A model generated the notes under the pieces. It had not been told where the DNA came from. It worked only from the letters and a program-made list of their open reading frames with translations, and searched no databases. This document shows, piece after piece, positions 1 through 54,134 of a stretch of 54,134 nucleotides of DNA. The DNA comes from a virus (Duplodnaviria; Caudoviricetes): positions 1 to 54,134 of IMG/VR virus record IMGVR_UViG_3300046707_000080; one strand, given 5' to 3'. Every line of letters starts with the position of its first letter. The stretch's first letter is position 1. The position numbers were made by a program, and so were the translations under genes.

Positions 1-127
1 ATTAAAATGGGCTGTGGGTAATATCTGGGGCGGTCAAAAGATTTTGGATTTCTTAGGTAAATTGCATAATAAAGTAAAGATAGATGCAAGAAATGAACTT
101 ATTAATAGAGCTCTATTGGAACCAGAG
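1..127. repeat. Terminal direct repeat, copy 1 (assembly circularisation overlap)
   Basis: 1-127 is identical to 54008-54134; 127 is a common assembler k-mer length. Confidence 0.95.
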
Positions 128-253
128 ACTGCAAAGTTTCTCTTAACACCTCTCAAGGAAAAAGGACTAGCAGAGAAAATAAAGGAATTTACTACCAATA
201 AATCTTATATGCTCGTTCCAATTTTATCATCCAAGGAGGAAGAAAATGAGTAA
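14..253 (+). CDS. 3' end of the large ejection-type protein starting at 51603 (wraps the junction)
   Basis: Position 14 equals 54021, which is in frame with ATG 51603 (2418 nt = 806 codons). Confidence 0.85.
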   Translation: MGNIWGGQKILDFLGKLHNKVKIDARNELINRALLEPETAKFLLTPLKEKGLAEKIKEFTTNKSYMLVPILSSKEEENE

Positions 254-2699
254 TTACACTAATATTTTTGGTGGTGCTGTCATCAGTACTTCCAATACCT
301 CTGGGATAGAATTAGCCTTAACCGGAAACATCACGTTGAGCTGGCCAACCCAGTTCCAGGATGTAAATACCACTGTCAATAGCATCATGGATGTCACGGC
401 AAGTGGTGTATTTAACATTACAATGCCAGATGCTACTCAGGCCAGCACTTTCCAGACTATATTATTCAATAACGTAGGAGGTGTTAATACCTTTCATGTG
501 CTGAATAATGGAGGAGGAACGCTTTTAACATTAACCGCAGGACAATCTAGCTTGCTATGGTTATATGATAACTCTACGGTTAATGGTTCTTGGAGAACCT
601 CTCCTTTCGGAGCAGGGGGTCCAACGGTTACCTCTATTGCTGCAACTTCTTCTAGTACAGATTTAACAATCACGGGTTCCCCCATCACCTCTGCTGGAAC
701 GCTGACCTTTGGATTGGCTCAAGATTTAGCTTCTCTCACAGGATTTGTAAATTCAACAGGAATTGCCGCTCGTACAGCCGCCAATACTTGGGCATTAAGG
801 ACTCTTACAGGTACTGCTAATCAAATAGCCGTCACCAATGGGACTGGGGTTGCTGGAAATCCAACGCTTGCGCTTGCTGCAACCATTACGGGTATTACTT
901 CCCTTACCGCCGGGCATATAGTCATCAGTGCCAATACGATTGGTACTACGAATGCTGGAACCATTACATTAGGAGATGTCTTGGTTATACCAGAAATCTA
1001 TGGTGTTCAATTTGATGCGACGAACGGAACAAACTTCAATCTATTAGTCTCTGGGAATCAATCTTTCAATCAGAGCTATATATGGCCAACAACGGCCCCA
1101 ATTGGTGGGCAAGTACTACAGTATGGAGGAGCCTCTGCTCTTCAATGGGCTACCATCACCACATTCGGTGGTCCAAGCACAACGAACGCTATCGCCAAAT
1201 ATACTAACATTACCGGTAGTCTTGGAAACTCTGGTGTCTTGATAGATGCCTCCAATAATGTAACAGGAGTTAATTCTCTTGCAGCAGCGAACATTGATAT
1301 CGGGGTTTCTGGGGCAAATATATTATCCACAGTGACGGGCGTCTTAAGTATCATTCCCTCTGGTTCCAATAATGTTCAAATAGGGGTTGCTAGCGGTGTC
1401 CCCAATAATTTAATATTAATGAATGGTTCCGCCCTTATTTTAAATGAACCCGCCAGCTCTGGAACCAACTTCAGCTCGTTTATACAACCTGCATTAAGTT
1501 CTAACATAAATTACTCACTCCCTGTCATTGGTCCCGGGGTTGGTAATACTCTAAGAACCATCGGAACCGTAGCCTCTCCGATATTAGAATGGAGCGACTC
1601 AGTCGATAATCCTAACTTCCTAATCAATGGAAGTATGTCTGTTTGGCAACGAGGAACATCTTTTACAAACTCTACATTCTTTGTAAACAACAATAACGTT
1701 TATACCGCTGACTGTTGGAAGCTACAATCGAATGGAAATAATGTTGTCTCTGTCTCTCGTGATACAGGACCTATTAACTTAGTTGCTAGTTGTCCTTATT
1801 CCTGGAAAGCAACGGTTGTCGCTGCTAATACAAAGTTTGGAGTTGCTCAGTTTATTGAGTATAAAGATACGCAAAGTATTAATGGATTTGTTACATCGCT
1901 TGGATTTAGCGCTAAAGCCTCTGGTATTACAAACTTAAGAGCTTCCTTAATCCAATGGTCTGGAACAGCCGATGTGCCAACCAGTAATATTGTGAGTGCT
2001 TGGAATGGCTCTGGAACCAATCCAACATTGGCTGCTAATTGGACCTATGTTCCGTTGGCAACTGGCTCTCTGGTTAATATTCCCGTCACCACTTCTTTTG
2101 CTAATTACACTACCAATCCAGACGGCTTGCATTATTTTAGTATCCCAACCGGTGGCACTAATAATCTTGCTGTATTCATATGGGTTGACGATACAACAAT
2201 CGCTATGAATTCAACCTTGAATTTAAGTGCCCTTAAGTTAGAGCAGGGAGAATATTCTACTCGATTTATAGCATCCCTTTTCCCAGAAGAGTTAAGAAAT
2301 AGTAAGAGAATTTTCTTACAAGATTTACCGTATGGAACCTCAACAGGTACAGCAACCTTTCCAGCCACTCCCACAACCCCTGTTGTCGGAGAATCCGGTT
2401 GTTACTGGCCCGTGACAACTACCATTCTTACGGGAGTGGCCTATGCCCGCATTGATTTTGAGGTTGAGATGAGGACAACCCCTACGTTAGTTACTTATCC
2501 CTATACCACGACGACTAATACCAATAGATGGTCAGATAATACGGGTACTGATTTAGCGGCCTTATCTGCTTCAATCTATGCATTAGATAGTAAAGGGGCA
2601 TTGATTTATAACAACATAACAGCGGCAGGCACTATAACGACGGCTGGGAATAGTACCCTTATTGGACATTGGTATGCAGATTCAGGATTTAATTCATAA
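246..2699 (+). CDS. Tail fibre / receptor-binding protein, 817 aa
   Basis: Thr/Gly/Ser/Asn-rich beta-type sequence; NFLINGSMSVWQRG...LKLEQG module typical of phage fibres; last gene of the virion operon. Confidence 0.75.
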   Translation: MSNYTNIFGGAVISTSNTSGIELALTGNITLSWPTQFQDVNTTVNSIMDVTASGVFNITMPDATQASTFQTILFNNVGGVNTFHVLNNGGGTLLTLTAGQSSLLWLYDNSTVNGSWRTSPFGAGGPTVTSIAATSSSTDLTITGSPITSAGTLTFGLAQDLASLTGFVNSTGIAARTAANTWALRTLTGTANQIAVTNGTGVAGNPTLALAATITGITSLTAGHIVISANTIGTTNAGTITLGDVLVIPEIYGVQFDATNGTNFNLLVSGNQSFNQSYIWPTTAPIGGQVLQYGGASALQWATITTFGGPSTTNAIAKYTNITGSLGNSGVLIDASNNVTGVNSLAAANIDIGVSGANILSTVTGVLSIIPSGSNNVQIGVASGVPNNLILMNGSALILNEPASSGTNFSSFIQPALSSNINYSLPVIGPGVGNTLRTIGTVASPILEWSDSVDNPNFLINGSMSVWQRGTSFTNSTFFVNNNNVYTADCWKLQSNGNNVVSVSRDTGPINLVASCPYSWKATVVAANTKFGVAQFIEYKDTQSINGFVTSLGFSAKASGITNLRASLIQWSGTADVPTSNIVSAWNGSGTNPTLAANWTYVPLATGSLVNIPVTTSFANYTTNPDGLHYFSIPTGGTNNLAVFIWVDDTTIAMNSTLNLSALKLEQGEYSTRFIASLFPEELRNSKRIFLQDLPYGTSTGTATFPATPTTPVVGESGCYWPVTTTILTGVAYARIDFEVEMRTTPTLVTYPYTTTTNTNRWSDNTGTDLAALSASIYALDSKGALIYNNITAAGTITTAGNSTLIGHWYADSGFNS

Positions 2700-2712
2700 A
2701 GGATTTAAGGAC

Positions 2713-2928
2713 ATGTTAATTTTAAATAGATATGCAGGACAATCTATTACGATATATTTGGAAGATGGTCGTGAGATAGATATCAAGGTTTTAGATATTA
2801 TTGGTAAAAACAATAAGTTTGCAAAGATAGGGATTGATGCTGCGAAGAGTATCAAGATTATCAGAGATGAGCTTATTACACAAGAGATGCAAGATGATAT
2901 TTCCGTGCTTTCTGTTCTTTCTGGTTAA
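2713..2928 (+). CDS. csrA: Carbon storage regulator CsrA/RsmA homologue
   Basis: MLILNRYAGQSITI...IKVLDI...KIGIDAAKSIKIIRDEL matches the CsrA pattern MLILTRxxGExIxI...RIGIxAPxxVxIxREE; AAGGA RBS before ATG 2713. Confidence 0.9.
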   Translation: MLILNRYAGQSITIYLEDGREIDIKVLDIIGKNNKFAKIGIDAAKSIKIIRDELITQEMQDDISVLSVLSG

Positions 2929-3424
2929 CATTCTTTATCTCAGACTGTTTTAAATCAAAAGCGATTTGATAGATACCTTCCAAATCATCAATTAATTGAG
3001 AATTAAATGTATCTTCTTCTTTATATTTATACCCCATCATTATCTTAGATTCTTCTAAGAACCTTCTGTTTACCTCTTCCCAAACCGGAATAGCTTCTTT
3101 TAAGATACCCAAACCCCTCTCAGTAATCTCAAAAAAACGAGATCTCTTATCATCTTTCCGAATCCAGGAAATATACCCGTACTTTAACAAAATCTGAGCA
3201 TTTCTAAGTAAGGTCGTTCTATCCATCCCTAAGAAAGCAGAGAGTTGCGTCAGATTTCTTTGGGTTGATTTGGTTAACTCAAGTAATATGGTAAAATGAA
3301 ATATAGTGAGCCTAATCTCATTCTTTTTCAAAAGCTCATGATTAAAAAGAGAAGCCACGGCCCTCTGTAACTTTATTACATTGAACGCTACACATTGTTT
3401 ATTTAGGTAACTATAGTCTTTCAT
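2876..3424 (-). CDS. MarR-family transcriptional regulator
   Basis: LTQLSAFLGMDRTTLLRN helix-turn-helix and DKRSRFFEITERG wing; likely start MKDY at 3424; overlaps the csrA 3' end convergently by 53 nt. Confidence 0.85.
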   Translation of the reverse strand: MKDYSYLNKQCVAFNVIKLQRAVASLFNHELLKKNEIRLTIFHFTILLELTKSTQRNLTQLSAFLGMDRTTLLRNAQILLKYGYISWIRKDDKRSRFFEITERGLGILKEAIPVWEEVNRRFLEESKIMMGYKYKEEDTFNSQLIDDLEGIYQIAFDLKQSEIKNVNQKEQKARKYHLASLV

Positions 3425-3437
3425 TACGTGTATGTTA

Positions 3438-3776
3438 TCACTTATAAGTAATAGAATCAACAATATGGTCTTTTTTTAATTCTTCCTCTAAAATAAGAAT
3501 CAACAAGTCTCTCCCCGTCATATCGAACTTTTTAGCCTTTTCTTTAATGTCTTGCCATTCTTTAATATAATCAATGTTCACCTGCTTCTTCTCAATGTCT
3601 ACCCCCCTAATAACAGGCGAATCAATCAAAGATAAATTTTTCTTGACAGCATTCACCACTAATCGTTTAAATAGCGTATTAAATTTCATACCGTTAGAGT
3701 TAGCTAGTTTTACTATATCAGAATGTAATCTTGCGGGAATATGAACCGTTATCATTTTACGTATTCGTTTCTTCAT
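3438..3776 (-). CDS. Putative ribbon-helix-helix DNA-binding protein
   Basis: MITVHIPARLHSDIVKLA...FNTLFKRLV RHH-like pattern, possibly duplicated; GGGAG RBS. Confidence 0.5.
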   Translation of the reverse strand: MKKRIRKMITVHIPARLHSDIVKLANSNGMKFNTLFKRLVVNAVKKNLSLIDSPVIRGVDIEKKQVNIDYIKEWQDIKEKAKKFDMTGRDLLILILEEELKKDHIVDSITYK

Positions 3777-3804
3777 ATATGTGTATTCTCCCTTTAAAAC
3801 TATA

Positions 3805-3833
3805 TTGACAAATGTAAGTATATTGTATATAGT
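3805..3833 (+). promoter_or_regulatory. Sigma70-type promoter for the bet operon
   Basis: TTGACA-17 nt-TATAGT upstream of AAGGAGG RBS and ATG 3875. Confidence 0.75.
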
Positions 3834-3874
3834 AGTCTTGTAGATATCAATAAGCTTCTAAGGAGGATAATACC

Positions 3875-4201
3875 ATGAAGAACTTATCAGGAGTTAACGA
3901 ACTTTATTATTATGGTGTGTTAGATAATATGTCAGATGATTTTCAGGGGGATAGGGATATGATAGAGAATAACGAAAGTCCAAATTGTATTTATAGCTCT
4001 GCTATTAGAGTACAATCAGATGACATACTTTCTTCATTAACCCATATGTTTTCTGACTTTATACAAAAGAGAGTCACACTCATGGATGCATTAGGCCTTC
4101 ATCCAACTCCTGTCTCTTATACAGAGATGTCACGAGAACTCCACTTACTCTTTAATAGAGCTTTGCATAAGAGCTTTTACAGTGATGAATATACCGTTTA
4201 A
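3875..4201 (+). CDS. Hypothetical protein
   Basis: Strong RBS AAGGAGG; first gene after the promoter. Confidence 0.7.
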   Translation: MKNLSGVNELYYYGVLDNMSDDFQGDRDMIENNESPNCIYSSAIRVQSDDILSSLTHMFSDFIQKRVTLMDALGLHPTPVSYTEMSRELHLLFNRALHKSFYSDEYTV

Positions 4202-5090
4202 GGAGAAAGTCATGATGAGTAAAATTGAACAAGAAGAAGCTAATACTTTTAAGGTTCTTCAAGAAACACTTTATCGTGGGGCTAAGAAGGAATCTATTGC
4301 AATGGTAATGTCTTATTGTACGGCGATGAAGTTAGATCCGCTCTTGAAGCCTGTTCATATAGTACCTATGTCTACTTGGACCGGAAAGTTGGATAGTCAA
4401 GGTAAGAGAATATATGAAAAGCAAGATACTATAATGCCAGGAATTGGATTATATAGAATCTTAGCGGCTAGAAGTGGTTCTTATGCTGGAATATCAAAAC
4501 CCATCTTTGGACCCAGTATTACTGAAACTATCGGTAAGAAAACCATTACCTACCCAGAGTACTGTACTATGGTGATTCGTAAAATAGTCCAAGGTCATGT
4601 CTGTGAATTTGAGCGTACAGAATATTGGATAGAGAATTATGCCTCCATTTCTAAAATAGATTTAACTCCCAATGATATGTGGTGTAAAAGAAGTAGAGGT
4701 CAATTGGTAAAATGTACAGAAAGTCAATTGATAAGAGCAGCCTTTCCAGAATGTATAGCCGCAGATGTTACCTTTGAGGAAATGGAAGGAAAAGTGTTAA
4801 TTGGAACGGAAGAGAAGATAGTAAAAACTATCCCCGATAAAGCTCAAGCCTTAGAGCATATTGACGAGGATGGTGTTATTAATACAGTAACGCCGAGCAA
4901 TGAGAAAATATTATTCAAACTAATGAATTTAATAAAAGAGTTGAATATTTCACAAGAAGAACAAAGTAGATGGTGTAATAAGGCGAATGTGACTTCATTA
5001 GCATTCTTAGATGAAGATAAAGTAGATAGGTTGATATCAGTCCTTGTAGCTCGAAAACAAATGGCTAAAGAAGGAGAATTAGATGAGTAA
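4182..5090 (+). CDS. bet: Phage recombination protein Bet (RecT/Redbeta single-strand annealing family)
   Basis: LDPLLKPVHIVPM, MPGIGLYRILAARSG, MWCKRSRGQLVKCTESQLIRAAFPE motifs; true start probably near 4212 after AAGGAG. Confidence 0.9.
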   Translation: MMNIPFKEKVMMSKIEQEEANTFKVLQETLYRGAKKESIAMVMSYCTAMKLDPLLKPVHIVPMSTWTGKLDSQGKRIYEKQDTIMPGIGLYRILAARSGSYAGISKPIFGPSITETIGKKTITYPEYCTMVIRKIVQGHVCEFERTEYWIENYASISKIDLTPNDMWCKRSRGQLVKCTESQLIRAAFPECIAADVTFEEMEGKVLIGTEEKIVKTIPDKAQALEHIDEDGVINTVTPSNEKILFKLMNLIKELNISQEEQSRWCNKANVTSLAFLDEDKVDRLISVLVARKQMAKEGELDE

Positions 5091-5427
5091 AGATTTGTGG
5101 AAAAAGATTAAACAAGTCTCCTACCTAGTATTTGATAGATATGCTCAATATATAGCGGCATCCTCATATATATTCACCTGCCTTAATGAATATTGGATGG
5201 GATTTTTTGATTTAGCTCAATTGGTTATTTATGGAGGGGTACCCTGTCTGATTTTCTCAACATTCTATATTCAAGGGATAAAGAGAGGGGGAGAGCAGGC
5301 GGAATTTCATGGATATGTCTCTCATTTTAAAGAGATGCATGAAAACATTATGAGACAGATATTTCAAAAGAATAATGAACTTTCAGGGCAGGTAAAGCTT
5401 TCAGAACATAAACCGGAGATTCATTGA
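5083..5427 (+). CDS. Hypothetical membrane protein
   Basis: Two hydrophobic stretches; AAGGAG RBS; overlaps bet stop. Confidence 0.6.
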   Translation: MSKDLWKKIKQVSYLVFDRYAQYIAASSYIFTCLNEYWMGFFDLAQLVIYGGVPCLIFSTFYIQGIKRGGEQAEFHGYVSHFKEMHENIMRQIFQKNNELSGQVKLSEHKPEIH

Positions 5428-5672
5428 TGAATATCTTTACAAGCATATTGGTTTTTATTACCGGTCTTTTTATCGGACATCTTTTTGGCAAATATAGAAT
5501 GAAAAAATATATGCAAAGTCCAGAATATTGTAGAGAAGTTCTGCAACGGATGGATTTTAATAAACCCCTTGCTTACGATATTCCATTAGGAAGTTTAGGT
5601 AAAAATATTGGGCCTTTAGGTCAAAATTTAGCTCATACGGAGATTCATGTATGCGTAATCCGAAGAGGTTAG
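5424..5672 (+). CDS. Hypothetical protein with N-terminal TM helix
   Basis: IFTSILVFITGLFIG followed by basic residues; coupled to upstream stop. Confidence 0.55.
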   Translation: MMNIFTSILVFITGLFIGHLFGKYRMKKYMQSPEYCREVLQRMDFNKPLAYDIPLGSLGKNIGPLGQNLAHTEIHVCVIRRG

Positions 5673-5680
5673 AATTGGAT

Positions 5681-5818
5681 ATGGACGAGATTATTTTGGA
5701 AGCCATCAAGGATTGTTCTAGTGGTACATTACGGTTGGAGTTTGATATTAAAGATGGAGAAATAATAGGATGTTTTGGAGCAGCCATAGGGCCTTCCAGG
5801 AATATAGGAGAAAAGTAA
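5681..5818 (+). CDS. Small hypothetical protein (45 aa), related to 5904..6092
   Basis: Read manually; LRLEFDIKDGEI vs LELQFLIKDGEI in the 5904 ORF. Confidence 0.5.
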   Translation: MDEIILEAIKDCSSGTLRLEFDIKDGEIIGCFGAAIGPSRNIGEK

Positions 5819-5903
5819 ATGAATTGGAACTTTCTTGCTGCGCTTATATTTATTTTTGCTGTCATTGCTTTAATGAGGCTAACTCAATAAAAGGAACACT
5901 TTA

Positions 5904-6092
5904 ATGGAAATTAAAATTAAATCAAAAAATGAGAAACTTATCAAAAAATGTCTTCTTGGTGTTCTTGAGTTACAATTTTTGATTAAAGATGGAGAGATAG
6001 CTCGAGTTGATCGAGCTCATTTATGCACCTTATCACCTTTAGATAAGGATGGAAAATTTCAATTTCATGATATAGCCGAAGGAGGAATATGA
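5904..6092 (+). CDS. Small hypothetical protein
   Basis: AAGGA RBS; shares IKDGEI motif with the 5681 ORF. Confidence 0.55.
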   Translation: MEIKIKSKNEKLIKKCLLGVLELQFLIKDGEIARVDRAHLCTLSPLDKDGKFQFHDIAEGGI

Positions 6093-6280
6093 TGTCATTT
6101 AGAAGTATGTTTTTTAAAGGTCTTTTTATAGCCGCTGCAACAGGTGCAGTCTTAGTGCTTTGTTTAAAGCTTATCTATAACATAGATGAAAAGAGTTCAG
6201 AGAAGGGTGGGGTTCAATTATTGGAAACAGAATTAGAGCTGCTTGAACAACAGGAAGAAATATACTATGAGAATACTTAG
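6089..6280 (+). CDS. Small membrane protein
   Basis: GGAGG RBS; one TM helix; acidic tail. Confidence 0.55.
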   Translation: MMSFRSMFFKGLFIAAATGAVLVLCLKLIYNIDEKSSEKGGVQLLETELELLEQQEEIYYENT

Positions 6281-6644
6281 AGGTCTTAGTTATGTAGTTG
6301 GGGTTTCTGGTATGGCGCTCGTATTCGCTGGAATAAAACTACCGATATTAGCTTTAGGGGGCCTTTGCGGCATCATTAGTGGATTGGTTATCTATACCGC
6401 TGATAAATATCTCTGTTCCTCTGCGGATGTCATTTTAGATATAGAAACGCCACCCGAACATGAAATGAATATCCCAGAACCATTTCGAAGCGTTGTACAT
6501 TCAGACTTTGACAATAAAGAATCCGCTCGTCCTGCTCCTATAACTTATAAATATGATGTATTAGCGGGTCAATGGGATACCACTGCTTTACCCGGACAAG
6601 TACCTGAATCTGAGATTAGAAATGCACCAAAAGTAGCGCCTTGA
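6243..6644 (+). CDS. Hypothetical protein with two N-terminal TM helices
   Basis: Hydrophobic hairpin then Pro-rich polar tail; start probably MRILRG. Confidence 0.55.
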   Translation: MNNRKKYTMRILRGLSYVVGVSGMALVFAGIKLPILALGGLCGIISGLVIYTADKYLCSSADVILDIETPPEHEMNIPEPFRSVVHSDFDNKESARPAPITYKYDVLAGQWDTTALPGQVPESEIRNAPKVAP

Positions 6645-6701
6645 TTTATATTAAAAATCATTTTATAATAATATTACTATAATTCTTAACGGGGGGCATT
6701 T

Positions 6702-6995
6702 ATGATCCACTTAATCCCAGTCGTTCTTGTTATTGTAAAAACCATTGGTGTCTATATAGTGAAGTATGCCATAAAAGCATACAAGAACTATCGCGCCAGG
6801 AAAGAGCAAGAGAAATCTTTACCCAAAACAGGAATAGCACCCCTTAAGAAAAGTATAGTCCATCCCAAGAAGATTCGGGATGCGCTCTCCCCTACACTCA
6901 TGTTTAGGTATAATAAGCTCTTTAATAAGAGAAAGGTTCATCCTGAGCCTTTGCTCCCTTTAAAGCCTAAACAATGCCACATGAGATTGAGATAG
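6702..6995 (+). CDS. Hypothetical basic protein with N-terminal TM helix
   Basis: Hydrophobic N-terminus, Lys/Pro-rich tail; GGGGG RBS. Confidence 0.5.
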   Translation: MIHLIPVVLVIVKTIGVYIVKYAIKAYKNYRARKEQEKSLPKTGIAPLKKSIVHPKKIRDALSPTLMFRYNKLFNKRKVHPEPLLPLKPKQCHMRLR

Positions 6996-7381
6996 AACTA
7001 CCCTGGCCTCCGAGCGCTAATAGATATTGGCGAAACTTCAGAGGCCGTATGGTGATATCTACGGAAGCTCGTCTTTATAAAGCCTCTATCAAGAAGCTAG
7101 CCTTCACTTGGCCAAAAATATTCTTCACCGGCGAACTTTGCATCTTTATACAAGCCTATCCACCGGATAAACGTAAAAGGGACTTAGATAATACTTTAAA
7201 AGTGTCAATTGACTCACTTGAAGGTATCCTTTTTACTAATGATTCTCAAATCGGGGAGATTCACATAATCCGAATGCCTGTATATACTGGTAAGCTGGTC
7301 GTAAGGCTCAAGGAAAGATATCAGGAGAACCTATGTTCATTGCCAGTCAGTTCAGACAATACGTCATCATCCCAGCCCTAG
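6974..7381 (+). CDS. rusA: RusA-family Holliday junction resolvase
   Basis: LPWPPSANRYWR, PPDKRKRDLDNTLK, NDSQI catalytic motifs. Confidence 0.92.
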   Translation: MPHEIEIELPWPPSANRYWRNFRGRMVISTEARLYKASIKKLAFTWPKIFFTGELCIFIQAYPPDKRKRDLDNTLKVSIDSLEGILFTNDSQIGEIHIIRMPVYTGKLVVRLKERYQENLCSLPVSSDNTSSSQP

Positions 7382-7800
7382 CCAGCATTGCCTTAGACGG
7401 TGATTCCGCAGAAACGCTACTCATGATGACTTGTGCGCAAGAGTCTCATGGGGGTACTTATCTACATCAAGTGGATGGTCCAGCTCTCAGTATCTACCAG
7501 ATTCAACCAGAGACTTACCAGGGCGTTATTGATTATATTAAGCCTCGGCAGACACTTAGACAGAATATCCTTGCCAGCTGCAATTTTGACGTCTTCCCTC
7601 CCCCTATGCAGGAGCTTATAACAAATCTGAAATATGCAACCATTATAACTAGAGTCCATTACTCACAGTTTGAGGAAGCACTACCAGCAGCCAATGATAA
7701 GGAAGGTATGTGGAACTATTATAAGAAGTATTGGAATACGAAAGGAGGGGCCGCTACTCAGAATGAATTTTATGCGAATGTGAAAGCGTTCTTAGGATAA
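7333..7800 (+). CDS. Lysozyme-like / transglycosylase-fold protein, probable endolysin
   Basis: TCAQES (catalytic Glu-Ser), GPALSIYQIQPET, YYKKYWNT motifs. Confidence 0.65.
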   Translation: MFIASQFRQYVIIPALASIALDGDSAETLLMMTCAQESHGGTYLHQVDGPALSIYQIQPETYQGVIDYIKPRQTLRQNILASCNFDVFPPPMQELITNLKYATIITRVHYSQFEEALPAANDKEGMWNYYKKYWNTKGGAATQNEFYANVKAFLG

Positions 7801-7829
7801 AAAAGACCCCGCCAAGTGTTAGGCGGGGT
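7799..7829 (-). terminator. Intrinsic terminator between convergent genes
   Basis: ACCCCGCC-8 nt-GGCGGGGT stem with an A-run on the left (U-tract on the minus strand). Confidence 0.7.
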
Positions 7830-7860
7830 GAAGGTAAAGTTCAATCTAAAGAGGATAACT

Positions 7861-8430
7861 TTAGAAACTATAGTTTAACCCAACTGAACCAAAACAGCTA
7901 TCATTGGGTTGTATACCATGAACATTGATATTGGATGTATGTTGATAGGTAAAGATTCCTCTCACCTTAGTATTCGTGAATATCGTATACTCAACTCCAC
8001 CCAAGAACCTAGGTACTGTCTTGCTAACCACTGTCTTACCCGCAGGTTGACTGTAGGTATACTTTAAGCGGGAAAGTCCAGCTCCTCCGATTAGATTTAA
8101 ATTTGTATCTAATGGATAAGTCCCAATAGCAGTGACATGAAATCCACTGGTCTTAAACGCATTTCCAGCTAATCTTTTAGGCTTTTGAAGCAGGGTACCA
8201 ACTTCTCCTGAAAAATATTGATTAAACTTCACTCCACCATATATATTTGCAGCGGGTAAGAATTGACTTTGTTTAACCACCTCTGTTTGAATCTTAGGTT
8301 TCACTAGTTGCAACTGTGCATCTGCTCCGACATACGGACTAATAGAGGGCATAGAAAGTGCCAATATTTCAGATCCCGTAAACGTCACAATAGCCAATAA
8401 AACAATCTTTAATGAACTTAATAATTTCAT
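7861..8430 (-). CDS. Outer-membrane beta-barrel protein (OmpA-TM/Ail/Lom-like), moron
   Basis: Signal peptide, PYVGA, GGVKFNQYFSGEVG, GGVEY strands, C-terminal VGLNYSF BAM signal. Confidence 0.85.
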   Translation of the reverse strand: MKLLSSLKIVLLAIVTFTGSEILALSMPSISPYVGADAQLQLVKPKIQTEVVKQSQFLPAANIYGGVKFNQYFSGEVGTLLQKPKRLAGNAFKTSGFHVTAIGTYPLDTNLNLIGGAGLSRLKYTYSQPAGKTVVSKTVPRFLGGVEYTIFTNTKVRGIFTYQHTSNINVHGIQPNDSCFGSVGLNYSF

Positions 8431-8678
8431 CTGTATGACTCCTATAGGTAATATACACCCCGAGCATAACCTGACTATCGTCAGATTACAATACTTTTGT
8501 TATTTGATTTACTTATTATAGTACTATTTTTCCATCTCTTCAAACTTCTCTATCGCCTCTTCTAGCTTCCTAAATAACGAAGAATCCTTATTGGTTAGCT
8601 TCTCTAGATACCAAAGGATATCGGTCAGCTCTGCTTCTGTGAGCTCAACGTTTACTATGGGTTCTTTGATTACTTTCT

Positions 8679-8909
8679 TCATCTCATCATCAATCTATCG
8701 GTAAGCTCAAAGATTTCCTTTCGGACTTCCTCCACTACTTTCTTCTGCTCTTCCGTATAATCCTTATCTTCTAGCTTAACTAGGTATTCCCGTATCTCAT
8801 GGAGTGCCCCTACAAAGGCATCTATATCTAACGATTGAAGGACATGAATGACCCCATCATGGTAATCATTGTGGTCTAGCTCATACTTTACGGTTATCTC
8901 TTTAATCAT
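8679..8909 (-). CDS. Hypothetical protein
   Basis: Likely start MIKEIT at 8909; the longer call reads through the parS palindrome. Confidence 0.55.
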   Translation of the reverse strand: MIKEITVKYELDHNDYHDGVIHVLQSLDIDAFVGALHEIREYLVKLEDKDYTEEQKKVVEEVRKEIFELTDRLMMR

Positions 8910-8937
8910 GGGATATTGTTCCAGAAGGAAACTTCGA

Positions 8938-8953
8938 TGTTCCATGTGGAACA
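8938..8953. promoter_or_regulatory. parS-like ParB-binding palindrome
   Basis: TGTTCCATGTGGAACA, 15/16 to the chromosomal parS variant TGTTCCACGTGGAACA. Confidence 0.75.
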
Positions 8954-9575
8954 TTCATAGGGTAACTACTTAAACAATGAACTACTAATAAAGTTGAGAT
9001 AAGAACTATTACTGCTGACGCTAGTATTCCGACCCAGAATTCTTTTAGAAACTCAGACATTTTTACATGATACCTTGTCAAGGAATCCTTGACTACTCAA
9101 TCATTAAACAGACTTCACACATGAGTAATGTGCATATAAATATACACATAAGATATACACCAATAATAGATACTATTTTATCCATAGAGAATATATATCA
9201 CTTGCCCTAACACACATCAGTATACCAAGGAAGAATAGAGTACATACAACAGTGATAGCTACTAGTTCTTCATGACTTAAAGGCGGAAATATCCGCTTCG
9301 ATATCCTATACAATATCCTCTTGACCGCTGAAATCGCTAAAGCACCGGATAGAAAAGCTAATAAGAAGTTGTCTCCCCTCGCATTAGAAATGCAACCTAA
9401 TAGGATAGATAAGATTATTGAGAGGCCAGTAATGTAGGGGATAGCGTTTATTCTAGAAGTCCTCTCGTTAAATTAGTAATGAGTCCTATGATGCAAACTA
9501 CTAATAATATCTTCTCTGTTATAGACATAGCTCGCCAGAGTTCTTTATAGAAATCCATTCGGGTATATTCTTTTT

Positions 9576-9776
9576 TCATTTTAGCATCTCCAATAGAGTC
9601 TTTTCAGAAGGAAGAAGTATGAGGAATAATGATATTATTAATACCCAAAGTAATACAAACTTTGCATCCTTATTATTTTCATTTATATAAGCGATTAACC
9701 CTAATACACCAATAATAAAAAATACCCATAGAAAAACCTTAACTCCAAATATTATATCTATTAGGTAATTAATCAT
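9576..9776 (-). CDS. Small membrane protein
   Basis: Two TM helices; ends LEMLK like its upstream neighbour. Confidence 0.55.
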   Translation of the reverse strand: MINYLIDIIFGVKVFLWVFFIIGVLGLIAYINENNKDAKFVLLWVLIISLFLILLPSEKTLLEMLK

Positions 9777-10105
9777 TTTAGCATTTCCAATCTCTTTTTT
9801 TCTCTTTCTCTATCTCTTTTCCTCATAGGCTTCTTATAATCTTCTTGATAGCAAGAATTTAGATGCTTGCGAACTTCTTTGAAGTTTCCTTTATCCACTA
9901 AGGAGAGAGATAGTTCTTTCTTCACATCTTCAAATCTTAACTCGGCTTTCCCCTCTTGGAACCATCGACTATATATGAGATATCCCAAGAATCTAAGCAT
10001 TTCTCTCGCGGAATTTGTTTGCATCATTTCATATTCATTCTGAATATCTGCGATTATATTGTGCTGAACAGAAATCAATAGTTTAAATCTCTTATTTTGA
10101 GTCAT
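9773..10105 (-). CDS. Hypothetical protein
   Basis: GGAGG RBS; coupled ORF array. Confidence 0.6.
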   Translation of the reverse strand: MTQNKRFKLLISVQHNIIADIQNEYEMMQTNSAREMLRFLGYLIYSRWFQEGKAELRFEDVKKELSLSLVDKGNFKEVRKHLNSCYQEDYKKPMRKRDREREKKRLEMLK

Positions 10106-10106
10106 G

Positions 10107-10370
10107 TCAACCTCCTATATTATCCCATCCACCGGTAGTAGCCTTACTATATTCTTCTTCTGTCTCCCATGGCCATTTCTTTCTATATAATAGACTGTGT
10201 CTTTTGTCGGCAGTTTCGTAAATTTTTCTCCATAATTTAATATCTATTCCATCAACATCATTTAATTCCACCATTGTTTCTCCATATTGTGGATTCTCCT
10301 TTATAAGATCCACAAGGATCTCAATAAATTCATTTAAAGTTACTTCTCCATCAAACATAATATTATCCAT
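10107..10370 (-). CDS. Hypothetical protein
   Basis: AGGAG RBS; VTLNEFIEIL small-phage-protein start pattern. Confidence 0.6.
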   Translation of the reverse strand: MDNIMFDGEVTLNEFIEILVDLIKENPQYGETMVELNDVDGIDIKLWRKIYETADKRHSLLYRKKWPWETEEEYSKATTGGWDNIGG

Positions 10371-10435
10371 ATAAAATACTCCTGTTTAAATATACACCAT
10401 ATAGAGCTTATCCTCGATATGGTCTTACTCGAGTA

Positions 10436-10479
10436 AATATATATGCTATACTTACACTTGTCAATATGTGTACTATAAT
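10436..10479. promoter_or_regulatory. Divergent sigma70-type promoter pair
   Basis: Minus: TTGACA(10464-10459)-17-TATATT; plus: CTTACA(10451)-17-TATAAT(10474); lies between divergent gene blocks. Confidence 0.6.
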
Positions 10480-10546
10480 ATTTAACAAGTTATAAGACTG
10501 TGGTAGTATTGACAGGGATAGTGGATATAGGAATAGGAGATAAATC

Positions 10547-11011
10547 ATGAAGAAGATAGCGAAGAAGACGGTTAAAGGTAAAGTTGTTCGACCAAGAAAA
10601 ATGATTTCAATAGATCCGGCTCAAAAACGAATGGTAGAAAAATCTTTAGTTGCTCAGTTTAATCAGCCTCCGAAAAAGACTGCCAAAAAAGGTGAAAAAG
10701 CTCTTTCAAGAATTAGAAAAAAGATTAGTGAAAGTAAAGCTCAAGATGATGTTTCTGAAACATTTGGTAATCAATCATATTATACAAGGGATGGGATTCC
10801 TCTTGCCTCTTTGAAAGGTAAAAAAGTTGAGGTTGTTAATTTATATGAATTCCTGAAAAATTTAAGTGAGAATTTAGTATATATGCTTAAAAGGATAGAT
10901 TTCATTGCAAAAAAGCTAGGATATGGCAGTGATAGTCTATTTCCTAGCGAATTTATGACTACCAATGAAATTAATGCTAATGTGGCTAAGCTTAAAGGGA
11001 TTAAGGAATGA
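10547..11011 (+). CDS. Hypothetical Lys-rich protein
   Basis: AGGAG RBS; very basic N-terminus. Confidence 0.65.
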   Translation: MKKIAKKTVKGKVVRPRKMISIDPAQKRMVEKSLVAQFNQPPKKTAKKGEKALSRIRKKISESKAQDDVSETFGNQSYYTRDGIPLASLKGKKVEVVNLYEFLKNLSENLVYMLKRIDFIAKKLGYGSDSLFPSEFMTTNEINANVAKLKGIKE

Positions 11012-11337
11012 ATATAGAAGAGCTGGATAAGAAAGTGAAATCGTTATGCAGAGCGGTTCTTGATGCAAAAACAGTTTTAGATGGCATTGAGCGATCTATT
11101 CGGGAATTGGAAGATCAGGAGTATTTTAAAAGAAATGATTTGGATTCGTTGCATAAGCAGTTACAGAATTATCGTTTAAATCCTCCTTTCGCATTTGGAC
11201 ATAGTCTTGGTGGATTGGAAAGAATGTCAGATGGCGCATTTGAAGATGCGATAGCCGAATGTTTTGAATATAGGAAAAAGTATAAAGAACTTAAGAGAGA
11301 AATAGATAGAGTGGAAGCAAGGGATGAAGATAATTGA
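11008..11337 (+). CDS. Hypothetical coiled-coil protein
   Basis: ATGA coupling; heptad-like pattern. Confidence 0.6.
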   Translation: MNIEELDKKVKSLCRAVLDAKTVLDGIERSIRELEDQEYFKRNDLDSLHKQLQNYRLNPPFAFGHSLGGLERMSDGAFEDAIAECFEYRKKYKELKREIDRVEARDEDN

Positions 11338-11387
11338 AAGTAAGTTATGTGACAACACAATTTACTCAGCAAAGGAGTAATTATTAA

Positions 11388-11798
11388 ATGGCAGTGAGTA
11401 ATAATTCTTGGAAAGGTGGTGCTTGGCCAAAAGGATATTGTCCTAATCCTGGTGGGCGTGCAAAGAATGTAACTGCGAATGCATTACGAGATAAAGCATT
11501 ATCTTATTGCATGGAAGGTATTGAATATCTTGCGAAAGTAATGCGTAATGAAGAAGAGAGTACCAAGAATAGAATTGTTGCAACGAGTATGATATTTGAT
11601 AGAGGATTAGGTAAACCTGCACAATCGATTGAACTTAAAGATCTGGATGGTGTATTAGGTAATATTACTAATATGACCAGAGCTGATATTGAATCAGCGC
11701 ATCAACAAGCAGTGAATCTAATATCAGATGCTACTAAAGGGATAAAAGAAAGTAAGATTGTGGATACAAAGAAGAAAGGAGAAACCTATGAAGGATGA
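11388..11798 (+). CDS. terS: Probable terminase small subunit (DUF5681-like N-terminus)
   Basis: WPKGYCPNPGGRAK start and IFDRGLGKPAQSIE motif typical of phage TerS-like proteins. Confidence 0.65.
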   Translation: MAVSNNSWKGGAWPKGYCPNPGGRAKNVTANALRDKALSYCMEGIEYLAKVMRNEEESTKNRIVATSMIFDRGLGKPAQSIELKDLDGVLGNITNMTRADIESAHQQAVNLISDATKGIKESKIVDTKKKGETYEG

Positions 11799-11991
11799 TT
11801 CTTTAATAAATCGATTAGAATCTAGAATAGTCGATTTAGAGAATGCATTCCAAGACAATGTAAATCTTAGATTGTTACGTATGGAATCTCATATAGTTAA
11901 TTTGCTTACAGATTGCAAAATTCTTAATAGAAAGATGAGTGATATTGATAATCTTGAAGCAACAATTACTATTCATTGGCCGAAGGAGTAA
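11788..11991 (+). CDS. Small coiled-coil protein (paralogue of 11996..12154)
   Basis: MKDDSLINRL vs MKDDILNRL; AAGGAG RBS. Confidence 0.55.
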   Translation: MKDDSLINRLESRIVDLENAFQDNVNLRLLRMESHIVNLLTDCKILNRKMSDIDNLEATITIHWPKE

Positions 11992-11995
11992 GTAT

Positions 11996-12154
11996 ATGAA
12001 GGATGATATATTAAATAGATTAAACGAAATGGACGCACGACTGTCAGCATTAACAGCAACTCTGAACTATATAGATAAGAACATTATATTCATAATGTCT
12101 TGTATGAATAGACTTCCTCATCCTGAACCTATTATCCTACATAAGGATAAGTAA
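11996..12154 (+). CDS. Small coiled-coil protein
   Basis: AAGGAG RBS before ATG 11996. Confidence 0.55.
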   Translation: MKDDILNRLNEMDARLSALTATLNYIDKNIIFIMSCMNRLPHPEPIILHKDK

Positions 12155-12157
12155 TCC

Positions 12158-12379
12158 ATGGGCATCTTCCAATTAGACAGACGAGCGCTTAACAAGCTTC
12201 TAAAAGATGCTTATACAGGTCCTGATGAAATTCATGTTGATATCATGTCTCAAGCTGAGCTGATAAGAAGAATATTCGTATCGATGTTGGATAGGATTAA
12301 AGAGTTGGAAGGAAAGGTGAAAGGATTGTGTGCAACAGAGCAATCGAGATGGAATAGCATTAGAGGCCTGAATGAATAA
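12158..12379 (+). CDS. Hypothetical protein
   Basis: AAGGA RBS; part of a tight ORF array. Confidence 0.55.
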   Translation: MGIFQLDRRALNKLLKDAYTGPDEIHVDIMSQAELIRRIFVSMLDRIKELEGKVKGLCATEQSRWNSIRGLNE

Positions 12380-12390
12380 GGATAACCCTA

Positions 12391-12756
12391 ATGTCTTGTG
12401 AATATTGTGACGATGACGATGATGATTACGAACCTACCTTAAAAGAAAAGGTACGGGATGTATTTAAATCTATCTTCATTAAGATTAAGTCATGTCTTCC
12501 TAACAATGAATTGAAAGAAATTATTAGAGACGAGTTTGATAAGGTTGAACATACCAATGTTGCTTTAACTGATGCTGTTGGTAGAGTTAATAGTAGGCTG
12601 TATCTCTTGGAAAAGGAAATGACTTATATCCTTGAATATCTTGCCAAATACACAAAATATCAAGAAGCGGCTCGAGTGGAGGAATCTGAGAAGTTCTTAG
12701 ATGAAAAGAAGAAGATAGAATCTGAGGATGATTCTAAGGATAAACCTAATGGCTAA
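12391..12756 (+). CDS. Hypothetical protein
   Basis: AAGGA RBS; CEYC followed by poly-Asp. Confidence 0.55.
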   Translation: MSCEYCDDDDDDYEPTLKEKVRDVFKSIFIKIKSCLPNNELKEIIRDEFDKVEHTNVALTDAVGRVNSRLYLLEKEMTYILEYLAKYTKYQEAARVEESEKFLDEKKKIESEDDSKDKPNG

Positions 12757-13102
12757 AATATTCGACATCTTCAAAAAGAATCCTCCTAAAGAAGCAAAAC
12801 CTATAATAGAACCACAATCTAAGGTTACCATTATAAATCCAGGGAACTTTCTTACCATTGATAATATAGCTCCGAGGTTGACTCAGATATTAAAAGGTAA
12901 AGTTGATTTTAACATCTGGGGATTTTATCCTAACCTTTTTCATTTAAAAGAAGTTAAGTTATCAAGAACATTTGATGGCATCAGATTAGATGAAAATCCA
13001 ACTGGGATAGTAGTGGGAATATTATGTTCATCAGAAACTCATGAGTTAAAGTTTTTTAATGTAGGGCCAATAATAAATGAGATTATGAAGGAAAATACAT
13101 GA
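12728..13102 (+). CDS. Hypothetical protein
   Basis: Likely start MAKIF; part of array. Confidence 0.55.
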   Translation: MILRINLMAKIFDIFKKNPPKEAKPIIEPQSKVTIINPGNFLTIDNIAPRLTQILKGKVDFNIWGFYPNLFHLKEVKLSRTFDGIRLDENPTGIVVGILCSSETHELKFFNVGPIINEIMKENT

Positions 13103-13287
13103 CTTTAGATGAATTGATTCTCGGTTTAGAGGAGCTTAAAAAAATAGATCCTGATTGCGGTAATAGGTCTGTATATTTCAAAGATAATGATTATGATGAT
13201 TGCTATAATCCAATAGATTATCCTAGGTTGTTCACGATGAAAAGTTCTAAATATAAAAAGTTTGAGGAAGAAGCGGTTCATATATGA
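13099..13287 (+). CDS. Small hypothetical protein
   Basis: MTLDELI start also seen at 24203 (minus). Confidence 0.55.
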   Translation: MTLDELILGLEELKKIDPDCGNRSVYFKDNDYDDCYNPIDYPRLFTMKSSKYKKFEEEAVHI

Positions 13288-13297
13288 GATATAAATA

Positions 13298-14008
13298 ATG
13301 ACTAATAAAGGCCCTCGCCCGCATGTCTTCAAAGGAGAGATAAGATATCCTAAAGATATTATTCCAACCGGTGAAATAATAAGGAAAATCCTAGTTGATA
13401 AAAAAATCACTATTAATGCTATGAGCATTCTTCTAGGATTAAAGACCAGTATCTTAAGTAAGATAATCAATGGAGTGCGAAGATTAGATGATGAGAACGC
13501 TGAGAAATTAGAAGAAGCATTAGGACTTGAGCCGCAATATCTTATCAACGCAGAGAAGCAATATAGAGCAAGTATCAGTTTTAGAAAAGCATCAAAAGGA
13601 ATGGTTGATAATGATGAAGAAGATGAATATAGTGATTCAATGGAAAAGACTAAACCTAAGTTCAAATCTGAGCGAGAGATTGAGCAAGAGTATAGGAACT
13701 TCCACAGGAGTATGAGAGATTATATACAAAGCTTGCTGACGGGGAATATTGCCTATGTATTAATCTCTCACTCTGATACTTATGCCCTAATAGCAAAGGT
13801 TGTTAACTTAAACATAAGAGATTATAGAGAGACTATGTTTCAGTCGGTAGATAGAGAGATAAAGAAAGACTTTTGTATATTGACCGTATTCGAATGGGGG
13901 AGAGGAATACCGGATGGTAGTCCATTAAATAATCTAGGATGTGCTATAAAGAAGCTATATACGACTGAAGAGATTGAGAAGAGATTACAGGAGATAGGGA
14001 GTGTATGA
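13298..14008 (+). CDS. HigA/VapI-like XRE HTH protein with C-terminal extension
   Basis: PTGEII...LSKIINGVRRLDDENAEKLEEALGLEPQYLINAEKQY resembles HigA HPGExL...ITxxxAxxLxxxFGxxxxFWLNLQxxY. Confidence 0.7.
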   Translation: MTNKGPRPHVFKGEIRYPKDIIPTGEIIRKILVDKKITINAMSILLGLKTSILSKIINGVRRLDDENAEKLEEALGLEPQYLINAEKQYRASISFRKASKGMVDNDEEDEYSDSMEKTKPKFKSEREIEQEYRNFHRSMRDYIQSLLTGNIAYVLISHSDTYALIAKVVNLNIRDYRETMFQSVDREIKKDFCILTVFEWGRGIPDGSPLNNLGCAIKKLYTTEEIEKRLQEIGSV

Positions 14009-14175
14009 CAAGTGTTGATAACTCGCATATAAAAGATATCTGCCCAAATTGTGAAAAAATAACAATAATAGAAACCTTAAAAGATGAGGATTATGAATTT
14101 TTCAGGTGTTCTGAATGTGGGGAAGAATTTGATAAAGTAGGATGGGAGAGAAAGAAGAATTTAGATGACCATTAA
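14005..14175 (+). CDS. Small zinc-ribbon protein (56 aa)
   Basis: Read manually; CPNC...CSECG; GGGAG RBS, ATGA coupling. Confidence 0.55.
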   Translation: MTSVDNSHIKDICPNCEKITIIETLKDEDYEFFRCSECGEEFDKVGWERKKNLDDH

Positions 14176-14410
14176 CTGGATAGGTGAAGCATTAGATACA
14201 ATATTCAGCCTCTCTGGCAAGTATGGTCGCTGGTTAAACGTTAAAGGTAAGAAGACATGCTTCATCATATGGGGTATTTGCGTACTATACTGGTGTGGTA
14301 GGAATATCTATGTTGGGCTATATGCACAATCACTATTCTGTTTAGTATCATTTGGATTCCATGTTTACGGATATATTAACTGGAAGAATAAGGGGATAGG
14401 AGACAAGTAA
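14165..14410 (+). CDS. Small membrane protein, PnuC-like half
   Basis: CFIIWGI...GLYAQSL...VYGYINWK pattern, three TM segments. Confidence 0.55.
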   Translation: MTINWIGEALDTIFSLSGKYGRWLNVKGKKTCFIIWGICVLYWCGRNIYVGLYAQSLFCLVSFGFHVYGYINWKNKGIGDK

Positions 14411-14574
14411 TGCCTGATATTTATGGAATCCTAGAAACTGAAAGAAAAGAATGGACTCGTGAATATACAGAATACCTTAAAGGATTCATGAAATTAGTAG
14501 AAAAAGAATTGGATGATAAAGATGACTTGATTAAGAGCCTTAAAGAGCGATTGAGTAAGTATGAAAGTATCTGA
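14410..14574 (+). CDS. Small hypothetical protein (54 aa)
   Basis: Read manually; TAATG coupling; ends YESI like the next gene. Confidence 0.5.
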   Translation: MPDIYGILETERKEWTREYTEYLKGFMKLVEKELDDKDDLIKSLKERLSKYESI

Positions 14575-14809
14575 ACTTATAAAGTTTTTAGAAACACAAA
14601 ATCAGGATGCGAGTGTAGTATATCGTGCATTCGGATTTGATAATGAAGACACATTCCCCTTTGGGGAGGATGATATTGGAACTAGAGAATGCATTGATGA
14701 TGGAGAAAAGTTTGTTTGTTTTGATGTTGTAAGATACATAAGTTATGTCGTGAACGAAAGAAAAGAACGTTTCCGTAAGAAATTAAGAGAAATATATGAA
14801 AGTATCTGA
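14561..14809 (+). CDS. Hypothetical protein (MKVSEL group)
   Basis: MKVSELIKFLE start; ends YESI. Confidence 0.6.
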   Translation: MKVSELIKFLETQNQDASVVYRAFGFDNEDTFPFGEDDIGTRECIDDGEKFVCFDVVRYISYVVNERKERFRKKLREIYESI

Positions 14810-14963
14810 ATTGATTAGAAAGTTGCAAGATTTGGGAAAAGAGAAACTAAATTATGATGTGAAGGTTAGGATCATTCAGAATTATAAAAATGGATATAGA
14901 GAAATTACATCTTGCATAATTAATGCTTTTGTTCATTCTATCCTAGATGGATATATAAAGTGA
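14796..14963 (+). CDS. Small hypothetical protein (MKVSEL group, 55 aa)
   Basis: Read manually; MKVSELIRKLQ. Confidence 0.5.
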   Translation: MKVSELIRKLQDLGKEKLNYDVKVRIIQNYKNGYREITSCIINAFVHSILDGYIK

Positions 14964-15093
14964 CTTATCTCAAAAGGCTTACGACCTTTCTTTAAAGATT
15001 CCTCTGAAAACTTACGCTCTCTTCTTTCGGCGATGATATCAGCTAGGATGGCATTCTTACTATCATCTTTATGGAAGGTTCCTCTATTATCTT

Positions 15094-15309
15094 TCATTGC
15101 ATTCTACAATGTTCTGGGTGTGTCCTTTCAAAATCATCCATTATCTTATCAACCTCTTCATCACTTAAATCAGGACGAGCAAACTTAAGAAATGCTCTAT
15201 TATTTTCCCTATTGTAAAACCCCTCATCCATAGTAACTTTCGTTCTTTTTCCATCTGTAGAAATAACTTCGCGTTCTTTATCATCATCATTTCCAAATAT
15301 CATAGTCAC
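15094..15309 (-). CDS. Hypothetical protein
   Basis: AAGGT RBS; realistic composition. Confidence 0.5.
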   Translation of the reverse strand: MTMIFGNDDDKEREVISTDGKRTKVTMDEGFYNRENNRAFLKFARPDLSDEEVDKIMDDFERTHPEHCRMQ

Positions 15310-15457
15310 TTACCTTTTATCACCCTAATAGGAAAATCCATCCTAATCTTCTTACCACTTTCTATATCCTGCATTATCTGCCTAATAAATTTTATATGCT
15401 GTGGTTTATCTTTATCCTCTATGGTCATAGAACGTATCTCCTATATACTATCCAGCA

Positions 15458-17074
15458 ATGGAATCACTAAAAGACTTGGAAAGTCAACTATCGTCATATC
15501 GAGAAGCTCTGTTACCTATTTGGAAAGCAGAGGAGTCCCTACATGAGTTCGTAAAGCAAGCCTGGCATATCCTAGAACCTGAAACAGAATTCATTGATGG
15601 CTGGCATATAAAGGCTATCTGTGAGCATCTAGAAGCTATTACCTACGGTCTCATCCGTAACCTTATCATCAATGTTCCACCTCGTACGTGTAAATCCACT
15701 ATAGTATCAGTGATGTGGCCAGCTTGGTGGTGGATAATGGAGCCTCATAAACGATTCCTCTGTGCTTCTCACTCATATGATATATCCGGTCGTGATAGTC
15801 GCAACTGTCGCACGATAATTCAGTCAGATTGGTATCAGCGTAACTGGGGTCATGTCTTCAGTATCTCTGCTAAGGATAACAATAAGGATACAGAACACTT
15901 CTTTGAGAACAATTGTAGGGGCTATAGGAAGGCGGTCTCTGTTGGGTCTAAAGTAGCCGGTGTCGGCGCTGATGTCCTGATAGGAGACGATTTAAACGAT
16001 ATTAGCGAGGTATTCTCGGATACCATTAGGAATAAGACTAATCGATGGTATGGTTCAAGCTTTAGTACTCGTTTAAACAATCGTAAGACCGGCTCTAGGG
16101 TCATTATGATGCAACGTAGTCATGAGTTAGATGTAACGGGCTTCGTGCTCTCTAAGTACCCTGAGGAGTTTATAAAGCTTATCCTTCCCATGGAGTTTGA
16201 ACCGGATAATAAATGTAAGACTGTCATATTACCTTCAACGAATGATGCGGTATGGGAAGACCCTAGAACTAAGACCAATGAGCTTCTATGGCCTGAACAA
16301 GATGGTCCTAAAGAGGTGGAGCGACGGAAGAAGGACTTAGGGAGCGCTTATGATATAGCGGGTCAACTACAACAAAGACCTGCACCTGATGAAGGGGGTA
16401 TTATACGTAAGAAATCCTTTAAGTGGTGGATTAAACCAGAGCCGCCACAGATGACATTAGTCATCCAATCCTGGGATACAGCGCTCTCTAAAGACGATAT
16501 GGAGAAGAATAGCTTCCATGCCTGTACTACGTGGGGATTATTCACTGATGACAACCAGAGAACGAATCTGATGCTCTTAGGGATGTGGCGAGGACGATGT
16601 GAATATCCAGAGCTTAGAACAATGGTTAAAAGGCTCTCGTACGATTGGAGGGATGACGGAGTCGCCGATATTATTCCGGATGGTAAACATACGGCGGATA
16701 GGATAATCATTGAGGATAAAGCCTCTGGCTCACCTCTCGCTATGGATTTAACACGGATGGGATTAACAATAGAACGGTTTAACCCTACTAAGTATGGCGA
16801 TAAGATTGAAAGGGTAAGGTATGTGACCCATATTATAGAGAATGGTCAGGTATGGGTCAGAGCTATTCCACCGGATTATAAGAAGTTAAGATATTATGCT
16901 GAGAAGCATGTGGACTTATGTGCAGCTTTCCCTCATGCAGAGTCTAGGGATGTTGTAGATACAATGACACAAGCTATGTTACGATTGATGCAGAGTGGAT
17001 TGTTGAGGGATAAGTGGCAAGAGGTGAAGAAGACACAGAAGCGTCAATTTGCATTATATGGAGTAGATGAATGA
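15458..17074 (+). CDS. terL: Terminase large subunit
   Basis: INVPPRTCKST Walker A, LIGDD Walker B, QSWDTA and DVVDTMTQA nuclease motifs. Confidence 0.95.
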   Translation: MESLKDLESQLSSYREALLPIWKAEESLHEFVKQAWHILEPETEFIDGWHIKAICEHLEAITYGLIRNLIINVPPRTCKSTIVSVMWPAWWWIMEPHKRFLCASHSYDISGRDSRNCRTIIQSDWYQRNWGHVFSISAKDNNKDTEHFFENNCRGYRKAVSVGSKVAGVGADVLIGDDLNDISEVFSDTIRNKTNRWYGSSFSTRLNNRKTGSRVIMMQRSHELDVTGFVLSKYPEEFIKLILPMEFEPDNKCKTVILPSTNDAVWEDPRTKTNELLWPEQDGPKEVERRKKDLGSAYDIAGQLQQRPAPDEGGIIRKKSFKWWIKPEPPQMTLVIQSWDTALSKDDMEKNSFHACTTWGLFTDDNQRTNLMLLGMWRGRCEYPELRTMVKRLSYDWRDDGVADIIPDGKHTADRIIIEDKASGSPLAMDLTRMGLTIERFNPTKYGDKIERVRYVTHIIENGQVWVRAIPPDYKKLRYYAEKHVDLCAAFPHAESRDVVDTMTQAMLRLMQSGLLRDKWQEVKKTQKRQFALYGVDE

Positions 17075-17358
17075 CAGAAATCCCACAACATGCTATTGAA
17101 TCGCTCAAGAAATCCATGGCAAGAACACAGGTTATATTGTCAAATGGAATATTTAAGAATTCATTCTTTACTAGAAAATCCTTTATGAGGGAATTGAAGA
17201 GAAAGTTCTCAAGTAAGAGGAGTGGGTTTAAACATAGAACTATCATGAAGGAAAACCATAGAAGAATAAATGATATTTATACAAGGAATTGGCAAAAGAG
17301 TTTAAAAGGTTTCGATGATTGGAAAAAGACTTTGGATGAATATGGAGTAGATGAGTGA
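17071..17358 (+). CDS. Hypothetical basic protein
   Basis: GGAG RBS, ATGA coupling; ends YGVDE like terL. Confidence 0.55.
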   Translation: MTEIPQHAIESLKKSMARTQVILSNGIFKNSFFTRKSFMRELKRKFSSKRSGFKHRTIMKENHRRINDIYTRNWQKSLKGFDDWKKTLDEYGVDE

Positions 17359-17570
17359 GATTTAAAAAGCTTTTAGAATTCCTGAAAGTAAGATTAAATG
17401 ATAATCCAGAGTTATCAGATAAAGAAATAATATTGATTTGTTATAATAATAAAGATAATAGCATCATGTTTTCTGGGCTATTAGATACGGTATGCATTGG
17501 TACTGGAAATCATAATAAATATGGTAGAAATGAAGTAATTCAATTTATCCTAGAAGGAGTAGATGAATGA
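17355..17570 (+). CDS. Hypothetical protein
   Basis: GTGA coupling; ends GVDE. Confidence 0.55.
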   Translation: MRFKKLLEFLKVRLNDNPELSDKEIILICYNNKDNSIMFSGLLDTVCIGTGNHNKYGRNEVIQFILEGVDE

Positions 17571-17619
17571 TGGAAATAGATGCTCAGGAAAAGTTAAACA
17601 AAGAAGATAAATACTTTAG

Positions 17620-17680
17620 GGTTCGAACCATCGACCGCACGATTATCGATCGTGAGCTCTACCAGCTGAGCTATCTGTCC
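17620..17680 (-). pseudogene. Truncated tRNA-Ile(GAT)-like element
   Basis: GGACAGA TA GCTC-AGCTGGTA-GAGC T CACGA-TCGATAA-TCGTG CGGTC GATGG TTCGAAC C; D and anticodon arms pair, the 3' T-stem and acceptor strand are missing. Confidence 0.7.
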
Positions 17681-17820
17681 TCCATCTCCTCCTCAATTTT
17701 TCTCCGTAACTTACGAATCTCATATATTATTGAGAACATGAACTTACAAGTATAAAAGAAAAAAGTAATGAAAATAATAACAATTATAACAATTATAATA
17801 TTAACCATCATATCACTTCC

Positions 17821-18027
17821 TCAATCGTCATCTGTAATAATAAATACTTGATTGATATTTAAATCGAACTTCATTATAGCATTTGCCTTTCCTATCTTTG
17901 CGATAATAGCTCTTGCCTCATCCTCCATTATTTTCTTACCTACATATATCTCATCCTCTGGATCAAAGGACTTAAGGAAAGCTAACAAGGTAGATACTTT
18001 CATATCATTTCCTAACGCAGCTCTCAA
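17821..18027 (-). CDS. Hypothetical protein (MKVS group)
   Basis: Internal MKVSTLLAFLK start with AGGA RBS. Confidence 0.55.
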   Translation of the reverse strand: MRAALGNDMKVSTLLAFLKSFDPEDEIYVGKKIMEDEARAIIAKIGKANAIMKFDLNINQVFIITDDD

Positions 18028-18314
18028 TCTTTCTTTCTATCACATTCACTCTTTCTTTAAGTACAGAAAATCTATCACGACCAGTTGAATCTAGATATAT
18101 GGCATATCCACACAATAAGATACCAGTCATAATAATGAACCACCTTATCCAATCTATCATCATTCACTTCCTTACGCATTCCTGAATCTTTATTTCCAAT
18201 GCATCAATTCTCTGTTTAGAAGTAACAGTTGTATCAAGAACAAACCAGATTAATATTCCCGCTACAATGAATCCAAACACTTCAAAAAAATATTTCATTA
18301 TCACTCACTCCATC

Positions 18315-18608
18315 TCAGTCACTTAATTTAATTCTTATATATTTTACATAAGCAGGTAATTTACTTATCTCATAAGTTACATCTTCTCCATATTCTTCCC
18401 CTTTTATGATTGCTTGATTAATGTTGACCTCTTTTCCGATTAAATCATTTGGATCTTCTCCATCAAAGTAGTCCGTTACCTCATCAGGAATTTCAATATC
18501 AGCTTTTTCGCATGCATCATATACCTTTTTCATCTTATTAAATTGTTCATCTTTATCTATAACCCCGACCACACTTAATGTCATACCCATATCACTCACT
18601 CCTTTCAA
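18315..18608 (-). CDS. Hypothetical protein
   Basis: Likely start MGMT after GGAG; acidic globular sequence. Confidence 0.6.
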   Translation of the reverse strand: MKGVSDMGMTLSVVGVIDKDEQFNKMKKVYDACEKADIEIPDEVTDYFDGEDPNDLIGKEVNINQAIIKGEEYGEDVTYEISKLPAYVKYIRIKLSD

Positions 18609-18786
18609 TTTTTCTATCTTCTGTTAGCTTTTCAAGATACTTAAGGCAGTGTACAGTTTCATACCTTATATGTATTTGACCCTCTAGGATATGCCCGATA
18701 GTATCATTTACTCTATACATTAAAGTTACTAAAACTAGTTGAAATATTAGTATCACAATAAGAATTACTATATCCAAATCACTCAC
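18592..18786 (-). CDS. Small membrane protein
   Basis: N-terminal TM helix; GGAGTGAGTGA junction. Confidence 0.5.
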   Translation of the reverse strand: MSDLDIVILIVILIFQLVLVTLMYRVNDTIGHILEGQIHIRYETVHCLKYLEKLTEDRKIERSE

Positions 18787-19276
18787 TCCATCTTGAATAG
18801 GTCATCTTCTTCTTTGGCTTACTTTCATCAATCACAACACACCTAACTGTATCATGCGGATGCTTATTGTTTTTTTGTCTGTCATTCAAGCTTCCAGATC
18901 CTTTTTCCTGAAGATGGAAAGGAATCGCGCTTTCTATAAGCTCTACATCTCTATCATGATACAAATCTTCTGGCAATTGCATAAAAGGCTCCGCCTCTTC
19001 ATCGTTCAAATCGCTATAATGAGCGAAATGACTAAACTCTTCTTGCCTTCTTTGTACCTGCACTTTGAGAAGCTCAGCTTGAATGTAATCAAGTCTATCA
19101 CTAAGACCGGTATTGACTGGTGGAATGAAAGCAATAGGAGTAGAGCATGGAATCAATGGCTTAACATTTTGGCGAACCATCTGAATGGCTACAGTCTCTC
19201 TTCTTCCAAAAGTATTCTTATTAGGTACGTGAGAGATTTTCCCTTGTTTGTTAGCGGTTATCAGTAATTGTTTCAT
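18779..19276 (-). CDS. Hypothetical protein
   Basis: AAGGA RBS; largely disordered composition. Confidence 0.55.
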   Translation of the reverse strand: MKQLLITANKQGKISHVPNKNTFGRRETVAIQMVRQNVKPLIPCSTPIAFIPPVNTGLSDRLDYIQAELLKVQVQRRQEEFSHFAHYSDLNDEEAEPFMQLPEDLYHDRDVELIESAIPFHLQEKGSGSLNDRQKNNKHPHDTVRCVVIDESKPKKKMTYSRWSE

Positions 19277-19279
19277 GTT

Positions 19280-19918
19280 TTATCCTTTTGGTGTTGATGG
19301 TGATGATTTTAATGCAATCGTACGGTAAGTGTTTTTCGGAGTAGTTGGAGTCTCTGCGCCAGTAGGTTGTACAACACAGTCTGACGGATGCAACTCTACT
19401 CGGAGACCCGTAGCAATAGTGGCATAAGCAAGAGTATTGGGAGAGGGGCCATTTCTATCTCCCTCACTCTTCATGGTTCTCATTAATGCTTTAGAGAATA
19501 TAAGCTCATTCATACTGGGAGTAGAATCAGAATGCGGTAATGATTGCGACTCCGCTTGTACCTTAGCATCTGTCTCTGTTTCCTTCATTTCTTTCCTCTC
19601 ATTTTTAAACGTTTCTTCCGCTGGTTCATAATAACCACTACTACAGGCAAAAGTTCTGGGCGTAGGTTGTGACATTGTTGAAACGACAGTAGAGGCTTCA
19701 GAGATCTGCTTTTTATCCGATTGCTGTTCTTCTACATCTTTATCTTTATTGGAATGGAGATTATCAATGTCTACAATACATTTTTTAATAGTATAGATAT
19801 AGTCCAGTTTAATCCTCATATCATATAAATCTTGCATCTGAATGCCGCTAAGAACATCTCTATTGAATGCCAATAAAGAATCAATCTCTGCCGTTATATC
19901 TTCAATGTTACCTATCAT
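19280..19918 (-). CDS. Hypothetical protein with Ser/Thr/Pro-rich tail
   Basis: GGAGG RBS before ATG 19918 (MIGNIE). Confidence 0.6.
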   Translation of the reverse strand: MIGNIEDITAEIDSLLAFNRDVLSGIQMQDLYDMRIKLDYIYTIKKCIVDIDNLHSNKDKDVEEQQSDKKQISEASTVVSTMSQPTPRTFACSSGYYEPAEETFKNERKEMKETETDAKVQAESQSLPHSDSTPSMNELIFSKALMRTMKSEGDRNGPSPNTLAYATIATGLRVELHPSDCVVQPTGAETPTTPKNTYRTIALKSSPSTPKG

Positions 19919-19948
19919 GTCAACCTCCAATATCTGAAAAAGAATACA

Positions 19949-19977
19949 TATTGACACAATGCACACAATTGTCAATA
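19949..19977. promoter_or_regulatory. Inverted repeat / candidate operator over divergent promoters
   Basis: TATTGACA-13 nt-TGTCAATA; each arm contains a -35 hexamer. Confidence 0.55.
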
Positions 19978-19986
19978 CTGTATTGT

Positions 19987-20190
19987 ATGCAGTATCAACT
20001 GAATTGGAATGCCTTTGTTGAAGAAGCAAAGCAGAGACGTAAGCAGCAGAATATCTCGCAAAGTCATCTAGCTATGCTAGTAGGCATTAGTACTCCTACT
20101 CTTATTAGATTTGAGAAAGGAAAGAAGAATATTCGGTTATCAGTGGTTTTAAAGATATTACGCGCATTGGGAATGTCGGAGAGCATATGA
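19987..20190 (+). CDS. XRE/Cro-family HTH regulator (HipB-like)
   Basis: KQRRKQQNISQSHLAMLVGISTPTLIRFEKG...VLKILRALG. Confidence 0.85.
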   Translation: MQYQLNWNAFVEEAKQRRKQQNISQSHLAMLVGISTPTLIRFEKGKKNIRLSVVLKILRALGMSESI

Positions 20191-20429
20191 AACAAATAGT
20201 GGTTTTAAATAGGTCATGGAACATCGTAGGAGATGTCGAAAGAGACGGTGATTTTTACTTAATCACTAATGGTAGTGTTATCAGAAGATGGGGTACTACA
20301 AAGGGGTTAGGAGAGCTTGCAATGAATGGTCCTTTGAAGGAGACTGTCTTAGATCCTGTTCCTCTTATAAAGGCTCATCGAGATCAAGTAATATTTACCA
20401 TGGATTGTGAAGAATCAAAATGGAAATAA
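20187..20429 (+). CDS. Conserved phage protein (DUF6948-like)
   Basis: IRRWGTTKGLGELAMNGP motif; followed by Gly-rich ORFs as is common for this family. Confidence 0.6.
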   Translation: MKQIVVLNRSWNIVGDVERDGDFYLITNGSVIRRWGTTKGLGELAMNGPLKETVLDPVPLIKAHRDQVIFTMDCEESKWK

Positions 20430-20647
20430 TAATAGGATCTGGAGTCGAAAGAGATCAATGGGGAGATGGATTTGGGTATGGAGAGTTTTATGGCTATGCT
20501 GATGAAGAGAGCTATTACAGTGGCGGAGAATTCTATTCAGAATTTAATGATTTTATTGGATGGAGTTGTTTATATCCTCACGGAAATATAAATGGAGATA
20601 GCCATTACTATCGAGATATCGATGGTATTACAATACATTATTGTTAA
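20420..20647 (+). CDS. Gly/Tyr/Asp-rich small protein
   Basis: MEIII start; GDGFGYG. Confidence 0.55.
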   Translation: MEIIIGSGVERDQWGDGFGYGEFYGYADEESYYSGGEFYSEFNDFIGWSCLYPHGNINGDSHYYRDIDGITIHYC

Positions 20648-20655
20648 GTTATAAA

Positions 20656-20892
20656 ATGGAAATAATCATTGCTAATGACGGTCAAATGTCTTTCTCTCAG
20701 GGAAATTGCCTTGGAGATGGTCTTGGCGGAGGTCCAGATGAAGGTGGCTGTGATCACTGCCATGATTCTTTATTTGAATATTGTATGAAACAAGGTGATG
20801 GTCATTCCAGCCTCACTATTGAATATCCTGACGGATCTGGACATGGTTATGGAAGCGGTATATTCGGTAATGGCGATTGTATAATTTATTAG
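20656..20892 (+). CDS. Gly/Asp-rich small protein, paralogue of 20420..20647
   Basis: MEIII start at 20656; GDG/GSGHGYGSG repeats. Confidence 0.55.
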   Translation: MEIIIANDGQMSFSQGNCLGDGLGGGPDEGGCDHCHDSLFEYCMKQGDGHSSLTIEYPDGSGHGYGSGIFGNGDCIIY

Positions 20893-20901
20893 GAGTGAAT
20901 T

Positions 20902-21264
20902 ATGTTAGGTGGTTATGAAATTCATAAAGCAAAAGATAAAGTTGATCCAAAGCACCAGAAAGAGACTTTAACAATAGCGCAAGCCAGTACAGATCCAGAT
21001 GCTGCAGCATCAAAGATAAAAGAACTAAAAGACCAGATGGCTAAATACATTGAAGATAGTACTGACTACTTTAAAAACGTATCTTCAAAAGAGGTAGGAA
21101 AAGAAAGAGTAAAATATCAACTAGATTATTTGTTTGGACTACGCTCAATCTTAGAATATGGAATCAATCCCGATAGTATTTTGAATACCGCTGTTTGGAA
21201 AGCGATAGCGAATATATTGAAACCATCACTGCCAGAGAAGTTCGTTCAGAGTTTAGGGAGATAA
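20902..21264 (+). CDS. Hypothetical protein
   Basis: AGGAG RBS. Confidence 0.6.
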   Translation: MLGGYEIHKAKDKVDPKHQKETLTIAQASTDPDAAASKIKELKDQMAKYIEDSTDYFKNVSSKEVGKERVKYQLDYLFGLRSILEYGINPDSILNTAVWKAIANILKPSLPEKFVQSLGR

Positions 21265-21265
21265 T

Positions 21266-21616
21266 ATGAAAAAAGACCATAAAGAGTTAATAGAGTTAAT
21301 GAAACCACTTGTAGATTTTCTATCTAAAAATTCAAAACGAGATACAATTCCAGAAGAAGATAGGCTAGCTTATCAATTATATGAGATGCTTTCTCTGGGG
21401 TCAAATATTGTACTGCATAATAGTGAAAATGTTTCACCTTCTTCTGTAGTGAAAGCATTATGTATTTTTATTTCATATATGAAAAGCTCTCTTGCTGATA
21501 ATCATGTTCCTAAAGAAGGACAGTTGATGTTTTTAGAAGCCATCAAAAGTCATGTTATACAACTGATTGAAGAGGAAAACCCTAATGCCAAAGAAATTCA
21601 AGATCCTATCCATTGA
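21266..21616 (+). CDS. Hypothetical protein
   Basis: GGGAG RBS. Confidence 0.6.
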   Translation: MKKDHKELIELMKPLVDFLSKNSKRDTIPEEDRLAYQLYEMLSLGSNIVLHNSENVSPSSVVKALCIFISYMKSSLADNHVPKEGQLMFLEAIKSHVIQLIEEENPNAKEIQDPIH

Positions 21617-22592
21617 CGGTGGTGGCGTCCGCGGCATAATCCCTGCACGTATCCTACAAGAGATAGAGGAGAAGGCAGGCAAGCCTATTTATCAGCTATT
21701 TGATATGATTGTAGGAACTTCTACGGGGGCGTTGATAGCGTTAGCCTTGACAAGACCGGTAAGTATCCCATTCATTGGATTTTTAGGAGATAATCTGGAT
21801 GAACATGATGTGCTCCCAACTCAAATTGTAACAAAAATATATACTGCTGATTCCAAGGAAATATTTAAAAAATCAGTTCTTCAAGATATTAAGTCAGGAT
21901 TCAATTTGTGGGGTCCAAAATATGACAGAAGTTCATATGATAAATTCTTATCAGAAACATTTGGTGATACTTTATTCAAAGACACAAAATGCAAAGTAGT
22001 TATCCCTTCCTATGATTTAATGAGGAACAAACGCATTATCTGTAAGTCATGGGAGAACTTCCAGAAATCTACCATGAAAGATATAGCAGGAGGAGCAACA
22101 GCCGCTCCTACGTATTTCTCGCCAGTAAATATACAAGAATTTTACTTAAATAGGGATGTTATTTCCGGTACAACTTATAACTATTCCCTCATAGACGGCG
22201 GTATCTGGGCTAATAATCCAGAACTTATCGGAGTTTATGAAGCTTTAGCTCTAAATCCAGAACTTAAGAAAGAAAATATCTATATTCTCTCCCTTGGTAC
22301 AGGCGATGTGCAACTTAAATCAGATGCTTCTAAGCTTCAAAATGCTGGCATCATTGATTGGCTTAAATCAGGCCTTATCAACATGATGATGGAAACTGAG
22401 TCCGAATGGACAGCGACTGCTATCAAAGAGATATATCCTAACATGGTTCGTATTGAGCCTTATCTGCCATCTACATTAGGCGCATTCGATGATGCTTCGG
22501 ATGAGAATCTAGAAGGATTGTTGAAGATAGCTGAGCGCTATATAGAGAATAATCCTAACGAGATTAAAGGGATAGTGGAGAGTTTAACATGA
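21585..22592 (+). CDS. Patatin-like phospholipase
   Basis: DGGGVRG oxyanion loop, GTSTG nucleophile, TAAAPTYF, IDGGIWANNP catalytic Asp, LSLGTG; all intact. Confidence 0.95.
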   Translation: MPKKFKILSIDGGGVRGIIPARILQEIEEKAGKPIYQLFDMIVGTSTGALIALALTRPVSIPFIGFLGDNLDEHDVLPTQIVTKIYTADSKEIFKKSVLQDIKSGFNLWGPKYDRSSYDKFLSETFGDTLFKDTKCKVVIPSYDLMRNKRIICKSWENFQKSTMKDIAGGATAAPTYFSPVNIQEFYLNRDVISGTTYNYSLIDGGIWANNPELIGVYEALALNPELKKENIYILSLGTGDVQLKSDASKLQNAGIIDWLKSGLINMMMETESEWTATAIKEIYPNMVRIEPYLPSTLGAFDDASDENLEGLLKIAERYIENNPNEIKGIVESLT

Positions 22593-22810
22593 GCGATACA
22601 GAAGAAAAGATATGCTTATTTTCTAAGGAATGGATTTTAGAACAAGTTAAAACTGAATGTAAAATAAATCCAGAATGTGAAATTGAAATTAAAAACATGC
22701 AAAATGAATTTGGCGAAATTATTCAGAGATTTCTTAAGCGCTATCACGAGAATGAGCGAGACACTAATAATGCAGAACAGATTAAAGGGATAGTAAAGAG
22801 TTTAATATGA
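22589..22810 (+). CDS. Small hypothetical protein
   Basis: ATGA coupling; 3' end duplicates the patatin 3' end. Confidence 0.5.
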   Translation: MSDTEEKICLFSKEWILEQVKTECKINPECEIEIKNMQNEFGEIIQRFLKRYHENERDTNNAEQIKGIVKSLI

Positions 22811-23205
22811 TAACTGATATAAAGCCTACTGGATATAATGTTGCCATAGAAATTATTGGAAAAGATAAATATCCCGATTCATCAAAATTAATTAAAACAA
22901 AATCAAATGTAGAACTATCATTAGATGAAATGGAACTCGAAGGATATATTCTTGGAATTGTTCGTGGGATAGGACCAAGCGCATATGGTGAGCTATACGA
23001 TCGATATCCTGAACTTAGAGCCAATATAGGAGATTTTGTAATAGTATATAAGTATCTTTTCCCTATGAAATTTCTGGATGTTCCTATTTTAGGAAGTATG
23101 CAAGAGAAGATATTGGATTATTCAGGCATTTCTTTAATGATCGTACCTGATACAAATGTTGTTCCAATTGAAAATCCGTTTCCTAGTAGCTCAGAGGTAG
23201 AGTAG
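22807..23205 (+). CDS. Diverged GroES/Cpn10-like protein (second copy)
   Basis: IKPTGYNVAI...GIVRGIGPSAY...IGDFVI...IVPDTNV aligns with GroES pattern and with 30992..31597. Confidence 0.65.
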   Translation: MITDIKPTGYNVAIEIIGKDKYPDSSKLIKTKSNVELSLDEMELEGYILGIVRGIGPSAYGELYDRYPELRANIGDFVIVYKYLFPMKFLDVPILGSMQEKILDYSGISLMIVPDTNVVPIENPFPSSSEVE

Positions 23206-23254
23206 ATGCCTGTTAAGCATTTGGTCATGGGTTCGATCCCAATCTAGGCAGCCA
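23180..23254 (+). tRNA. tRNA-Asn(GTT)
   Basis: 75-nt cloverleaf TTCCTAG/CTAGGCA, GCTC/GAGT, GATGC-CTGTTAA-GCATT, ATGGG-TTCGATC-CCAAT, G73 + CCA; one mismatch each in acceptor and T stems. Confidence 0.8.
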
Positions 23255-23264
23255 ATATCACTCT

Positions 23265-24203
23265 TTAATCCCTCTTTAACATATCAAACAATCTCTTAGC
23301 CGTCTCTTCCGCTATCCTGCGCTCATCTTCTCTCGTTAAAATTCTCTGACGTTTAAGCTCAGCATCATAATCACTACACATTAAATTTATGTTTTGCATT
23401 AAAGGGAGCAATGTATTATCTACATTAGCTAATAATGGCTCTAGATGCTTTGCTTTCTTTCCGTCTGGGTCTGACAATAATGGATGGTCTTGAAGGGTTT
23501 CTATTTCAGCTCTGCTAAATAATGATGCCCCTTCCTTACCAAACGATAGCTCCTTAAATGACCGAAGCTGTTCGTTATACTCATCCTGCTCAGCTTTGCG
23601 ATGCTCTATTGGCCTTTCGCACAGTATTAGATCTTTGTATAGATAATGTTCAATAGCTCGGACATTAGGATTTGGTGTCATGGTTGAAAAAGCCCAATAC
23701 TGGGACAATTCTGGATGTCTATTATCAGAAACACTTTTCCAATGAGTCCCTGGAAGCTGAAATGGTCCTATAGGCTCCAATTTATCGCCCACTACAGAAC
23801 CACGAGGACACAATTTCATTTGCTCTATCCAACAATACTCATATCCTTCTGGTGGAGTTAGTTTAAGCTGTAGTGGATTCTTTTCCTCTGGCATAAGTCG
23901 AGGAAATGCGTTTAGAGTTTCTTGCGAAAACGGAACAATTGGATCTGAATTATAATCTTTGATAAATTCCGTTCTCAATTCTCCATATGTTTTACCATTA
24001 AAAATATTCTCGTCAAGTTCTTGTTCTTCTACTATGAGATGAATATTCCCGGTTCCATCTTGTGCCATTTCAATATCTTCTATCTCAAAAAATTCCTCAA
24101 TATTTATATCACTGGCTTTGATATGAACAAGAACCTTATTGTCTCCTAAATGGTCACTGATACTTCCACGTACAAGTTGCGCTATCAATTCATCTAAAGT
24201 CAT
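23265..24203 (-). CDS. Fusion-like protein containing a domain paralogous to 32655..33185
   Basis: PPEGYEYCWI...HWKSVSDNRHPEL...KDLILCERP. Confidence 0.65.
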   Translation of the reverse strand: MTLDELIAQLVRGSISDHLGDNKVLVHIKASDINIEEFFEIEDIEMAQDGTGNIHLIVEEQELDENIFNGKTYGELRTEFIKDYNSDPIVPFSQETLNAFPRLMPEEKNPLQLKLTPPEGYEYCWIEQMKLCPRGSVVGDKLEPIGPFQLPGTHWKSVSDNRHPELSQYWAFSTMTPNPNVRAIEHYLYKDLILCERPIEHRKAEQDEYNEQLRSFKELSFGKEGASLFSRAEIETLQDHPLLSDPDGKKAKHLEPLLANVDNTLLPLMQNINLMCSDYDAELKRQRILTREDERRIAEETAKRLFDMLKRD

Positions 24204-24212
24204 ACTATCTCC

Positions 24213-24767
24213 TTATTTCGCCTTCTTAGCCCTAAACAAAATCATTCCATCTTTTTTTAGAACGGGAAAATAGTATGCTGCAATATCACTATTAGGAGTG
24301 TTAATTTTATCAATCATATACTCAGCGTGCGGAACATCTTCTGGCATAGCGCTTTCTAAATGATTTAATCTCAATCGATCACCTTTCCAAAAATCAGTAT
24401 TTATATTTTGTATTATTTTTTCTAAAGTCTCACCCCCTATCCACCAATATCTATACTCTTCTGTTTCATATGCTGTTTCTTGTAAATCACTCCTACGCCT
24501 ATAGAGTACTTCCATATCGGATGGATTCTTATACCTATGAAATTCTATTGCAAGTTGTGTATATTTTTCATCTACATCTATAAGATCTATTGATTTTATT
24601 CCCTGTTCCCATCGGATATCATATTCAGTATGTTTTTCAAATCCCATGATAGTAACGTCAAACTTTAATCCACAATTAACGCATTCATATTCATATCCAA
24701 GCTCACATCTTGATTTTCCGTTCTGTATGAATGTTTCACACTTACATCGAAGACATCCTACCATCAT
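24213..24767 (-). CDS. Hypothetical protein with N-terminal Cys cluster
   Basis: CLRC...CVNCG. Confidence 0.55.
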   Translation of the reverse strand: MMVGCLRCKCETFIQNGKSRCELGYEYECVNCGLKFDVTIMGFEKHTEYDIRWEQGIKSIDLIDVDEKYTQLAIEFHRYKNPSDMEVLYRRRSDLQETAYETEEYRYWWIGGETLEKIIQNINTDFWKGDRLRLNHLESAMPEDVPHAEYMIDKINTPNSDIAAYYFPVLKKDGMILFRAKKAK

Positions 24768-24991
24768 ACCCCCTTATCATCCTCACGCCTAATCCATTTA
24801 ACTAAACAATCCATATCACAAAAGTCATATTCAGGATAATTATCAGTACTCATACCGACTGTAACGCCCTCCTGACCAAACCATCTTTTCTGATAACTTA
24901 AATGTAAGCGGGTAATATACCGTCCTTCCGAATAACTTATATATTTCTCACAGGCATCACAAGTAATAACGGTAGGCGTCACTTTCTTCAT
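24764..24991 (-). CDS. Small zinc-binding protein
   Basis: CDAC...FCDMDC; GGAG RBS. Confidence 0.6.
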   Translation of the reverse strand: MKKVTPTVITCDACEKYISYSEGRYITRLHLSYQKRWFGQEGVTVGMSTDNYPEYDFCDMDCLVKWIRREDDKGV

Positions 24992-25000
24992 CTTATCTCC

Positions 25001-25324
25001 TTAATTAGTTGGACACTCGCTTGCTAATATAGACAACATTAATCTTGCTGCTTCTTCGATAGAATATGAAAATATACAGAAGCACCCAACGGGTGTATGT
25101 GGATATAGCTGCATCGTTACCAATCTATTTTCTTTCTTACATTGCAAAAATACTTCTTCTTTCGTTTTTTCACTATCACAGTCGTAATGAGAGTGTTCTA
25201 TAAAGTCTTCCATTGATTCATAATTAAGTAGATTAGGATTAATATCAAATGTAAAATGACCTCCCCATTCCGTCTGAGCCCTTATATCATCTATTCTGGC
25301 TAAAAGCTTCTGAAAGTTCTCCAT
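25001..25324 (-). CDS. Hypothetical protein
   Basis: QLYPHTPVG motif; GGAG RBS. Confidence 0.6.
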   Translation of the reverse strand: MENFQKLLARIDDIRAQTEWGGHFTFDINPNLLNYESMEDFIEHSHYDCDSEKTKEEVFLQCKKENRLVTMQLYPHTPVGCFCIFSYSIEEAARLMLSILASECPTN

Positions 25325-25449
25325 ATAACTATACTCCGCGAAAGTATCACCTTCGATATGTCAATATCCTATCATAACCACCTTGCATCATTGCAATACG
25401 GTTCTCGGATAGCAATATTCCTCCAATAGGGCCGCTAGGTAAGGATTTC

Positions 25450-26313
25450 TTACGTACTCCCCTCTCGCACTGCATCCACATTGCTTTCGTTTAACCTGAC
25501 GCAATCAATTGCGTTCTTGATAAGGCTTAGATGCTTCTTAGCGACTTGTGTCGTTTTCTTAGCATCTGGCCTAAAGGTTCTGAGCGTAGCGACTTCTGTT
25601 TCCCCAATTGTAGGGATAGGATAATCATCCTTCTTTACTCTTGCCATATCATTGCCTCCTATAACGCTTGCCCTTTTCATGAGCATGACTTGCAAATAGC
25701 CGCCAGGATTAGTGACATTCTTTTGCTTGTTCATTAACTCAAGCTCGTGCACTATCTTATCATATCCTAATCTATTTAACCATCCTATGGTGTTCTTCTT
25801 ATAAAACCCTATGGTGCTTAGTTGCTCTATCAGAGCTTGTTCCTGTTCGTTAATCTTCACTTCATCATAATCATGATCATTGATTTGTATTAATGATCTA
25901 TTAGGGGGCACAGAGCTAGTAGCCCCCCCTGTCACCTGGCTAGTAGCCCCCCCTATCTGAGATAAGTTATCAACAGACTTATCCACATGGTTATCCACAA
26001 CCTTTGGGGATAACTTGTGACTACACTGAATCATATCTAGATTGATTCGATATTCCGTCGCTTCATGGTTTGCAAAATCAGCATCTTTTACTTTAATTAG
26101 ATAACCTAATTTTTTAAGAGCTTGAGTAGATCGAATTGCTTGGCTATTACAACATCCCAGATCTTTGGCTACTGTACTCATGCTAGGGAATACATTAGTT
26201 CCATCTTCTGTTGCATAGCTTGCTAACACCATCAATGTACATTTTTGATGGCAAGATAACTTATCATTTAGACTGCGATCCGATAGGATCCTTTTCATTA
26301 ATAAAAAACTCAT
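25450..26313 (-). CDS. HTH replication initiator (replisome organiser-like)
   Basis: LMVLASYA...VFPSMSTVAKDLG...LKKLGYL winged HTH, internal repeats, C-terminal NPGGYL. Confidence 0.8.
   Translation of the reverse strand: MSFLLMKRILSDRSLNDKLSCHQKCTLMVLASYATEDGTNVFPSMSTVAKDLGCCNSQAIRSTQALKKLGYLIKVKDADFANHEATEYRINLDMIQCSHKLSPKVVDNHVDKSVDNLSQIGGATSQVTGGATSSVPPNRSLIQINDHDYDEVKINEQEQALIEQLSTIGFYKKNTIGWLNRLGYDKIVHELELMNKQKNVTNPGGYLQVMLMKRASVIGGNDMARVKKDDYPIPTIGETEVATLRTFRPDAKKTTQVAKKHLSLIKNAIDCVRLNESNVDAVREGST
25915..26013. promoter_or_regulatory. Putative replication origin: two iterons plus DnaA-box cluster
   Basis: GCTAGTAGCCCCCCCT at 25915 and 25939; TTATCAACA 25967, TTATCCACA 25979 and 25991, inverted TTATCCCCA 26005-26013. 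Confidence 0.75.
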
Positions 26314-26622
26314 ACTTCACTCCTGTGATACAACTGTCGTTCCATCAATCCCCAGATATCTATTTATATAACTTATCGAATTCCAAAAATAACACAAAAA
26401 AATCTTGCATATGTTTTTTGGAAATGATAAAAAAAGAATACCTATTGATCGGGTTCATTCCAAAAAAAACGGTTAATGGGGTTTGTTAAGTTAGGTTACA
26501 TAGATAAACCTCCTTTTCCTTCTTCTTTGCTATCACTTCCTTTAGTGATATTAAGATTAGGGTTATGGTTACGGGTTACTGTTAATGATCTAACTTGGTC
26601 GCACAAGACAAACAAATAACTG

Positions 26623-26667
26623 AAAATGCATGCAAATAAGTTAATCTTACTTGTGTGCATTTTTTTT
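26623..26667. terminator. Terminator-like hairpin in the rep-portal intergenic region
   Basis: AAAATGCA...TGCATTTTTTT imperfect stem with T-run. Confidence 0.45.
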
Positions 26668-27062
26668 AACTTCATCTTCTTACCCTTTTAAACAAAATTT
26701 AGGGACCCTATAGGCTACCACTACTAATTTTCGGTGTAAAATCTCGATCTTTATTTTTATTTCCTAGTGTATATTCGCGTAACTAAGCAAGCGACTATCC
26801 AACTATTTACATTTCTCCGTTTATACTCTACCATTTTCTCTTGAGACTGGAAGTGGGTTCGTGATTTGGTTCGGCCCGTTCTGAATTGCTTTCTACTGCT
26901 TCTATCTCGTGGATACTCTATGACAGTGTATTAATTTTTTATCCTTCAATGGGATTAATGCGCAACCTCTTCATAAAGTATCCTATTAGGGGAGAGCAGT
27001 TTTCTTAAGCTTTATCTAGGGGACTGCTCACTTCTTTATCTGCTGTAGAAACACAAGGCTTA

Positions 27063-29570
27063 GTGTTTCTAGATACAAGGATCGTTTGGGTGGCTGTTTC
27101 CCCATTTAATACATTTGAACCTCAAATGCCCGGGATGCAACCGGAAGGGCAAGGTTTACCCTTTGATTTACCACCTTTCAATCCAGAAGAAGCTCAAGCA
27201 GAAGCGCCTCCTGAACAACCAGAAGATTTCCACGCCAATCTAGCGGAGGCCATGGATAGCGGTACGCTATCAGGTCTTGCCGCAAGACTCTTAGAGAATA
27301 TAGAGAATGATGATAACGCCAGATCTGACTGGCTAAAAACGATTAACCTAGCCATGAAATATCTTGGCTGGAAAGTAGATGAATATAAAAGTATCCCGTT
27401 CTCTTATGCCTGCTCAGCTTACGATACCTCTCTCTCTATAGCCCTTATCAGCTCCTACTCCACTGTCTATGCAGAACTCTTTCCCGCTGCGGGTCCTACT
27501 CGCTCTGAGATTATTGGAATGCCAACTCAGGAAGTAGAAGACCAGGGGGATAGAGTCAAAATGTTCATGAATAACTTTTTGACGAACATTAACCGAGATT
27601 ACTATCCAGACTCTAAAGGATTAGTGCTTTATACCATCTTTTGTGGGAGTGGATTTAGAAAGGTGTATCAAGACCCTATTCTGAACCAACCTGAAGCCAA
27701 GTTCATTAAGCCCCAAGATTTTATCGTTAATCCTAATACGACAAGCCTCATGTCTGCCGATAGGATGGCTCATAAAGTCTATTACTCCCGTAAGGATGTC
27801 ATTCTTCGTCAGATGAACGGAGATTTCTTAGAAGATACGTTGCCTGCCATCATTGAAGAAAATCAGATGGATAAGAAGACGCTGACTAAGACTATTCAAC
27901 ATATTGATGGGGTTAATCCAGAATCCACTGAGAACAAGAACTTATTCACGTTCTATGAAGTCCATGCGGATTTAACGGATAAGGATATTAGTTCGGGTCG
28001 AATGAGCGGGACGGATGAAGGGGATGAATTACCGAAACCTTATATTTTAATGATTTGCGAATCAACCAAGAACATTGTCTCTATAAGAAGAAATTGGAAA
28101 GAAGGAGACGCTATATATAAGCGCAAGGAATATTTTGTCGCTTATATGTATTTACCCGGTTTTGGCATTTATGGAACAGGATTGGCCCATTTAATGGGGT
28201 CGAATGCCATAGTCTTAAGCAATGTCTTAAGGCAACTTATGGACGCAGGGACGCTCAAGAATTTCCCAGGGGGACTGCAGGTCGCTGGGTTGAAGATTGA
28301 GACGAACGATATTGCGATAGGCCCCAGTGAATTTAGGGAGATAGAGACTGGTGGATTGCCTATTCAGCAATGCGTAATGCTCATGCCGTATGCGGAGCCA
28401 TCCACGGTATTGATGCAGCTTAGAACGGACTTAATGCAGCAAAGTGCCAAAAATGGAATGGCCGCTGACAATCAAATCCCTGAAAGCAATATGAATGCCC
28501 CAGTTGGGACAACGTTAGCGTTATTGGAAGTCGCTAATCGTGCCCAATCGACGGTGTTGCGGTCTTTCAGGAATTCATTAAGTCATGAACTCAAGCTCTT
28601 GTTTGATTTGTTTGGAGAGCATCTCGAAGACAGGCCTTATCTCTTTGCAGTTCCAGGGAAGGAGACTGCGATTATGAGGAAGGATTTCAATAATAGGATA
28701 AGTATTGTACCTGTTTCAGATCCAAACGTCTTAACAAGCACACATCGCTTATTGCGCGCAGAAGGTATCTATAAGATAGCCGGAGCCGCTCCTCAGTTGT
28801 ATAACCAACGTGAGGTTAATAAGCTGATGTTACATGCGATGAACGTTGACAATATTGATAAGTTATTAAAGCCGGAACCACAACCGGCCATGCTGGATGC
28901 GATAACGGAGAATATGTACGTTCTGCAAGGAAAACCTGTATTGGTCAATGTGCAACAAGATGACGATGCTCATATTCAATTGCACACTGCGTTTGCCCTG
29001 GAGATGAAGCAAGCGAATCCAGTAGCTTATGCGGCTATTATGGAGCATAACCAAGTCCATAAAGCCGCAAAAGTTGCAAAAATGTTAATTCAAAACCAAG
29101 TAAAACAACAAGTTCAACAACAAATGCAACAAAACCCCATGATGCATCCCATGTTCGCAGAACAGATGTCGAAACAGATTCACGATCAGGCCATGCAAAA
29201 GTTCTCTCAAATGCCAGTCCAGCAATTACTGATGGATATGCAAATACAAAATATGGTTGCCAAGATGGACGCTGAGGAATTAGCGAAACAGCAACAACAA
29301 CAGCAACAAATGATGAAACAACAACAGGAAGTTCAGCAGGTACCGAACAAGATAATGATGGAAGACATTAAACAAAGACAAGAAGCGGCTCATCTTAAGA
29401 ATGATGAGACGAAGTTAAAGGTTGAAGAAGATGCTTTCAAAGCGCAATTGCATTTTGAGAGTGAGAAAGCGAAATTGGAAGCGCAAAAAGACATGGCTAC
29501 TGACAAACATTTAGTTGATTTAGCCATAGCAGAAATGAAACAGCATCCTAATCCTACAGCGAGGTATTAA
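27063..29570 (+). CDS. Portal protein with Gln/Met-rich C-terminal extension
   Basis: FHANLAE, ELFPAAGP, GSGFRKVYQDP, YLPGFGIYGTG, APVGTTLALLE, PVSDPN motifs of podovirus portals; exact start uncertain. Confidence 0.88.
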   Translation: MFLDTRIVWVAVSPFNTFEPQMPGMQPEGQGLPFDLPPFNPEEAQAEAPPEQPEDFHANLAEAMDSGTLSGLAARLLENIENDDNARSDWLKTINLAMKYLGWKVDEYKSIPFSYACSAYDTSLSIALISSYSTVYAELFPAAGPTRSEIIGMPTQEVEDQGDRVKMFMNNFLTNINRDYYPDSKGLVLYTIFCGSGFRKVYQDPILNQPEAKFIKPQDFIVNPNTTSLMSADRMAHKVYYSRKDVILRQMNGDFLEDTLPAIIEENQMDKKTLTKTIQHIDGVNPESTENKNLFTFYEVHADLTDKDISSGRMSGTDEGDELPKPYILMICESTKNIVSIRRNWKEGDAIYKRKEYFVAYMYLPGFGIYGTGLAHLMGSNAIVLSNVLRQLMDAGTLKNFPGGLQVAGLKIETNDIAIGPSEFREIETGGLPIQQCVMLMPYAEPSTVLMQLRTDLMQQSAKNGMAADNQIPESNMNAPVGTTLALLEVANRAQSTVLRSFRNSLSHELKLLFDLFGEHLEDRPYLFAVPGKETAIMRKDFNNRISIVPVSDPNVLTSTHRLLRAEGIYKIAGAAPQLYNQREVNKLMLHAMNVDNIDKLLKPEPQPAMLDAITENMYVLQGKPVLVNVQQDDDAHIQLHTAFALEMKQANPVAYAAIMEHNQVHKAAKVAKMLIQNQVKQQVQQQMQQNPMMHPMFAEQMSKQIHDQAMQKFSQMPVQQLLMDMQIQNMVAKMDAEELAKQQQQQQQMMKQQQEVQQVPNKIMMEDIKQRQEAAHLKNDETKLKVEEDAFKAQLHFESEKAKLEAQKDMATDKHLVDLAIAEMKQHPNPTARY

Positions 29571-29572
29571 TC

Positions 29573-30769
29573 ATGAGTGAATGGAGAGCAGGCTATCACG
29601 GAGACGATTCCATGAGAGCAAAAGCAGAAAGAATGTTCCGAGAAGAAAGTCCTGAAAGAGGCAGAGAAGTGCCTGGAAGTTATATGGCAAAAAGTCGAGA
29701 AAAAACTCGATTCTATGCCAAAGGTGGACATGTTCACTCTATGGAGAAATCACAACATGACATGAAAATTCCACGACGTGGAAAAACACCAAAGCTTAGC
29801 GTTCAGAACTTTGAAGAAGCAGAACGTATGAGACATGGTGGACGAGCTCGTCATAGAGCCGAAGGTGGTCAAATGGCCGAAGGTGGAGCGATGGCGGACG
29901 GCGGAGCAATGTCAGCAATGAAGAGGGGCGGTAAGTCTAAGAAACATCATTATGCAGATGGTGGAGCTGTACCTACTCTTTTACCGCAAATGCAAGATGC
30001 AATGATGCAGGCTGCAATGAATAGCAGATCTGACATGAAGCGAGGCGGAAAAGCTCGTCATCACTATGCAGAGGGTGGAAAAGTCCGAGATGAAGTTGAT
30101 GGAATAGAAGTCGAAGTGAAACCAATGAGAAAAGGGGGTCATATGCATAAGAAATCTCATCGTAAAGCCGAAGGCGGAAAAATGATGGAAGGTGGCAGGA
30201 TGGCAGAGGGTGGAAAGATGGCTGAAGGCGGATCTTATCGTAGAGGCGGTCATTCTCATAAAAAGCATCATAAAGCGGGTGGTGGAATGGTTGATGCTAT
30301 TCAAGCGGATGCAGCCAGACGGCAGGCTGATGCCGCTAGCGGTATCCCTCAAATCGGTGTTTACAATCCTCAGATGCCCCGTATGAAACGAGGCGGAAGA
30401 ACACGTCATAGAGCCGAAGGCGGACAGATGGCGGACGGCGGAGCAATGTCAGCAATGAAGAAAGGCGGTCGTTCTCACAAGTATGCAGCCGGTGGAGCTG
30501 TTCGAAATCATTATGGAAGATACGAAGCGGACATGATGGGTGAACATCATGGAGCGTCTAATCATTATCGAGATTACGTAGCAGACATGATGGGCGAACA
30601 TGGTTGTCATGAGCCTGTCTCTCACCCACACATTGGGCGTTCTAAAGGAACTCCTTTTGCAGAAGGTGGTTATGCGATGGGTGGAGTCGGTAAATATCGT
30701 CATGGAGAAGCTACCAAGTCTGGTAAACAGATTGGACATGCTAAAGCTAAAGGGTCTCCTTTTGCATAA
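29573..30769 (+). CDS. Low-complexity protein with about 23 xxxGG motifs
   Basis: Repeated MAEGG/YADGG/MKRGG units; His/Lys/Met-rich; directly after portal. Confidence 0.8.
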   Translation: MSEWRAGYHGDDSMRAKAERMFREESPERGREVPGSYMAKSREKTRFYAKGGHVHSMEKSQHDMKIPRRGKTPKLSVQNFEEAERMRHGGRARHRAEGGQMAEGGAMADGGAMSAMKRGGKSKKHHYADGGAVPTLLPQMQDAMMQAAMNSRSDMKRGGKARHHYAEGGKVRDEVDGIEVEVKPMRKGGHMHKKSHRKAEGGKMMEGGRMAEGGKMAEGGSYRRGGHSHKKHHKAGGGMVDAIQADAARRQADAASGIPQIGVYNPQMPRMKRGGRTRHRAEGGQMADGGAMSAMKKGGRSHKYAAGGAVRNHYGRYEADMMGEHHGASNHYRDYVADMMGEHGCHEPVSHPHIGRSKGTPFAEGGYAMGGVGKYRHGEATKSGKQIGHAKAKGSPFA

Positions 30770-31005
30770 TGTCGATGTTTAGTTATGCAGAGCAACTTCT
30801 TGAACGTCTGAGGGGTAGAGAAAAAGTGTATGAAGATACGCTTTTGAATACTGCCTTTCAGACGTTAGAAGAGCAGAAGATGGTCAAGGGCAGGAGAGAT
30901 GGAATACAGGATGCAATCAAGATAGTTCTTCAATTAAACAAGGACTTTTTTGATTCAAAGACATTGAAATCGGAACTAAAGGAGAAGGAATATGAAGTTT
31001 ACTGA
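30769..31005 (+). CDS. Conserved small head-module protein
   Basis: TAATG coupling; helical; KMVKGRRDGI. Confidence 0.6.
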   Translation: MSMFSYAEQLLERLRGREKVYEDTLLNTAFQTLEEQKMVKGRRDGIQDAIKIVLQLNKDFFDSKTLKSELKEKEYEVY

Positions 31006-31597
31006 TAAAAGAGGACAAGGGCAAAAGAATTTTGTTATTCCAACAAAGAAATTAACGCCGGAACAAATCGCTCTAGATAATAAAAGAATGATGGAAGAAC
31101 ATCTGGAGTTTGTTAGGCAAGAAGAGTTGCGCCTTAGTGGAATGGAGGCGGCTAATGCAAAAAGTGTTGATAGTTTTAGATTAAGTTTTATTGAACCTTA
31201 TGAAGAATCCGAAGCAATTCGTCAAATAGAAGAACTATTAGGATTTGAACGACCGCGTCCAACAGGCTATCACATTGCAGTTAAGATTTATGTCAGAGAT
31301 GAGGATTGTGGAAAATTGTTTGATAAGGATGGAAAAGAGACTTTGATTTATGCGCCTCCTAAAGTATCCGCACATGACAAGTTTAGAAACTGTAGCGCAT
31401 TGGTTCTTTCATTAGGAGACGATGCTTATAGAGATAGAAAGTTTTTAAGTGGTCCTTGGGTACGAGTGGGTGATTGGGTCGTCATCGCAAGAAATGGTGG
31501 ACCTCAAGTGAATTATAGAGGCGTCCCGGTTACCTTTATTCCAGATGACAATATTTATTGTGTGATTTCAGATCCGACACATGTAACACGCGACTAA
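30992..31597 (+). CDS. GroES/Cpn10-like co-chaperonin
   Basis: PRPTGYHIAV...VLSLGDDAY...GPWVRVGDWVV...FIPDDNIYCVISDP. Confidence 0.8.
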   Translation: MKFTDKRGQGQKNFVIPTKKLTPEQIALDNKRMMEEHLEFVRQEELRLSGMEAANAKSVDSFRLSFIEPYEESEAIRQIEELLGFERPRPTGYHIAVKIYVRDEDCGKLFDKDGKETLIYAPPKVSAHDKFRNCSALVLSLGDDAYRDRKFLSGPWVRVGDWVVIARNGGPQVNYRGVPVTFIPDDNIYCVISDPTHVTRD

Positions 31598-31621
31598 TGG
31601 ATTTTTATAACATTACGGAGG

Positions 31622-32653
31622 ATGGATATGGCAGTAGAATATAGCAGAGAAATTAAGACTGAGAACGTTGATTCGCCAACAGTTGACAATCAATTTACGG
31701 AAGAAGATGTTCGGTCTATGAAAGGGGAAGAATCGGAACCTGATTATCAGGAACCCCAGGCAGAAGTCTACGAAGAGCCTGAGACAGAAAGTCAAGGACA
31801 GGAACAAGAAGAGACGCAAGAAGTCGTAGAGGAGAAGAGGAGATATCGAGATCCGGCAAAGAACCGTATCAACCAAATCCAGCGTCAGCGATATGCGGCA
31901 TTGGACGAGGCCAATCGTCTTCGGGAAGAGAACGAAAGGTTAAGACGTCTAGCAACTATTTCTACAGAAACCGCTTCCAAACAATTTGAAGATAATGTTC
32001 TTCAAAGATTGGAGCGAGCTAAAAATCTTAAGATGCAAGCTTATGAGGCCGGAGATATTAAGGCTCAAACAGATGCTGATTTAGAAATGGCTGATGCGAT
32101 GGCTGATTATAAATCTCATAATACTTGGAAGGCACAAGAGTCTTTAAAATCGCAAGAAAACTCTTATAACTCACAAGTTCCCATTAAACAAGGTCCCATT
32201 GTTAATGAACGAGAAGCGAGGGGTTGGATTGAGAGAAATTCATGGGCCAATCCTAATACTTCAGAGTTTGATAGAGATTTATTTCAAATAGCAGATAATG
32301 CCGCCTCTCAGCTTGATTTGTATTGTTATAAGAATGGACAAGCACATCTGATTCAATCTCCTCAATATTTTCAGGAGTTGGATAATTATATGGAACAGGC
32401 AAGGCAGCATATGGAATCACAACGACAATCTCATGGAAGGGGGCAAATACCGATGAAACAACCAATGCGGGGTGGAGTAACACCCGTTAGAGCCAGTAAC
32501 AATGCGCTAGGCTCTTCCAAACAAAAAATGCAGTTAACTCAAGAGCAGAGAGATTTAGCTAAGTCTTTAGGCGTGACTGAAGATGTTTATAGACAAGAGG
32601 TATTAAGGGACATGAAAGATAGGCCAGAGAGATATAACAGAGGAGGTAGATAA
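31622..32653 (+). CDS. Probable capsid scaffolding protein
   Basis: Acidic N-terminus, long coiled coil, WIERNSW, C-terminal LTQEQRDLAKSLGV; position before capsid genes. Confidence 0.7.
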   Translation: MDMAVEYSREIKTENVDSPTVDNQFTEEDVRSMKGEESEPDYQEPQAEVYEEPETESQGQEQEETQEVVEEKRRYRDPAKNRINQIQRQRYAALDEANRLREENERLRRLATISTETASKQFEDNVLQRLERAKNLKMQAYEAGDIKAQTDADLEMADAMADYKSHNTWKAQESLKSQENSYNSQVPIKQGPIVNEREARGWIERNSWANPNTSEFDRDLFQIADNAASQLDLYCYKNGQAHLIQSPQYFQELDNYMEQARQHMESQRQSHGRGQIPMKQPMRGGVTPVRASNNALGSSKQKMQLTQEQRDLAKSLGVTEDVYRQEVLRDMKDRPERYNRGGR

Positions 32654-32654
32654 C

Positions 32655-33185
32655 ATGGAAGTACCTGAAAGAACCGATCGCAAAAGTCGTTCCGATGATA
32701 TGAGACGAGCAAGTGAGCGAGAAGCACAGTTGAGAAAAGGATATCAAATGCATGGAAGAGATCCATTTTATATCCCCAAAGAGAAAATCCCAGAAGGATG
32801 GGAATATGTATGGGGTCGTATGAGTTATGATGGCGGTCGCCCCGATATGGCCCGCGAACTAGAACTCAATCGAACCGGATGGACACCCGTCCCCCCAGAA
32901 CGACATCCCGACTTGGTCCCAAAAGACTATACTGGCAGAATAAATCAGTCAGTTAGTTGTATCCAGATTAATGGTCTTCTCTTATTAGAGAGGCCTGAGA
33001 TTTTTGGAATTGAAGATAGGGCTCGTCGAGAGGCGATGAATGACAACCTGGTAGGTTCTATTAAGGGGTTGAAGAACTTCTTAGGAGAAGAGAATGTTCC
33101 AGGCTTACGCATTAATAGTAAGGTGGACTTTACTCAAGAACGGGGAGTCATAGGACGACGAGTGTTAGGTCCCAATAGCTTTTAA
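32655..33185 (+). CDS. Conserved head-module protein
   Basis: IPEGWEYVWGR...GWTPV...HPDL...GLLLLERP; GGAGG RBS. Confidence 0.7.
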   Translation: MEVPERTDRKSRSDDMRRASEREAQLRKGYQMHGRDPFYIPKEKIPEGWEYVWGRMSYDGGRPDMARELELNRTGWTPVPPERHPDLVPKDYTGRINQSVSCIQINGLLLLERPEIFGIEDRARREAMNDNLVGSIKGLKNFLGEENVPGLRINSKVDFTQERGVIGRRVLGPNSF

Positions 33186-33191
33186 TTAAAT

Positions 33192-33223
33192 GAGGCAAGC
33201 GATTTATATTGTTTGCCTTTTTT
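33192..33223 (+). terminator. Intrinsic terminator
   Basis: GAGGCAAGCGAT...ATTGTTTGCCTT stem followed by a T-run. Confidence 0.6.
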
Positions 33224-33230
33224 ATTTTTA

Positions 33231-33239
33231 TGCTATCAT
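33231..33239 (+). promoter_or_regulatory. Extended -10 promoter candidate for capsid genes
   Basis: TGcTATCAT just downstream of the terminator. Confidence 0.45.
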
Positions 33240-33247
33240 AGTGTCAA

Positions 33248-33380
33248 GTTGGATACTAACCAGCTTAGAGTGTACCAAATCTCTATAAACTAAGGTAGCG
33301 GTAACCATACCTCCATCGTGTTCATGCACGTTAGACCATTAGGCGGACCTGAGCCTTTAAACGGTCGGGCAGTGACGCCC
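33248..33380 (+). ncRNA. Candidate structured leader RNA / sRNA
   Basis: Six consecutive short hairpins in a non-coding gap. Confidence 0.4.
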
Positions 33381-33414
33381 AGTAGTAATTAAATGGATTT
33401 AACGAGGTAGTAAC

Positions 33415-34092
33415 ATGAGCAATGGTACGGGTTATAACGCTCCACGCGGGCTGATTCCTAGACAATATTTAAACGGTTCTCTCTACACAGGTCAAACTTC
33501 TCCTTACAACATAATTTCTGGCTTAGCGGCCAATATAGCCACTGGCGATCCTGTTTATTGGGATAACGCGACTGGCGGTATTACATTAGCAACCGCTGGG
33601 TCTACCCATCGAATACTTGGTTCATTTCAGGGTGTTAGATATACCGACACATCTGGAACGGTTCAGTTCCTTCCTAATTGGGCTTCCGGAACTGCAACAT
33701 TAGGTTCAATACCTGCTCAAGCTTTTATAACTGACGATCCATTTATTCTATACGACATACAAGTCGCATCAGGCGCAGGTGGAACAGTTGCTGCACCGTC
33801 TATTTTGATCGGAAACCTCGGATTAAACATGAATCTGAACGTAGCCCAAGGAACAGCTTATAACGCTGTTGCTGGTGTTGTTCCTGCTTCAAATCCTGCG
33901 GCTGGAACTCCATTGAATGGTCAATCCGTTTGGTATTTGGATTCCAACGTAGCACCTGCTGCGGACGCAACCTATCAAGTGACGCTCATTCGATTTACCC
34001 CAGTTTCTGGAAACATTTCAGGGCTAGTTTTTAATAACGTTCTATGTCTTATCAACATACATGCGTTTAGGGCTGGCGTAGCTGGGTTTTAA
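33415..34092 (+). CDS. Capsid decoration / minor head protein
   Basis: Directly before MCP; Ala/Gly/Thr-rich; NAPRGLIP, GDPV, GSFQGVRYTD, DDP motifs. Confidence 0.65.
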   Translation: MSNGTGYNAPRGLIPRQYLNGSLYTGQTSPYNIISGLAANIATGDPVYWDNATGGITLATAGSTHRILGSFQGVRYTDTSGTVQFLPNWASGTATLGSIPAQAFITDDPFILYDIQVASGAGGTVAAPSILIGNLGLNMNLNVAQGTAYNAVAGVVPASNPAAGTPLNGQSVWYLDSNVAPAADATYQVTLIRFTPVSGNISGLVFNNVLCLINIHAFRAGVAGF

Positions 34093-34139
34093 GGTTTTTT
34101 AGGGCAGTGAAGCCCGTAACGATTAAAAGGAGTTTTTAA

Positions 34140-35042
34140 ATGGCAATTAACACAACTCAGATAGCGTCACTTTTGCGACCTGGTCTGTCTGCGGTGTTCG
34201 GTGATTATCCATTCTACCCAAGTCAATGGTCGGAACTGTTTGAAGTTTACGAATCTGACAAGGCAGTAGAATACGAAACCGAAATGAGAATGCTGGGATT
34301 AGCTAGTATTCGACCCGAAGGTTCGCCTACTGAGTCCGACATTATGGGACAACGCGTAATCTCGACGTACATCAATCGTTACGTCGCATTGCAGTTCCAA
34401 ATAACTCGTGCTGCTGTAATGGATAACCTGTACAAGACGAAATTCCCATTGATGGTAAAAGCTTTGAAGAAATCGATGGCACAAACGAAAGAAGTTTTGG
34501 GTGCTGCCATTTTCAACAATGCCTTTAGTTCTTCATTCCCTGGGGGAGATGGTGTTTCTCTCTGTAATACAGGTCACCCAATTGATACGGGTGTTTATGC
34601 AAATAAACCATCCGTTGATGTGGACTTTAATGAAGCTTCACTTGAAAGTGCATTGATTACCACTCAACAGTTCAAAGATCAAGCGGGTCTCATTGTGATG
34701 ACGAAAGCGCAGAAGTTGCTTGTGTCACCACAAGGTCAATTTGTTGCGGAGCGCGTTTTGGGTTCTGCGTTCAGAACGAACACTCCCAATAATGACGTGT
34801 CAGCTGTCTACAATGGTTCGTATCTTCCAAAAGGCTGGGTTTGTAATCAGTACCTAACAGCAAACAATGCTTGGTTCTTGGTCACTGATGCAGTTGACGG
34901 ACTAAAACATTTTGTTCGGGAAAAGATTGAGACTGACGTATATACCGATTTCCAAACTGATAATCTTTTGGCCAAGGCAGTCGAACGCTATTCCTTCGGG
35001 TGGTCAAATCCACGTGCGGTTTACGGAAGTAATGGTCCTTAA
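34140..35042 (+). CDS. Major capsid protein (HK97 fold, Mu gpT-like)
   Basis: LLRPGL, DNLY, GDGVSL...HP, NQYLT...AWF, KAVERYSFGWSNPR; AAGGAG RBS. Confidence 0.9.
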   Translation: MAINTTQIASLLRPGLSAVFGDYPFYPSQWSELFEVYESDKAVEYETEMRMLGLASIRPEGSPTESDIMGQRVISTYINRYVALQFQITRAAVMDNLYKTKFPLMVKALKKSMAQTKEVLGAAIFNNAFSSSFPGGDGVSLCNTGHPIDTGVYANKPSVDVDFNEASLESALITTQQFKDQAGLIVMTKAQKLLVSPQGQFVAERVLGSAFRTNTPNNDVSAVYNGSYLPKGWVCNQYLTANNAWFLVTDAVDGLKHFVREKIETDVYTDFQTDNLLAKAVERYSFGWSNPRAVYGSNGP

Positions 35043-35047
35043 TTTGA

Positions 35048-35076
35048 TGAGTGGGTTATAAATTGTAACCCACTCA
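35048..35076 (+). terminator. Strong hairpin after the major capsid gene
   Basis: TGAGTGGGTTATA-AAT-TGTAACCCACTCA 13-bp stem. Confidence 0.6.
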
Positions 35077-35106
35077 AATTGACTTACCTTATAAGGGGTA
35101 TATGTA

Positions 35107-36870
35107 ATGGCACAGTTACTAAATTTTAATACGCCAGACACACGCACTGCTTCAATATTAATTGGAGATCCGGTTCAGGCAACCGCTGGTTCGCCAGACG
35201 GTCTGCCCACCATGACAGCTTCAGCTGGCGTAAACGTCTCTGCCTGTATTGAACTTCAATCAGTTACCTCTGCACTCTTGTTAAGTCGAATGACGACAAC
35301 GCAGATGAATGCCATTGTTACTCCTTCTAATGGGATGTTGATTTACAACACCACAACCAATCTCTTAACTGCTTATATAAATGGTGCATGGACCGCCGTT
35401 GAATCTGGTGGAGCAGCTCCAACATTTACCACTGTAACCAGCGGTTTAGGAACCGCAGCGGCTCCTAGCTACACATTCACAGGTCGTACAGATGTAGGGC
35501 TCTATAGTAGCGCTGCACATACACTTGATTTAACTGCTAACGGAACTCGTCAAGTATCGATTATAGGTACAGCGGTAGCCGTTGATTACCTGACAATTGC
35601 TGGTGGTGCAGCCGCATCAAATACAGTAACGATTGCTGCTACTGGTACAGATGCAGCGGTTGGCATTACCTTTACTCCAAAAGGAACCGGAGCGCTTTTA
35701 AATGCCGTCGGTGCGGTTGCAACGCCAAGTTATGCGTTCACCGGAGATCTGGGTGCTGGCATGTGGCACAGTGCTGCCAATACATTGGACTTCTCTGCTA
35801 ATGCGGCTAGACAATTACAACTGATTGGAACTGCCGTTGCCGTTGATTACCTCACAATCACCGGTGGAGCAACTGGAACAAATACCGTAACCATTACCAC
35901 AGCGGGTACCGATACAAATATTAGTCTCACCTTAACCCCTAAGGGAACAGGCGCTCTCTTAAATGCTGTAGGAGCTGTTGCAACGCCAAGTTATGCCTTT
36001 ACCGGAGATGCTGGTAGTGGTATGTGGCAAAGTGCTGCAAGCGTACTTGATTTTTCTACGACTGGCGTACGTTCATTCCAGATAACAGATACATTATCAT
36101 CCGTTAACTGGGTATCCGTGACGGGTGGCGCTACTGGAACAGGGCTTTCAACCGGTGTTGGATTTACTGCGAATGGTACTGATACGAATATTGATATTAG
36201 TGTTACGCCTAAGGGAGCGGGCAACCTCTCTGTTAGAGGTGCCACCACTGCTGGTTCTATTGCTTTATGGAACCAAGCTAATACGTTCCAAACAATCATT
36301 TTAGGTGCGGCAGTTGCTTCAAACCTTACTTGGACATGGCCTCTTACAGATGCAACGGTTCCAGCGGGCGCTACGACAACCGCGATTCCAATGTCCTCAA
36401 ACGCTGCTGGTGTTCTCTCATTCTCGAATACTGGATTAATCTATGCTACCGGCACATTAACCGCCGGCAATATTAACAGCATGTTTACGACCGGTATTCA
36501 GTTGATAGCAACCCCTGGTTCTGGAAAAGCGATTATTGTTCAAAACTTTATTTTAGAAATTATTGGTGCAACAAGCTTTGCTGCCGGTGGTGTGGTTTAC
36601 CTTAACTATAGCACCACAGGTCATGGTACTACTTTAGCATCACAGATTATGCCGGTAACCGCTGTCACAGCGGCGAGCTCTAATAATACGATTGCCAGCG
36701 CATTGGGAATGATTAGTAATACGGTCACTCCAGCTGCTGAAGGTGTTCAATTGGTTAGTACTTCAGTTGCTAATCAACCTGTTTGCATCACTAACGCCAC
36801 TCAATTGTTTACAACCGGTACAGGAACAGCTAACTGGTATCTTTGGTACATGATTGTTCCAGTAACATAA
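35107..36870 (+). CDS. Fibre-like structural protein with internal repeats
   Basis: Three G-x-x-A-x-PSY-x-FTG...TPKG units; N-terminal domain shared with 39970 and 41892. Confidence 0.7.
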   Translation: MAQLLNFNTPDTRTASILIGDPVQATAGSPDGLPTMTASAGVNVSACIELQSVTSALLLSRMTTTQMNAIVTPSNGMLIYNTTTNLLTAYINGAWTAVESGGAAPTFTTVTSGLGTAAAPSYTFTGRTDVGLYSSAAHTLDLTANGTRQVSIIGTAVAVDYLTIAGGAAASNTVTIAATGTDAAVGITFTPKGTGALLNAVGAVATPSYAFTGDLGAGMWHSAANTLDFSANAARQLQLIGTAVAVDYLTITGGATGTNTVTITTAGTDTNISLTLTPKGTGALLNAVGAVATPSYAFTGDAGSGMWQSAASVLDFSTTGVRSFQITDTLSSVNWVSVTGGATGTGLSTGVGFTANGTDTNIDISVTPKGAGNLSVRGATTAGSIALWNQANTFQTIILGAAVASNLTWTWPLTDATVPAGATTTAIPMSSNAAGVLSFSNTGLIYATGTLTAGNINSMFTTGIQLIATPGSGKAIIVQNFILEIIGATSFAAGGVVYLNYSTTGHGTTLASQIMPVTAVTAASSNNTIASALGMISNTVTPAAEGVQLVSTSVANQPVCITNATQLFTTGTGTANWYLWYMIVPVT

Positions 36871-36904
36871 TAGGAATCTTTAACTTAGGAAATAGGAGAT
36901 ATAT

Positions 36905-37156
36905 ATGGACAGTATGATTCAGAAGATTGAATCGCACATTAAGACTTTGCAAGAAACGTTAGACAAACAAACGTCTAGGGTTAGTGAATTGGAGAGAGAG
37001 AGAAATATTGCTATTGCAGATATTCAAAAATTGAATGGTGCCATTGTTGCGTATCAGGATTCCGTTAATCTTATGAAAGGTTCTGTTTCAGAGCTAGACC
37101 TGAAAAAGGTTCCGCCAGTTGTTGAACCTGAAGTAGTAGAGGGTGAAATCGTCTAA
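36905..37156 (+). CDS. Small coiled-coil protein (possible fibre chaperone)
   Basis: AGGAG RBS; heptads; LNGAI motif. Confidence 0.55.
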   Translation: MDSMIQKIESHIKTLQETLDKQTSRVSELERERNIAIADIQKLNGAIVAYQDSVNLMKGSVSELDLKKVPPVVEPEVVEGEIV

Positions 37157-37879
37157 ATGGCAAGACCAACAGTTTATACATGGCCAGCAGCAGTAACTAC
37201 AGCCGTTTGTTTGGCACAAGGCAAACTTGCTGCGGGTAATCTTATTATCAATGGTACGTTAGCTGTAACGGCTAGTGCACCCGATGCAAATGCTGTTACT
37301 CCTTATGCTATTTGGCCCGGTATATCCAGAACGGTTAGTTTGACTACCGGTGGTGGCGCTAATTTAAGCGGTGTCAATTTTACGATTACTGGGACGTATA
37401 AAGGAGCTGCTCAAACTGAGACGCGTGTTGGTCCCAATAATAATACGGTTTACACAACCGCATTATTTGATACGGTTACTTCTGTTAGTATTGATGCAAC
37501 CTTAGGAGGCGGCAATACCGTTTCTGTTGGAAGTGGTACGACCGGTCAAACACAATGGTTCGAATATAATCATAACGCATCTGTTTGCGCGATGATGGTA
37601 GCCGTTATTGTCACTGGAACTATTAATTATACGTTTCAGGGAACGTTAGATCCTGTTGGTCCTCAATTTGCTACACCTAATACATTCCAACCAATCTATA
37701 CCATGATTAGCCAAACGGCGAGCGAAGCTTTGCCATTGGGTGTCTATGCGGTAAACGTTAGCGGTGGAACAGATAGTCCTATTTATGCACCCACCCCTGT
37801 TAAACATTGCAACGTTCTTATTAATTCAGCAACGAATGGAACATTGGTCGCAACCTTTTTACAGCAAGGAGTGACTTAA
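37157..37879 (+). CDS. Structural protein
   Basis: Thr/Gly/Val-rich beta-type; FTITGT...GPNN; in virion operon. Confidence 0.6.
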   Translation: MARPTVYTWPAAVTTAVCLAQGKLAAGNLIINGTLAVTASAPDANAVTPYAIWPGISRTVSLTTGGGANLSGVNFTITGTYKGAAQTETRVGPNNNTVYTTALFDTVTSVSIDATLGGGNTVSVGSGTTGQTQWFEYNHNASVCAMMVAVIVTGTINYTFQGTLDPVGPQFATPNTFQPIYTMISQTASEALPLGVYAVNVSGGTDSPIYAPTPVKHCNVLINSATNGTLVATFLQQGVT

Positions 37880-38122
37880 ATGACAAGCCGAGCTAAGAAA
37901 GAATACATGAAGGAATGTATGGCTGAAGGCGGAATGGCAGAGGGCGGAAAATGGATCCAAGGAGCCATTAAACATCCCGGAGCCCTTCATCGTAAACTAC
38001 ATGTTCCTAAAGGTGAAAAGATTCCTGCTAAGAAACTTGCAAAAGCCACGCATTCTAAGAATAAAACCTTACGTAAAGAAGCGATATTGGCTCGCACATT
38101 AAAACGTCTACATCATGGATAG
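37880..38122 (+). CDS. Small basic protein with MAEGG MAEGG leader
   Basis: KWIQGAIKHPGAL...KIPAKKL...LARTLK. Confidence 0.65.
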   Translation: MTSRAKKEYMKECMAEGGMAEGGKWIQGAIKHPGALHRKLHVPKGEKIPAKKLAKATHSKNKTLRKEAILARTLKRLHHG

Positions 38123-38138
38123 AGAAGGATGAGTAAAA

Positions 38139-39194
38139 GTGACTACATCTGGTACCTATGCATTCTCCTCACCACAAAGTGTTGAGTTAATCGAAGACGC
38201 TTTTGAGCGTATAGGTATTCCTAGTTCTCTTCTTGAAGGCCAAAAGATAAATGCAGCTAAGCGATCGCTTAATTTCATATTAAGTGATTTAGTCAATAAA
38301 GGCTTAAACCTCTGGACTGTTCAACAGTTCATGTTAAACCTAGTCCCTAATCAAGCCTCTTATACGATGCCACCTAATACGATTCGTGTATTAGAAGCAA
38401 CCATCAGACAATCTCAACGCAATCTTGGCGGTACTCCATTTACCTCTGCGGGGGGTAATGCGGCTAATGCTTTTGATAATAATCCAGCGACGGCTTGCAC
38501 TCAAACGGCCCCTAATGGATATATCAGTTATAACTGGAATACCGCTTCTTATACGATTGCGCTCGTGGGTGTTCAATCTAATGCGACATTAACGTATACG
38601 CTGGTATTTGAATACTCTAATGACAATGTGAATTGGTTCCAAGTGGGTTCTGCTCCGGCTCAAACCTATACGGTTGGTCTTATTACGTGGTTTGTTGTAA
38701 CAACACCCACTAACGGAGCGTTATTTAGAGTTCGTGAGACGGGTGGGTCGACGTTGAATGTTCAGGAGCTTTTTTTTAATACAGCTCTCACTGATTGGAT
38801 TATCACTCCATTGTCTCGTTCTGAATATGTGTCTTTGCAGTATAAGAATCAGACGGGGCGTCCTACGAGCTTCTATTTAGATAGACAGATAGTGCCTATT
38901 TTGAACGTATGGCCTGTGCCAACCCCTCAATACAATAATTTGTATTTTACGGCGACTCAAGCGATTCAAGACATTGGGCAGTTGACGAATAATCCTCAGG
39001 TACCGGCCAGGTTCTTAGAATCTATTACTGCGATATTGGCATATAACTTAGCCGTAAAATATAGCTTGCCTATGGACAAGATTCAGATGTTAAAAGCATT
39101 AGCAGATCAAGTAATGAGTGCTGCTAGCAAGTCAGACATTGAGAAGGTACCGCTTAGAATTTACGGAAACTATCAAGGATGGTCTGACGTATGA
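38139..39194 (+). CDS. Head-tail adaptor-like protein with inserted discoidin-like domain
   Basis: IEDAFER, AKRSLN...NKGLNLWT, GRPTSFY, WPVP, LAYNLA; insert NAFDNN...LVFEYSND...FRVRE. Confidence 0.65.
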   Translation: MTTSGTYAFSSPQSVELIEDAFERIGIPSSLLEGQKINAAKRSLNFILSDLVNKGLNLWTVQQFMLNLVPNQASYTMPPNTIRVLEATIRQSQRNLGGTPFTSAGGNAANAFDNNPATACTQTAPNGYISYNWNTASYTIALVGVQSNATLTYTLVFEYSNDNVNWFQVGSAPAQTYTVGLITWFVVTTPTNGALFRVRETGGSTLNVQELFFNTALTDWIITPLSRSEYVSLQYKNQTGRPTSFYLDRQIVPILNVWPVPTPQYNNLYFTATQAIQDIGQLTNNPQVPARFLESITAILAYNLAVKYSLPMDKIQMLKALADQVMSAASKSDIEKVPLRIYGNYQGWSDV

Positions 39195-39604
39195 CGTGGC
39201 GTCCGCATGGCAAACATGTACAAATTGACCCGAGCTCTCCGAGAGGCCTTGGAATCTGTGATTACACAGGTTTTGTGCATATGCATAAGGATTTGGTACG
39301 TCAGATGGAATGGCGTGGAAACGCTTTGATTTGGACGGGACTTTATGTAGGGAAAGATTATGCAGATAAGCCTAATGAGCAGAATAGGCCGCCTATATTG
39401 CCACCAGACCCGGTTCCCTTCCTATTCCCTCGTCCTCAGCAGACAACCAATATTACTTGGAGTTCAGGTCTTGGATTGCCTTGGAATCAATTGAATGAAT
39501 ATACCTGGGGAACTTGGGGAACCATTATTGATGGTGCTCCGGCACCTAATGGAAACATAAGGCTTCAAAATTTGCAACAGACTAATTTTATGGGTACAAC
39601 ATGA
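39191..39604 (+). CDS. Conserved virion-module protein
   Basis: GICDYTGF...EW...GLYVG...D..NEQ...DP...PRP. Confidence 0.65.
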   Translation: MTWRPHGKHVQIDPSSPRGLGICDYTGFVHMHKDLVRQMEWRGNALIWTGLYVGKDYADKPNEQNRPPILPPDPVPFLFPRPQQTTNITWSSGLGLPWNQLNEYTWGTWGTIIDGAPAPNGNIRLQNLQQTNFMGTT

Positions 39605-39960
39605 CAAATTTAGTTCTTAAAGACCCAGAGCAAACCTTTGGGGACGTAATAACTCTTACCAATAATGGTCAAGGGCTAACTCCTGCTCTCTCTAATGTTC
39701 AAGACGGTCTTGGTAATAATAGCACCATGCAATTAGCAACGACTTCCGTGAACTTTAATCGATCCGGCGCTAATACTTTTCAATTAGATGGGACTGCTGT
39801 AACAGCCCCTGTCGTCAGTATTAATTCTATGTGCGCAACAGTACCGACATTATTACCTTTAACGGCAGACCCCGCAGGCGCAAACGGCATGATTTATTAC
39901 AACACAGCCACTAATCATATACGAGTTTACGTAAATGGTTCTTGGCAGACTTTACTATAG
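39601..39960 (+). CDS. Small structural protein
   Basis: VQDGLGN; NGMIYYNT...Y.NG.W fibre-type knob. Confidence 0.6.
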   Translation: MTNLVLKDPEQTFGDVITLTNNGQGLTPALSNVQDGLGNNSTMQLATTSVNFNRSGANTFQLDGTAVTAPVVSINSMCATVPTLLPLTADPAGANGMIYYNTATNHIRVYVNGSWQTLL

Positions 39961-39969
39961 GAAAATATT

Positions 39970-41907
39970 ATGGCAATTAATTTAATTTCTGGCGGAGTAG
40001 TTCCAACAGCCTTCCTTATCGGAGACTATGGTCAAGCGCCTGGTGGCTCTCCTGATTCAGTAGCCACCATAACGCAAGCAGGCGGAAAAGCCGTCTCTGC
40101 TGGATTAGAAATCCAATCAGTTCTTGGTGGATTGTTATTGCCTCGCATGACAACGACCCAACGTAATGCCTTAAATGCAACGAATGGGTTGATGGTTTAC
40201 AACACAACCAGCGATACCTTCGATGTCTATCAAGCAGCCGCTTGGACTCAAATTACTAATACATTTGATACCGCTCAGTTCATATTAGGTACTGCAAATG
40301 CGACATTCCCTAGCGCTCAAAGTTTAGGCGCTCTTACAACAGGGCTTTTAAAGAATACCGTATCCGTAAGCGTCGGTACATTAAGCAAAGCCGTTGCCGG
40401 AACGGATTATTATTCGCCCGGTAATCCCACAACAATCATTGATACAGGAAGCACCCCAACAACTGACAACCTCTTTGTTGGTACATCTTGCGGTAATATT
40501 TCTGCTACTGGAATTCAAAACACGGCCCTTGGTGTCAACTGCTTAACCGGAATCACTTCTGGAAATAATAACGTATGCATTGGATATCAAGCCGGAATTT
40601 CTATTCTTGGGGTCAGCAATAATGTTTTAATCGGAACGCAAGCGGGGAAAAATGTTGTTAGTCCTGCAAACGTATTAATTGGTTATCAATCTGGGGAATT
40701 AATAGCTAACATCGGTGGTGGAAACGTAGGCGTTGGATATCAATCATTGGTATTAGCAACGAGCGCTCTGGATACAGTCGCTATAGGAGGAAGCGCTGGC
40801 GCCCTTCAAACAACCTATACTAATTGCACATTTATCGGGGTTGGCACTGATGCTTCTGTGAACAATCTTACAAATGCGTCAGCCATTGGGGCTTTTGCGT
40901 CTGTCGCCATCAGTAACGCAATGGTGTTGGGGAATAATGTCAATGTGGGAATAGGAACCTCTTCGCCTTCAGAATTTTTACACGTTTCTGGTGGTAATAT
41001 TAGAATCGACAGCGCCAACTCCTTAAAGCTTTTTAATGCTGCGAGTACTTTTTTCTCTGCCCTTAAGAGCGCTAATGTTGGTTCAAACATTACCTGGACA
41101 TTACCATTAACAGATTCTGCGAATTATCTGAAATCAGATGGTGCGGGAACACTTTCTTTTGGAGCCATAACAACCTTAAGCACAGTAAGTGGCGTTGCTC
41201 CCTTCTCTGGTGTGATAGCAAACTATGCATCAACCTATACTACTGGAACAGCTAGCCAATCAACGACCACCATTACGGGATCTGGCACGACATTTACAGT
41301 CGCAATGGTAGGAGGCGTCATTGTATTTGCTAATGGCACTTATGGGTTCATTACTGCCTTCGGAACTACGACATCGCTTACGGTCGACAGTTCCCAAACT
41401 GAAGCGGGTCAGGCCTATACGATTTATTACAACGGTCTTATCTCTGACAATCTAGGAAATGCGGGTGCTAACAACTTGTACTTCAACGGAAATGGTATTG
41501 CCTCTTATGTTCCAGCACCGCTCAACTACTATGAGACAGCCGTATTAAGTGGTAACTGGACAGGGCCTGTCACTGTTGCTGGCAATGTGTATCTTACGAG
41601 AGTTGGAAACGTTGTCACTGCGAGAATTCAGAAGGTAAGCGGAACGAGCGGCAGCACTACCATGTGGACGTTTGGTGTTCTCGTTCCGGCAAGATTTTTG
41701 CCCACAACAAATGCGAATGGAGATTTATTCTTTCCCTATGTGGCTTCTTTGAATGCCGTTATATCAATATCGGTCATACGTCTTTACACTCAAACCGCAA
41801 CGATTGGAACGTTGATCGCAAGTTATGGGTCTAATGATCTTGGTAATTTTACTAGCGGCCAAGCATCGGTTATTGAAGAATCTGCGATTTCATGGGTGGT
41901 TCAATAA
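39970..41907 (+). CDS. Tail fibre / adhesin-like protein 1
   Basis: NxxIGxxAG beta-roll (YadA head-like) repeats, NVGIGTSSP, C-terminal LTRVGNVVT domain. Confidence 0.75.
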   Translation: MAINLISGGVVPTAFLIGDYGQAPGGSPDSVATITQAGGKAVSAGLEIQSVLGGLLLPRMTTTQRNALNATNGLMVYNTTSDTFDVYQAAAWTQITNTFDTAQFILGTANATFPSAQSLGALTTGLLKNTVSVSVGTLSKAVAGTDYYSPGNPTTIIDTGSTPTTDNLFVGTSCGNISATGIQNTALGVNCLTGITSGNNNVCIGYQAGISILGVSNNVLIGTQAGKNVVSPANVLIGYQSGELIANIGGGNVGVGYQSLVLATSALDTVAIGGSAGALQTTYTNCTFIGVGTDASVNNLTNASAIGAFASVAISNAMVLGNNVNVGIGTSSPSEFLHVSGGNIRIDSANSLKLFNAASTFFSALKSANVGSNITWTLPLTDSANYLKSDGAGTLSFGAITTLSTVSGVAPFSGVIANYASTYTTGTASQSTTTITGSGTTFTVAMVGGVIVFANGTYGFITAFGTTTSLTVDSSQTEAGQAYTIYYNGLISDNLGNAGANNLYFNGNGIASYVPAPLNYYETAVLSGNWTGPVTVAGNVYLTRVGNVVTARIQKVSGTSGSTTMWTFGVLVPARFLPTTNANGDLFFPYVASLNAVISISVIRLYTQTATIGTLIASYGSNDLGNFTSGQASVIEESAISWVVQ

Positions 41908-43868
41908 TGGCTATTAATTTAGTTTCATACGGAATAGAAAATACTGCGTTCTTAGTTGTTGACGCTGGTCAAGCACCGCGTGGTTCTCCAGATAGTCTTC
42001 CAACCCTAACGATTGTAGGCGGAAAACCTGTATCAGCCGCTTTAGAGATTCAATCAACGTTAGGCGGGCTATTGATTCCCAGAATGACAACGACTCAAAG
42101 AAATGCATTGAATGTCGTTAATGGGTTCATGATTTACAATAAATCAACCGATACATTTGATATCTATCAAGCGGGTTCTTGGAGTTCTATTAGTGATGCA
42201 GCGCTTGATACTTCTGCTCAGTTCATATTAGCAACCGCGAATGTCTTATTTACGAATGCTCAAAGTATTGGAGCGTTGACGACTGGTCTTCTTAAAAATA
42301 CGGTATCTTTATCTACCGGGACCTTATCGACCGCTGTCGCTGGAACGGACTATTATTCTCCTGGTAATCCGACTACGATTCTCGACGATCATACTAGGCA
42401 TAACTTATTCGTTGGAACGTCATGCGGTAATAGCTCGGAGTCTGGGAATCAGTGCGTTGGGCTTGGAATCAATACTTTAACCGGATTAACATCTGCTGTT
42501 TCAAACGTTGGCATTGGCTATCAGGCTGGTGTTTTTATACATGCCGCTAGTAATAATGTTTTGCTTGGTACTCAGACGGGAAATCAGAATGTAACATCCA
42601 CATCTGCAGATCATGTATTTATTGGATATCAAAGCGGAAAGCTCGCTGGTAGTTCTGCGCTTTTCAGCGTCGGCATAGGATATCAAACTTTTGTATCATC
42701 TACATTTCCAAATAGTTGTGTTGCGATAGGATGGAGCGCTGGCGCCCTCCAAACAAATTATCAACTCTGTACATTTGCCGGGACTGACGCAGATGCTTCA
42801 GCTTCTTCATTGACCCATACAACTGCTATCGGAAATGGCGCATCTGTTGCCATTAGTACTGCGTTAGTGTTAGGCAATGGCTCTATTAACGTAGGGATAG
42901 GTACGAGTTCGCCCGCGGAATATCTACACGTTTCTGGTGGTAATATCCTCATAGATCCAGCGGGCAATAACGGCATCGGTCTGAAATTATATAATGCTGG
43001 GAATACCAATTACTCTCAACTAATAAGCGCCGCTGTTGCATCCAATATTACCTGGACATTACCCATAGCAGATGCAGCGTTTGCATTACATTCTGATGGA
43101 TCTGGAACACTTAATTTCCAAACCCCAACATTAGGAACCATTACAGGACTTGCCGCATTCTCTGGCGAGATAGCAAATTATGGTTCTAATTATGCCGCTG
43201 GGAACGCAAGTCAATCTACAACGACTGTTACCGGCTCAGGTACGACATTCACAACAGCAATGGTAGGAGGTTTAATAGTATTCTCAAACGGCTCCTATGG
43301 ATTCATAACAGCCTTTGGAAGCACAACCTCATTAACCGTCGATACTTCTCAGACCGTTACCTTGCAATCCTATATCATTTATTACAATGGATTGATATCA
43401 GATAACCTTGGGAACGCGGGCGCTAATAATCTTTACTTCTCAGGTAATGGTATAGCGTCTTATGTTCCAGCACCATTGAATTATTATGAGACAGTTACTT
43501 TAACAGCGAGTTGGACCGGCCCTCGTACAGTAACAAATCAGACTATTTATTTAACTCGTATTGGTAATGTTGTGACAATGCGTATTTCGGTAGTCGATAA
43601 TATCGCCGCCAATGCGACTGCTCCCTGGGTTTTTGGTTCTGTTATACCCGCAAGATTTATACCAGCCAATCCGATTGGGGATTTGTATATGGTATATAAC
43701 TCTGTTTCTACCGGCTTCAATAGATTAAGCATTATGACGATAAATTTTGTTACAGGTCCTGTCGGAACGATTACCGCTTATACGGGGAATACGGGCCTTG
43801 CTAGTTTTCAGAGTGGCGATAACCCTATCAAGATAGATGAATATGGAATTTCATGGACGTTAGGATAA
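41892..43868 (+). CDS. Tail fibre / adhesin-like protein 2 (tandem paralogue)
   Basis: Collinear with 39970..41907 over its full length; likely start MAINLV at 41907. Confidence 0.75.
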   Translation: MGGSIMAINLVSYGIENTAFLVVDAGQAPRGSPDSLPTLTIVGGKPVSAALEIQSTLGGLLIPRMTTTQRNALNVVNGFMIYNKSTDTFDIYQAGSWSSISDAALDTSAQFILATANVLFTNAQSIGALTTGLLKNTVSLSTGTLSTAVAGTDYYSPGNPTTILDDHTRHNLFVGTSCGNSSESGNQCVGLGINTLTGLTSAVSNVGIGYQAGVFIHAASNNVLLGTQTGNQNVTSTSADHVFIGYQSGKLAGSSALFSVGIGYQTFVSSTFPNSCVAIGWSAGALQTNYQLCTFAGTDADASASSLTHTTAIGNGASVAISTALVLGNGSINVGIGTSSPAEYLHVSGGNILIDPAGNNGIGLKLYNAGNTNYSQLISAAVASNITWTLPIADAAFALHSDGSGTLNFQTPTLGTITGLAAFSGEIANYGSNYAAGNASQSTTTVTGSGTTFTTAMVGGLIVFSNGSYGFITAFGSTTSLTVDTSQTVTLQSYIIYYNGLISDNLGNAGANNLYFSGNGIASYVPAPLNYYETVTLTASWTGPRTVTNQTIYLTRIGNVVTMRISVVDNIAANATAPWVFGSVIPARFIPANPIGDLYMVYNSVSTGFNRLSIMTINFVTGPVGTITAYTGNTGLASFQSGDNPIKIDEYGISWTLG

Positions 43869-43872
43869 GTAT

Positions 43873-44517
43873 ATGGTAATGACATATAACTCGTTAGTTC
43901 AGCAGGTTCAAGATGAGCTTGATAGATACGATACGCTATTTGTATCCTACATTCCTAATTTGATTTATCAAGCAACAGACCGAATCAATGCCGATTTAAA
44001 AAATATTGGATTGGAACAATATGTCACCGGTACTTTTATTGCTAATGCTATTAACGGGGGTTCTGTTATTCCAAAGCCTGCTAGATGGAGAAGAACCATA
44101 ACTTTTAATTATGGAACAGGTGTTGGAAATAATGTTGTCACTCCCATACTGCTTAGAACGTATGAGTTTTGTCGTAATTATTCACCGAATGCATCCGTAT
44201 CAGCCCCACCCCTTTATTATGCAGATTATGGGTTTTACAACTATTTAATTGTGCCAACACCAGACCAGGCTTATCCATTTGAATTGGCCTATTTAGAAGT
44301 CCCGGAGACTATCACAGCGAATGTTCAAACCAACTGGATTACGAACTATGCACCGAGTCTTTATTTGTATGCAGTGTTATTAGAGGCGGTTATTTATTTG
44401 AACTTTCCAGAGCGTATCCCTTCAATGCAAGCTGAATACGAGAAACGATTGGCTCCATTAGCGGCTCAAGACCAGGAAAGAAAGCTCGACCGCGAAACCA
44501 GTATAAGGGCGGATTAG
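43873..44517 (+). CDS. Tail adaptor (tubular protein A-like)
   Basis: MTYNSL...PxYYA...PTPD..Y..EL.Y...TNWI...AP..YLYA.L.EA. Confidence 0.7.
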   Translation: MVMTYNSLVQQVQDELDRYDTLFVSYIPNLIYQATDRINADLKNIGLEQYVTGTFIANAINGGSVIPKPARWRRTITFNYGTGVGNNVVTPILLRTYEFCRNYSPNASVSAPPLYYADYGFYNYLIVPTPDQAYPFELAYLEVPETITANVQTNWITNYAPSLYLYAVLLEAVIYLNFPERIPSMQAEYEKRLAPLAAQDQERKLDRETSIRAD

Positions 44518-44518
44518 T

Positions 44519-46054
44519 ATGTCGACTCCTCAAGATAAAGTCTTTGCTCTTCACTTCGCCCCTGGGATACAGAGGGATGGTACGGGATTTTCCAGTCAAT
44601 ATTGGACGGATGGACAATGGGTTCGGTTCTGGGCAGATGGTAGTGGGGTCCCAAAACCAAGGAAAATGGGAGGATATGCTCAGTTAACAACGATTGATAA
44701 TATTGCTCGTGGTAGCTATGTTCAGCCTAATCCGCCTAATTTTAATGTTTATATTGGTGACCAGGATGAGTTGTTTTATATCCCGATAGATCAGTTCGGA
44801 ACCGCCCTCGGTCCAGAAGTGGGCAGAACTCCTGCCTTATATATCCCTAATGTCAATAATGATTGGCAGTTTGATACCATGTATTCAACCATTAATAATT
44901 CCAGCATATTAGTAGCTTTTGCTGCCCCAAATCTCGCTTCTGTTGCAAGCAATGTGGATGCAGCAGTTTATTACGGAGATTCTCTTGCTAATACGCCTCT
45001 CATTCCAACCGGATTTAATGTATCAGGGGGTATAGTCGTATTGTCTCCATTTTTAGTGATGTATGGAAATGATGGGAATATTATAGTATCGAATCCTAAC
45101 GATCCAACCACTGAATTCTTCACCGCCAGAGTCACAAACTCTAAAATTGTCTTTGGATTGCCAGTTAGAGCCGGTAACTCAAGCCCCGCCGGTCTATTTT
45201 GGAGCTTAGATAGCCTTATCCGTATGACTTTCGTGGGGGGAACTGAGATATTCAATTTTGATACCGTAACCGCAGAAAGCTCTATTCTCTCTAGCAGAGG
45301 AATTATTGAATACGATAATGAATACTTTTGGGCAGGGATTGATCGATTCTTATTTTATAATGGTGTGGTTCAAGAATTACCCAATGATAAATCCTTAGAC
45401 TTTTTCTTTGCAAATGTGAATTATGCACAACGTCAAAAAGTATGGGCAACAAAAGTAACGAGCGCTGGTGAGATTTGGTGGTTTTTCCCAACCGGTAATA
45501 ACGTAGAGTGCAATCATGCGGTTATCTATAATAGACGTCTTAAGTGTTGGTATGACACAGCGATTAATAGAAGTGATGGTTATTTTGACCAAACCTTTGC
45601 AAGTCCTATCTGGACCGATAATGTGGCATCAGGGGGTGAATATCCTGTTTGGATCCACGAAACCGGTGTAGACCAAAACGTCGGAAACGTCCTAACCGCC
45701 ATCGATTCCTTCATTCAAAGCGGAGATATCGCCTATTGCGCTAATGGCCCCGGCGGTCAACGCATCGGCCTTGATAGATGGGTCTATCTGACCCGAGTCG
45801 AACCCGACTTCCTCCAAGATGAGAACTTAACTTTAACAGTGACAGGCCGAGATTATGCAATCTCAAATCCCGCTGTTTCTACTCAGAATCCCTATGTAAT
45901 TACACCTACAACAGTCAAGGTAGATATGAGAGAGCAGGCTCGAGAGATGAGGCTTAAGTTTGAGAGTAATGCCATTGGTGGCGATTACTTTATGGGACAA
46001 GTGCTTTTGGTAGCAAGGATTGGGGATGGTAGACAAAGTGGTACAAGTCCTTAG
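44519..46054 (+). CDS. Tail nozzle (tubular protein B / P22 gp10-like)
   Basis: PGIQRDGT, WVRF, KMGGY, EIWWFFP, RVEPDF; beta-propeller-like composition. Confidence 0.72.
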   Translation: MSTPQDKVFALHFAPGIQRDGTGFSSQYWTDGQWVRFWADGSGVPKPRKMGGYAQLTTIDNIARGSYVQPNPPNFNVYIGDQDELFYIPIDQFGTALGPEVGRTPALYIPNVNNDWQFDTMYSTINNSSILVAFAAPNLASVASNVDAAVYYGDSLANTPLIPTGFNVSGGIVVLSPFLVMYGNDGNIIVSNPNDPTTEFFTARVTNSKIVFGLPVRAGNSSPAGLFWSLDSLIRMTFVGGTEIFNFDTVTAESSILSSRGIIEYDNEYFWAGIDRFLFYNGVVQELPNDKSLDFFFANVNYAQRQKVWATKVTSAGEIWWFFPTGNNVECNHAVIYNRRLKCWYDTAINRSDGYFDQTFASPIWTDNVASGGEYPVWIHETGVDQNVGNVLTAIDSFIQSGDIAYCANGPGGQRIGLDRWVYLTRVEPDFLQDENLTLTVTGRDYAISNPAVSTQNPYVITPTTVKVDMREQAREMRLKFESNAIGGDYFMGQVLLVARIGDGRQSGTSP

Positions 46055-46055
46055 C

Positions 46056-46080
46056 AACTGCCGAGGATTACTCGGCAGTT
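46056..46080. repeat. Perfect 10-bp inverted repeat
   Basis: AACTGCCGAG-GATTA-CTCGGCAGTT. Confidence 0.75.
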
Positions 46081-46096
46081 CAATTGGTGTACATCA

Positions 46097-46324
46097 ATGG
46101 TAATTCCATTAGATATTCCACTACAAAAATGGGCTGATTCGTTAGTCATAGATTTTCCTAACGATAACATACCATTGCTGTATAATGAATCGAATTGGAG
46201 AACGTGGGGGAATTTTTTAGTAGAGGAAAACAGTTTTTTATCGAATTACGCGCCGTCGACTAAGAGCTTTCGGGATTGGAAGCAATGGGCGATGGCGGTC
46301 TTCTTAACAATGGCGAACTTTTAA
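46097..46324 (+). CDS. Small Trp-rich virion-module protein
   Basis: WAD...NWRTWG...P....F.DWKQWA. Confidence 0.6.
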   Translation: MVIPLDIPLQKWADSLVIDFPNDNIPLLYNESNWRTWGNFLVEENSFLSNYAPSTKSFRDWKQWAMAVFLTMANF

Positions 46325-46336
46325 AAGGAACTTAAT

Positions 46337-47332
46337 ATGTCATGGTTATCTGATATTTTCAGTCCAATCGGCGACGCACTATCTACTGTTGGTAACGGCA
46401 TTTGGTCCGGCATTAAAGATGTTGGGCAGGCGTTTGCGCCTGCGATGGGCACTATAGGCGGTCTTGCGGGGACAGCTTTAGGCGGTCCAGCGGGAGGTAT
46501 GTTGGGAGGGTCCCTCGGCAACATGGTCGGAGGCCTCTTCGGTGGTGGAGGAGGAGGTGGCGGCGGAGGACAGCAGCAACAACAACAACAAAGTATGCCC
46601 CAGTTTGGTCAGCAAATGGGTGGTGGCTTTGGTAATTGGATGCAAAACCAAATGAACCCCTATATGCAAGGAATGGGAGGAAATACACCTTTTAACCAAA
46701 TGGCACCTCAGTTTGGGCAGAACATGGGTCAACAATTTGGTAATTGGATGAACAATCAATTATCACCTTACTTTGGCAATATGGATTTAGGGAATAGATT
46801 TGGTGGATATGGACAGCAAGCTGGAAATTGGTTTAACAATCAATTTGAAAATGCTCTTCCTCAGTCTATGCAAGGAATGGGATATTCCTCACCCAGTAGT
46901 GTATTTAGAGATGTAGGTGAAAGGGGTGGTCGATATATGGGTGGTGGCGAAGGCTATATACCTGTAGCACCACAAGCACCTCAAGCGCCTGAATTCACGC
47001 AAGGTGGCTATTATGGGATTCCACAAGCTCCGCAAGCACCAGAAGCTCCCAACTTCCCACGAGGTGGTTACTACGGTCGTTCTGGCCAATCAGATATGGG
47101 TCCTCCCCCTAGCTATGAACAAGCAGTGAATGATTATGCTAGACAATATGGTCGTTCTGGGCCTGCTGTTCCTAGAGCACCTGAAGCGCCACAAGCCCCT
47201 GAGTTTACGCGTGGGGGATATTACGGACGGGGTACTCCACAAACGGCTGATTTCTCAAGACGTGGTGGATATGCACGGGGTGGTCGGGTAGGAAGTAGTT
47301 TAAGTGATTATATGGGTATGAGTTATGCCTAA
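46337..47332 (+). CDS. Putative ejection (internal virion) protein, Gly/Gln-rich
   Basis: Gly-zipper membrane segment; three PQAPxFxxGGYYG units; YARGG near C-terminus. Confidence 0.65.
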   Translation: MSWLSDIFSPIGDALSTVGNGIWSGIKDVGQAFAPAMGTIGGLAGTALGGPAGGMLGGSLGNMVGGLFGGGGGGGGGGQQQQQQQSMPQFGQQMGGGFGNWMQNQMNPYMQGMGGNTPFNQMAPQFGQNMGQQFGNWMNNQLSPYFGNMDLGNRFGGYGQQAGNWFNNQFENALPQSMQGMGYSSPSSVFRDVGERGGRYMGGGEGYIPVAPQAPQAPEFTQGGYYGIPQAPQAPEAPNFPRGGYYGRSGQSDMGPPPSYEQAVNDYARQYGRSGPAVPRAPEAPQAPEFTRGGYYGRGTPQTADFSRRGGYARGGRVGSSLSDYMGMSYA

Positions 47333-47341
47333 GGGAATGAT

Positions 47342-48751
47342 ATGACACATTTTTATGCTCATGGTGGACATGTAGGCGCAGATCCTAGAAAGCGTGATGC
47401 ATTACGTCATAGAAGTGCTGTTCATCCTGGACCGAAACATCATAATTCTCCGGCACATTTGAGATATTTTGCAGATGAACTTCGAAGGAAAGGTCATGGG
47501 CAAGATCAAATCCTTGCTCACATTAATCCTGAAGAAGCGATGGAGCTTGGATTATCGCATGGTTACAACATTAATCCTCAAACTGGATTACCACAATTTG
47601 GATTTTGGGATAATGCTAAGAAATTCTTACCTGCCGTCGGTGGATTGATAGGAAGCATGCTGTTTCCTCCTTTAGCACCAGGACTATTACCTGCCACTCT
47701 ATCGGGACTCGGAGGAGCAGCCGTGGGTGGTGCCCTTGGTGGAACCTTAGGAGGTGCGATAGCCAATCCTGAAGCTCCATTTAGAGGCACACTGCCGGGT
47801 CTGGGAGTAGGCGCAGGGGGACATTTATTAGGCTCTATGTTAGGCCTTGGAGGCAGTGGTGCGGGTGCTATGGGACAAATGGGTGGCGGCGCAGGTAGAT
47901 TATTAGGAGGCGCTACCAGTCCAATGATGGCAACAAACATTCTATCCTCTCTGATGGGTAAACAAAATAGTGGAGCACCACAACAATTAGCTGAACGAAC
48001 TGCTGCCTTCAATTCTTTACAAAAATCTGCACAAGTTCCAGAAAATACGGGATTCTTTGGCTCAATAGGCAATGGAATGAGAAGTTTTGGAAATAGCATT
48101 CTGAATAATCCATTACAAAGTGCATTATTAGGAACCGCTCTTTATGGAACTATTCATGAAGGAGAGCGGGCTAGGAAGCATAAAGAGAAGACGCCTCATC
48201 AAATAATGAATGAGATGAATCCTTATGCCCCAGAGAACTATAAACGTAGCAGAATTAAAAGAAGACGAGTATTACAACCGGGGGATGTGGGTTACGATCC
48301 AGAAAATCGTTATTACGAAGATACTAACCCAGAGATTGAATATTATGCAGAAGGTGGTTATGTTGAAGGGGATTCTGGTGGTCAAGATGATGATGTAAAA
48401 GCAGAACTTAAACCCGATGATTACATTATGGATGCAACGACTGTGAGCCTTGCAGGAGACGGTAATTCAATGTCCGGGGCAAAGCGTATTAAGCAAGAAA
48501 TAGAAGATAAATTTGCTCGAGGTGGAATTACTCGGGATTATCCACACAGTCATAAAATGAAGCCCATAGATGCGAGGCTTTCACCGGGAGAATATCGTAT
48601 TCCCAATCATGTGGTGAAAGCGGTTGGAAAAGGAGATCCGAAGGAAGGCGCTAAGGTATTGGATAAAATGAGAAACAATCTTAGAAAGCATAAAGGAGTT
48701 AAGAAATTTCTTCCTCCTAAATCTAAGCCTTTAACGGCTTATATGAGGTAA
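47342..48751 (+). CDS. Putative ejection protein with AxGG motifs and duplicated C-terminal domain
   Basis: ILAHINPEEA, INPQTGLPQF, Gly-zipper, AELKPDDYIM and ARLSPGEYRIP. Confidence 0.7.
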   Translation: MTHFYAHGGHVGADPRKRDALRHRSAVHPGPKHHNSPAHLRYFADELRRKGHGQDQILAHINPEEAMELGLSHGYNINPQTGLPQFGFWDNAKKFLPAVGGLIGSMLFPPLAPGLLPATLSGLGGAAVGGALGGTLGGAIANPEAPFRGTLPGLGVGAGGHLLGSMLGLGGSGAGAMGQMGGGAGRLLGGATSPMMATNILSSLMGKQNSGAPQQLAERTAAFNSLQKSAQVPENTGFFGSIGNGMRSFGNSILNNPLQSALLGTALYGTIHEGERARKHKEKTPHQIMNEMNPYAPENYKRSRIKRRRVLQPGDVGYDPENRYYEDTNPEIEYYAEGGYVEGDSGGQDDDVKAELKPDDYIMDATTVSLAGDGNSMSGAKRIKQEIEDKFARGGITRDYPHSHKMKPIDARLSPGEYRIPNHVVKAVGKGDPKEGAKVLDKMRNNLRKHKGVKKFLPPKSKPLTAYMR

Positions 48752-48754
48752 CGT

Positions 48755-50389
48755 ATGTATGGAATGAATCAATCGAATTTACCTGCTCATCTAGAGGGTG
48801 CTTTAAGACGCATTGCAGAGGAAGCTGAGCTTTTAAGACGAAGACAATATCAGCCTTATATTCCGCCTGAATTTCGTGCACCGGGTGCGCCCCCTGCTCC
48901 ACCTCCGCCTCCCAATCAAAGAGCGCCTGCGCCTATGTCTCAAGCTGCGCCTCAGCCACCGGTTGTCGTTGCTCCCGCTTCTCAGGCTCAACCTCCACGG
49001 TCTGCTGCTCAACCCTCTCGTATTCCAGTTCGAAGGGGAATGACAAATGCTGAGGTTATGCAAGCGCTCGCAAGACCTGTACGTCCTAGAGTGGCTCCTA
49101 CGCCAGTGCCAGCTAGAGGGGGAAGCGTAGATATTTTTCAGAATATGAGAGCTCCTACTAGAGCCGCTCCTACTCCTCCTGCGCCAACGCAAGCGCCCGC
49201 ATTATCTCCGGCAGCATTAGCGAGAGATCAGGCAAGGAATGCCGCCCAACGAGAACAGGCTCTTGATTCCATTAAAAGAGAAGATGAGTTAAGAATCGCA
49301 GCGGCTAGAATGCGTTTTCAAGCTGATTCATGGGCGCAACATCCAGAACATGGAGCACTCGCTCATTTGGGATTCGGTTCAGAGGCAAACCCTTATGCAC
49401 GTGAAGCCACTGCTTTAGAAGCTCAAGTAGCAGAATTAGCAAGAGCCAATGCACCCTCAAGATTAATGCTTGAGCAGGTTCCAGAAGCCTCTGTTGCAAG
49501 ATTGATGAGAGAGAGGGAAAGATTACAAGGAGCAAAAACCACTGAAGAATATCTTAGAATTCTTCAAGAATTAAGAAGTAGCGCAGTCAATGAAGCGTTA
49601 GCACATCCAAGACCCATGGGTCCACAACGTGAGTTTGGTTTACCTGAAGCTCAAAGTGCACGCCTTGCTCCTATCCCAGAAGATATGATGTCTGCTATGA
49701 AATTAGGGAGAGAGATGAATACTATTGCTCCCTATCAGAATGCGGCAAAACAGCATGCGGAACGTGCAGCTCTTTTTTCATTTCCAAGAGAATATCGAGA
49801 CTACATGAATCCCTATCAACAAGCGGTTGTAGATAGGATTAGAGAAGAAGGGGTTAGAACCTTAAGAGAACATATGATGCCGCAACTTGAATCAACCTTT
49901 ATTGGAAGAGGTCATCATGGTTCATCCAGACATCAACAACTTGCTGAAAGAGCAACCCGAGATATGTTAAATGAAATAACAGGACAACAATCCAAAGCAT
50001 TACATAAAGGATATTCGGAAGGCGCTCAAATCCAAGGTGCAGATAGAGCTCGTCAATTAGAAGCTGCGAGACAACTGGGTCAATTAGGACAACAAGCGCA
50101 TACCAGTCGATTAGCCGATATTGGTACGTTAGAGAATCAGGCCAGATATCTTCAGAATTGGGATCAACTACGTCGCAACATGGCTTATGAACAATATCAA
50201 CGTGAAGAAAATGCGCCGTGGGAATCTCTTGAAAGACAAGCCGCTATTCTCCATGGAATGCCTTATCAAGCTCTTACAAGCCGTAGAAGCTATGAGATGC
50301 CTGCGGAATCTACTTATGTTCCGTCCACAATGGGTAATATTGGTCAATTGGCGATGCAACTTGCGGGTCTTAATAGGATGAATCAATGA
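48755..50389 (+). CDS. Putative ejection protein with Pro-rich segment
   Basis: YQPY, YMNPYQQAVVD, GSSR, Gln/Ala helical core. Confidence 0.65.
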   Translation: MYGMNQSNLPAHLEGALRRIAEEAELLRRRQYQPYIPPEFRAPGAPPAPPPPPNQRAPAPMSQAAPQPPVVVAPASQAQPPRSAAQPSRIPVRRGMTNAEVMQALARPVRPRVAPTPVPARGGSVDIFQNMRAPTRAAPTPPAPTQAPALSPAALARDQARNAAQREQALDSIKREDELRIAAARMRFQADSWAQHPEHGALAHLGFGSEANPYAREATALEAQVAELARANAPSRLMLEQVPEASVARLMRERERLQGAKTTEEYLRILQELRSSAVNEALAHPRPMGPQREFGLPEAQSARLAPIPEDMMSAMKLGREMNTIAPYQNAAKQHAERAALFSFPREYRDYMNPYQQAVVDRIREEGVRTLREHMMPQLESTFIGRGHHGSSRHQQLAERATRDMLNEITGQQSKALHKGYSEGAQIQGADRARQLEAARQLGQLGQQAHTSRLADIGTLENQARYLQNWDQLRRNMAYEQYQREENAPWESLERQAAILHGMPYQALTSRRSYEMPAESTYVPSTMGNIGQLAMQLAGLNRMNQ

Positions 50390-51606
50390 TGACACCTGCT
50401 CAAGAAATGATGAGACAAATGTTAATGCAGCAGCAACAGCAGCTTCAGCAGAACCCTATTAACCAAGGAACCTTACAAGGGATGCAAGCGGCTAAACAAT
50501 CTATTCAGATGGATGAAATGGATAAGAATAGAGCCATGGGTCTTGGAATGTTTAACATGGGAACTCATCTGGGTAACCAAAATCTTAAGTTTGGTGAACG
50601 TCCTCGGGATGCATTCCAATTAATATCGCATGCGCTTCCTCATGGTGTAGAAGCTTATCTAGGAGAAGAGGATAGAGCTAAAAATCTGAATGCCACCTTA
50701 TTGGCTCGTCAAATGGAACAGCAAGAGCGTAAAAGAAGAGAGGAATTAAGGCTTGCTCAAATGGGTTATAAAATGGAACGTGAACAGACCAAGGAAGCTC
50801 AAGATAAGGCTTATAAAAAGCGATATCTCGATATTATGGCGGGTAGAGCTGGATTAAATGAAGGTGCACAGGAAGCGCCTCAACGTATGGTAGAGTTTAA
50901 TGATAAGAAGATAGACTTGAGTAAATATTCTCCTATTGAGACGCCTGCTCAATTAAATGCCTATTCCAAGGAATCAAGAGTTTGGGGTCAGGTAGTTAAA
51001 GACATGAAAAGTATTAAAAAAGACTTAGATAAGATGGAGAAAATGACAGAGAAAAATATTTTTGCGCCTTATGGTTCTGTTTTTAAAGAATTACCCAATA
51101 TTGGTAAAGATTACGTATCAAGATTGGCAGGGCCTGAGACAGAAAATGAAAAACTTCAAGATATTAATAAAGAAGTCACCTTAAGAGGAGATTTAATCTC
51201 TAAGTTTACATCCTTAGAGCCTATCTTAGAGAGAGCATCAAAAGGGGGTGTTCCTGATGCGCAGATGTTGGCAAGATTTAAAGATTTACGTGTTTATTTA
51301 TCTAAAGATGAACCTATAGACAGATTGCAATATAGATTAAAAAGGCTATTGGAAGATGCTGAAGATAGAGAATTATCCTCTAAAGCCTCTCTTAAATTTA
51401 AACATGAAATTGATTCTCTTAAAGGCGGAGAAGGGAAAGAAGCAGCAGAAGAAGCTATCGATATGGATTCATTGATAAACAATTTACGTTCTCGATCTCC
51501 AACCTTTGCAAAAATGTCTGATGAAGAGGCTAGAAAATGGATTGAGCAGGGTAATTATGACAAAACCCATCAGTTAATGAGAATTTCTGAAGGATCTGCT
51601 AAATGA
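50386..51606 (+). CDS. Putative ejection protein
   Basis: Helical, charged; position in the ejection gene block. Confidence 0.55.
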   Translation: MMTPAQEMMRQMLMQQQQQLQQNPINQGTLQGMQAAKQSIQMDEMDKNRAMGLGMFNMGTHLGNQNLKFGERPRDAFQLISHALPHGVEAYLGEEDRAKNLNATLLARQMEQQERKRREELRLAQMGYKMEREQTKEAQDKAYKKRYLDIMAGRAGLNEGAQEAPQRMVEFNDKKIDLSKYSPIETPAQLNAYSKESRVWGQVVKDMKSIKKDLDKMEKMTEKNIFAPYGSVFKELPNIGKDYVSRLAGPETENEKLQDINKEVTLRGDLISKFTSLEPILERASKGGVPDAQMLARFKDLRVYLSKDEPIDRLQYRLKRLLEDAEDRELSSKASLKFKHEIDSLKGGEGKEAAEEAIDMDSLINNLRSRSPTFAKMSDEEARKWIEQGNYDKTHQLMRISEGSAK

Positions 51607-54134
51607 CGAATTTTGATGATTTGAACAATCAAATAGCCCGAGAGCTTTCACAAAGTAATAGCTTTAAATCGTCTGAGTCTGATATCAATACAGAAATTGC
51701 CAAAGAGTTATTAGATTCAGAACGTAAACCGTCTCAAAAAAAATCGGCAGGAGAACCTCCTATTAGTCGCTTTATTAAAGAGGGATTAATTTCTGGTGCT
51801 ATTAATGTCGTTGATTTACCTCAAGATATAATTTCATTAGTGGGAGAGTTGCCGCTTGTTCCTAAGGTTGAATTACCGAGAGCCGCTCCCTATATAAAAA
51901 AGGGTTTAAAGCATTTAGGGGTAGAATTAGATACAGAGCCTAAAACATTTCAGCAGAAAGCCGCACGTCATGGATCTGAATTTGGCGCAGGCATGATAAC
52001 GTCTGGTAGTCTTGGTAATTTAATGAAGCTAGTTGGAATGGCAAAACAAATTCCAGGATTAGTGAATGTTTCTAAATTATTTGGGAATCCTTCTGGCGCT
52101 AAAGAGCTTGCAAAAATGGGTGCATTAGGTTCTGGAATAGGAACGATAGCGGCAGGCGCAGAGGAATTAGGAGCCACTCCATTAGGGGCTAATATAGGGG
52201 CAGCGGTTGGTTTACCGCTATCTATGGCGGCTTCGAGATATGGTGCAAAGAAGGTTGGTAAAGGATTAGGAACTGTATTTTCAAAGAAGTATAGAGAATC
52301 TGCGCAAAAAGGAGCGGTTAATAAAGAGGTGGGTGAATATTTAAGATCTGTGGTTGGAGAAGAAAACATTCCTAAGGTTTTAGAGAAACTATCGGAAACT
52401 GAAGAGCTTATTCCAGGCTATAAAGGAACCGTTGCTGAGAAAACAGGAAATGTGGGCCTCGCGCAATTAGAAAGAGCCAAAAGGGGTCATTATGCCCCTA
52501 TTTCAGAACAAAAAGCTCTAGATCAAGCATCTATCCAAGAAGCCATGGAAAAATTAGCCCCAACAGAACATGGTTTATTTGAAACAAAAGAGAGCATAGG
52601 AGAATTGGAAAGAGGACTTGAATCGAAAGCACGTGAAGCTGCGGAAGAATTTTCACATAGGGTTACTCCCAAAGAAGCGGGAGAGGAAATTAGAAAGACA
52701 GTTTCAGAGAAATTGGGTAAACATGAAGCTGAAAGAGAACGTGTGACAAAACCTCTTTATGAAGCGGTTGAAAAGTCTAAGGAACGTATTGCTCCTTCAA
52801 AAACAGAATCACTTATTGAAAAGAAAATGGAGATAGCGCGAAAAGGATCTAAGCTTAGGAATCATTTAGAAAAAATAAAGAATATGCTTCCGACTAATAT
52901 AATGTATGAGCCGACCGCACAAGAAGCAAAGGAAATGATTTCAAGCGGAGAATATAAAAAGTTTACAGGTAAGAAAATGACCATCCCTGAAGGGAAGCAT
53001 CCTTTACCTCAAGAGGTAAATCAGACTATTAAGGAAATAGATAATTATATTGGAAGCGCTAAGTCTTCTGGTGAAAATGAGCTTGCGAGAGAATTGCAGG
53101 AAGTAAAAAATGCAGTCTTAGAAGATTTAGAATCTGTTCCCATAGTTAAAGAAGCTCGCGCCGCTTATCATGAATATTCTAAGCCAATCAGTGAAATAAC
53201 TGAACATAGAACAATAGGGAAAATTGTTAAAAGAGATAAATATAATAAGGAATATACTATTGGGGAAGCAGAAATACCCAATACGATTATTAATAAATCG
53301 ATGGGTTCTATTAAAGATGCTGACGACTTATTGTCGCAGATTGGGCATGAGAAAAAGACTGTTAAATCCGTTGAGGGATACATTAACAATGAAATATTAA
53401 ATGATGTCACAGATGCCTTTGGAAATGTAGATGTTAAGAGGCTTGAGTCCTGGAAGAGAAAGAATCCAGGAGCATTTAAGATATATCCTCATTTAGATAC
53501 GAAATTAAAGAATCTACAAAATGCGCAAGGATTGGTGAACCATGCGAAAGTTCAAGGAATGAAAGAGACCGATTCTTATTTCAAAGGAGCATTTAAGGCA
53601 TTTACTGGAGAAGATCTAAACCAATATGTTCCTAAATTACTGCAAGGTCCACATAGAATAGAGAAAGTCAGGGAAGCTGTTAAGCTCGTGAAAGAAACGG
53701 GTTCTGATGCAGCCATGGAAGGATTAAGACGAGGATTTGTAAATGATATCAATAATTCTATTGGACTATCCTCTATTGGAGCAAAGGGGGTAAATAATAT
53801 TAGTTACGATGCTTATAGAAAATATTTGACTCAAAATAAGGGAGCTTTAAAGGAAGTATTTAATAGAGATCAAATGGATATCCTTGACAGAATGGAAAAA
53901 GTGTTGAAGAGAAGAACATTTGCGGAAACAGGTGGTGGCGCTATAGGATCTCCAACCGCCTCTAACGCCGTTATATTGGATGCCGCCTCTGGAATGACAG
54001 CGACAGCATTAAAATGGGCTGTGGGTAATATCTGGGGCGGTCAAAAGATTTTGGATTTCTTAGGTAAATTGCATAATAAAGTAAAGATAGATGCAAGAAA
54101 TGAACTTATTAATAGAGCTCTATTGGAACCAGAG
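51603..54134 (+). CDS. Large ejection / DNA-transfer protein, 885 aa across the junction (ends at 253)
   Basis: ATGA overlap at 51603; MTNFDDLNNQ...; Gly/Ala TM-like segments; GSPTA near the C-terminus; absent from the ORF track because its stop lies past the window end. Confidence 0.8.
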   Translation, partial: MTNFDDLNNQIARELSQSNSFKSSESDINTEIAKELLDSERKPSQKKSAGEPPISRFIKEGLISGAINVVDLPQDIISLVGELPLVPKVELPRAAPYIKKGLKHLGVELDTEPKTFQQKAARHGSEFGAGMITSGSLGNLMKLVGMAKQIPGLVNVSKLFGNPSGAKELAKMGALGSGIGTIAAGAEELGATPLGANIGAAVGLPLSMAASRYGAKKVGKGLGTVFSKKYRESAQKGAVNKEVGEYLRSVVGEENIPKVLEKLSETEELIPGYKGTVAEKTGNVGLAQLERAKRGHYAPISEQKALDQASIQEAMEKLAPTEHGLFETKESIGELERGLESKAREAAEEFSHRVTPKEAGEEIRKTVSEKLGKHEAERERVTKPLYEAVEKSKERIAPSKTESLIEKKMEIARKGSKLRNHLEKIKNMLPTNIMYEPTAQEAKEMISSGEYKKFTGKKMTIPEGKHPLPQEVNQTIKEIDNYIGSAKSSGENELARELQEVKNAVLEDLESVPIVKEARAAYHEYSKPISEITEHRTIGKIVKRDKYNKEYTIGEAEIPNTIINKSMGSIKDADDLLSQIGHEKKTVKSVEGYINNEILNDVTDAFGNVDVKRLESWKRKNPGAFKIYPHLDTKLKNLQNAQGLVNHAKVQGMKETDSYFKGAFKAFTGEDLNQYVPKLLQGPHRIEKVREAVKLVKETGSDAAMEGLRRGFVNDINNSIGLSSIGAKGVNNISYDAYRKYLTQNKGALKEVFNRDQMDILDRMEKVLKRRTFAETGGGAIGSPTASNAVILDAASGMTATALKWAVGNIWGGQKILDFLGKLHNKVKIDARNELINRALLEPE
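54008..54134. repeat. Terminal direct repeat, copy 2
   Basis: Identical to 1-127. Confidence 0.95.

Follow-up and report, generated by a model that had tools for sequence, protein, structure and literature searches.

The carriage of a chromosomal-type centromere site by a phage that has no ParB of its own is already known from Bacillus phage phi29. Its five parS sites, together with the Spo0J of the host, are described to help trap the phage genome in the spore (PMC2731898, in the accessible part of that report). Among the literature found, phi29 is the only phage that was studied experimentally for the borrowing of host ParB, and no description of an orphan chromosomal parS as a general phage feature was found in the limited collection that was searched. 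Borrowing of a cis site has also been described for SGI1, a mobile element without its own partition proteins. SGI1 carries parS mimics that hijack the ParABS system of the IncC plasmid, and both binding and stabilisation were demonstrated according to the accessible part of the report (PMC10954446). P1, N15 and the cyanophage Mic1 (PMC7156551) encode their own ParA and ParB and use element-specific sites. Regarding the chromosomal sites, TGTTCCACGTGGAACA is listed as the parS of P. putida and P. aeruginosa, and that of M. xanthus ends in G; the half-parS GTTCCAC is occupied by ParB in vivo (PMC7022226, from the portion of the text at hand). In P. aeruginosa, sites with two mismatches are reported to be unbound in vivo and not to support segregation, and the available text of that study covers two-mismatch and not one-mismatch sites (PMC5098823).

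The DNA analysed here (the window) is a whole IMG/VR virus entry of 54,134 bp. It is of the direct-terminal-repeat class and its CheckV completeness is 100, in agreement with the earlier description of a complete genome. Searches of 88 ORFs against PHROGs and Pfam indicated a podovirus-like phage, whose main genes are listed in Table 1. Further matches were to ejection-protein-like genes, RecT, RusA and several HTH regulators. The cultured phages closest by terminase are Roseobacter CRP-901 and CRP-902 (39%) and Pelagibacter HTVC023P (31%), and the TerL matches on genome contigs were distant, in Planctomycetota MAGs at 34–40% identity. The same sequence is contained in soil and rhizosphere metagenome runs. 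AGGAG-type ribosome-binding sites precede many genes, and the OmpA-like barrel protein was placed among Pseudomonadota-like porins by the Atlas. The host is probably a Gram-negative user of Shine-Dalgarno sequences from soil or rhizosphere.

Table 1. Positions of the parS-like site and of other features in the window.
Feature	Position	Strand	Remarks
CsrA homologue	2662-2928		Host-like cargo
OmpA/Lom-like 8-stranded beta-barrel gene	7861-8430	-	Host-like cargo, downstream of the 76-aa gene
52-aa ORF	8524-8682	-	Start codon overlaps the 76-aa gene's stop codon (ATGA); part of the same transcription unit
Conserved 76-aa gene	8679-8909	-	ATG 8909; start 28 nt downstream of the parS-like site
Probable untranslated leader holding the parS-like site	8910-9060	-	
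Imperfect second copy, TGTTCCAGAAGGAAACTTC	8917-8935		21 bp from the site; 74% to 8938-8956
parS-like 16-mer, TGTTCCATGTGGAACA	8938-8953		Both 7-bp arms perfect, centre TG in place of CG
Perfect 17-bp palindrome, GTCAAGGAATCCTTGAC	9077-9093		Candidate operator
Large terminase	15458-17074		PHROGs/Pfam
Patatin-like phospholipase, close to CBASS CapV	21567-22592	+	NCBIfam E = 8.5e-55; host-like cargo
Replication initiator gene	25450-26313	-	PHROGs/Pfam
Four DnaA-box-like 9-mers, ~12 bp apart	25967-26013		Inside the initiator gene
Portal	27063-29570		PHROGs/Pfam
SU10-type adaptor	43873-44517		PHROGs/Pfam

The original prediction was of a site one base away from a chromosomal parS variant, ahead of the probable start of a small gene, and such a site is indeed present. 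It matches TGTTCCACGTGGAACA at 15 of 16 positions, with C8 replaced by T, although this consensus is of the Pseudomonas/Myxococcus type and may not be that of the host of this phage. On the minus strand, one half of the site is a perfect half-parS, GTTCCAC, and the other half agrees at 6 of 7 positions. Together with its flanks, the site forms an 18-bp near-palindrome (8937-8954). No other match to TGTTCCACGTGGAACA with up to three mismatches exists in the window, nor any other match to TGTTNCACGTGNAACA with up to two. At least one match with up to three mismatches appeared in 11 of 100 dinucleotide shuffles. A site within one mismatch of TGTTNCACGTGNAACA was produced at least once by 0 of 400 Markov genomes of order 1, by 3 of 400 of order 3 and by 4 of 400 of order 5, where the order-5 chain retains the strong GTTCCA excess of this genome. 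This corresponds to a chance of about 1% per genome, with no correction made for the many motifs open to a reader. The site is improbable by chance, even at order 5.

The palindrome itself is less distinctive. If arms of 7 bp and spacers of up to 4 are allowed, the window has 29 palindromes versus 21.7 ± 5.0 in shuffles; a palindrome of such quality, as such, is ordinary in this genome. The half-parS is not enriched in the window either (GTTCCAC, 6 versus 3.7 expected; GTTTCAC, 4 versus 4.7). The hexamer GTTCCA/TGGAAC has 61 copies versus 23.7 expected, a 2.6-fold excess that was reached by 0 of 100 shuffles, and the heptad TGTTCCA has 23 copies in the genome versus 7.2 expected. Because most of the copies sit in structural genes, the GTTCCA excess is probably a codon-pair effect. 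As a separate observation, the 35 bases of 8920-8954, and no others, are matched by a contig in a soil run (X5) that comes from a different, high-GC organism. Its flanks to the left and right of the match are unrelated, and it may represent a bacterial parS region.

Comparison with the described systems gives likenesses and differences. Like phi29, this is a ParB-less phage with a candidate chromosomal-type parS, here with one mismatch. Unlike phi29, for which five sites, a Gram-positive spore-forming host and a use in spore entrapment are described in the accessible account, it has one imperfect site at up to three mismatches and probably a Gram-negative host. The phage would thus be a candidate for a further member of the phi29-type class of host-ParB exploiters, and the case is less clear-cut because the site is single and imperfect. 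With SGI1, as far as its available description goes, the phage shares the lack of its own partition proteins and, as a candidate, the borrowed cis site. SGI1 is helped by a small protein of its own, Sci, and here too a small gene adjoins the site. On the other hand, SGI1 is an integrative element with a mimic of a plasmid parS, whereas the present site is of the chromosomal type and is carried by a phage. When set against the chromosomal parS of Pseudomonas and Myxococcus, TGTTCCACGTGGAAC(A/G), the site has 15 of 16 positions and one complete half-site in common. Those sites lie near oriC, whereas this one is phage-borne, in single copy and changed from CG to TG at the centre. Finally, P1, N15 and Mic1 differ by their own ParA and ParB, neither of which is encoded in this genome. 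What could be shared with them in theory is the extrachromosomal upkeep of a phage genome through a centromere site.

The absence of partition and integration genes was examined at two levels. No ParA, ParB or recombinase was found by Pfam and PHROGs on the 88 ORFs, and NCBIfam gave no ParA or ParB. A six-frame HMM search returned 0 matches at E ≤ 1 to ParB_N, Phage_integrase, AAA_31, Resolvase, rve, CbiA or StbA_N, and thus no ParA, ParB, integrase, resolvase or transposase. In the same search, control genomes gave matches for every family, with ParB_N in 11 of 14 and StbA_N in only 1 of 14, below the family cut-off. The original statement that ParA, ParB and recombinases are lacking is therefore upheld at the HMM level, and the cryptic integrase or partition gene that would speak against the borrowing of host functions did not appear in the six frames at this threshold. 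By HMM, the genome has neither the ParA and ParB pair of a phage-plasmid of the P1/N15 type nor the integrase, recombinase or transposase of an integrative temperate phage. Several ORFs of 165–312 aa are without family assignment, and a very divergent recombinase may be among them. The 312-aa ORF (23265-24203, minus strand) has two homologues besides its own record, no sequence match in the PDB and a model with a pLDDT of 40.9.

The position of the site relative to the small gene depends on where this gene starts. An ORF of 91 aa (8679-8954, minus strand) begins at ATG 8954, inside the palindrome. This start was rejected, because the homologues begin at MIKEITV. There are five homologues in the database, namely that of the window and four at 67–74% identity, and four of the five begin with MIKEITVKYEL, which corresponds to ATG 8909. 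A more distant homologue, P0008, is likewise called from the same start (MIKEITV/MIKEVTV). The site is therefore upstream of the gene, as had been predicted, with the start at ATG 8909 and not at ATG 8954. The family is tiny (5–6 members). The 76-aa protein has no match in Pfam, PHROG or NCBIfam, including any DNA-binding family, and no usable match in the Atlas. A profile search with it returned two family members and one spurious repeat protein only. Its AF2 model is weak (pLDDT 62.8) and consists of a beta-hairpin and two helices, with no recognisable DNA-binding fold.

The only other ORF over the site is a membrane-like one of 52 aa (9060-8902, minus strand), which is open across it. It was considered as a gene in which the 21-bp repeat would be a peptide repeat (VPHGTS/FPSGTI) and was rejected, as it has no homologue and is absent from the called genes of the record. 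Given the gene start at 8909 and the lack of homologues of this ORF, the site is placed in the leader, outside the conserved coding sequence, and the DNA around it is probably non-coding. An RNA element at the site is unlikely, since the predicted folding of the leader does not exceed that of shuffled sequences (z = –0.27) and no Rfam match below E = 0.98 was obtained. The imperfect second copy supplies a third TGTTCCA heptad. A weak promoter is predicted on the minus strand (TAGTCA 9095-9090, TATCAT 9072-9067), and the perfect 17-bp palindrome overlaps its –35 element and its spacer. In the same region, 9093-9579 on the minus strand is a run of very short hydrophobic ORFs of 30–46 aa, and about 540 nt between 9447 and 8910 are without a convincing gene.

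Conservation of the site was judged in the relatives of the small gene and in the relatives of the phage. In P0004, which is 67% identical, the protein is called with the extension MFHVEHYHFASL before MIKEITV, where the window reads MFHMEHRSFLLEQYP. The first six residues of the extension, MFH(M/V)EH, are the palindrome read in frame (MFHVEH in P0004), and the replacement of M by V is the one difference by which the centre of the window's site becomes CG, compatible with the perfect consensus. By back-translation, 13 of 16 positions in P0004 are fixed and fit parS, and positions 8, 11 and 14 are uncertain through wobble. One of these uncertain positions is the free N of the consensus (C or T only), and the second CAY is constrained to CA by position 16. 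From the palindrome to the start, the sequence of P0004 is unrelated to that of the window and three residues shorter. As the MFHVEH reading is shared amid such intervening residues, the protein suggests that the palindrome, and not the surrounding leader, has been kept in P0004. The second copy seems not to be kept there, again as judged from the protein. This conservation evidence is from P0004 only, the three other relatives at 67–74% and P0008 being called from MIKEITV/MIKEVTV. A megablast of the window against phage records gave no match, nor did a scan of viral contigs with the 76-aa protein, and P0001 was not found in the records of five relatives. A single metagenome-contig match of the 76-aa protein was rejected as spurious, because it lies inside a hydantoinase-like gene.

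Five relatives found by terminase were also scanned. The closest of them, G001, has TGTTCCACGTGGCACA (locus L014, 1501-1516) within the orthologue of the structural gene 44519-46054 of the window, where it encodes NVPRGT. The window reads NIARGS at the same place, and therefore this site is not shared. Fifty further relatives contained 15 sites with up to two mismatches, in 9 records, versus 8 control sites; two of the sites had at most one mismatch. The parS-like sites of G015 and G022 lie inside genes. Among the relatives that are at least 90% complete, 2 of 14 (G001 and G032) have a site with at most one mismatch, both at other places. As to the conservation that the original prediction looked for in related phages, the site seems to be kept in P0004, whose extension implies the palindrome, and the more distant relatives do not share it. 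The parS-like site is not a clade-wide feature.

A wider pattern was seen in the collection. Exact scans of IMG/VR were carried out, with two composition-matched palindromes as controls. The perfect site TGTTCCACGTGGAACA occurs in at least 121 stretches of viral contigs and the TG-centre variant of the window in at least 125. The reversed palindrome occurs in 3 stretches and the arm-swapped palindrome with the same CACGTG core in 10, so that the perfect parS is at least 12–40 times commoner than the two controls. A scan for the two arms with any centre gave a sample of 122 sites, which correspond to 100 flank clusters. The centre is CG in 53 of these clusters and CA/TG, the class of the window, in 22, which makes it the second commonest. 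The remaining clusters have AA/TT (7), AG/CT, GA/TC and AC/GT (4 each), TA (3), GC (2) and CC/GG (1), and none has AT. The binomial p value is 7e-37 for the CG centre and 3e-8 for CA/TG among the non-CG centres, and sites with a TG/CA centre outnumber every other non-palindromic class about fivefold. Because the centres GC, TA and AT are rare, the excess is specific to the parS centre and does not reflect a general excess of palindromes.

The perfect sites (n = 101) and the TG-centre sites (n = 81) also have flank preferences in common. The two bases before the site tend to be A (–1 and –2), C being rare at –1, and the site tends to be followed by T or A (+1) and then by T (+2). The flanks in the window agree at –1 (A) and at +1 and +2 (TT). 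A stop-free frame of at least 450 nt runs over the site in 15 of 50 cases with CG and in 5 of 21 with TG/CA, versus 15 of 24 with other centres (Fisher p = 0.011 and 0.016, respectively). Among 50 viral records that carry the perfect site, ParB_N is encoded in 2, and in 0 of the 7 that are at least 90% complete. Sites of this class, which comprises the perfect parS and the TG-centre form present in the window, are thus strongly over-represented in viral contigs, most of which are ParB-less. A tyrosine integrase was found in 0 of 50 parS-bearing viral records and in 0 of 31 control records (of 39), and with the same zero in the controls this comparison is uninformative on parS carriers. No perfect or TG-centre viral locus was related to the locus studied here (best tblastn E = 0.03; no tblastx match). 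Carriers with two sites were also seen among the loci L111-L480, namely L129, L166 and L186, and one contig combines the perfect L159 with the TG-centre L266.

We consider that the site is probably of parS lineage and may still dock host ParB, perhaps weakly, and we assign to this reading a probability of roughly 0.5. The palindrome would be a genuine chromosomal-type parS by descent, which the phage lineage would keep as a cis site upstream of a small conserved early gene, and a ParB dimer of the host would dock on it. In this phage, one CpG-to-TpG transition would have left one half-site perfect and the other at 6 of 7. Binding of ParB should persist, although it would probably be weakened, and clamp loading and spreading may be reduced. 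The phage could benefit if its DNA were segregated or positioned while it is carried as an unintegrated prophage or in a carrier state; local repression is another possible benefit. Partition is one possible use of host ParB among several, and the use described for phi29 is spore entrapment (PMC2731898, in its accessible part). Against docking, it was counted that the site is single and imperfect at core position 8, that GTTCCA is generally over-represented, that the putative origin is about 17 kb away and that the site is not a feature of the clade.

The site may instead be a relic, in a lineage that once used a perfect parS and in which the central CpG-to-TpG transition inactivated this copy. 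We regard this as unlikely. A CpG transition is the commonest kind of mutation, and decay predicts just such a predominance of TG/CA among the non-consensus centres as was counted in the viral contigs (22 of 100 clusters versus 4 for AG/CT and 1 for CC/GG, the transversion neighbours of CG). Besides, a single site is present in the genome, and the two-mismatch sites of P. aeruginosa are dead in vivo in the available account (PMC5098823). The excess of TG centres by itself fits tolerated weak sites as well as recent CpG decay of perfect sites. Yet the TG-centre sites are not visibly eroding, as they keep the flank signature and the non-coding bias of the perfect sites. In the window, moreover, neither 7-bp arm has a mismatch and one half-site is complete; occupancy of half-sites in vivo is described in the portion of the source at hand (PMC7022226). 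That the palindrome has no function and no parS ancestry at all is very improbable in our view. The abundance of palindromes with 7-bp arms (29) and the 2.6-fold over-representation of GTTCCA would make such an accident easier, as would the many motifs scanned for by the earlier reader, and the sites of G001, G015 and G022, in coding sequence and at unrelated places, look like codon accidents. Chance is opposed by the rate of about 1% per genome even with the hexamer content retained, by the same six-residue reading of the palindrome beside unrelated flanks in the 67% relative, and by the roughly fivefold excess of TG/CA centres over each other non-palindromic class in viral contigs.

The neighbourhood of the site suggests another explanation, in which it is the operator of a phage-encoded regulator, possibly of an autoregulating 76-aa protein, and its likeness to parS is coincidental. 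The distance of 28 nt to the gene start, the three TGTTCCA heptads and the two imperfect palindromes 21 bp apart are in line with an operator. The site also travels with the gene in P0004, as seen from the protein, and the second perfect palindrome, 125 bp upstream, overlaps a predicted promoter. This explanation would nevertheless leave to a coincidence of about 1% a parS match of 15 of 16, which in the relative is likely to be complete at 16 of 16. P0004 does not seem to retain the second repeat, the genome has no other copy of the site, and the 76-aa protein has neither a match to a DNA-binding family nor a firm model (pLDDT 62.8). We therefore hold the operator to be quite improbable, and docking of host ParB on a site of parS lineage remains our preferred reading.

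The original prediction combined the site with DnaA boxes in the initiator gene, and a cluster of this kind was confirmed there. It is composed of TTATCAACA, two copies of the perfect TTATCCACA and an inverted TTATCCCCA, that is, two perfect and two one-mismatch boxes, and the whole genome has four perfect DnaA boxes. From its sequence, the cluster is a plausible putative origin, and the 9-mers may act as DnaA boxes or else as iterons for the initiator of the phage. Read-derived contigs from four runs were identical, of low depth and without variants or joints; they are silent on integration and on an episome. The barrel gene is preceded by a predicted promoter of its own (8543-8515, TTGAAG-17-TATAAT) and followed by a strong predicted terminator (7829-7806), a layout that appears typical of a moron expressed from a resident phage. 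The patatin-like phospholipase scored 186 bits against the NCBIfam model of CapV (cGAMP-activated lipase), below the cut-off of 200, and no full-size cyclase gene was seen adjoining it. Cargo such as the moron-like barrel gene, CsrA and the CapV-like lipase would suit a phage that resides for a time in living cells. The proposed lifestyle of a mini-chromosome mimic is possible.

A broader proposition is put forward tentatively, as one that is possible but doubtful. Orphan chromosomal-type parS, including the weakened TG-centre form, may be widespread and selected in ParB-less phages of many hosts, and this podovirus may ride dividing cells unintegrated through host ParB and perhaps DnaA. If host ParB loads on the site, 16 bp would buy access to the segregation and condensin-loading machinery of the host. 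This would explain how a phage with temperate-looking cargo and without integrase or partition genes could persist in growing cells. The counts across the collection suggest that the borrowing of host ParB is common among phages, most of the carriers being without ParB. The TG-centre class would also offer a direct test of the sequence degeneracy that ParB loading tolerates.

Two minor observations concern other parts of the record. At its ends, frames are open at 2-253 and at 51603-54134 on the plus strand and a PHROG tail-fibre match covers 246-2699; the terminal repeat may stem from a circular or permuted assembly. Small neighbouring ORFs have near-identical upstream sequences in two places. 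At 17050-17570 the upstream and ribosome sites before 17071, 17355 and 17567 read …GGAGTAGATGA, and at 22567-22810 the sequence before 22589 and 22807 is AAGGGATAGT..AGAGTTTAA. These near-identical upstream sequences suggest tandem paralogues.
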